From positions 1,440,001-1,472,000 of the forward strand of contig OZ245768.1 in assembly GCA_965227835.1 (NCBI GenBank): a DNA stretch of 32,000 nt. Direction: 5' to 3'. The notes beneath the pieces are model-generated. The model was not told the origin of the DNA. It searched no databases and was given only the letters and a program-made list of their open reading frames with translations. The stretch comes from Candidatus Saccharimonadota bacterium. Its GTDB lineage: Bacteria; Patescibacteriota; Gracilibacteria; BD1-5; UBA6164. Positions 1-32,000 of this stretch are shown piece by piece. The number at the start of each line of letters is the position of its first letter. Position 1 is the stretch's first letter. The translations under genes were made by a program, and so were the position numbers.

Positions 1-600
1 AAATTTCATTTCAATCTGTATCAATAAATCACCGTTTTTCAGCTTTTTCAACTCTGGCAAAACCTTCATTAAAATCTCATACATCATCATAAACTAATTC
101 TCAAATTTCTTTTCAATTTGTATCAATAAATCACCGTTTATCACCTTTTTCAACTTGAGCAAAACCTTCGTTAAAATGTCATACATCATCATAAACTAAT
201 TCTCAAATTTCATTTCAATCTGTATCAATAAATCACTGTTTTTTACCTTTTTTAACTGGAGCAAAACCTCCGTTAAATTCATATACATAATCATAAAAAT
301 TTGGAAATTCTTTTCAATTTGTATCAATAAATCACCATTTTTTACCTTTTTTAACTTGAGCAAAACCTTCTCTAAATTCATATACATAATCATAAAAATT
401 TGGAAATTCTTTTCAATCTGTATCAATAAATCACCGTTTTTCATCTTTTTTAACTTGAGCAAAACCTTCATTAAAATCTCATACATAATCATAAACTAAT
501 TCTCAAATTTTATTTCAATCTATATCAATAAATCACCGTTTTTCATCTTTTTTAACTCTAGCAAAACCTTCTTTAAAATCGTCTATATAATCATAAAAAT
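1..600 (-). repeat. 102-bp (34-codon) tandem coding repeats, WG-type, inside paralog 1 (>=6 copies, continues off window)
   Basis: The unit 'aaatttcatttcaatctgtatcaataaatcaccg...' recurs with a 102-nt period (for example 1 and 103). Two alternating subtypes are present ('...cataaactaattctcaaatttc' and '...cataaaaatttggaaattc'). Confidence 0.9.
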
Positions 601-3076
601 TTGAAATTAATTTTCATTCTTTATTAATGATTCAGTAAATATCATCCTTTTTCCCAATTGCAACTCCATCTTTATATTGTCATGTTCTATCCCAAAAATA
701 TTCTGATTCAATTCAATCTCAATCTCTATCAACAAACCAATATCCTCAATCCCTTTCTATACATACAAATTTTTCTCCTTCCTTAAACTTTTTTAATACT
801 TCATCTCCAAACATATTTCTAATATCTTTATCATTTCCAAGTTTCTTTAAATCAGCTTCTATTTCCATTCCAACAGCTTCAAATTTTTCCAAGAAATATC
901 ATCATAAATCATTTACAAAATCTATAAAAGGTTCTTCAAATCCTGAGGCCCAACCTAACTTTGCTAAAGAATCTATATCCTCTTTAGGGATTTCAAAATC
1001 TTTTTTTCACTCCATATCCTCCAACAATCTATTAGCAATAACCCCTATCTCATACCGATTTTCATTTCAATCATTTTTAACTGAAGACTTTGCTAAATAT
1101 TGTAAGAATTCTTCTTGCTTTTTAGTATTATCTGAAAAATCTATCTCATCTAGCTTTCTAATTTCATAAGGATCTAGGTTTGCCAAATCATAGGGATCAA
1201 TAAATTTTGTTCCAGAATCTTTAAAAATATCATTATCAGACATAATATTTCTATCCAAATCAGTTCTATCAACATCAATCATCCTATCTTCAAGCAATCA
1301 AATATCAGATTTTATAATTAATCAATTTTGAGAAAAAATTTTAATCAAAAGTAATCTATCAATAGTAGGATAGGCAGGGTTTGATAAGAAATCAGCAATT
1401 TTTATTTTTATAAACTTTTTAAAATCAAATTGAGACCCCCTAAATCCATTAAACAAAGAAACAAATTTTCAAATTTCAAGGATAGCTTTTTGCAAATGAA
1501 CTCAAGATTTATCAGATAATCCCAAAGAAATTTTCAGTTCAGATCATTTTCATAAATAACTATCTTCTATCTCTTTCAAAGCTTTAACAAGATTATAAAG
1601 AATTCAATCTTTTCACAGTTCTTCTTTACTTAATCAATATATATAACCTTGGGATTCCATCATATGAATTAGAGCCAAATCATAGGCTTCATTATTATTT
1701 AAATAAGATACTTGTATTCAACTAAATAATCTAAGTATAGCAGGATCTATTTCCTCTCTATCAGGGTGTTTTTCTGATTTAATATTTGCAGTAGCAATTA
1801 TTCAAGTAGAATGTAGGGTAATTCTACTATTAGAATCTTCTTGAGGGGCATATTGGCTTCACGATTTTAGAGTAAAAAGATGCTTTACCCTCATAATAAC
1901 ATCATTAGGAATCAAATCTATTTCATCAATAATAGGAACTTTTCATTCAACAAAAGCCTTTAACAATTTTCAAAGTTCAGTAGTGGTTTCTATTTCTCAT
2001 TTTAAAGCAGGTTTTGCAATGAAATCAGAAGCAGTAATTCAAGAATGTCCTGATAATACCATAGCAAAATCATCAACAATTCAAGAATTTTTCTTTGGAC
2101 TGGCACTCCTTATATCATTAATCAAACTTTTTCAAGAAATATCACTATAACTTCTATTTAAGCTTTCAACTGCCTTGACAGCCAAGACGGTTTTACCAGT
2201 TCAAGTAGGTCATGCCAACAATATATTTTCTCCCATTAATAATTTTTCTGTAACACAATCAATTATTTTTTTTCTAGACTCAAAAGTAACAAATCCACTA
2301 TCTTCTAATTCTTTTTTCCAACTTTTCAATTTGTTTAATCTATAAACAGTTGCATTTTCTCTAGAATTTAGCAATTGATTTATTTTTCTTTCTTCCTGTT
2401 TAATCTTTTTTTGAATTTGTTTAATTTTACTCACCTCCGCAGGATTGAGACTTTTTCCTGAAATAAAAGATTTTATCCTTAGAGAAAGAATAATTTTTTC
2501 AGCCTTTTTGATAGTACTCTCTATCTTTAATATTTCAAAAACTCCTTTTTTTCAATTATTAATTATTTCAAACTTATCTTTTCTTTTATTTAATTCATCT
2601 AGATATAAACTTCTTACATCCTCATTACTATAAAGTTCTCTGATTCTTTCAAGATCATTTACTTCTAATCATTCAGATAGAATATAATCTAAACTATCAT
2701 CATCTTCTTCTATACCATTATTTTCAAAATCTTCTCATAATTTTCATCTTATATACAAATCTATTCATTTTTTTAATTCATCTTTTTTTTCATTATACTT
2801 TTTTTCTTTTTCTTTTATTATTTTTTCAAGCTTTGAAGTTTCTTCTTTTTTATATTCTACTTCTTCTCAATCAATTATGTCTTTTACTTTATTTTTTGAT
2901 CAATTTTTTAATCATTCAAGTCATCTTTTTAATCTTTTTATCAATTTAAAATCCTCTTTTAATATTTCTTTAAAATTATCTTTAGAAAAATATGTTCAGA
3001 CTAAACTTGCTAATTCTACCCCACCAGATTCTATTTCAGAGATTTTATCAGGATTTTCATTTATATTATTATTCAT
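1..3076 (-). CDS. Coiled-coil / AAA+ (AAA_5, MoxR-like) ATPase / WG-repeat protein, paralog 1 (3' end beyond window; divergent ATPase cassette)
   Basis: Table-25 frame is open from ATG 3076-3074 (in-frame TAA at 3097-3095 just upstream) down to position 2, with no TAA/TAG. Hand translation: MNNNINENPDK..., a K/E-rich N-region of about 215 aa, then Walker A LLAGPTGTGKT (two motif Gly are TGA at 2212-2210 and 2203-2201). Walker B VPIIDEIDLIP, IIATAN and DPAILRLF follow, then a helical linker and 34-aa repeats GFIDTDGNEIGELVYDDVGDFNEGFA.V. Confidence 0.85.
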
Positions 3077-3106
3077 TTTCTGTTTTTTAAAACATTATTT
3101 ATAAAT

Positions 3107-3136
3107 ATTTTAACATAATTATATGTTTTTATGCAA
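3107..3136 (-). promoter_or_regulatory. Putative sigma70-like promoter of paralog 1 (TTGCAT-N18-TGtTAAAAT on minus strand)
   Basis: Minus strand reads TTGCAT (3136-3131), an 18-nt spacer ending in TGt, then TAAAAT (3112-3107), about 30 nt upstream of ATG 3076. Sequence resemblance only, in AT-rich DNA. Confidence 0.3.
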
Positions 3137-3216
3137 GTATTTTTATTTATAGAAATAATTTTTTATATTTAAATTAAAGATATTCAAATATTTGATTTAA
3201 TTTTGAGGAAAGATAT

Positions 3217-3271
3217 CAAAAAAAGAGCAGAAGATTAGCTTTTGTTTTAAATTATATTCTGCTCTTTTTTT
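3217..3271 (-). terminator. Rho-independent-type hairpin downstream of paralog 2
   Basis: Arms agagcagaa (3224-3232) and ttctgctct (3257-3265) are flanked by an A-run and a T-run. On the minus strand the hairpin is followed by a T-run. Confidence 0.6.
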
Positions 3272-3311
3272 AAATATTTAGTATATTTGATATAAAAATT
3301 TATGTATTATT

Positions 3312-6300
3312 TTATTTTTTTGGTATTTTTTTACAAAACTTTCAATTTGTATCAATAAATCACAATTCTTTACCTTTTTTAACTGGAGCAAAACCTTCAT
3401 TAAAATCTCATACATCATCATAAATTAATTCTCAAATTTCATTTCAATCTGTATCAATAAATCACCGTTTTTTACCTTTTTTAACTGGAGCAAAACCTTC
3501 ATTAAAATCTCATACATCATCATAAACTAATTCTCAAATTTCATTTCAATCTGTATCAATAAATCACCGTTTTTTACCTTTTTTAACTATAGCAAAACCC
3601 TCATTAAAATCTCATACATCATCATAAACTAATTCTCAAATTTCATTTCAATCTGTATCAATAAATCACCGTTTTTCACCTTTTTTAACTCTAGCAAAAC
3701 CTTTGTTAAAACTTAATACATCATCATAAACTAATTCTCAAATTTCATTTCAATCTGTATCAATAAATCACAGTTTTTTACCTTTTTTAACTATAGCAAA
3801 ACCTTCTTTAAAGCCCCATACATCATCATAAACTAATTCTCAAATTTCTTTTCAATTTGTATCAATAAATCACCGTTTTTTACCTTTTTTAACTTTAGCA
3901 AAACCTTCTTTAAAGCCCCATACATCATCATAAACTAATTCTCAAATTTCATTTCAATCTATATCAATAAATCACCGTTTTTTACCTTTTTTAACTTTAG
4001 CAAAACCCTCTTTAAAATCGTATATATAATCATAAAAATTTGAAATTAATTTTCATTCTTTATTAATGAGTCAGTAAATATTATCCTTTTTCCCAATTGC
4101 AACTCCATCTTTATATTCTCATATACTATCCCAAAAATATTCTGATTCAATTCAATCTCAATCTCTATCAACAAACCAATATCCTCAATCACTTTCTATA
4201 CATACAAATTTTTCTCCTTCCTTAAACTTTTTTATTAATTCATCTACAACAGCTTCAAATTTTTCCAAGAAATATCATCATAAATTCTTTATAACTTCTG
4301 CAAAATCATTTTCAAATCCTGATTTTCAAGCTAACTCTATCAAACTATCTATATCCTCTTTAGAAATTTCAAAATCTTTTTTTCACTCCATATCCTCCAA
4401 CAATCTATTAGCAATAACCCCTATCTCATACCGATTTTTATTTCACTCATTTTTAACTGAAGACCTTGCTAAATATTGTAAGAATTTTTTTTGCTTTTTA
4501 TTATTATCTGAAAAACCTATCTCATCTAGCTTTCTAATTTCATAAGGATCTAGGTTTGCCAAATCATAAGAATCAATAAATTTTGTTCCAGAATCTTTAA
4601 AAATATCATTATCAGACATAATATTTCTATCCAAATCATCTCTATCAACATCAATCATCCTATCTTCAAGCAATCAAATATCAGATTTTATAATTAATCA
4701 ATTTTGAGAAAAAATCTTAATCAAAAGTAACCTATCACTCAAAGGATAAGATTCATTTGATATAAATTTTACAATTTTTGTTTTTATAAATTGTTTAAAA
4801 CTAAGTCAAGATTCTTTAAATCATTTAAACATACTTATAAAATTTCATGTTTCAAGAATAGCCTTTTGCAAATAAACTCAAGATTTATCAGATCATCTTA
4901 ATGAAATACTCAAATCAGATCATTTTCATAAATAACTATCTTCTATCTCCTTCAAAGCCTTAATAAGATTAAAAAGAATTCATTCTTTTCATAACTCTTC
5001 TTTACTTAATCAATAAATATAACCTTGAGATTCCATTAAATTCATTATAGCTAAATCATAAGCCTCCTCTTTACTTAGAAAAGGTATTTGTATTCACTTG
5101 TATAATCTAACTATAGCAGGGTCTAGTTCCTCTCTGTCAGGATGTTTTTCTGATTTAATATTTGCTGTTGATATAACACTTGCCTTTTTTAATATATACT
5201 CTTCATCTCAATCTTCTTGAGGAGAATATTTATCTCAAGGTTTTAGAGTAAAAAGATGCTTTACTCTCATAAGAATATCATTAGGAATCAAATCTATTTC
5301 ATCAATAACAGGTATACTTCATTCAACAAAAGATTTTAATAATTTTCATAATTGGGTTCAAGTAGTTGTTCATCATTTTCAATCTGATTTCAAAATGGGT
5401 TTTGCAATAAACTCAGAAGTGGTAATTCAACTATGTCATGAAATTACCCTGGGGCTATAATCTGGATATAATATTTTTAATATTTTTAATGCTAATACTG
5501 TTTTTCAAGTTCAAGTTGCTCATGTAAGGATAACATTTTCTCACATTATTATATTCTCAATTCATTCATCAATTATTTTTTTTCTAGACTCAAAAGTAAC
5601 AAATCCACTATCTTCTAATTCTTTTTTCCAATTTTTCAATTTGTTTAATCTATAAACAGTTGCATTTTCTCTAGAATTTAGCAATTGATTTATTTTTCTT
5701 TCTTCCTGTTTAATCTTTTTTTGAATTTGTTTAATTTTACTCACCTCCGCAGGATTGAGACTTTTTCCTGAAATAAAAGATTTTATCCTTAGAGAAAGAA
5801 TAATTTTTTCAGCCTTTTTGATAGTACTCTCTATCTTTAATATTTCAAAAACTCCTTTTTTTCAATTATTAATTATTTCAAACTTATCTTTTCTTTTATT
5901 TAATTCATCTAGATATAAACTTCTTACATCCTCATTACTATAAAGTTCTCTGATTCTTTCAAGATCATTTACTTCTAATCATTCAGATAGAATATAATCT
6001 AAACTATCATCATCTTCTTCTATACCATTATTTTCAAAATCTTCTCATAATTTTCATCTTATATACAAATCTATTCATTTTTTTAATTCATCTTTTTTTT
6101 CATTATACTTTTTTTCTTTTTCTTTTATTATTTTTTCAAGCTTTGAAGTTTCTTCTTTTTTATATTCTACTTCTTCTCAATCAATTATGTCTTTTACTTT
6201 ATTTTTTGATCAATTTTTTAATCATTCAAGTCATCTTTTTAATCTTTTTATCAATTTAAAATCCTCTTTTAATATTTCTTTAAAATTATCTTTAGAAAAA

Positions 6301-6386
6301 TATGTTCAAACTAAACTTGCTAATTCTACCCCACCAGATTCTATTTCAGAGATTTTATCAGGATTTTCATTTATATTATTATTCAT
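3312..6386 (-). CDS. Coiled-coil / AAA+ (AAA_5, MoxR-like) ATPase / WG-repeat protein, paralog 2 (about 1024 aa)
   Basis: Table-25 frame is open from ATG 6386-6384 to TAA 3314-3312. The repeat part was checked triplet by triplet and the ATPase part was translated. Walker A ILTGATGTGKT, Walker B IPVIDEIDLIP, VISTAN, DPAIVRLY. C-terminus ...ELGFIDTNGKFCKKIPKK*. The standard-code fragments 4443..4673 and 5562..5744 lie in this same frame. Confidence 0.85.
3342..4050 (-). repeat. 102-bp tandem coding repeats (about 7 copies) inside paralog 2
   Basis: Direct reading shows a 102-nt period. The coding frame gives GFIDTDGNEIGELVYDDVGDFNEGFA.VKKGKKR. Confidence 0.9.
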
Positions 6387-6416
6387 TTTCTGTTGTTTAA
6401 AACATTATTTATAAAT

Positions 6417-6446
6417 ATTTTAACATAATTATATGTTTTTATGCAA
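6417..6446 (-). promoter_or_regulatory. Putative promoter of paralog 2 (same motif)
   Basis: Identical motif copy: atttta 6417-6422 and atgcaa 6441-6446 on the plus strand. Confidence 0.3.
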
Positions 6447-6485
6447 GTATTGATTAATATTTGATTTAACTTTGAGGAAAGATAT

Positions 6486-6539
6486 CAAAAAAAGAGCAGA
6501 AGATCAGCTTTTGTTTAAATTAGTTTCTACTCTTTTTTT
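6486..6539 (-). terminator. Rho-independent-type hairpin downstream of paralog 3
   Basis: Arms agagcagaa (6493-6501) and ttctactct (6525-6533), with one mismatch, flanked by A/T runs. Confidence 0.5.
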
Positions 6540-6579
6540 AAATATTTAGTATATTTGATATAAAAATTTATGTATTATT

Positions 6580-9500
6580 TTATTTTTTTGGTATTTTTTT
6601 ACAAAACCTTCAATTTGTATCAATAAATCACAATTCTTTACCTTTTTTAACTGGAGCAAAACCTTCATTAAAATCTCATACATCATCATAAATTAATTCT
6701 CAAATTTCATTTCAATCTGTATCAATAAATCACCGTTTTTTACCTTTTTTAACTCTGGCAAAACCTTCATTAAAATCTCATACATCATCATAAACTAATT
6801 CTCAAATTTCATTTCAATCTGTATCAATAAATCACCGTTTTTTACCTTTTTTAACTATAGCAAAACCTTCATTAAAATCTCATACATCATCATAAACTAA
6901 TTCTCAAATTTCATTTCAATCTGTATCAATAAATCACCGTTTTTCACCTTTTTTAACTCTAGCAAAACCTTTGTTAAAACTTAATACATCATCATAAACT
7001 AATTCTCAAATTTCATTTCAATCTGTATCAATAAATCACCGTTTTTCATCTTTTTCAACTCTGGCAAAACCTTCATTAAAATCTCATAAATAATCATAAA
7101 CTAATTCTCAAATTTCATTTCAATCTGTATCAATAAATCACCGTTTTTCAGCTTTTTCAACTCTGGCAAAACCTTCATTAAAATCTCATAAATCATCATA
7201 AAAATTTGGAAATTCTTTTCAATCTGTATCAATAAATCACCGTTTTTTACCTTTTTTAACTGGAGCAAAACCTTCTGAAAAATCGTCTATATAATCATAA
7301 AGATTTGAAATTAATTCTCCTTTTGTGTTTATAAATCACCATTTTTCATCTTTTTCAACTCTAGCAAAACCTTCTCTAAATTCATATACATAATCATAAA
7401 AATTTGGAAATTCTTTTCAATCTGTATCAATAAATCACCGTTTTTCATCTTTTTTAACTTGAGCAAAACCTTCATTAAAATCTCATACATAATCATAAAA
7501 ATTTGGAAATTCTTTTCAATCTGTATCAATAAATCACCGTTTTTCATCTTTTTTAACTTGAGCAAAACCTTCATTAAAATCTCATACATAATCATAAACT
7601 AATTCTCAAATTTCATTTCAATCTATATCAATAAATCACCGTTTTTTACCTTTTTTAACTTTAGCAAAACCCTCTTTAAAATCGTCTATATAATCATAAA
7701 AATTTGAAATTAATTTTCATTCTTTATTAATGAGTCAGTAAATATCATCCTTTTCCCCAATTGCAACTCCATCTTTATATTCTCATATACTATCCCAAAA
7801 ATATTTTCATGGAGTTCAATTTCAATCCCTATCAACAAACCAATATTCTCAATCACTTTCTATACATACAAATTTTTCTCCTTCCTTAAACTTTTTTATT
7901 AATTCATCTACAACAGCTTCAAATTTTTCCAAGAAATATCATCATAAATTCTTTATAACTTCTGCAAAATCATTTTCAAATCCTGATTTTCAAGCTAACT
8001 CTATCAAACTATCTATATCCTCTTTAGAAATTTCAAAATCTTTTTTTCACTCCATATCCTCCAACAATCTATTAGCAATAACCCCTATCTCATACCGATT
8101 TTTATTTCACTCATTTTTAACTGAAGACCTTGCTAAATATTGTAAGAATTTTTTTTGCTTTTTATTATTATCTGAAAAACCTATCTCATCTAGCTTTCTA
8201 ATTTCATAAGGATCTAGGTTTGCCAAATCATAAGAATCAATAAATTTTGTTCCAGAATCTTTAAAAATATCATTATCAGACATAATATTTCTATCCAAAT
8301 CATCTCTATCAACATCAATCATCCTATCTTCAAGCAATCAAATATCAGATTTTATAATTAATCAATTTTGAGAAAAAATCTTAATCAAAAGTAACCTATC
8401 ACTCAAAGGATAAGATTCATTTGATATAAATTTTACAATTTTTGTTTTTATAAATTGTTTAAAACTAAGTCAAGATTCTTTAAATCATTTAAACATACTT
8501 ATAAAATTTCATGTTTCAAGAATAGCCTTTTGCAAATAAACTCAAGACCTATCAGATCATCTTAATGAAATACTCAAATCAGATCATTTTCATAAATAAC
8601 TATCTTCTATCTCCTTCAAAGCCTTAATAAGATTAAAAAGAATTCATTCTTTTCATAACTCTTCTTTACTTAATCAATAAATATAACCTTGAGATTCCAT
8701 TAAATTCATTATAGCTAAATCATAAGCCTCCTCTTTACTTAGAAAAGGTATTTGTATTCACTTGTATAATCTAACTATAGCAGGGTCTAGTTCCTCTCTG
8801 TCAGGATGTTTTTCTGATTTAATATTTGCTGTTGATATAACACTTGCCTTTTTTAATATATACTCTTCATCTCAATCTTCTTGAGGAGAATATTTATCTC
8901 AAGGTTTTAGAGTAAAAAGATGCTTTACTCTCATAAGAATATCATTAGGAATCAAATCTATTTCATCAATAATAGGTATACTTCATTCAACAAAAGATTT
9001 TAATAATTTTCATAATTGGGTTCAAGTGGTTGTTCATCATTTTCAATCTGATTTCAAAATGGGTTTTGCAATAAACTCAGAAGTGGTAATTCAACTATGT
9101 CATGAAATTACCCTGGGGCTATAATCTGGATATAATATTTTTAATATTTTTAATGCTAATACTGTTTTTCAAGTTCAAGTTGCTCATGTAAGGATAACAT
9201 TTTCTCACATTATTATATTCTCAATTCATTCATCAATTATTTTTTTTCTAGACTCAAAAGTAACAAATCCACTATCTTCTAATTCTTTTTTCCAATTTTT
9301 CAATTTGTTTAATCTATAAACAGTTGCATTTTCTCTAGAATTTAGCAATTGATTTATTTTTCTTTCTTCCTGTTTAATCTTTTTTTGAATTTGTTTAATT
9401 TTACTCACCTCCGCAGGATTGAGACTTTTTCCTGAAATAAAAGATTTTACCCTTAGAGATAAAATAATTTTTTCAGCCTTTTTGATAGTACTCTCTATCT

Positions 9501-10050
9501 TTAATATTTCAAAAACTCCTTTTTTTCAATTATTAATTATCTCAAATCTATTTTTTCTTTTATTTAATTCATCTAGATATAAACTCCTTATATCCTCATT
9601 ACTATAAAGTTCTCTGATTCTTTCAAGATCATTTACATCTAATCATTCAGATATTATAGAATCTAAACTATAATAATCATCTTCTATACCACTACTTTCA
9701 AAATCTTCTCATAATTTTCATCTTATATACAAATCTATTCATTTTTTTAATTCATCTTTTTTTTCATTATACTTTTTTTCTTTTTCTTTTATTATTTTTT
9801 CAAGCTTTGAAGTTTCTTCTTTTTTATATTCTACTTCTTCTCAATCAATTATGTCTTTTACTTTATTTTTTGATCAATTTTTTAATCATTCAAGTCATCT
9901 TTTTAATCTTTTTATCAATTTAAAATCCTCTTTTAATATTTCTTTAAAATTATCTTTAGAAAAATATGTTCAAACTAAACTTGCTAATTCTACCCCACCA
10001 GATTCTATTTCAGAGATTTTATCAGGATTTTCATTTATATTATTATTCAT
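6580..10050 (-). CDS. Coiled-coil / AAA+ (AAA_5, MoxR-like) ATPase / WG-repeat protein, paralog 3 (about 1156 aa, longest repeat array)
   Basis: ATG 10050-10048 (TAA at 10056-10054 upstream) to TAA 6582-6580. No in-frame TAA/TAG across 6583-8160 (checked); the remainder is near-identical to paralog 2. Contains canonical EKWGFI (TGG Trp) at about 7340. Confidence 0.85.
6610..7715 (-). repeat. 102-bp tandem coding repeats (about 11 copies) inside paralog 3
   Basis: Same unit as in the other paralogs. Contains an internal degenerate copy of the array-boundary unit at about 7261-7340. Confidence 0.9.
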
Positions 10051-10080
10051 TTTTTATTTATTTAAACATTATTTATAAAT

Positions 10081-10110
10081 ATTTTAACATAATTATATGT
10101 TTTTATGCAA
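10081..10110 (-). promoter_or_regulatory. Putative promoter of paralog 3 (same motif)
   Basis: Identical motif copy: atttta 10081-10086 and atgcaa 10105-10110. Confidence 0.3.
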
Positions 10111-10149
10111 GTATTGATTAATATTTGATTTAACTTTGAGGAAAGATAT

Positions 10150-10205
10150 CAAAAAAAGAGCAGAAGATCAGCTTTTGTTTTAAATTATATTCTGCTCTTT
10201 TTTTA
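10150..10205 (-). terminator. Rho-independent-type hairpin downstream of paralog 4
   Basis: Arms agagcagaa (10157-10165) and ttctgctct (10190-10198), flanked by A/T runs. Confidence 0.6.
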
Positions 10206-10244
10206 AATATTTAGTATATTTGATATAAAAATTTATGTATTATT

Positions 10245-13211
10245 TTATTTTTTTGGTATTTTTTTACAAAACTTTCAATTTGTATCAATAAATCACCACT
10301 CTTTACCTTTTAAAACTTTAGCAAAACCTTCATTAAAATATCATACATCATCATAAACTAATTCTCAAATTTCATTTCAATCTGTACCAATAAATCACAG
10401 TTTTTTACCTTTTTTAACTGGAGCAAAACCTTCTCTAAATTCATATACATAATCATAAAAATTTGGAAATTCTTTTCAATCTGTATCAATAAATCACCGT
10501 TTTTCATCTTTTTTAACTCTAGCAAAACCTTCTTTAAAATCTCATACATAATCATAAACTAATTCTCAAATTTCATTTCAATTTGTATCAATAAATCACC
10601 ATTTTTTACCTTTTTTAACTTGAGCAAAACCTTCTTTAAAATGCCATACAACGTCATAAAAATTTGGAAATTCATTTCAATCTATATCAATAAATCACCA
10701 TTTTTTACCTTTTTTAACTGGAGCAAAACCTTCTTTAAAATCTCATACATAATCATAAACTAATTCTCAAATTTCATTTCAATTTGTATCAATAAATCAC
10801 CGTTTTTCATCTTTTTTAACTCTAGCAAAACCTTCTTTAAAATCGTCTATATAATCATAAAAATTTGAAATTAATTTTCATTCTTTATTAATGAGTCAGT
10901 AAATATTATCCTTTTTCCCAATTGCAACTCCATCTTTATATTCTCATATACTATCCCAAAAATATTCTGATTCAATTCAATCTCAATCTCTATCAACAAA
11001 CCAATATCCTCAATCCCTTTCTATACATACAAATTTTTCTCCTTCCTTAAACTTTTTTATTAATTCATCTACAACAGCTTCAAATTTTTCCAAGAAATAT
11101 CATCATAAATTCTTTATAACTTCTGCAAAATCATTTTCAAATCCTGATTTTCAAGCTAACTCTATCAAACTATCTATATCCTCTTTAGAAATTTCAAAAT
11201 CTTTTTTTCACTCCATATCCTCCAACAATCTATTAGCAATAACCCCTATCTCATACCGATTTTTATTTCACTCATTTTTAACTCAAGACCTTGCTAAATA
11301 TTGTAAGAATTCTTTTTGCTTTTTAGTATTATCTGAAAAACCTATCTCATCTAGCTTTCTAATTTCATAAGGATCTAGGTTTGCCAAATCATAAGAATCA
11401 ATAAATTTTGTTCCAGAATCTTTAAAAATATCATTATCAGACATAATATTTCTATCCAAATCATCTCTATCAACATCAATCATCCTATCTTCAAGCAATC
11501 AAATATCAGATTTTATAATTAATCAATTTTGAGAAAAAATCTTAATCAAAAGTAACCTATCACTCAAAGGATAAGATTCATTTGATATAAATTTTACAAT
11601 TTTTGTTTTTATAAATTGTTTAAAACTAAGTCAAGATTCTTTAAATCATTTAAACATACTTATAAAATTTCATGTTTCAAGAATAGCCTTTTGCAAATAA
11701 ACTCAAGACCTATCAGATCATCTTAATGAAATACTCAAATCAGATCATTTTCATAAATAACTATCTTCTATCTCCTTCAAAGCCTTAATAAGATTAAAAA
11801 GAATTCATTCTTTTCATAACTCTTCTTTACTTAATCAATAAATATAACCTTGAGATTCCATTAAATTCATTATAGCTAAATCATAAGCCTCCTCTTTACT
11901 TAGAAAAGGTATTTGTATTCACTTGTATAATCTAACTATAGCAGGGTCTAGTTCCTCTCTGTCAGGATGTTTTTCTGATTTAATATTTGCTGTTGATATA
12001 ACACTTGCCTTTTTTAATATATACTCTTCATCTCAATCTTCTTGAGGAGAATATTTATCTCAAGGTTTTAGAGTAAAAAGATGCTTTACTCTCATAAGAA
12101 TATCATTAGGAATCAAATCTATTTCATCAATAATAGGTATACTTCATTCAACAAAAGATTTTAATAATTTTCATAATTGGGTTCAAGTGGTTGTTCATCA
12201 TTTTCAATCTGATTTCAAAATGGGTTTTGCAATAAACTCAGAAGTGGTAATTCAACTATGTCATGAAATTACCCTGGGGCTATAATCTGGATATAATATT
12301 TTTAATATTTTTAATGCTAATACTGTTTTTCAAGTTCAAGTTGCTCATGTAAGGATAACATTTTCTCACATTATTATATTCTCAATTCATTCATCAATTA
12401 TTTTTTTTCTAGACTCAAAAGTAACAAATCCACTATCTTCTAATTCTTTTTTCCAATTTTTCAATTTGTTTAATCTATAAACAGTTGCATTTTCTCTAGA
12501 ATTTAGCAATTGATTTATTTTTCTTTCTTCCTGTTTAATCTTTTTTTGAATTTGTTTAATTTTACTCACCTCCGCAGGATTGAGACTTTTTCCTGAAATA
12601 AAAGATTTTACCCTTAGAGATAAAATAATTTTTTCAGCCTTTTTGATAGTACTCTCTATCTTTAATATTTCAAAAACTCCTTTTTTTCAATTATTAATTA
12701 TTTCAAACTTATCTTTTCTTTTATTTAATTCATCTAGATATAAACTTCTTACATCCTCATTACTATAAAGTTCTCTGATTCTTTTAAGATCATTTACTTC
12801 TAATCATTCAGATAGAATATAATCTAAACTATCATCATCTTCTTCTATACCACTACTTTCAAAATCTTCTCATAATTTTCATCTTATATACACATCTATT
12901 CATTTTTTGAATTCATCTTTTTTTTCTTTATACTTTTTTTCTTTTTCTTTTATTATTTTTTCAAGCTTTGAAGTTTCTTCTTTTTTATATTCTACTTCTT
13001 CTCAATCAATTATATCTTTTACTTTATTTTTTGATCAATTTTTTAATCATTCAAGTCATCTTTTTAATCTTTTTATCAATTTAAAATCCTCTTTTAATAT
13101 TTCTTTAAAATTATCTTTAGAAAAATATGTTCAAACTAAACTTGCTAATTCTACCCCACCAGATTCTATTTCAGAGATTTTATCAGGATTTTCATTTATA
13201 TTATTACTCAT
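10245..13211 (-). CDS. Coiled-coil / AAA+ (AAA_5, MoxR-like) ATPase / WG-repeat protein, paralog 4 (about 988 aa)
   Basis: ATG 13211-13209 (TAA 13217-13215 upstream) to TAA 10247-10245. The repeat part was checked triplet by triplet. Track fragments 11283..11498 and 12387..12569 are in this frame. C-terminus ...KEWGFIDTNGKFCKKIPKK*. Confidence 0.85.
10275..10890 (-). repeat. 102-bp tandem coding repeats (about 6 copies) inside paralog 4
   Basis: Same unit and same frame as the other arrays. Confidence 0.9.
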
Positions 13212-13241
13212 TTTTTATTTATTTAAACATTATTTATAAAT

Positions 13242-13271
13242 ATTTTAACATAATTATATGTTTTTATGCAA
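13242..13271 (-). promoter_or_regulatory. Putative promoter of paralog 4 (same motif), in the divergent region shared with the VWA gene
   Basis: Identical motif copy: atttta 13242-13247 and atgcaa 13266-13271. Confidence 0.3.
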
Positions 13272-13387
13272 GTATTTTTATTTATAGAAATAATTTTTTA
13301 TATTTAAATTAAATACATTCAAATATTTGATTTAACTTTGAATTTGTTGTAAAATATTTTTAGCTATTAACTATAATCTTTATTGAT

Positions 13388-15646
13388 ATGTGAATATCTA
13401 CAACATCAAAATGACCAAAAGAAGAATTGAATCAAACAGGTCTTGACCTTGAAAACCTGAAAAATTGGGTAAATTTTTACTCAAGAAGACTATGAATTAA
13501 CTTTTTGATAGACGAAAATCTACCAGCCCCTGCTGCTATCCCAGATAATTCTACAAAAACAGATCTAACTATTATGTTAAATCCTAAACTTTTGGTTCAA
13601 AAGTTTGGTTTTAAATCAGAAGAGTTACTTTTTATCATGTTTCATGAAATAGAACACCTGATTGAGGGCTCTAAAATGAAAAGTACAGATGTATGAAAGA
13701 AAATAGCAGAAGAAAGAGAAAGAAGATTCAAAGAAGCCAAACATTTTGCATGAGCAATACATACATTAGAAAATGCTGTAAGAGATGTTTATGTTAATAA
13801 TCAAGGTGTGTCAAAAGCTCCTGTTTTATCTAAAACTAGAAAAGAACTTTATGAAAATCATCTTTTTAAACGGCCTGATTTTTTAAAAACCCCCGAGTTT
13901 TGAAAAGATTGAAAAGAAACTTGAAAATTCTCCCCACTTCCAAAACATTTACAATTTGCATATACTATCCTAAGGGAAGCTATGCTTCCAGAAGAGAAAT
14001 GTAATATAGATCCTGATATAAGACGAAAAATAAATAGTTTTAAAAGAATATGAGTTATAGAAGATTGTGTTAATTGAGATTTATCAAACAGATTAAATAA
14101 TATTTGGGACTATCTGGAACCTACCTATAAAAAACTTTTAGAAGAAGATATAAAAAATAAAAATACTCCTGAAAAACCTAATAATAAAAAATGAGATCAA
14201 TGAAATGATGAAGATAATTGAAATTCTTCTAATAATTCAAATCAAAATGGTGATTGAAAACAAGATGAATCAAATGATGGAAATCAAGACTCATCATGAG
14301 GAAATGGACAGGATTTAGATAGGGAAATTCAAAATGATCTTTGAAAAGGAGAAGAGGGTTTAGATAAAGAAAATCAAAATGGTGATTGAAAACAAGACGA
14401 ATCTGAAACTCAAAATCAAGGTTCACCATGAAGAAATGGAGAAAAAACAACTGAAAATGAACCTGTAGAAACAAATTCAAATAGTCCCGAAGATAAAGGA
14501 GATGAAAACAATTGGGCTAAGAATCCTTTTGAGGATTTATATGAGAATTTTTGAAATCTTCCTCATATATTAGATGAAGCTTTGAGTAAAGATGATATGG
14601 AAAAAGTTAAATCTGAAATAGATAAAAAAGTAAATTCAAGTAAGCCAAAATCAAGAGAACAATTAGAGTTAGAAAATAGAGCTGAAAATATGTGAATTAG
14701 CCGTGATAATCAAGAATTTGAAGATATTGTTGATAAACTAAGGGAATATGATAGATTTCTTGAACAGTTAAAATCTGTAAAGGATAGCGAAACTTGAAAT
14801 AGTGTTATGGAGGAAATATGTAGTTTATTTGAAAATATTAGAGCTAGCAGGTTAAAACCTAAAATGAAATCTAAATGACCAGTTGATATGGAACACTGAG
14901 TTAGACTTGATGGTTGATCTGTTGCTACATGAATTGCTGAAATTAAATCTGGAAATTTTAATCCTTTGATGTTTGCTAAAAATGTAACTCATTTAAAAGA
15001 AAATTTACTTGTTTGAGATTTTGATTTAACCATCATTGCTGATTGAACATGAAGTATGCAATGAGAAAAAAATAGACAACAAAAAATTGCTTTTCTTCTT
15101 ATTTTAGAAGCATTAAAAATGCTACATGATAAAATTGAAATAAATAAATCTTATCTGAAAAAACCTATTAATTTTCAAACTACATGATTTATTTTCGGAA
15201 GACATTCTAGATGCATAAAAGAAAAATCTAGTGATATCAAAGATAAAGAAAGACTCCAATTATACTCTTCATTAGATGAATATGATTGACCTAAAAATAA
15301 TGAATGACTTCTACTTGAAAAAATTTATAAAGACTTTCATTATAATACTTCTGAATCTGAAAAAAAAGAAATAAAAGACTGAAAAACTAAAAAAATCATC
15401 ATTGTTTTGAGTGACTGATGACAAGATGTACCAGAATATGAAAGAAAGTTAAGAGAAAATATAAGTAATTTTAGAAATGACTGAGTTTTAGTCTATGCAG
15501 TAGGTATAACAAATGATTGAAGTCCTGTTGTTGATCTATTTTCTTGAGAAAATAAATCTCTTTGATTTTGACAGGTCTGTGAAGATGTTTGAGATCTAGC
15601 TAAAACAATAAAAGACTTACTTGTGGATCATATAAAAGAGATTTAA
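13388..15646 (+). CDS. HExxH metallopeptidase-like (DUF2201_N-type) + von Willebrand factor A domain protein (about 752 aa)
   Basis: Table-25 ORF from ATG 13388 (in-frame TAG at 13361) to TAA 15644-15646, with many in-frame TGA. N-terminal part ...TIMLNPKLL...ELLFIMFHEIEHLIEG (HExxH). C-terminal part DLTIIADGTGSM (MIDAS-like DxTxS) ... KKIIIVLSDGGQD ... VLVYAVGITNDG, typical of VWA. A central G/D/N/Q-rich low-complexity region separates them. Confidence 0.8.
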
Positions 15647-15804
15647 GAAAAAAATATTTATTTTTATCCTAACTAAGTAATTTTTTAATCTTTCTTTAAA
15701 TCTTAATCAGTTCTATTTTTAATAGCTAGAAAATTGTAAGATGAAATATATTAAATGAAACAGGGTTAAATATTTAAATTACTATTTAATTTACTCTTAT
15801 TAAT

Positions 15805-17031
15805 TTAAGATTTTTCTAAAAATTCACTTATCATTTTTATAATTAAATTTTCATTTACTACCTTTCTTCCTGAATCATAAGTTGTTCTTAATGCTTCTTT
15901 TGAGTTATCTAGTTGGTTTATTTCTATATCTTTATTATCTATTAAAATAATTTTTCATTTTGCTTCTAATTTTTTAAGTATATCCAGATATTCCTTTGTA
16001 TATATTTCATCTCATTTATTAAATATAGTTCCAACCTTATTGCTATCAAGTAAATTCAAAATTCTTTCAATTACTTCTCATTTGTATTTATTTTTTGGTC
16101 TATCTGTATTTTCTGGTAGTATTATTATTGGTATAATAGAATCTTTTAAATTTAATCAATCATTACTTAATATTTCATGTCATAATGGTAAAGATTTTCT
16201 TGATAATAAACTATGCTCTATAGGAAGAGGATCTGCAAAACTTCAATCACTTGATTTTATGACTACTCATTCTACATTTAAATTTCTACCATATCATGAC
16301 AATCTAGGAACTGCTTTTGTAGCTTCTAGTGCTTTCATAAATTCTTCTCATTCTAAATATGTAGCTCAATCAACTCATTTTTTATTTGTTATGTAGAAAG
16401 CATTTCAATTTTTATCATCTCTAAGAGGTACTATTAGAGTTATATTTGATTTTTTTAATTCTTCTAAGTTCAATTTTACTCACTTAATTTTCCCTCAGTC
16501 TTCTATATCATTACTGAAAAGCCTTATAACTTCTCCTGGATCTAGAAGCATCTCAAAATCTTTTAATTTTCAAGAAAATACATCTTCTGGATTTTCCAAT
16601 ATAGATGACACTGAAGAACTTGTCGTAAACATTCCTAGTAATATCTCTTTAACTTTTATATTTAAATATTTTAATTCAGCAATACGTTTTAAAAACAATC
16701 TTCAAATTAACTTTATATCACTATTAGGCTTTAGAAATTTTTTATTATCTGCTAATCAATTCAACCATATATTTGTTCATTTTTCAAACTGTCATGAGGC
16801 ATAATAGGCTAGAGTTCAAGCACTTGCTGATGGTCATAGTACATAATTTGCTTTTATTCATTTATCTTCTAACCCTTGTATTGCACCGAGTATCCATGCT
16901 CATTTCATGGCTCAACCTGGAGAAACTATGGCAAATTCAATATTTTTATCTTGTTTTAATCTTTCCATTATTATGTCAATACCTTTTTCTCTTTCATTTT
17001 TCTCATAACTTCTATATTTTATGCTCTCCAT
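15805..17031 (-). CDS. Patatin-like phospholipase (about 408 aa)
   Basis: Table-25 ORF from ATG 17031-17029 to TAA 15807-15805; an alternative in-frame ATG lies at 17076. Motifs: FAIVSPGGAMKGAW (oxyanion Gly-rich loop), YVLGPSASAGTLAYY (variant nucleophile elbow) and SSDGSFADPLPI (catalytic Asp, DG motif). Confidence 0.75.
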
Positions 17032-17344
17032 ACTTAAAATTATTTTAAAAATTAAACTATAAATTAATTTTATCATAAATAATTTTTAAACACAAAAAAT
17101 CTTTTATATCCAATAATTCTATAATTAGCTATTATTTTTAATAAGAAATGTTCAAAATAGTAATTTATATTAAAGCCTTTAGCTTATTTTCAATTTATCA
17201 AATTTTTCTCAAAAAATATTATAAAGTTCATGAACATATAGTGCATGAGGGAATAAAATAAAAAATTTATATTTTTTATTTTCAAGTTTACGTTTATAAT
17301 AATTAAAGTAAAAATTATTTAAAAACCTATTAAAATTATTGTAA

Positions 17345-18496
17345 ATGAAAACCTATACTCTTTGAAAAATTAATGACTTCACTCAAAAAAATATCATCCA
17401 GTGATTTAATTTGAATCCAGAATTTTGTCACGATATAGCAATGCTTATTTCTAAAAATCTTGAAAAAACACAGTGGATATTAGATCAAATAAAAGAAGCA
17501 TGTTATTTAGAAGGAGAAGAAAATTTAAAAATAAATATCTCTGGTTTAGAATTAAAAAATCCTGTAGGCCTTGCAGCTTGATTTGTAAAATCCCCATTTG
17601 GTCTTAAATTTTGGGAGGCTTTTTGATTTGGTTTTATAAGTATATGATGAATTACCGAATATCCTCAACCTTGAAATAAAAAACAAAGAATATTTCGTAC
17701 TTCTTCACAAGATATTGTAAATGGTATGGGGCTTCCCTGAAATGGTCTTTATGAAACAGTATCAATGCTAGCTGAAAGGAAGTATAAATGAGAGTATCCA
17801 CAAATTCCTATATGAGCAAACTTATGTAATAGTTCTATTACGAAACCTGAAAATAAAATAGAAGAATTTAAAAATCAAATCCTTGCTTTATACCCTTATG
17901 TTGATTATTTTGAAATAAATATTAGTTGCCCAAATCAAGCTGGTATATGTTTACTTGGAGAACAGTTGGAAAATATATTAAAGGAGCTTAGTAATTATAA
18001 CGATTTTGTTGCCTATAGCTTTTGAAAGAAAAATAAACTTTTTGTGAAAATATCACCTCTTAGCATAAATCATAATGACCCTAAAGATGGTAGTATAGAA
18101 TGATTAAAAACTATCGCTGAAATATGTAACATATATAGTGATGATCAAATACATTGAGTTATAGCCACAAATACTGCTAAAGAGCATAAATATATAGATA
18201 AAACACAAATTCAAACACCCAGTTGAGATATTATTACTTGATGAGCTTCAGGTAAACAAATCCAAGAACGTTCTAAAAAGACTGTATATGAATTAAGGAA
18301 AGTTTTAAATAAAAAAATACCTATAATATGAGTATGAGGTATTTGATATGATGAGGTGGGAGAAGAGTGAAAAAGTGCTATTCAAATGCTTGATTCGGGA
18401 GCATCTAGTTTACAAATATATTCATCTTTTGTCCAAAAATCAGTTTTAGTTGTAAGACAATCAAAAAACGCAATATTAAATATAAATAATAATTAA
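17345..18496 (+). CDS. pyrD: Dihydroorotate dehydrogenase
   Basis: ATG 17345 to TAA 18494-18496 under table 25. Motifs: NPVGLAAGF (Gly = TGA at 17579-17581), [62 protein letters not shown] and IIGVGGI. Confidence 0.9.
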
Positions 18497-18499
18497 ACT

Positions 18500-18652
18500 T
18501 TAATTTACTAGTTTAACAAAATCTTTATAAAGTTTATTGAGTCATGTTTTCTCATCTAGTTTTTTATATTTTTCTTCAAGCTTCTGTCTTTCATCATAAA
18601 TTTTTTCTGACTCGTAAGCGAGAGCTTCATATTGCTTATAATATTTTGCCAT
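18500..18652 (-). CDS. Small coiled-coil ORF, likely the true C-terminus of the upstream ORF after a 1-nt shift
   Basis: Frame is open from 18682. MAKYYKQYEALAYESEKIYDERQKLEEKYKKLDEKTGLNKLYKDFVKLVN*, with TAA at 18502-18500. It overlaps 18556..18966 in another frame. Two T6 runs (18664-18669 and 18676-18681) lie in the switch window. Confidence 0.35.
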
Positions 18653-18966
18653 AATTTCCTGTATTTTTTCAGAAATTTTTTGTTATTTCAAAAATATTCC
18701 CATGAATCATCATCAATAATAGCAAGTGTATGATATTGTATTTCTCAATTGGTTTTTATATTTGCATTAAACCAAGGAATTCAATATTCATCAATATTAT
18801 CTATCATAACAACAGGATTATTTTTTATAATTTTATCCAAAATATCTGCAGTAGAAAAATCATCCATATCTAAGTTTGGATGATTTTTTTCATAGTCTTT
18901 TATATCTGATTTTGGGATTTTTGTAAGTAAGATTCTATCTCAAACTTTCAATTCTTGTCTTTTCAT
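18556..18966 (-). CDS. Hypothetical protein, probably frameshifted near its 3' end
   Basis: ATG 18966-18964 to TAG 18558-18556. MKRQELKVGDRILLTKIPKSDIKDYEKNHPNLDMDDF...IIDDDSWEYF, then a basic, out-of-frame-looking tail. See the overlapping ORF 18500..18652. Confidence 0.5.
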
Positions 18967-19059
18967 ATTTTTTTGTTTATAATCCAATACTCATTTTAAA
19001 TAAATTATTTTTACTTATTAACTTTTTAATAGATGTTAATTTTACAGAAGTTCCTTTGC

Positions 19060-19884
19060 TTACTCACTAAACTTTCCTTTCAAAACATTTCTAAAAAAAC
19101 CGAATAAAAAATCCAAATCAGTTTTTATAGGATGTTTTTCATATTTTCTCAAATATAATCTTTCTAATGCTTCTAAATTTGAAATATTTTTTGTTTTTTT
19201 TAGACAATAATAAATTGAAATAAGGCCATACTTTATATTCTGTTCTAACCTTTTTCTAAACTTAGGTGTATAATCTTCCAAATCCCTTATTTCTTTAGGT
19301 CTAATCCCAACTAGCTTTAAATCTCCTTTCAAAAGCCAGTATATTTGTGGAATTTCATCTATCCAATACTTCCTTAAAAACTTATGGAATCTAGATATGT
19401 AAAGCCCTTCATGGTTAGGTTTTCCTTTAGAATTTAAAGACCTATCTTTGGGATGATTATTCAAAGTTCTAATTTTTGGTAAACTAATATATTTTCATTT
19501 TTGAATTGTTTTTCTCCAATAGAAAAAACTCATATTATGGTTTGTTTCTTCATATTTATTTTTTTCCTCTTCTTCCATCTTTTTTTCCTCTTTAAAAGAG
19601 ATTTTATTTATTACTTTATTATAATTTTTTCAATATATAAAACTATACTCTTCTTCTAAATCTTTTGATACATAATTTGTTATCCACATATCATTTAATG
19701 AATTTTTATCATAGTCTATTGAATCTAGCTCTGGATTTTCTAGTAATTCTCTTGCTTTCATTTTACAATATTCTAAGTATTTATTGGTATGGTTAAATCC
19801 ATATTCATCTTTCAAAAAATACTTATTTTTAAAAATTGTTTCTACACCTTTAAGACAAGAATGTTTGCTTTTTGTATAAATCAT
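19060..19884 (-). CDS. Chimeric protein: N-terminal module shared with the CHC2 gene + bacterial sugar transferase (PglC/WbaP C-terminal type) catalytic domain without TM helix
   Basis: Table-25 ORF from ATG 19884 to TAA 19062-19060; track ORFs 19630..19884 and 19060..19464 are joined through TGA codons at 19632-19630 and 19497-19495. Motifs: GKYISLPKIRTL (KFRTM-like) and FLRKYWIDEIPQIYWLLKGDLKLVGIRP (DE-PQ...VGPRP signature). No hydrophobic N-terminal segment. Confidence 0.65.
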
Positions 19885-19893
19885 AAAAATTTT

Positions 19894-21081
19894 TTACAAC
19901 ATTTCTTTTAAAAAATCTATTCCTAGTTCACGAAAGTTATAATCATATCAATATATAGGTTTTAGGTTTGTATATTCAAGACATTTTTCTAAAATTCTCT
20001 TATCCATTCTTCAATATCTTGAGCTACATCATGATATGATTATATATTCTTTTCATATATAAAATGAACTTCATCAAATTATTTCATAATTATTATATTT
20101 TAGCTCTATTTCACCATGATAACCTGCTCATAAATTAGCCATCTCATCTGTATCATCCATTATCGTAAATAAATCTTTTAATCATTCTATTTTATGAGTT
20201 ATTTGGACTTTTTTATTTCAAAAAACCAGCTGGAAAGTTTTTTTATCTTTTAGATAAACTAATAGGCATTTTCAGCAATCTCAAGGGTATAAATTTCCTA
20301 ATAAACTAAAATTACATAAATTGAGCATATGCAATGGAATATAACTTTCTTTTAGATAATCATTCACAGATTTCTCAATAATAATTAAATCTAATTTTTT
20401 CTTAAAAGTCCTTTTTTCTTCTAGTTTTTTATTCTCTTCAACTATTCTTGCTATTTCCTCTTCTTCTATCTTTTTTTGCTCTTTAAAAGAAATTTCATTT
20501 ATTACTTTATTATAACTTTTTCAATATATAAAACTATACTCTTCTTCTAAATCTTTTGATACATCATTTGTTATTCACATATCATCTAATGATTTTTTGT
20601 CATAATATATTGAATCTAGGTTTGGATTCTCTAGTAATTCTTTTGCTCTCATTTTACAATATTCTAAATATTCATCAATATAACTAGATTCATCTACACT
20701 AGGCAAAAATACTTTTTCTTCATAAGAGTCACAAAATTCTAGTTTTTCTTTTATTCCACATACTTTTTTTATATAAAAAGCTGATTGAATCACATTTTTT
20801 CATGAAACTCTTTGAACTAAGTCAATTATGTCTCAATTCTCTAAACATCAATAACAATAATAACTTCAATGATCTTTGTATATTTTAAAAGAAGCATTTA
20901 CTTCTTCGTGAAAGGGGCATTTAGAGTATTTATTCTTACCCACCTTAATTCATAGACTTTTAGCAACTTTTATTATATCTCATTTTGATATTATTAAATC
21001 AATAGAAGAGGCTTTTAAGCCTCTTCATAAATGGGTTTTTTCAACTTCAAAATAGGAATGTTCATTTTCTACACGAATCAT
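19894..21081 (-). CDS. DnaG-type CHC2 zinc-finger protein (primase-like; possible degenerate Toprim)
   Basis: Table-25 ORF from ATG 21081-21079 (TAA 21111-21109 upstream) to TAA 19896-19894. Zinc finger: CPFHEEVNASFKIYKDHGSYYCYGCLENGDIIDLV. Later LIIIEKSVNDY and IMDDTDEMANLGAG loosely resemble the Toprim E...DxD motifs. Confidence 0.65.
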
Positions 21082-21111
21082 AAAAATTTGAAAGTTAAAA
21101 ATATAAAATTA

Positions 21112-21171
21112 GTGGTAGGTCTTGGAGTATTATCTAACTAGCTACTTCCAGTATCATTCAAGACCTACCAT
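21112..21171. ncRNA. Long perfect hairpin (13-bp stem, 34-nt loop), possibly a structured RNA or regulatory element
   Basis: gtggtaggtcttg (21112-21124) pairs with caagacctaccat (21159-21171). Locally G+C-richer than the surroundings. Lies in the 378-bp non-coding gap between the CHC2 gene start and the RlaP gene stop. Confidence 0.25.
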
Positions 21172-21459
21172 TGATAATGGAAATAGCTATACTACCCGAA
21201 TTTTCAACAAATAGACAGAGAACAAATGCGCATTGTATCTCTACTATAGTAAAAATTAACTAAGGCATTCAGATGACCTTATTATAGTATATATTTTTCT
21301 TTGTCAAATAAAAAACTTGCTTTTTTCTGATTTTATAAAATAGATTTATATAATTTAGATTATTTCATTATATAATTGTTGAAGTAAAGGGGATATATGT
21401 AATATAAATTTATATGTTTTCACTATATAATTTTTTTGCTCTTGTTTATATTACAACTT

Positions 21460-22254
21460 CTACCAAATTTCCTCATTAAATATATTTTTTCTAAAAATTT
21501 CATCTAAAAGTTCTACTGGTATTTTTCTTGAATGATGCTTTGAGGCTCTTTCCTCTATAAGTTTCATTTGTTTGTCTAAAAACTCATTTATAATTTTTAT
21601 TTTATTTCCAGAATCTAGTTCGTCTCATGACTTCTTCCTCATAATAAGAACATCAATTTCTTCTCTTAATTCTGGACTTATAAGTTCACAATCATCGTAT
21701 AGCTTTTGAAATTCCATCGGTGGGGCATAATTATATTTTTCTATCCATAAACAAGCAAGAACGGGTCTTAGTACATAAAAATATTTTTTTATTCTAACTT
21801 CATCTTTTTTTAGGTATTCTCTAAAATTTCTCTTTGCCATATGAAGGTAGTGATATATGTAGTTTTTTGGTGAGAAGTATTTTGTTTCTATTTCTAGTAT
21901 ATTTTTTTGAAATTCATCATTTTTTCTATAAATAATAGGTGATTTAATCCATTCAGAGAAGCTAGGATTTCATTTTTGAAATAGATATAAAGTTTTTTTT
22001 ATATCCCAGCCGTTAATGTCTATTTCATCTAATATAGGGTATTCAATTACATCTCTTTTTTTATCAATGGATAAATAGTATTCTATTTTATGTTTGTAAA
22101 TAAATCTTACATCAAAATCACTATTTTTGGACTCAAATCACCAAGCTCTTGATCAAGATTCTACACCAAATAATATTTTTACATTATGTTCTTTTTCGCA
22201 GGTTTTGAATCTTTCTTGTATTTCTTCAGATATGTCTTTTGGTATTTTGTTCAT
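21460..22254 (-). CDS. RlaP-type (pol-beta superfamily) nucleotidyltransferase (about 264 aa)
   Basis: ATG 22254 to TAG 21462-21460 under table 25. [25 protein letters not shown] (GS...D.D nucleotidyltransferase motif, two Gly = TGA) and KKYFYVLRPVLACLWIEKYNYAPPMEF, typical of this family. Confidence 0.75.
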
Positions 22255-22586
22255 TTTTTATAAGTATTAATGACACATAAAAAATATGATTATTTTTTAT
22301 AATCTAACAAAAATATCTATTGTGTCAATATTTCGAGTTGCAAAAAACGGGCTAGTATCAATTATGTGTGATTTTTTTGTTTATATTAAACTAACCTATA
22401 AATTTTTTTGATATATAGATAGTAAATAACATGCAGATAGAAACTTCCTAAAATAGAAAATGGCTAAAGCCATCTGTTGAAAAGAATATGAAATCAAAGA
22501 GCTAAATCTCTCTGCTTACTAAGAATAAAAGAATTATTTTTTTGCAGAATCTTAATTTTTTAGGGTTTCATTAAATAAGATTAGAA

Positions 22587-22827
22587 TTATAAAGTATAGA
22601 TCTTATCTGATACTTTTTCAATTTTTGAAACTATTTTCTTGTCTTTCATCATCTTATCAAAAAAATTCTCTTCAATGTCAAAATTTACTATATTAGGTTG
22701 TCTCGTAAAGTATGTAATGAAATATCTTAAAATAGCACTTCTATCTACTCCTTTCTTTTTATAGGCTTCTAAAAAATCTTTTTTTTAATTTTAAATTGTT
22801 CACTATGTTAATAGAAATTTGAAACTC
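22587..22827 (-). pseudogene. Ribbon-helix-helix (CopG/Arc-like) small gene, disrupted or non-canonically started
   Basis: Two frames join across an A8 run (plus-strand T-run at about 22779-22786). ...FQISINIVNNLKLKK | KDFLEAYKKKGVDRSAILRYFITYFTRQP...IYTL*, with TAA at 22589-22587. No ATG start; candidate starts are GTG 22803-22801 or ATT/ATA. Confidence 0.3.
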
Positions 22828-22927
22828 TTATTTATTAAAACAAAAAGTAACTTATTGAATACAAAAATTGATTTTATTATAATAGTTTATATATTATATA
22901 CATATTCTAATATTAATATAAAAAATT

Positions 22928-23989
22928 ATGTTGAATTGATTATCTTTATTTGCTAATGTGTGAATAGCAGAATTTTATTTGAGAGAACTATGAATAAAAG
23001 TAGTGCTTGCAAATGAATTATTAAAAAAAAGAGCTAATTTATATAAACATTTTCATCCTAGTAGTAATATTATTTGTTGAGATATTACAAAAAATGATAT
23101 ATATAATAAAATATTAGAAGAATCAAAAAAAGCAGATGTAGATTTTGTTATGGCAACACCTCCTTGTCAATGAATGAGTATAGCTTGAAAAATGAATGAA
23201 AATGATCCAAGAAATTCACTAATAATGAAAGCTGTTGAAATCATAAAAGAGTTAAACCCTAAATATTGATTAATAGAAAATGTTCCTTGATTTTTAAAAA
23301 CATATATTCAATATAATTGAGAAAAAATATTAATTACTGACTATATTAATAACGAATTATGAGATAATTTTAATCTAAAATTTGATATTTTAGATGCCTC
23401 TAAGCATTGAACACCTCAAGTTAGAAAAAGAGCCTTTGTTTTAATTTCAAATAAAAATACTTGAAAAGAAATTAATTTTCCCAGAGAACAAAAAGAAATA
23501 ACTGTAGAAGATGCAATTTGACATTTACCAAGTTTAGAAAGCTGAGAAACATCAAATATAGAATATCATAATTCTAAAAAACATAATAGTAAACATATAT
23601 TATGGATGAAGAATACACCTACTTGAAAAACAGCATTTGATAATGATAAACACTTCCCTCAAAAAGATAATTGAGAAAGAATAAGATGATTTAATACAAC
23701 GTATAAAAGAATAAATTGGGATAAACCAGCGCCTACAATTACCATGTGTAGTTGAGCAATTTCTTCTCAAAATAATGTTCATCCTTGAAGAAAAAAAGAT
23801 AATTGAGAATTCTCTGATGCTAGAGTTCTTACATTAAAAGAATTATTTATACTAATGTGATTACCAGATAATATTAAATTACCCAATTGGGCTAGTGATA
23901 ATTTTATAAGGCAGGTCATTTGAGAATGAGTACCTCCTATTTTTATTAGAGAAATTTTAAAAGAAATAAAACAAGCGGATTATAATTAA
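22928..23989 (+). CDS. DNA (cytosine-5) methyltransferase (about 353 aa)
   Basis: ATG 22928 to TAA 23987-23989 under table 25. Motif I GLSLFANVGIAE; motif IV ATPPCQGMS (Gly = TGA at 23171-23173); motif VI ENVPGF; GTPQVRKRAFV; motif X GEGVPP. Confidence 0.9.
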
Positions 23990-23990
23990 T

Positions 23991-24917
23991 TTATCATCTT
24001 TTATTAAATTGTAATCAGTGAAAAGCTTCATTCTTTCAACTTCATTTCATTTGCACTGTTATATTTCATATATGAAAACTTCAATTTTCAGTTTCTTTAT
24101 ATCAATTTAAACAACTTTCAGAAATGACTTCATCCATATTTTTTATATAAAAATCAACTACTTGTGTTGAAGAATATTCATTGTTATTTACCAAATAATA
24201 GTCAGCAAAATATTCTTTTTCTGAAAATCATTCTTTCAAAACAATTTCTGTAATCTTTTTTTGATTTTTATTAAAAAAGTTTTTTATTATATTTCTTTCA
24301 TTATCAGTTAATTCATTTATTAACCATCTATTTCTTCTTCATTGCTCTAGTTGAAATAAATTATTTAAACAATTTATACATTCAATATCATTTTTTGATA
24401 TTTTAGTTTTTTCTTCTAATTCGTTTAAACATAATTTTTGTAATTCACTTAAATTATTCCTATTTTCAATTAAAAGTTTTGAGGGCTTATAATTTCAAAA
24501 TCAACAAAATTTTGATAATCAAATATATAATTCATCTGAAAATTCTATTAAATTATTTTTTATAATCTCTCTAAAATTTTTAACATTAGTAATTTGCACT
24601 TGAATACTTCAACTAGAAGATTTAATAGATATTCATTTTTTTGTTATAAAATCATCTTTTTCAAATATTATATGTATATCTGCTTTAGGTGGTTTTTTTT
24701 GTCATCAAAATCTATTTTTCACTTTTTTAGGAGATTTTTCTGCATATATTTTGTAATCTTTAAAATTATTTATTCATAAATCCTTTGAAATATATTCAAC
24801 TATTTTATATCACTCTTTTTTTGTTTTATAATTATTTATTAATTCAACTATAATATCTTCATATCAATATCAATGAAATCGTCAATTTTCTCAAGAAGCT
24901 ACTAAATCTGTAACCAT
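23991..24917 (-). CDS. Putative type II restriction endonuclease partner of the C5-MTase (about 308 aa)
   Basis: Table-25 ORF from ATG 24917 to TAA 23993-23991. It is convergent with the MTase (1-nt gap) and lies 12 nt downstream of the C-like HTH gene. Possible PD-(D/E)xK-like core: PKADIHIIFEKDDFITKKGISIKSS. No family recognised with certainty. Confidence 0.45.
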
Positions 24918-24929
24918 ATTATTATATTT

Positions 24930-25133
24930 TTAATTAAATAAATCTTTTATCTCAACTCATAGAGCCAAAGCAATTTTTTCAATGTTCTCAACTGAAATAT
25001 TTTTTAATCCTCTTTCCACTGATGATAAATAAGTTCTGTGTAACTTAGATTTAAATCATAGTTTTTCTTGAGATATATTTTTTTCTTTTCTTATTTTTTT
25101 AATTCGATTTCATAATTTTTCTTTAACATTCAT
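24930..25133 (-). CDS. XRE-family HTH protein, controller (C) protein-like (67 aa)
   Basis: MNVKEKLGNRIKKIRKEKNISQEKLGFKSKLHRTYLSSVERGLKNISVENIEKIALALGVEIKDLFN*. The HRTY-SSVERG-KNIS pattern is typical of R-M controller proteins. Located immediately upstream of the endonuclease candidate. Confidence 0.75.
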
Positions 25134-25357
25134 AATATTAATTTTATAAAATAACAGTTTAATATTATATTTTGTATTCAATAAATCTACACTCAATAAA
25201 TTACATTTATAATACTCTATTTATTAAAATATTTTGTAAGCACAAAAAAAGTCCAAATCTCAAGGGATATTGGATTTTTAGCCACACATTTTTTACAATT
25301 ATGCTGCAATCTAAAAAATCAATTTTAATCAAAAATCATTTACTAAATTATAAAACC

Positions 25358-25393
25358 AAAAAAAGATTTTCAAATATTTGAAAATCTTTTTTA
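25358..25393. terminator. Perfect 18+18 palindrome with A-run/T-run (bidirectional terminator-like) just 3' of tRNA-Lys
   Basis: aaaaaaagattttcaaat|atttgaaaatcttttttt, centred at 25375/25376. Confidence 0.6.
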
Positions 25394-25402
25394 AATCTTA
25401 AA

Positions 25403-25478
25403 TGGTGGGGCATCCGGGGCTCGAACCCAGGACCTCCTCCTTAAAAGGGAGTTGCTCTACCAACTGAGCTAATGCCCC
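25403..25478 (-). tRNA. tRNA-Lys (anticodon UUU), CCA encoded
   Basis: Reverse complement: GGGGCAT TA GCTC AGTTGGTA GAGC A ACTCC CTTTTAA GGAGG AGGTC CTGGG TTCGAGC CCCGG ATGCCCC A CCA. 76 nt, cloverleaf folds by hand, anticodon loop CU-UUU-AA. Confidence 0.95.
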
Positions 25479-25555
25479 ATATAAATGCCAGGGCATTTTA
25501 TAAAAAAAAACTCTCATTGCAAATTTTTTAATACCCTACATAAATACTTTTTAAA

Positions 25556-26425
25556 CTACAAACTCAACCTCTTTCTAGGAAACAAAAACTCTCAATCATA
25601 AAATACAATATTTGTAATCTCATCTCCTTGCCTCACAAACAAATCCACATTTTTAGAAAAACCAAAATCTCCTTTTACCCTTAATCAATCATTTATTTTA
25701 CTCAAAACACAAGAATCCAAAGATATAAATTCATTTTTAAATAAATCTCATACATTCAAAAATTTATTCATATCAAAATCTTCCAAACTTTGGGCTAAAC
25801 TTATATTTAAATCTCCTATTTTAATCCTCCTAAGTTCGCTAATAAATCATCAACTACCCAAAATCTTACCCAAATCAGAAGCAATAGACCTTATATAAGT
25901 TCAAGCAGAAACTTCAGCTTTCAGATTCAGTAAAGGATAACAAAATTTTAATACCTCTATATCAAAAATCTCAATCTCTCTAGCTTTCATCTCTAAATTT
26001 TCTCCTGATCTTGCCAAATCATAAGCCCTTTTTCATCATATTTTTACTGCACTATATTTTGGAGGTACTTGCATTATCTTTCCTCTAAAATTTTTATTTA
26101 AAACATCCTCTATCAACTCTAAACTTATTTCTTTTTTATATTTCTCCTGAAAACTCTCATCCAAAAAATCTGGAATTTCCCCCAAATCAAAAGACTCACT
26201 AACTCAATTTAAACTTACAATAAATTCATAAGTTTTTTTCCATTTTTCCAAATAGGGAATTAATTTTGTATAAGAACCTGTAGCTAATAAAATCCCTCAA
26301 GTAGCCAAGGGATCAAGAGTACCAGTATGACCTATTTTTCTAATATTAAGTTTTTTTCTAATATTTCTAACTACATCAAAACTAGAAATTCACAAAGGCT
26401 TATCTATATAATAAAATCTATTCAT
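25556..26425 (-). CDS. truB: tRNA pseudouridine(55) synthase
   Basis: ATG 26425 to TAG 25558-25556 under table 25. [29 protein letters not shown] (Gly = TGA at 26299-26297), [17 protein letters not shown] and SAGTYIRS. Confidence 0.9.
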
Positions 26426-26493
26426 ACTTTTAAAAAACTCATATATAACATTCTATATTCTATTTTTGTCTATCATCCCCCAATTTTTTTATT

Positions 26494-26547
26494 CCCTCTC
26501 CTTCAAAGGAGAGGGTTAGGGTGAGGTTTTTACGGGTTAGGGTGAGG
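26494..26547. other. GC-rich hairpin plus twice-repeated GGGTTAGGGTGAGG element (G4-capable) in the lepB-truB spacer
   Basis: ccctctcc (26494-26501) / ggagaggg (26508-26515), then gggttagggtgagg at 26513-26526 and again at 26534-26547. Confidence 0.4.
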
Positions 26548-26610
26548 ATCTATCCTTCTTTCTAAGCAAAAAATTATGATGAGTATGAGCGATGAGACTT
26601 TCTAAACTAC

Positions 26611-27300
26611 CTAAATTCAATAATCATAACTACTAGGAGTTGAAAACCATTTAGGTTCTGTGCTTAATCATTTTTTAGGATGAGTAAAAGAAAAATTATA
26701 AAAATTAAAATAACCTAAATCTAAAAACATCCTACCCACAATTTCATCTTTACTTATAAAACTATCTCTCTTAGTTGCCTCACATGAAAAAGAAAAACAA
26801 GTCCTTGAATCACTTGAATGAGCCCTATTATCTCACATCAAAAAATACTTTCACTCAGGAACTCTGTAATTATACTCCACTTTCAAATTTCAAACCTTTG
26901 TATTTCAAGAATTTGATAAATTTAAATATGGCTCATCCAATTTTATAAAATTATAGGTAGAATCATTCTTCAAAAAAACATCTCAATCTTTAATTCTCAC
27001 TGTATCTCCTGGGACTCAAATAATTCTTTTTATAAAATATTTTTTATCCTTGTTTACTCAAGGTTTAAATACAACCACATCACCCCTTTTTAATTCTCAT
27101 TTTTTAATCTTTGGTATATTTAGATAAGAAAACCTATCTACTATTATGAACTCTTTATCATAATAAGAATCAGCCATTGATTGCCCACTAATTTGAAAAG
27201 GTTCTGCTATAAAGCTCCTAATAATAACAACTATAACAACTATCCAAACCAAATCCTTCAAAAAATCAAAAATCTCTCATTTTATTCACTGCTTTTCCAA
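26611..27300 (-). CDS. lepB: Signal peptidase I
   Basis: Table-25 ORF ending at TAG 26613-26611. TM-like LVWIVVIVVIIRSF, then IAEPFQISGQSMADS (catalytic Ser box), RGDVVVF, KRIIGVPGD and GDNRAHSSDSR. There is no in-frame ATG after the upstream TAA, so the start is tentatively TTG 27300-27298. Confidence 0.8.
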
Positions 27301-27351
27301 ATCTTTTTAAACTTAACTTTTAAAAAATTTGCCACATTATATAAACAAGCA

Positions 27352-27380
27352 AATAAAAAACAAGAGCTTTAGCTCTTGTT
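27352..27380 (-). terminator. Rho-independent terminator of the giant ORF
   Basis: aacaagagc (27359-27367), loop ttta, gctcttgtt (27372-27380). On the minus strand it is followed by a T-run. It overlaps the stop codon at 27381-27379. Confidence 0.65.
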
Positions 27381-30300
27381 ATTTGCTTAACCAATCTGGA
27401 ACATCCATTCCATCATCCCATAAATCTCAAGGTGTTTTTTTATTTTCCTTTTTATCCTTATCATCATCTTTTTTATTCTTCAAACTTCAATCATCTTTTT
27501 CATTTTTCTTTGTTTCACCATCTTTTTTTCCTTCATCTTTTTTCTCGGGATTTTTACTTTCTTTAACATCATCTTTTTTATCTGACAGCTTATCTTTGTT
27601 TCATACATTATCTCAATCCTCTAAACTATTCCTCTTTTCTTCTCATTTTTTCTTCTCTGAAACATTCTCAACTCATTTATTTTCTTTACCAATACTTGGA
27701 TTCTTACTATCCAGTTTTTTATCTTCTTTTTTATTTTTTTCTTCTTGCTTTTTGTATTCTAAACTTCAGTCACCTTTTTCATTTTTCTTTTCTTCTAGTT
27801 CATTTTTTTCAGGATTTTTACTGCTTTTATCATCACTATCTTTTATATCATTACTAACATTATCTTCTTTCAAAGGTTCTACTTTTTTATCTTCTTTTTT
27901 ATCCAAAGAAGTCTTGTTATCATTTTTAGAAATATCTTCAATATTATCTTTTTTAATCTTTTCTTCTTTATTATCCTTTTGTAAACTTCAAGTTTCTTTA
28001 GTCTTATAATCGTTTTTCTTTATTTCCTTTGTATCTACTTTTTCAAATGTTTTTTCAGTGTTTTTATTCTCTTTGATGTCATCCTTTTTCTCTGATTTAT
28101 TATCTTTTTTCAATTCACTATTTCAATCTTTTATCCCCATTTTTTTATTATCTCATTTTTCGTCTTTGTCAATGTTTTTCATCTTTTGGTTATTTTTATC
28201 GTTATTTGTATTTTTATTATCTAATTTCCCGTTTTCTTTTTTAATAGAAAAATCTTTTTTCTCATCTGCTTTAACCTTTTTCTCTGTAGAAGTTTTTTCA
28301 CCCATAGAAGTATTTTTAATTTGATCTTTATCGTTTTTTGGAAAATCCTCTTCAACATTTTTTATACCTTTTTCATCTTCTTGATTTAAATCATCTTTTA
28401 AAAATTTCTCATCTTTTGTTTTAGGAGCTTTCAAACTATCTTTTTTATTTTTCTCTCAAATCTCTTCTAAACCTGAACCAATTTTTGAATCAGTTTCTTC
28501 TTTAGGTTTTTCTTCCAAACTTCATTTTAACCAATCTGGTATATTGCTATCATCTTTTTTTTCTTCATCTTTTTTTAAACTTTCTTCACCTTTTTTATTA
28601 TTAGATGCTTCCTGTAAACTTCATTTTAACCAATCAGGTTGATTATCTTCCTCTTTTGTAACATCATCTAAATTATTTGGAGTTTCTTCCTTTTTATTTC
28701 CTATAAAATCATTTTTAGGTTTTTCTAGTTTCTCATTTTTAAAATCTTTTTTATCTTCAGTTAAAGTACTTTTTTTATTTTTGCTTGATTCATTGTTACC
28801 TTCCACATCTTTTATACTACCAAGTAACCAATCAGGAGTATTTCATACTTTTTCTTTTTTATCTTGTGTATCTTCATTTCCAAAACTAGCCATCTTATTA
28901 TCTCAGGTATTTTTTTCAGTTATTTTGTTATCTACCAGTTTACTATCTTTATCATCTTTTAATCACTCTTTAGAAGATACTTTTTCAAAATCTGTTTTAA
29001 AATCCGAAACTCAAGATTTATTTTTTAAATCATTAGAATTTTTTTCCTCATTTTTCTCACCTTCTCATTCTTCTACTTTTTTTTCTCCACCAAATATATC
29101 ATCTTTCTCTAGTTCTTGAGAAGAGCTTTTTTCTTTAACAAAATCTTTAAATCATTTATCTTTATTTTTATTTGATACTTTGTAATAAACAAAATATCAA
29201 GCTCATCAAATTCCAAGTATGAAAAGTATTCATAAAAGTATGTATATAATTGTTTTTAATATACTACTTATTATAGAACCTCATTCCTCTTCTTGTATTT
29301 CTACTATTTCTTCTTCTGGTATATTTGACACATCTCAAAATATTAAATTCTTCAATGTCATTCAAAAATTAATTTTGTCATCATTAATAAGGTTTCTATC
29401 ATTTCTTATAACTTCCCATATCTTATCTCAAAGTATTTTATTTTGATCTATATTATCATTAGCCTTGATAACTTCTAGTGTAGAATCTACATATTCTTCA
29501 CAAGTACCATATTCCTTTGTATCAAATTCACATTCCAAATTTTTAGGAGTCAATCATTGTAAAGCTCTAAGTGCTACACTTTTTAAACTTCAGTCATCAC
29601 TTTCCCTCAAAAGTAAATCTTCTAGTTTTTCTATTATTTCGTCTCTATTTTCTATCAGAGAACTACTTAAAAATCATTCAAAATCATAAATGATTTTTGT
29701 TCTTTCTGTTTCATCATTCCATTCATCTTTTAGTCTTGCTACATAAGTCTTTGCTGTTCTTCAATCATCTCATACTATACTAGAAACTAAATCTTTTAGC
29801 TCTTCCAGTTTTTGCCTTTGTTCATCCGTAACTCATTCAAAAACTACACTTTTTAAATTTATATCTTCATCTTTTATATATGATTTTACGATTTTATAAT
29901 CCTTACTTATTATTACCCTTCAATCTAAATCTTTTACATAAACTCTTATTTCTTGGACTTTATTGTTATTAAGTTCTATTTTCAAATAATTTTCATTTTT
30001 AGAGCTTATATCTTCATCATCATCTTTTCAACCATTCAAATCAGAGTCTTTTTCCAAATTTATATCTGCTGCTATTTGTGAAAAATCCTTTTCATCTTGA
30101 AATAACAACACACTTACATCAGGTATTCTTTCATCAAGCTCAATAGTATTTTCAGAATCTTCTATAGGATTCATAAAAAGCATACCAACTTTACTTTTTT
30201 TTGATCTAAGAAGATTAGAAACATTTTTTGATACAGTTTTTTTAATTGTTTTTGCTTTGTTTCAATCAGATATAGAAAGTTCAACCTCGTGAGATTGTTT

Positions 30301-32000
30301 TCAGTCTCTATATGTATGTTCAAAGTAATCTTTGTTTTCTACTTTATTTCAATCTCAAAGATCAAATACAAAATCATCATATACTCAAGTAGTTCTATTT
30401 ATAAATATAAACTTATTTCATATAGAAACATAATCAAAACCAGGTATCAAACTGTTAGCTACATTTATCTCTATATTTCTAGTATTACTAAATCATTTAT
30501 TCTTTACTTTTAGTTTAGCATAATATTTTCAAGGTTTGTTATATACATGAGTTATATTTGGGTCTCTTGTATCCAAATCATAAAATCAATCTCCATCAAA
30601 ATCCCAAAAATAAACTACTTTTTTGGATATATTTTGTTTTAAAATATTCTGCACTTTTGCATTAAATATTACCTCATCTCATACAGATACACTATTATCA
30701 GGAGTCTTTAATTCCACAATAGGTACATTTATGTTATTTCAAGCAAGAGTTAGAGAAGTTGATTTTCATATATCTTTTGATGAAATTCTAGAATCAGAAT
30801 CATCCGTAAGAAGTGCCACAAAATAATAATTTCATGTTATCTTTGGTAATACAAATCTAGTAGAGGGTCCTGTAGTTGCCCTAAAATCTTGAGGTTCATC
30901 ATCTAAATCTGTATAATAATACCATAAATATGAAGTAATTACACCATCTTTATCTATAGCTCATATAGCATTCACATCTACTATTACAGGTTCAGATTCT
31001 AAATCATCTGTTCTAGCAACAAGTTTTGATAAACTTGGATTTATATTTTCTATTTTTATCCATATTTTTTTTGTATCGCTAGTTCTATTTTTTTGGCTTG
31101 TTACTTTTAATATAGCTGGGAAACATCATAGTTCATCAAATTTATAATTGGTATTTTTTGATGTAAAATATTTATTGTTTCATATTTTAAGTGAGTAGTC
31201 TAGATTATTATTATTTCAATCAATATCTATACTATCTGAAGCATCAAAAGAAATAGGTGTCAGCCTATCAGCTATATAGGCATCCTGACCTTTACAGGCA
31301 TTTTTTTTCAACACAATACTATTTGTAGCATTTGAAACTTTCATAATAGCAACAGGGGAATCTCAATCTCATACATAAGCTACTTTGCTATGAGTGTTTG
31401 ATTTTCAAAATTTATCTATTACCTTTAACCTAATTTCAAACATACCTGTTTTTTGATATTTGTGTGATATTTTTCTTTTTACTCAACCTGTGGAATTGTT
31501 CCCATCACCAAAATCCCATTCAAAAAACTCTGCTTCAGGACTTACTGCTTCAAATTTTATAAAATCTCATCTTTTGATAGCTCTAGGATTTACAGAAAAA
31601 TCTAGGCTCAAAATAGATGCTATATTAACTTTATCTTCTTTTATTCATTCTATATTATCGGGATCTTCTACTCTCAAAACTACACTATGATCTCATATAC
31701 TATCAAATGTATAAAATCATGTTGATCAGTTGAAATTTGTTTCTTCCAAATTGACTCTTACACCATTTACCTCCCAAAAATATTTTAATTTACCAGTATC
31801 TACAAAATCAGGGTCAAAACTATCTGTAGCATCTAAAAATACTCTGTTTGGTTTGTTTTTTTCTGGTATTGTTGATTTAAACTCAGCTACAGGAGCTCTG
31901 GAGTTTATATAAATATTTTGAGTATCTATACTTTTTTCAGATGATCATATTCAACTTACTTCAAGTTTTACATTGAAATGTCATTTATTTTTGAAATTGT
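27379..32000 (-). CDS. Giant surface-type protein (5' end beyond window): multiple PKD domains, one TM helix, K/D/E-rich repetitive C-terminal tail
   Basis: No TAA/TAG in the line-aligned minus frame from 32000 down to TAA 27381-27379; every triplet was checked, over more than 1540 codons. PKD signatures: FEWDFGDG...SHKYQKTGMFEIRLKVID (about 31518-31380), YFWDFDGDG...THVY (about 30606-30541) and FDLGDGNK...HTYRDG (about 30366-30301). TM segment GSIISSILKTIIYILLGILFILGIGGAGYFVYY (about 29280-29182). Confidence 0.85.

Follow-up and report, generated by a model that had tools for sequence, protein, structure and literature searches.

A tandem array of four MoxR-class AAA+ ATPases with WG-repeat tails, encoded beside an HExxH-VWA protein, as a putative ligand-sensing system of a CPR bacterium

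The window analysed here, a stretch of 32,000 nucleotides from a 1,489,121-bp contig, begins with a tandem array of large paralogous genes. To our knowledge, almost nothing is known about the sensing of invaders or hosts by the tiny, host-dependent CPR bacteria, and we know of no mechanism assigned to the AAA ATPase with a lectin-fold tail that is the most frequent DGR target among them.

The genetic code of the window was established before the genes could be read. With table 11, the window contains a single ORF of at least 150 aa, and ORF coverage is about five-fold higher when TGA is taken as a sense codon. TGA is located at the glycines of the Walker A motif (xATxTxKT, corresponding to GxxGxGKT) and also encodes the G of the WG motif, and the U2-U4 genes contain 224 TGA codons versus 89 GGN codons. 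Because of the gain in ORF coverage, the position of TGA at the Walker A and WG glycines and the ratio of TGA to GGN usage, table 25 (TGA = Gly) is the correct code for this window. Public protein sets render the TGA codons of this genome as Trp. Such a translation corrupts Walker A, so that precomputed annotation misses the ATPase domain.

Four tandem minus-strand paralogs with starts at 3076, 6386, 10050 and 13211 were confirmed (Table 1); an earlier sequence-only reading had put the units at 3310, 3664 and 3161 bp, which agrees exactly. That reading considered all copies to be intact under table 25, which is true of U2-U4 as they lie in the window; the final 40 codons of U1 are located past the left window edge, and this gene is complete only as the database copy P0002. 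The suggestion that the array might run past the same edge did not hold, since, according to the protein-cluster records, the source contig encodes exactly four family members, all of them in the array. The AAA+ core of U1 is of a divergent “type A” and contains an insert of 26 aa following Walker A; a second insert, of 21 aa, precedes the WG repeats. As a promoter-like element is repeated before every paralog, each of them appears to constitute its own transcription unit. RNA-family and tRNA scans found no RNA families or tRNAs near the array.

Table 1. Features of the ATPase array and of the adjacent partner gene (window positions)
Feature	Position	Strand	Details or basis
Paralog U1	1..3076	-	3′ end cut by window edge; full length 1065 aa (P0002)
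Paralog U2	3312..6386	-	1024 aa (P0001); “type B” AAA+ core
Paralog U3	6580..10050	-	1156 aa (P0035); longest WG array
Paralog U4	10245..13211	-	988 aa (P0034); shortest WG array
N-terminal helical/coiled-coil region, U4 aa 1-270	12402..13211	-	model, family alignment
N-terminal region equivalents	U1 2267-3076, U2 5577-6386, U3 9241-10050	-	alignment
AAA_5 (MoxR-class) domain, U4 aa 284-427	11931..12362	-	Pfam, fold match
AAA_5 domain equivalents	U3 8770-9201, U2 5106-5537, U1 1724-2227	-	alignment
Lid and helical linker, U4 aa 441-725 (~285 aa)	11037..11891	-	pLDDT ~70-94 to ~aa 690
WG-repeat region, U4	10245..11036	-	Pfam, repeat period
WG-repeat region equivalents	U3 6580-7875, U2 3312-4211, U1 1-772	-	Pfam, repeat period
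Terminator-like hairpin after U4	10151..10204	-	flanking A and T runs; z = -5.0
Identical terminator-like hairpins	6487-6539 (after U3), 3218-3271 (after U2)	-	sequence identity
Promoter-like TTGCAT-N18-TAAAAT before U4	13242..13271	-	sequence
Identical promoter-like elements	10081-10110, 6417-6446, 3107-3136	-	sequence identity
Partner gene	13388..15646	+	752 aa (P0036); opposite strand to array
HEIEH motif (H86, E87, H90)	13643..13657	+	invariant in partner family
VWA domain, aa 546-712	15023..15523	+	MIDAS: DGTGSM ... NNE ... SDGG

Each paralog starts with a helical N-terminal region, which is followed by the MoxR-class AAA+ core; a linker, also helical, then leads to 7-12 WG repeats. The N-terminal region, previously estimated at about 215 aa, comprises about 270 aa and holds the family-conserved motifs VELASL and RELYS. 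As was found by profile searches, the AAA_5 assignment exceeds its threshold and the repeats match the WG_beta_rep profile, in agreement with the domains proposed from the sequence. The AAA_5 score is 41.4 bits for U3 and 33.5 bits for U1 (Pfam cut-off 22), and 38 of the 45 sampled family members match this domain. In alignments of 32-35 family members, K295/T296 of Walker A, D362/E363 of Walker B, sensor-1 N409 and R427, the arginine preceding strand 5 (U4 numbering), are invariant or conserved in at least 90% of sequences. The lid and linker region has no Pfam match. The repeats match WG_beta_rep (PF14903) with 254.8 bits and 10 units in U3, and with 135 bits and 6 units in the partial U1; Tandem Repeats Finder placed arrays of 102-nt period at 1-597, 3340-4036, 6609-7700 and 10273-10861. 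The WG units are 33 or 34 aa long and belong to two subtypes, whose order and number differ in each paralog. Variation among the units gathers at positions 1, 5-6, 8, 27-28 and 30, with no change at the scaffold positions. The Pfam and NCBIfam results for the paralogs contain no STAND family (NACHT, NB-ARC or similar).

The AlphaFold model used for the fold comparison was built from a database copy carrying Trp at the TGA codons, so its fine detail is unreliable; pLDDT is 70-94 over residues 9-690 and about 24 in the WG region. The best 18 Foldseek matches of the ATPase model are NorQ or CbbQ proteins (E from 4e-8, target-normalised TM-scores 0.68-0.76), NorQ-NorD VWA complexes among them, and McrB, found from rank 19 down, and dynein are placed below them. 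Of the “MoxR/McrB-like” core expected from the sequence, the MoxR part is thus retained, and McrB is a lower-ranking match. Structure prediction, recommended earlier as a way to distinguish a propeller from a solenoid, provided a match for the ATPase fold; at its low pLDDT the WG region was assigned to neither.

The MoxR assignment becomes mechanistically meaningful owing to the adjacent gene, which encodes a VWA partner. The partner protein consists of an N-terminal HExxH domain, a disordered, acidic, N/G/E/D-rich linker (~aa 260-400), a conserved helical middle part and a C-terminal VWA domain. The HEIEH motif is situated within a predicted helix (77-99), and E93, N129, D133 and H187 are likewise invariant in the partner family. 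The MIDAS is intact and its residues are invariant across the family. Fold matches of the partner include the NorD VWA (9qhg_G) and the MIDAS of MDN1/Rea1 (8ql1, 6qtb), the search with the full-length protein being swamped by VWA matches. For the HExxH domain no Pfam family was found, as even permissive thresholds returned noise only, and the sole PDB sequence match in the profile search, MJ1213, is non-significant (E 0.19). Consequently, peptidase activity is unproven, and the N-terminal domain is described here as zincin-like, with a putative peptidase function.

The partner gene is present in a single copy on the source contig, versus four copies of the ATPase gene. It is located close to an ATPase gene in eight of ten informative loci (the window, L001/L002, L003/L013, L005/L014, L007, L008, L009/L010 and L015) and was not within reach of it in L011 and L016. 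The pairing holds whichever C-terminal domain the ATPase bears, and the partner architecture, HExxH domain included, is constant across the loci. The literature searched contained no prior description of this conserved HExxH-VWA partner.

The ATPase family comprises 274 cluster representatives at E<=1e-30, mostly from CPR bacteria, and its distribution is patchy. The N-terminal region, the ATPase and the linker are conserved in the family while the C-terminus varies. The usual C-terminus is a C-type-lectin-like (CLec) domain; other tails are WD40, TPR, WG and WG+CLec, the last being represented by the hybrid P0051, and wholesale C-terminal swaps were seen between close relatives. In three independent loci the CLec tail is a DGR target: L001 and L003 contain template/variable repeat pairs with mismatches at template adenines, and in L005 the mismatches fall on template adenines in 15/16 and 16/16 cases. 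The window copies share 43-58% identity with the DGR-targeted homologs over the N-terminal region, AAA_5 and linker, and their closest relative (L003/L013) is a confirmed DGR target. In the window itself, tblastn detected no reverse transcriptase, DGR accessory protein or CLec domain, and no WG-like template exists there outside the four genes. The DGR mismatch pattern, the tail swaps and the clustered variation of the WG units suggest that the C-terminus is a DIVERSIFYING ligand binder. The sensor-like logic read from the sequence, an NTPase followed by a C-terminal module, is supported by the constant core, the swapped tails and the DGR targeting of CLec, from which we infer a sensor function.

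A P-loop pattern scan of the genome collection recovered at least three loci. A Gly-poor conserved stretch, run against metagenomes, performed better than this generic pattern; on viral contigs it matched nothing.

The divergence within the array is uneven. U2, U3 and U4 are 96-97% identical over ~2.9 kb, in line with the near-identity over more than 2 kb noted before, with just 0-2 differences in codons 271-600, and they differ chiefly in repeat order and number. Over the first 270 codons, homogenisation extends to all four copies (dS <= 0.04). Meanwhile, the U1 AAA+ core shows ~84% nucleotide identity to the other copies and a dS of 0.75; the ATPase core of U1 is anciently diverged and U1 is not a simple copy. 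The topology of the core tree is at odds with the N-terminal identities, and the intergenic regions of the array occur in two forms. The array is a mosaic, and this pattern shows the recent duplication or gene conversion that had been proposed. The dN/dS ratio of the AAA+ core, ~0.36, indicates purifying selection. For aa 601-725, U1 compared with U2-U4 gave a non-significant dN/dS of ~2.1 (p 0.18). Nowhere in the regions tested is dN/dS significantly above 1 (best p ~0.18), so diversifying selection on the paralogs is not demonstrated.

A restriction-modification pair was found near the array at 22922-24929, and the flanking genes of the window include patatin-like and DHODH genes. The restriction-modification pair and the patatin-like gene hint weakly at a defence-island context. 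The patatin-like neighbour was rejected as a component of the system, being conserved at no other locus. No PADLOC defence model fits the ATPase or the partner; a mads_8 match was dismissed as a trivial P-loop similarity (E 3.6e-4 over 34 residues). No VMAP, iSTAND, FtsH or beta-propeller third component recurs in the neighbourhoods examined.

Taken together, these features can be explained by a putative ligand sensor of the cytoplasm that resembles NLRs, has a MoxR-VWA machine at its base and is diversified by duplication and recombination, not by hypermutation, a reading with about an even chance of being correct. The array would represent four germline variants of a ligand-sensing ATPase working with the one neighbouring HExxH-VWA protein. 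The WG-repeat domain may bind a variable and most likely foreign ligand, such as a component of a phage or another invader, and ligand binding would govern how a ring that has the MoxR-type fold and catalytic motifs assembles or runs through its ATPase cycle. The ring would then engage the VWA/MIDAS of the protein with which its gene is paired, as in NorQ-NorD and CbbQ-CbbO, and remodel this partner or pull its acidic linker, so that the zincin-like domain would be released or positioned as the output. In related organisms the putative sensor tail is diversified somatically by DGR. In the genome studied, the tail would owe its diversity to tandem duplication, to a reordering of repeat units and to gene conversion. 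The latter would also prevent the N-terminal regions of the four copies from diverging, probably since each of them has to fit the single shared partner.

The same features allow other interpretations. A housekeeping MoxR-VWA chaperone could act in the maturation or remodelling of an endogenous complex, such as metal insertion in the manner of NorQ/NorD, its WG repeats recruiting the client and the paralogs serving different clients. The closest folds, NorQ and CbbQ, are indeed maturation factors with VWA partners, and the conserved ATPase-VWA gene pairing and the purifying selection on the AAA+ core suit such a role. DGR targeting would be unexpected for a chaperone, but the homologous C-terminus is hypermutated in three independent loci; this domain is swapped wholesale among close relatives, the distribution of the family is patchy and its members are accompanied by a conserved client gene in none of the loci examined, which makes the chaperone rather unlikely. 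Still less probably, the system would let an epibiotic CPR cell interact with its host or prey, with a tail that recognises host-derived molecules entering the cytoplasm or serves attachment or uptake and a repertoire that tracks host diversity and not invaders. Neither protein has a signal peptide or a transmembrane segment, an ATP-driven AAA+ ring with a MIDAS partner points to the cytoplasm, and secretion or pilus genes are linked to the family in none of the loci examined. This interpretation is favoured by the epibiotic, host-dependent lifestyle of CPR bacteria and by the confinement of most of the family to CPR lineages. DGR targets elsewhere, moreover, are often binding proteins facing the host or the environment (PMC8144416).

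An McrBC-like system, in which an AAA_5 motor would drive NTP-dependent restriction or nucleic-acid surveillance, seems very improbable. NorQ and CbbQ are clearly better matches than the McrB structures that appear from rank 19 down, and the ATPase is accompanied by a conserved VWA protein and by neither an McrC-like nor any other nuclease. Besides these McrB structures, such a system has in its favour a weak MrcB_N match of the N-terminal region, below threshold (E 0.009, 16 bits versus a cut-off of 25), and the restriction-modification pair nearby. Equally small is the chance that the tandem copies were created or miscounted in assembling a repetitive gene. Repeats of ~3 kb with 96-97% identity and internal 102-nt repeats do assemble poorly, but the copies are distinguishable throughout, with a nucleotide difference of ~16% in the U1 core, repeat orders specific to each copy and two intergenic forms; besides, the array lies inside a 1.49-Mb contig and the four proteins are separate database entries.

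The ligand-sensor reading can be extended to a CPR class of NLR-analogous intracellular immune receptors, comprising a MoxR AAA+ ring and a shared VWA-zincin output, with a tail diversified either somatically by DGR (CLec, in most lineages) or as germline WG paralogs, P0051 being an evolutionary intermediate. This generalisation is tentative, and we consider it more doubtful than the reading of the locus itself. Unequal recombination would shuffle the WG tails, and the N-terminus, which would face the partner, would be kept identical by gene conversion. With its conserved VWA-HExxH partner, the ATPase can be recognised as a MoxR-VWA machine for which an output is plausible. The variants seen in the family indicate that the recognition tail is a swappable cassette (CLec, WG, WD40 or TPR). 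The window would provide a natural case of a paralog array in place of hypermutation, with the constant parts protected by gene conversion, and the two modes, DGR and paralog array, parallel somatic and germline receptor diversity in eukaryotic immunity. The array also offers four closely related natural variants for work on ligand specificity.

Against the sensor reading stand the lack of a PADLOC match, the loci L011 and L016 with no partner found within reach, the absence of a dN/dS significantly above 1 and the fact that classical MoxR-VWA pairs are maturation chaperones and not immune systems. Among known systems, NorQ-NorD and CbbQ-CbbO (PDB 9qh4-9qhg, 6l1q) are the best structural matches of the core (TM-score 0.70-0.76) and their genes are likewise paired, while sequence identity of the window core to NorQ/CbbQ is 9-12%. 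NorQ and CbbQ are proteins of ~260 aa with one fixed client and possess neither an N-terminal coiled coil nor C-terminal repeats; the window proteins, at 988-1156 aa, exceed the compact size of MoxR proteins (~250-350 aa). Midasin/Rea1 similarly has AAA_5-type modules and a MIDAS/VWA after a long acidic disordered linker. However, it is a eukaryotic protein of giant size, with six AAA modules joined in one chain, and acts in ribosome biogenesis, whereas in the window ring and MIDAS reside on separate proteins and the ring subunit bears a sensor-like tail. The McrC-type partner and N-terminal DNA-binding domain of McrB-type AAA_5 GTPases were not found in the window.

The nearest relatives by sequence are the AAA ATPase-CLec DGR targets of CPR bacteria, reported by Paul et al. 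2017 as cited in Dore et al. 2024 (PMC10907252), which belong to the same protein family as the window copies. The sequence-only reading did not recognise a characterised family; the DGR-targeted AAA-CLec members were already described, and the WG-array form lies outside these, having WG repeats in place of CLec, a four-fold amplification and no DGR. Signal transduction by the CPR AAA-CLec ATPase, upon detection through the C-terminal domain, was proposed in PMC10907252. The vWA-MoxR ternary systems (Kaur, Burroughs, Iyer and Aravind 2020, PMC7159879), likewise predicted to act in biological conflict, also combine a MoxR-class AAA+ gene, a VWA gene and hypervariable modules, and are frequently linked to DGRs with FGS/CLec domains. 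Their MoxR is small and stands alone as an ATPase; it is the VWA protein or a third component (VMAP, iSTAND, FtsH or beta-propeller) that carries the variable, effector or FGS domains. In contrast, the variable domain of the window system is fused to the ATPase, the HExxH domain on the VWA protein is constant, and the neighbourhoods examined revealed no third conserved component. The window ATPase does not match the bpMoxR profile. The ternary systems are found chiefly in multicellular bacteria, and the multicellularity test of that study did not include CPR bacteria (PMC7159879).

With STAND/NLR proteins (Avs, bNACHT and eukaryotic NLRs) the window paralogs share the tripartite logic of a constant N-terminus, an NTPase and a variable C-terminal sensor made of repeats or a lectin domain (TPR, WD40 or CLec), as well as paralog expansion, and some STAND proteins possess DGR-diversified CLec tails (PMC10907252). 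The STAND/NLR-like layout seen in the sequence-only reading is retained as an analogy only, because the core is not a STAND one: the NTPase is MoxR-class, and the presumed output resides on a separate VWA protein and not in an N-terminal effector.

The tandem array of ATPase genes is a real and unusual feature. The window has a G+C content of about 25% and is almost devoid of ORFs under table 11; long ORFs return when TGA is read as a sense codon. In the four large minus-strand ORFs (U1-U4), the glycines of Walker A (xATxTxKT) and of each WG motif are encoded by TGA, and U2-U4 use TGA 224 times versus 89 GGN codons. Homologs with the standard code have Gly at the matching positions (GETGTGKT in P0025). 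The positions of TGA, the regained ORFs and the glycines of the homologs thus identify table 25, where TGA encodes Gly, as the correct code. In the database copies of the paralogs and of the adjacent partner protein (P0001, P0002, P0034-P0036; window 1-15646), TGA is read as Trp (table 4) and not as Gly, which turns Walker A into TWATWTWKT and makes about 5-7% of the residues wrong. The precomputed Pfam annotation of the ATPase copies lacks AAA_5 because Trp replaces the Walker A glycines.

Coordinates of the features discussed, in the window or in the named loci of other genomes
Feature	Coordinates	Strand	Remarks
U1	1-3076	-	3' end past window edge; full length 1065 aa (P0002)
U2	3312-6386	-	1024 aa (P0001)
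U3	6580-10050	-	1156 aa (P0035)
U4	10245-13211	-	988 aa (P0034)
Upstream regions of U1, U4	3077-3311; 13212-13387		Longer form
Upstream regions of U2, U3	6387-6579; 10051-10244		Shorter form
Partner (HExxH-VWA)	13388-15646	+	752 aa; strand opposite to the ATPases
Patatin-like phospholipase	15805-17031	-	Convergent with the partner gene
Adjacent ORF pair	19060-19893; 19894-21108	-; -	Common duplicated segment
Restriction-modification pair	22922-23989; 23991-24929	+; -	Convergent
Very large ORF	27379-31998	-	>1540 aa; leaves window at right edge
L001, conventional MoxR gene	2908-4011		bpMoxR/AAA_3; separate gene
L001, second small DGR target	6806-7837		343 aa, CLec tail; just upstream of the AAA-CLec gene
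L001, ATPase gene end and its recurrence	10922-11048; 11963-12089		127 nt; second copy beside reverse transcriptase
L003, paired repeats	11033-11154; 13217-13338		Strand of reverse transcriptase
DGR accessory gene	L001 11098-11946; L003 11228-11959		Also in L012 and L015
L005, template	15183-15273		Matches two variable regions
L011, gene of P0051	3322-7536

The table-25 ORFs reproduced the paralog starts and unit lengths of the sequence-only reading exactly, and its assignment of an AAA_5-type ATPase with WG repeats also held. As was found by the Pfam search, AAA_5 scored 41.4 bits (cut-off 22) and WG_beta_rep 254.8 bits with 10 units in U3, and Tandem Repeats Finder detected 102-nt arrays in all four genes. 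U2, U3 and U4 were said to be almost identical over more than 2 kb, and the measured identity is 96-97% over about 2.9 kb. The view that all four copies are intact applies within the window to U2-U4; U1 leaves it and is complete in P0002. Each of the four units has one identical promoter-like TTGCAT-N18-TAAAAT element, and a strong terminator-like hairpin (z = -5.0) follows each of U2, U3 and U4, the downstream end of U1 lying outside the window. P0001, P0002, P0034 and P0035 all belong to one contig of 1,489,121 bp, for which the public protein collection records no further family member. Therefore, the array consists of four copies, and the suggested leftward continuation has to be dropped.

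The AlphaFold model of P0034 (database sequence, 35-sequence family alignment) is confident over residues 9-690 (pLDDT 70-94). Its N-terminal part consists of long helices and a small beta-hairpin; the alpha/beta AAA+ core and its lid follow, and then a helical linker domain. The top PDB matches found by Foldseek were NorQ, both alone and complexed with the NorD VWA domain, and the Rubisco activase CbbQ (E from 4e-8, target-normalised TM-scores 0.70-0.76). Walker A, Walker B, sensor-1 Asn409 and Arg427 are invariant or nearly so in the family, and the ATPase is therefore predicted to be active. The AAA+ core belongs to the MoxR class and its catalytic motifs are intact. From the earlier proposal of a STAND/NLR-like logic on a MoxR/McrB-like core, the NLR-like layout and the MoxR-class fold were retained; the protein is not a STAND NTPase, and McrB, like dynein and Clp/Lon proteins, ranked below NorQ and CbbQ. 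No solved structure of any sequence-level relative was found, and neither the N-terminal region nor the linker matched a Pfam family.

The word-indexed search returned 33 relatives of the ATPase, and the exhaustive HMMER profile search yielded 274 cluster representatives at E<=1e-30 and 772 at E<=1e-10. Family members are mostly 700-1200 aa long, the profile matches covering the N-terminal region, ATPase and linker; named relatives come from Candidatus Absconditabacterales and Peribacteria, and none was found on viral contigs. A C-type-lectin-like (CLec)/FGE-sulfatase-like '...GFR...' tail is present in at least 60 of 136 long members, and by eye in many more. WD40 repeats occur in P0015 and P0021, TPR repeats in P0022, and the remaining tails mostly have no Pfam match. 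WG repeats are limited to the four copies of the window and to P0051, a hybrid of 1404 aa in which about 10 WG units precede a CLec tail and which may stand between the CLec and WG architectures in evolution. The C-terminal position has been a swappable, diversifying binding module in evolution. The 15.5-kb locus of P0051 (L011) lacks a reverse transcriptase, a template repeat and a VWA partner; the CLec tail of P0051 is very like the DGR-targeted tail of P0003.

The ATPase relatives in L001, L003 and L005, the last a Peribacteria MAG, are genuine targets of diversity-generating retroelements (DGRs). The end of the L001 ATPase gene recurs beside a reverse transcriptase, L003 has a paired repeat, and in the repeat cores of both loci all mismatches fall at adenines of the template copy. 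The single L005 template differs from its two variable regions at template adenines in 15 of 16 and 16 of 16 mismatches. The accessory protein encoded in these loci beside the CPR DGR targets (243-282 aa) has a MutS_I-like N-terminus (PF01624, E 1.5e-6) and is not a plain small Avd. These repeats agree with Dore et al. 2024 (PMC10907252), where AAA-CLec proteins of CPR are stated, citing Paul et al., to be DGR targets, and where the ATPase is suggested to relay signals that the C-terminal region picks up. A reverse transcriptase, an accessory gene, a CLec domain and a template-like WG copy are all absent from the window. L005 also has a second target of 284 aa with its own variable repeat.

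Codons 1-270 are nearly identical in U1-U4 (dS at most 0.04), U1 and U2 differing at just two positions. Over codons 271-600, which cover the AAA+ core and the first linker half, U2, U3 and U4 show 0-2 differences; U1 is separated from them by dS values of 0.75 (core) and 0.42 (linker half), and dN/dS of about 0.3-0.36 indicates purifying selection. To judge by these values, this part of U1 is anciently diverged. U1 has a 26-aa insert after Walker A, common to most family members, and its identity to the others is back to 95-97% from about codon 560 on. The core-region tree joins U1 with the single-copy DGR-targeted ortholog of L003, the nearest relative (74% identity), and not with U2-U4 (71%), at odds with the near-identical N-termini. 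This clash points to two old core lineages with ends recently homogenised by gene conversion, in line with the recent duplication or ongoing conversion already proposed for the array. The upstream regions exist in two forms, the longer one (U1, U4) being promoter-proximal and carrying about 40 nt of additional AT-rich sequence, which is another sign of mosaic recombination inside the array.

The differences among U2-U4 lie in the WG region and an acidic patch (aa 95-170). The WG units are of two types, of 34 aa (GNEIGELVYDD) and 33 aa (GKEFPNFYDY). After a degenerate first unit there are 7, 7, 11 and 6 full units in U1, U2, U3 and U4, respectively, plus a terminal partial unit; the last unit of U1, inside which the window ends, was completed from P0002. 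Unit order and number differ in each paralog, and since the number varies freely, the repeats may form an open solenoid and not a closed propeller. Scaffold positions G9, I11, G15, Y23, D24, F29 and G32-F33-A34 are invariant, and variation is concentrated at positions 1, 5-6, 8 (the 'W' of the WG motif), 27-28 and 30. An apparent nonsynonymous excess before the repeats was not significant (p about 0.18). Recombinational diversification of the paralogs is claimed here; positive selection is not proven.

The gene next to the array, missed in the sequence-only reading, encodes a VWA/MIDAS partner that is conserved and genetically linked to the ATPase. Its N-terminal domain contains an invariant HExxH (H86, E87, H90) and invariant E93, N129, D133 and H187; the protein further has a disordered N/G/E/D-rich linker of about 140 aa, a conserved helical middle region and a C-terminal VWA domain (27 bits, cut-off 23.8) with an intact MIDAS motif. 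The structure model of the partner matches VWA domains, including NorD and the MDN1/Rea1 MIDAS domain. Homologs (25-66% identity) lie next to or near the ATPase in L001/L002, L003/L013, L005/L014, L007, L008, L009/L010 and L015, that is, in eight of the ten loci with sufficient flanks, regardless of the type of ATPase C-terminal domain; no partner was seen in L011 or L016. Partner homologs form a small family confined to CPR, for which the word-indexed search gave 15 clusters; named relatives come from Moraniibacteriota. By these relatives and those of the ATPase, the source is a CPR bacterium that uses code 25. The source contig has one partner gene and four ATPase copies, therefore one partner serves four paralogs. 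Transmembrane segments and signal peptides are absent from both proteins, which are accordingly predicted to be cytoplasmic.

The patatin-like gene (PF01734, 29.8 bits) is next to the system in no other locus and is probably unrelated to it. Further on, two adjacent ORFs have in common a duplicated segment of about 70 aa (YLEYCKM..ELLENP.LDSI.YDK.SL.DM.ITN.VSKDLEEEYSFIYGK.YNKVIN.ISFKE.KK); one ends in a Bac_transf sugar-transferase domain, and the other has a DnaG-type CHC2 zinc ribbon at its start but nothing else of a primase. The region seems to be rearranged or chimeric. The restriction-modification pair consists of a C-5 cytosine DNA methylase (PF00145, E 1.7e-50) and an R.HinP1I-like endonuclease (PF11463, E 7e-7). 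The very large ORF at the right edge, where PKD-like repeat segments, a hydrophobic segment and a long low-complexity K/E/D-rich tail are seen by eye, probably encodes a surface protein.

It seems that the most likely role of the array is invader sensing, which has about an even chance of being the correct reading and matches the conflict-system reading of MoxR-VWA-DGR assemblies (PMC7159879, PMC10907252). The WG tail would bind a variable ligand, and binding would gate ring assembly or ATP turnover. The ring would engage the MIDAS/VWA domain of the partner, by analogy with NorQ-NorD and CbbQ-CbbO, and might remodel it, perhaps via the acidic linker, deploying the zincin-like domain as output. 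The homogenised N-terminal region may be where all four paralogs contact their one common partner. The main rival, a client-specific MoxR-VWA chaperone, is rather unlikely, as both the DGR targeting and the wholesale domain swapping in close relatives speak against it. Sensing tied to host interaction, instead of to invaders, is less probable again, and only a marginal probability is given to a McrBC-like function or to the tandem copies being an artefact of assembly.

The array ATPase resembles a MoxR-VWA machine in its working and an NLR in its layout, and falls outside several neighbouring families. In the vWA-MoxR ternary systems (Kaur et al.) the variable module is on the VWA or VMAP protein, whereas here it is on the ATPase; the VWA protein is constant, and a third conserved component was not found. 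A literature search of a limited collection found no published description of the partner, of the WG, WD40 and TPR variants or of the paralog array. The sequence-only reading recognised no characterised family; the array in fact belongs to the CPR AAA-CLec DGR-target family, and links this family, the commonest DGR target of CPR yet an uncharacterised one, to a MoxR-VWA mechanism. The window copies are members of that family, yet they are not DGR targets themselves, and the array shows a germline alternative to hypermutation.

Follow-up and report, generated by a model that had tools for sequence, protein, structure and literature searches.

The locus described here raises the question of whether four large ATPase genes (A1 to A4), a divergent gene (V) encoding a protein with an HExxH motif and a VWA domain, and an adjacent patatin-like gene form a single system, and what such a system would do. 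A sequence-only reading had described them as a candidate new MoxR-type ATPase/VWA-metallopeptidase module with a patatin as possible effector. We examined this proposal in the window, i.e., the whole 32-kb stretch of DNA from the 1.49-Mb genome of a Candidatus Saccharimonadota bacterium, and in related loci.

Genetic code and organization of the locus

Translation of the window with table 11 yields almost no long ORFs. When UGA is read as a sense codon, four large ORFs appear on the minus strand, together with a divergent ORF on the plus strand and an ORF convergent with the latter (Table 1). UGA is assigned to glycine (code 25), because the Walker A motif GATGTGKT and the MIDAS motif DGTGS appear only with this code, and the genes are real only under this assignment. 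In the databases, these genes are translated with UGA as tryptophan, which gives incorrect residues at about 5-7% of positions, the glycines of the Walker A and MIDAS motifs among them. Heterologous testing of these genes needs UGA to be recoded to a glycine codon. The neighbourhood within the window comprises mostly housekeeping genes, with one RM pair located approximately 7 kb away, and a giant surface protein is also encoded in the window.

The four ATPases share the same architecture, in which a helical N-terminus is followed by an AAA_5 ATPase and, at the C-terminal end, by 7-12 WG repeats, which agrees with the earlier description of an ATPase that is multiplied and fused to a variable repeat domain. 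An identical promoter-like 30-mer (TTGCAT-N17-TAAAAT) is located upstream of each paralogue, and terminator-like hairpins are located downstream of A2, A3, and A4, the one following A2 with a T-run. These separate predicted promoters and terminators show that the four paralogues should be transcribed independently. The array had been proposed to be divergent from V across a shared control region of 176 bp. The spacer is exact, but only A4 shares it with V, as A1, A2, and A3 each have their own promoter-like copy.

Table 1 Features of the locus, in window coordinates
Feature	Position	Strand	Remarks
A1, first ATPase-array paralogue	<1..3076	-	3' end cut by window edge; full length 1065 aa (P0017)
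A1 WG repeats	about 1..676	-	
Promoter-like copy upstream of A1	3107..3136	-	TTGCAT-N17-TAAAAT
Terminator-like hairpin and T-run downstream of A2	3218..3264	-	
A2, 1024 aa	3312..6386	-	Helical N-terminus, AAA_5, helical middle, 8 WG repeats
A2 WG repeats	about 3315..4115	-	8 repeats
Promoter-like copy upstream of A2	6417..6446	-	
Terminator-like hairpin downstream of A3	6487..6532	-	
A3, 1156 aa	6580..10050	-	12 WG repeats
A3 WG repeats	about 6583..7779	-	12 repeats
Promoter-like copy upstream of A3	10081..10110	-	
Terminator-like hairpin downstream of A4	10151..10197	-	
A4, 988 aa	10245..13211	-	Paralogue divergent from V
A4 WG_beta_rep domain	10248..10940	-	PF14903, E 7.6e-41; 7 repeats of 33-34 aa; putative ligand-binding sensor
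A4 AAA_5 core, aa 284-427	11931..12362	-	PF07728, E 1.3e-10
A4 Walker A	12324..12347	-	GATGTGKT
Divergent intergenic region A4/V	13212..13387		176 bp; contains A4 promoter-like element
Promoter-like element of A4	13242..13271	-	Inside the intergenic region
V, 752 aa	13388..15646	+	Zincin-motif head, low-complexity linker, helical region, VWA
V N-terminal domain, aa 1-258	13388..14161	+	Uncharacterised family
HEIEHLIE of V head	13643..13666	+	HEIEH = aa 86-90
V low-complexity linker, aa 259-372	14162..14503	+	N/G/D/E/Q/S-rich
V VWA domain, aa 546-712	15023..15523	+	PF00092, E 5.3e-6
MIDAS of V, aa 552-556	15041..15055	+	DGTGS
Patatin-like gene	15805..17076	-	Alternative start 17031; adjoins V, convergent; judged outside the module

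The ATPases and their VWA partner

With regard to the ATPase core, A4 matches AAA_5 with 41.8 bits (Pfam cut-off 22) and exhibits the Walker B motif IIDEID, the sensor-1 motif TAN and the arginine motif DPAIVRL. In a motif alignment, all four paralogues show GxTGTGKT, IIDEID, TAN, and DPAIxRL. A profile search of the PDB with the core returned midasin (3e-31), NorQ (1.4e-8), and CbbQ (2e-4). A Foldseek search, made with the homologue P0040 instead of the window's own protein, gave NorQ and CbbQ as its top 17 matches (E about 1e-9, TM 0.72-0.79), with NorQ-NorD VWA complexes among the NorQ matches. These profile and fold comparisons place A in the NorQ/CbbQ/midasin branch, whose members work through VWA partners.

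The paralogues are very similar in their cores, and their diversity is concentrated in the tails, which differ in repeat number and sequence. In the cores of A2, A3, and A4, 16-21 of 719 codons differ. Over its first ~750 nt, the A1 coding sequence is 99-100% identical to that of A2, whereas the DNA identity of the AAA/middle region of A1 is only 43-87%. The AAA region of A1 is of the type found in orthologues, with GPTGTGKT and a 28-aa insert, and the AAA/middle region shows 86-91% protein identity to the L004 orthologue in two 50-column alignment windows. The near-identity of the paralogue cores could reflect a very recent duplication, not selection for a repertoire. In the tails, repeat parsing found 27 distinct WG repeats out of 30, and the relatives of A carry a DGR variable region, WG, WD40, or TPR repeats at this position. 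The tail therefore appears to be a swappable, diversified domain, which fits the variable sensor suggested by the sequence-only reading. The supply of diversity by paralogues and repeat shuffling, without a DGR, speaks for a tail that serves recognition and is under diversifying pressure.

The HExxH motif noticed earlier in V (HEIEH) is kept in 25 of the 26 V homologues. In the family alignment, H86, E87, H90, and E93 are invariant, as are N129, D133 (near-invariant in a larger alignment) and the PKHxQF motif (aa 185-190). HExxH with a conserved general-base Glu is the signature of zincin metallopeptidases, and E93 or E/D128 are candidate third zinc ligands. For the head domain of the homologous P0012, the AF2 model has a pLDDT of 83. 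The best matches of the head fold in the PDB are selecase and other HExxH peptidases, at non-significant E values of 0.2-10; in BFVD, SprT/IrrE/M48-type proteins are found at E>0.3 and one 635-aa protein at E 5.7e-4. The head is thus a putative zincin-like metallopeptidase, as suggested by motif and model. Its description as DUF2201_N-like was not retained: no Pfam family matches the head of V even at E<=10, and PF13203 (DUF2201_N) matches one of eight family members, at E=0.77, and none of 10 divergent members.

The C-terminal VWA domain with a MIDAS-like DGTGS was correctly recognized. V scores 27.2 bits against PF00092, above the gathering score of 23.8, and all eight family members tested match this family. 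The only Pfam matches of the C-terminal domain are PF00092 and PF13519, with no match to PF09967, and its profile matches in the PDB are integrin I and TRAP VWA domains. In the MIDAS of V, the first Ser is replaced by Thr, DGSGS being found in most relatives, and D676, located in the LSDGG motif, is invariant.

The pairing of the ATPase with the VWA protein is strongly supported. An A-family AAA_5 gene adjoins a V homologue in about 18 of the 20 related loci with enough flank, so that the conserved pair anticipated by the sequence-only reading is borne out. The genes downstream of V differ per locus (SIMPL, glycosyltransferase, EF-Tu, helicase-like gene). Apart from A, V, RT, and Avd, no gene is conserved across the loci; DUF5674 and a 111-aa protein recur in one sub-clade. 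The family is small and patchy, with 33 A and 15 V matches in a word-based search.

The DGR of related loci

The AAA ATPase-CLec fusion is given as the commonest architecture of DGR targets in CPR bacteria in section 16 of PMC10907252 (Dore et al. 2024, citing Paul et al. 2017). In 13 distinct relative loci, the A orthologue ends in a variable repeat (VR) with A-biased template mismatches: the adenine fraction of the TR/VR mismatches is 0.76-1.00, and the mismatches are at template adenines in 16/16 cases in L002, 17/17 in L004 and 16/16 in L005. The gene order in most relatives is A-VR / TR / Avd / RT / V, V lying directly downstream of RT and often overlapping it. The 1048-aa protein of L004 aligns with the A core over about 770 aa and then has a different C-terminus. 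The VR domain of the relatives has no Pfam match and is modelled with a pLDDT below 50, so its C-lectin fold is putative.

In the 32-kb window, no match to RT, Avd or the VR domain was found at E<0.5, nor was any adenine-biased repeat, the maximum one-base fraction being 0.56 (0.42 or less for WG pairs). As the window contains no TR-like match, a DGR elsewhere in the genome would not target the WG repeats. The window module is therefore a DGR-less derivative of the AAA-ATPase DGR target class of CPR bacteria, a class already known from section 16 of PMC10907252, and the module is not new in kind. The pair is also kept without a DGR in L036 (A-WD40 and V), L015, and L020, and with an RT remnant in L008. 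The occurrence of the same module in the window without a DGR argues for a function of the A-V pair that does not depend on the retroelement.

Function and comparison with known systems

On balance, the locus is probably a DGR-less, paralogue-expanded two-gene A-V module of CPR bacteria for intracellular recognition, to which the patatin is unrelated. Its products are most likely a cytoplasmic sensor ATPase and its VWA-zincin partner, likewise cytoplasmic, in which a disordered acidic/polar linker lies behind the head. The tail of A would bind a variable ligand, and A would form a ring like NorQ and CbbQ. V would dock on this ring via its VWA/MIDAS domain, as NorD does on NorQ and CbbO on CbbQ, and ATP hydrolysis may remodel V or a V-bound client, which would gate the zincin head as output. 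Germline paralogues and repeat shuffling would provide recognition diversity in place of retroelement hypermutation. The recognized molecules would be fast-evolving ones, such as proteins of phages, other invaders, hosts or partners, in the manner of MoxR-vWA conflict systems, which have been described in association with DGRs (PMC7159879; PMC10907252, section 13). None of the PADLOC 2.0 models matches V or the patatin, A having only a 35-residue P-loop match, and no NCBIfam model matches the module. Since no model of either collection matches, a defence role would be attributed to the A-V module by analogy only.

Several other functions may be considered. A housekeeping chaperone pair similar to NorQ/NorD, CbbQ/CbbO, or CobS/CobT, responsible for metal insertion or for the remodelling of one fixed complex, would be in line with NorQ and CbbQ being the closest solved relatives of A. 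The layout of V, with its head, acidic linker and VWA domain, resembles that of CobT/BchD-type partners, and one distant member shows a weak CobT_C match (E 0.005). The surrounding genes are largely housekeeping and the L008 locus sits inside the str operon. Nevertheless, at least 13 distinct loci have a DGR that hypermutates the client-binding tail, other loci carry WG, WD40, or TPR repeats in its place, and here it is multiplied four-fold with divergence between the copies, which is unexpected for a fixed client. As the family is moreover small and patchy, with no nor, cbb or cob genes near the window locus, such a pair is unlikely. WG repeats occur in many surface proteins, and the variable tail could instead mediate the adhesion of episymbionts to their hosts, as do the classical DGR targets Mtd and TvpA. 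A role in host interaction has been put forward for CPR DGRs (PMC10907252, section 16, citing Paul et al. 2017), and a giant surface protein is encoded in the window. This role is quite improbable, since neither A nor V has a signal peptide or a TM segment (maximum 19-residue hydropathy of 1.3 or less), an AAA+ ATPase needs cytoplasmic ATP, and the VWA partners of NorQ-type rings are cytoplasmic in all solved precedents.

The frequent position of V directly behind RT would suit retroelement accessory factors, in which case A and V would remodel RT/Avd/RNA or target DNA and the window copy would be a decaying leftover. We consider this very improbable, as A is itself the mutagenesis target, with the VR in its 3' end, and as the pair is intact without RT in the window, L036, L015, and L020, and accompanied by a decayed RT in L008. 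Furthermore, expansion in the window has produced four intact genes, which keep the catalytic motifs and have predicted promoters of their own. The working hypothesis of the sequence-only reading was a three-component system, in which repeat sensing and ATPase/VWA remodelling activate the patatin as a membrane-targeting effector. The neighbouring gene is indeed patatin-like: it matches Pfam Patatin above the cut-off (E 9.5e-7, 29.6 versus 27.7 bits), alignment with PlpD matches its oxyanion GGxxKG, GxSxS, and DGS motifs, and a distance of 158 bp separates it from the end of V. In contrast, a homologue is present in none of about 38 V-containing related loci, and the protein is a near-orphan, with one other homologue among 5.8 billion proteins, which is not beside A or V. 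This absent synteny and near-orphan status largely rule out the patatin as a part of the module. Given also its convergent orientation and the different downstream neighbours of V in every locus, the three-component system is extremely unlikely.

The two-gene sensor module may have implications beyond the window. DGRs are unusually abundant in CPR bacteria, and published surveys describe their targets as AAA-CLec fusions or as proteins without recognisable domains. A NorQ/CbbQ-like target ATPase with a syntenic HExxHxxE-VWA partner would provide a concrete mechanism, based on an ATPase ring, a MIDAS adaptor and a putative peptidase, and would tie CPR DGRs to the MoxR-vWA conflict-system paradigm. 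We tentatively suggest that the commonest CPR DGR target class, instead of standing alone as an AAA-CLec protein, is half of a NorQ/CbbQ-type ATPase and zincin-VWA intracellular sensor/effector of MoxR-vWA style, which would switch between retroelement hypermutation of one gene and germline tandem paralogues with shuffled WG (or WD40/TPR/ankyrin) tails. If true, bacteria with genomes of about 1.5 Mb would have a counterpart to the distinction between somatic and germline-encoded diversity of immune receptors. The window is a natural experiment, in which the module has no DGR and its diversity comes from four paralogues and repeat shuffling.

Among known systems, the A core is matched best, in both structure and sequence, by NorQ-NorD and CbbQ-CbbO, which likewise have an adjacently encoded partner with a C-terminal VWA/MIDAS domain. 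NorQ and CbbQ are stand-alone ATPases of about 260 aa with fixed clients (cNOR and Rubisco), whereas A, at about 1000 aa, has a helical N-terminus of 280 aa as well as a variable sensor tail, and V exhibits a zincin-motif head that NorD and CbbO do not have. DUF2201 proteins, which combine a PF13203 metallopeptidase-like N-domain with a PF09967 VWA-like domain, are similar to V in plan, both having a VWA-type domain behind an HExxH head, but the VWA domain of V is a classical PF00092 and neither DUF2201 profile matches significantly. The MoxR-vWA ternary systems (Kaur et al. 2020, PMC7159879) share with the window a MoxR-clade ATPase, a vWA protein, a hypervariable ligand-binding domain, a peptidase as candidate output and a proposed sensor-ATPase-effector logic. 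In these systems, the FGS/CLec domains are DGR-diversified, the variable CLec being part of the vWA protein and the peptidase part of a separate VMAP protein. In the window, the variable domain is on the ATPase, which is an AAA_5 (NorQ/CbbQ-like) rather than MoxR proper, and the zincin-like head is on the vWA protein, with no third conserved component and no VMAP-type Pfam match among the window proteins. The hosts of the window module are CPR bacteria, which were set aside in the multicellularity statistics of Kaur et al. (PMC7159879). Finally, the CPR AAA-ATPase-CLec targets are orthologous to the A core (N-terminal helices, AAA_5 and helical middle, about 770 aa) and include close code-25 relatives, whose V is 52-61% identical to that of the window. 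The zincin-VWA partner is not mentioned in the published accounts of these targets, as far as the cited sections of PMC10907252 are concerned. Compared with them, the window exhibits WG_beta_rep instead of the variable C-terminal domain, without RT, Avd, TR, or VR, and carries the target gene as four tandem paralogues.

Genetic code and the ATPase array

The window has a G+C content of 25%. Under the standard bacterial code (table 11), it contains just 12 ORFs of at least 80 aa, and reading UGA as a sense codon yields a densely packed gene map. When UGA is read as Trp, the Walker A motif of the ATPases becomes TWATWTWKT and the MIDAS motif of V, the divergent VWA gene, becomes DWTWS; under code 25, in which UGA encodes Gly, the same motifs are GATGTGKT and DGTGS. 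The Trp reading places W exactly at conserved glycine positions. Neither table 11 nor table 4 was retained for translation; code 25, which Absconditabacteria (SR1) and Gracilibacteria use, was preferred. Most Gly codons in these genes are UGA, with 68 UGA versus 26 GGN in A4, and one homologue of the ATPase family (A) bears the database label Candidatus Absconditabacterales. Because the genome uses code 25 and the public translations (e.g. P0001, which is the public copy of V itself, P0016, and P0049) read UGA as Trp, approximately 5-7% of their residues are wrong, the Walker A and MIDAS glycines among them.

Coordinates of the A genes, of V, and of neighbouring genes in the window
Feature	Coordinates	Strand	Remarks
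A1	<1..3076	minus	cut by window edge; full length 1065 aa (P0017)
A2	3312..6386	minus	1024 aa
A3	6580..10050	minus	1156 aa
A4	10245..13211	minus	988 aa
V	13388..15646	plus	752 aa
Patatin-like gene	15805..17076	convergent to V	Patatin 29.6 bits vs cut-off 27.7
Odd gene 1	19060..19884	minus	shares a duplicated segment of ~65 aa with odd gene 2
Odd gene 2	19894..21081	minus	adjacent to odd gene 1
RlaP nucleotidyltransferase	21460..22254	minus	PF10127, E 2.4e-88; stand-alone, between the odd genes and the RM pair
C5 cytosine methyltransferase	22928..23989	plus	PF00145, E 1.7e-50; type II RM pair
R.HinP1I-like endonuclease	23991..24917	minus	E 7e-7; convergent with the methyltransferase
Giant protein	27379..>31998	minus	>1539 aa; one strong TM segment at aa ~909-931

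Each of the four paralogues, A1 to A4, comprises a strongly charged N-terminal region of ~280 aa (42% K/E/D/R), an AAA_5 ATPase domain (PF07728, E 1.3e-10), a helical middle of ~300 aa without Pfam match, and terminal WG_beta_rep repeats (PF14903, E 7.6e-41). An identical 30-nt element, TTGCAT-N17-TAAAAT, is present at all four paralogues, and a hairpin with a T-run lies 3' of A2, A3, and A4. The duplicated unit is therefore the whole transcription unit, and the four paralogues are predicted to be transcribed independently. The sequence-only reading had placed a 176-bp divergent control region between the array and V: the spacer is exactly 176 bp long, but it is common to A4 and V only, not to the whole array.

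The paralogues are mosaic: between A2, A3, and A4, just 16-21 of 719 core codons differ, the cores being 99-100% identical at the DNA level. The first ~750 nt of A1 are also 99-100% identical to A2, and identity then drops to 43-87% in the AAA and middle region of A1, which keeps the 28-aa insert and the GPTGTGKT of the orthologue at the related locus L004. The tails carry at least 7 repeats in A1, 8 in A2, 12 in A3, and 7 in A4, and 27 of the 30 full repeats are distinct. Positions 7, 33, 34, 12, 14, and 2 of the repeat are the most variable, and G4, A6, K10, G15, I17, G21, Y29, and D30 are invariant. Within the A-family search, PF14903 was limited to the proteins of this genome.

The ATPase had been described as MoxR-type, which is correct in the broad sense of the MoxR clade but not for MoxR proper, since the profile and fold matches place this AAA_5 ATPase with NorQ/CbbQ. 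The family profile of the AAA region matched several modules of midasin/Rea1 (3e-31), NorQ (1.4e-8), and CbbQ (2e-4) in the PDB. The fold was modelled on P0040, a standard-code family member, and not on a window protein; the AlphaFold model shows a pLDDT of 80-93 for the long N-terminal helices, the AAA core, and the lid, and is unreliable beyond residue 600. The top 17 Foldseek matches of this model were NorQ, including NorQ-NorD-VWA complexes, and CbbQ (E ~1e-9, TM 0.72-0.79).

The VWA partner

As previously proposed, V combines an HExxH motif (HEIEHLIE, aa 86-93, in the N-terminal domain) and a C-terminal VWA domain (PF00092, E 5.3e-6, aa 546-712) with a MIDAS-like DGTGS (aa 552-556) in a single gene, the two being separated by a linker rich in N/G/D/E/Q/S (aa 259-372). 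The DUF2201_N-like identity given to the head was not retained, as no Pfam family matches it; ties to DUF2201_N, SprT, or CobT were rejected because the matches are at noise level. H86, E87, H90, E93, N129, and PKHxQF are invariant in the head, D133 is invariant in 8 homologues and at least 90% conserved in 21, and HExxH is present in 25 of 26 full-length V homologues. An exhaustive profile search with the head returned 459 clusters (50% identity), mostly of 600-750 aa, and Pfam shows VWA alone in ten divergent members of this family. The head is a putative, uncharacterised zincin-like family.

The structure of the head was modelled from aa 1-279 of P0012, a standard-code homologue. The AF2 model (pLDDT 83, pTM 0.79) contains a sheet of three strands, and a long helix carries the motif. 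All of the top seven PDB folds belonged to selecase, a minimal HExxH peptidase (E 0.2-2); further zinc peptidases came next, and none of these matches is significant. Against the viral structure library, an unnamed 635-aa protein scored best (E 5.7e-4), ahead of two 'VWFA domain-containing' phage/halovirus proteins of 687-784 aa (E 0.011 and 0.11). Because of these structural matches to VWFA proteins, the head-plus-VWA layout may also exist in viruses. A tblastn search of 50,697 phage records with P0012 gave no match.

Related loci with and without a retroelement

A word-based search yielded 15 close relatives of V, all CPR-like. In their neighbourhoods, RVT_1 lies immediately upstream, and bAvd and an AAA_5 protein of 900-1050 aa are present. 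Another 26 loci came from a metagenome scan, and the census was made by tblastn under code 25. An A-family gene adjoins a V homologue in approximately 18 of the 20 loci with adequate flank, so the association of the two genes first proposed from the window is conserved. The commonest order is A, Avd (opposite strand), RT, and V, where Avd and RT are the accessory protein and the reverse transcriptase of a diversity-generating retroelement (DGR). L004 and L005, which both use code 25 and whose V proteins are 61% and 52% identical to that of the window, are the two closest relatives and share its divergent A-V layout.

In these relatives, the A gene has a DGR variable repeat (VR) as its 3' end. 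The mismatches between template repeat (TR) and VR fall at template adenines in 16/16 cases at L002, 17/17 at L004, and 16/16 at L005; when scanned automatically, 13 distinct loci gave adenine-biased pairs (fraction 0.76-1.00). Over ~770 residues, the L004 protein can be aligned with A1-A4, after which it has another C-terminus, which ends with ...GFLRGNDAYGG...SFRPSV. The A family is the known AAA-CLec DGR target class of CPR bacteria. As the VR domains of the relatives gave no Pfam match to a C-lectin family and the model is weak in that region, their C-lectin fold is taken from the literature (Paul et al. 2017, as far as it is summarised in PMC10907252).

The DGR accessory protein at L004:4211-4942 (-) and L005:3230-3961 (-) has 243 aa and joins MutS domain I (PF01624, E 1.5e-6) to a C-terminal half that resembles bAvd (E 0.009), an unusual Avd architecture. 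Two-target DGRs, with a second VR of the same TR in a short stand-alone gene, are found at L001:3212-4243 (343 aa), L019, and L030. At L008:6233-12040, in a standard-code CPR genome, the module (A, an RT remnant, DUF5674, a 111-aa protein, and V) lies between fusA (EF-G) and tuf (EF-Tu) in the str ribosomal operon. DUF5674 and the conserved 111-aa protein accompany the module at L002:4767-5443, L008:9309-9991, and L014:4588-5261 (Moraniibacteriota-like sub-clade), and are absent from the window.

No homologue or remnant of RT, Avd, or VR domains was found in the 32-kb window, even at E<0.5, nor any adenine-biased repeat (maximum fraction 0.56, with WG-repeat pairs at or below 0.42); the WG repeat array forms the A tail where relatives have the DGR variable repeat. 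The pair is likewise kept without a DGR in other relatives: L036, with A-WD40 and V immediately after; L037, with A-TPR, an ankyrin protein array, and then V; L008, which retains only the RT remnant; and L015 and L020, which have A and V without RT between them. Because relatives without a DGR still keep the pair, with differing tails, the A-V pair is the stable core, and the tail and its diversification mode are interchangeable. At L015, the small ORFs that follow A showed no significant similarity to known VR domains.

Tandem arrays of 4-6 paralogous repeat proteins (ankyrin or unassigned) lie directly upstream of V at L013:436-9891, L007:1274-9243, and L037:11326-16556, the last being placed between the A-TPR gene and V. 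The proteins of each array begin with a conserved leader of ~40 aa, e.g. MNIFDGHE.K.PEELAKELGISDL.V..NAG in L013. Such arrays may be another supply of variable binders for the same VWA partner. The L013 and L007 leaders resemble the A N-terminus (VELASLVG) by eye only, and homology is not claimed.

Neighbouring genes, mechanism and known systems

The gene convergent to V, whose GGxxKG, GxSxS, and DGS motifs align with PlpD, encodes a weak but genuine patatin. The ORF has two possible starts (17031..17076), the upstream one adding a hydrophobic N-terminus, MIKLIYSLIFKIILS (19-residue hydropathy 1.58), which could be a membrane anchor. No patatin occurs at any of the ~38 related loci, and the gene downstream of V changes at every locus (SIMPL, glycosyltransferase, EF-Tu, helicase-like gene). 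Among 5.8 billion proteins, one other homologue was found, a fragment of 228 aa; the gene beside it is related to neither A nor V. The sequence-only reading had tentatively attached this near-orphan gene to the module by proximity, a link that is rejected here. The defence-island setting it had envisaged is also weak: the surroundings are mainly housekeeping (DHODH, TruB, signal peptidase), with one type II RM pair and RlaP 6-9 kb off, and no PADLOC model was found for V or the patatin, nor did NCBIfam yield an informative match.

The glycine codons of the RM pair are UGA only (23 and 22 UGA, zero GGN), unlike those of its neighbours, which suggests that the pair has another origin within code-25 lineages. 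The two odd genes, one limited to the C-terminal part of a Bac_transf sugar transferase and the other to a DnaG-type CHC2 zinc ribbon, have in common the segment YLEYCKM.A.ELLENP...EEEYSFIYGK.YNKVIN and look chimeric or decaying. The giant protein, in which a long K/E/D/N-rich low-complexity tail follows the TM segment, is probably a surface protein.

The A tail is the hypervariable or swappable part of the module, and A and V, neither of which has a TM-like segment, are predicted to be cytoplasmic. By analogy with NorQ-NorD, CbbQ-CbbO, and midasin (PMC7159879), A would build a ring on which V would dock via its VWA/MIDAS domain; the WG tail would pick the ligand, and ATP-driven remodelling would gate the zincin head of V or a V-bound client. 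As the tail is hypermutated by DGRs in relatives, the ligand is argued to be variable or fast-evolving, a logic that was proposed for MoxR-vWA-DGR conflict systems (PMC7159879; PMC10907252). We consider this overall mechanistic reading reasonably probable, and have much more confidence in the structural and evolutionary statements on the module. A role as a 'conflict sensor' is possible, with slightly less than an even chance.

A housekeeping chaperone acting on a fixed client would be difficult to reconcile with the hypervariability and swapping of the tail and with the paralogue expansion, and is unlikely. Surface adhesion, which is at odds with the absent export signals and with the ATPase, appears quite improbable. 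A role of the pair as a DGR accessory factor is more doubtful still, given that A and V persist and expand without a DGR, and a model with the patatin as effector, against which the synteny speaks, is the one to which we give the least credence.

AAA-CLec DGR targets are already known in CPR bacteria, from the summary of Paul et al. 2017 in PMC10907252, as are DGR-diversified MoxR-vWA systems in cyanobacteria and gammaproteobacteria (PMC7159879; PMC10907252). The latter differ in having the variable domain on the vWA protein and the peptidase on a separate VMAP protein. As far as could be checked, three features are new: the conserved VWA partner with the zincin motif, whose gene comes immediately after that of the RT in CPR cassettes; the placement of the CPR DGR target ATPase with NorQ/CbbQ; and the form that lacks a DGR and has WG-repeat tails and an array of four paralogues.
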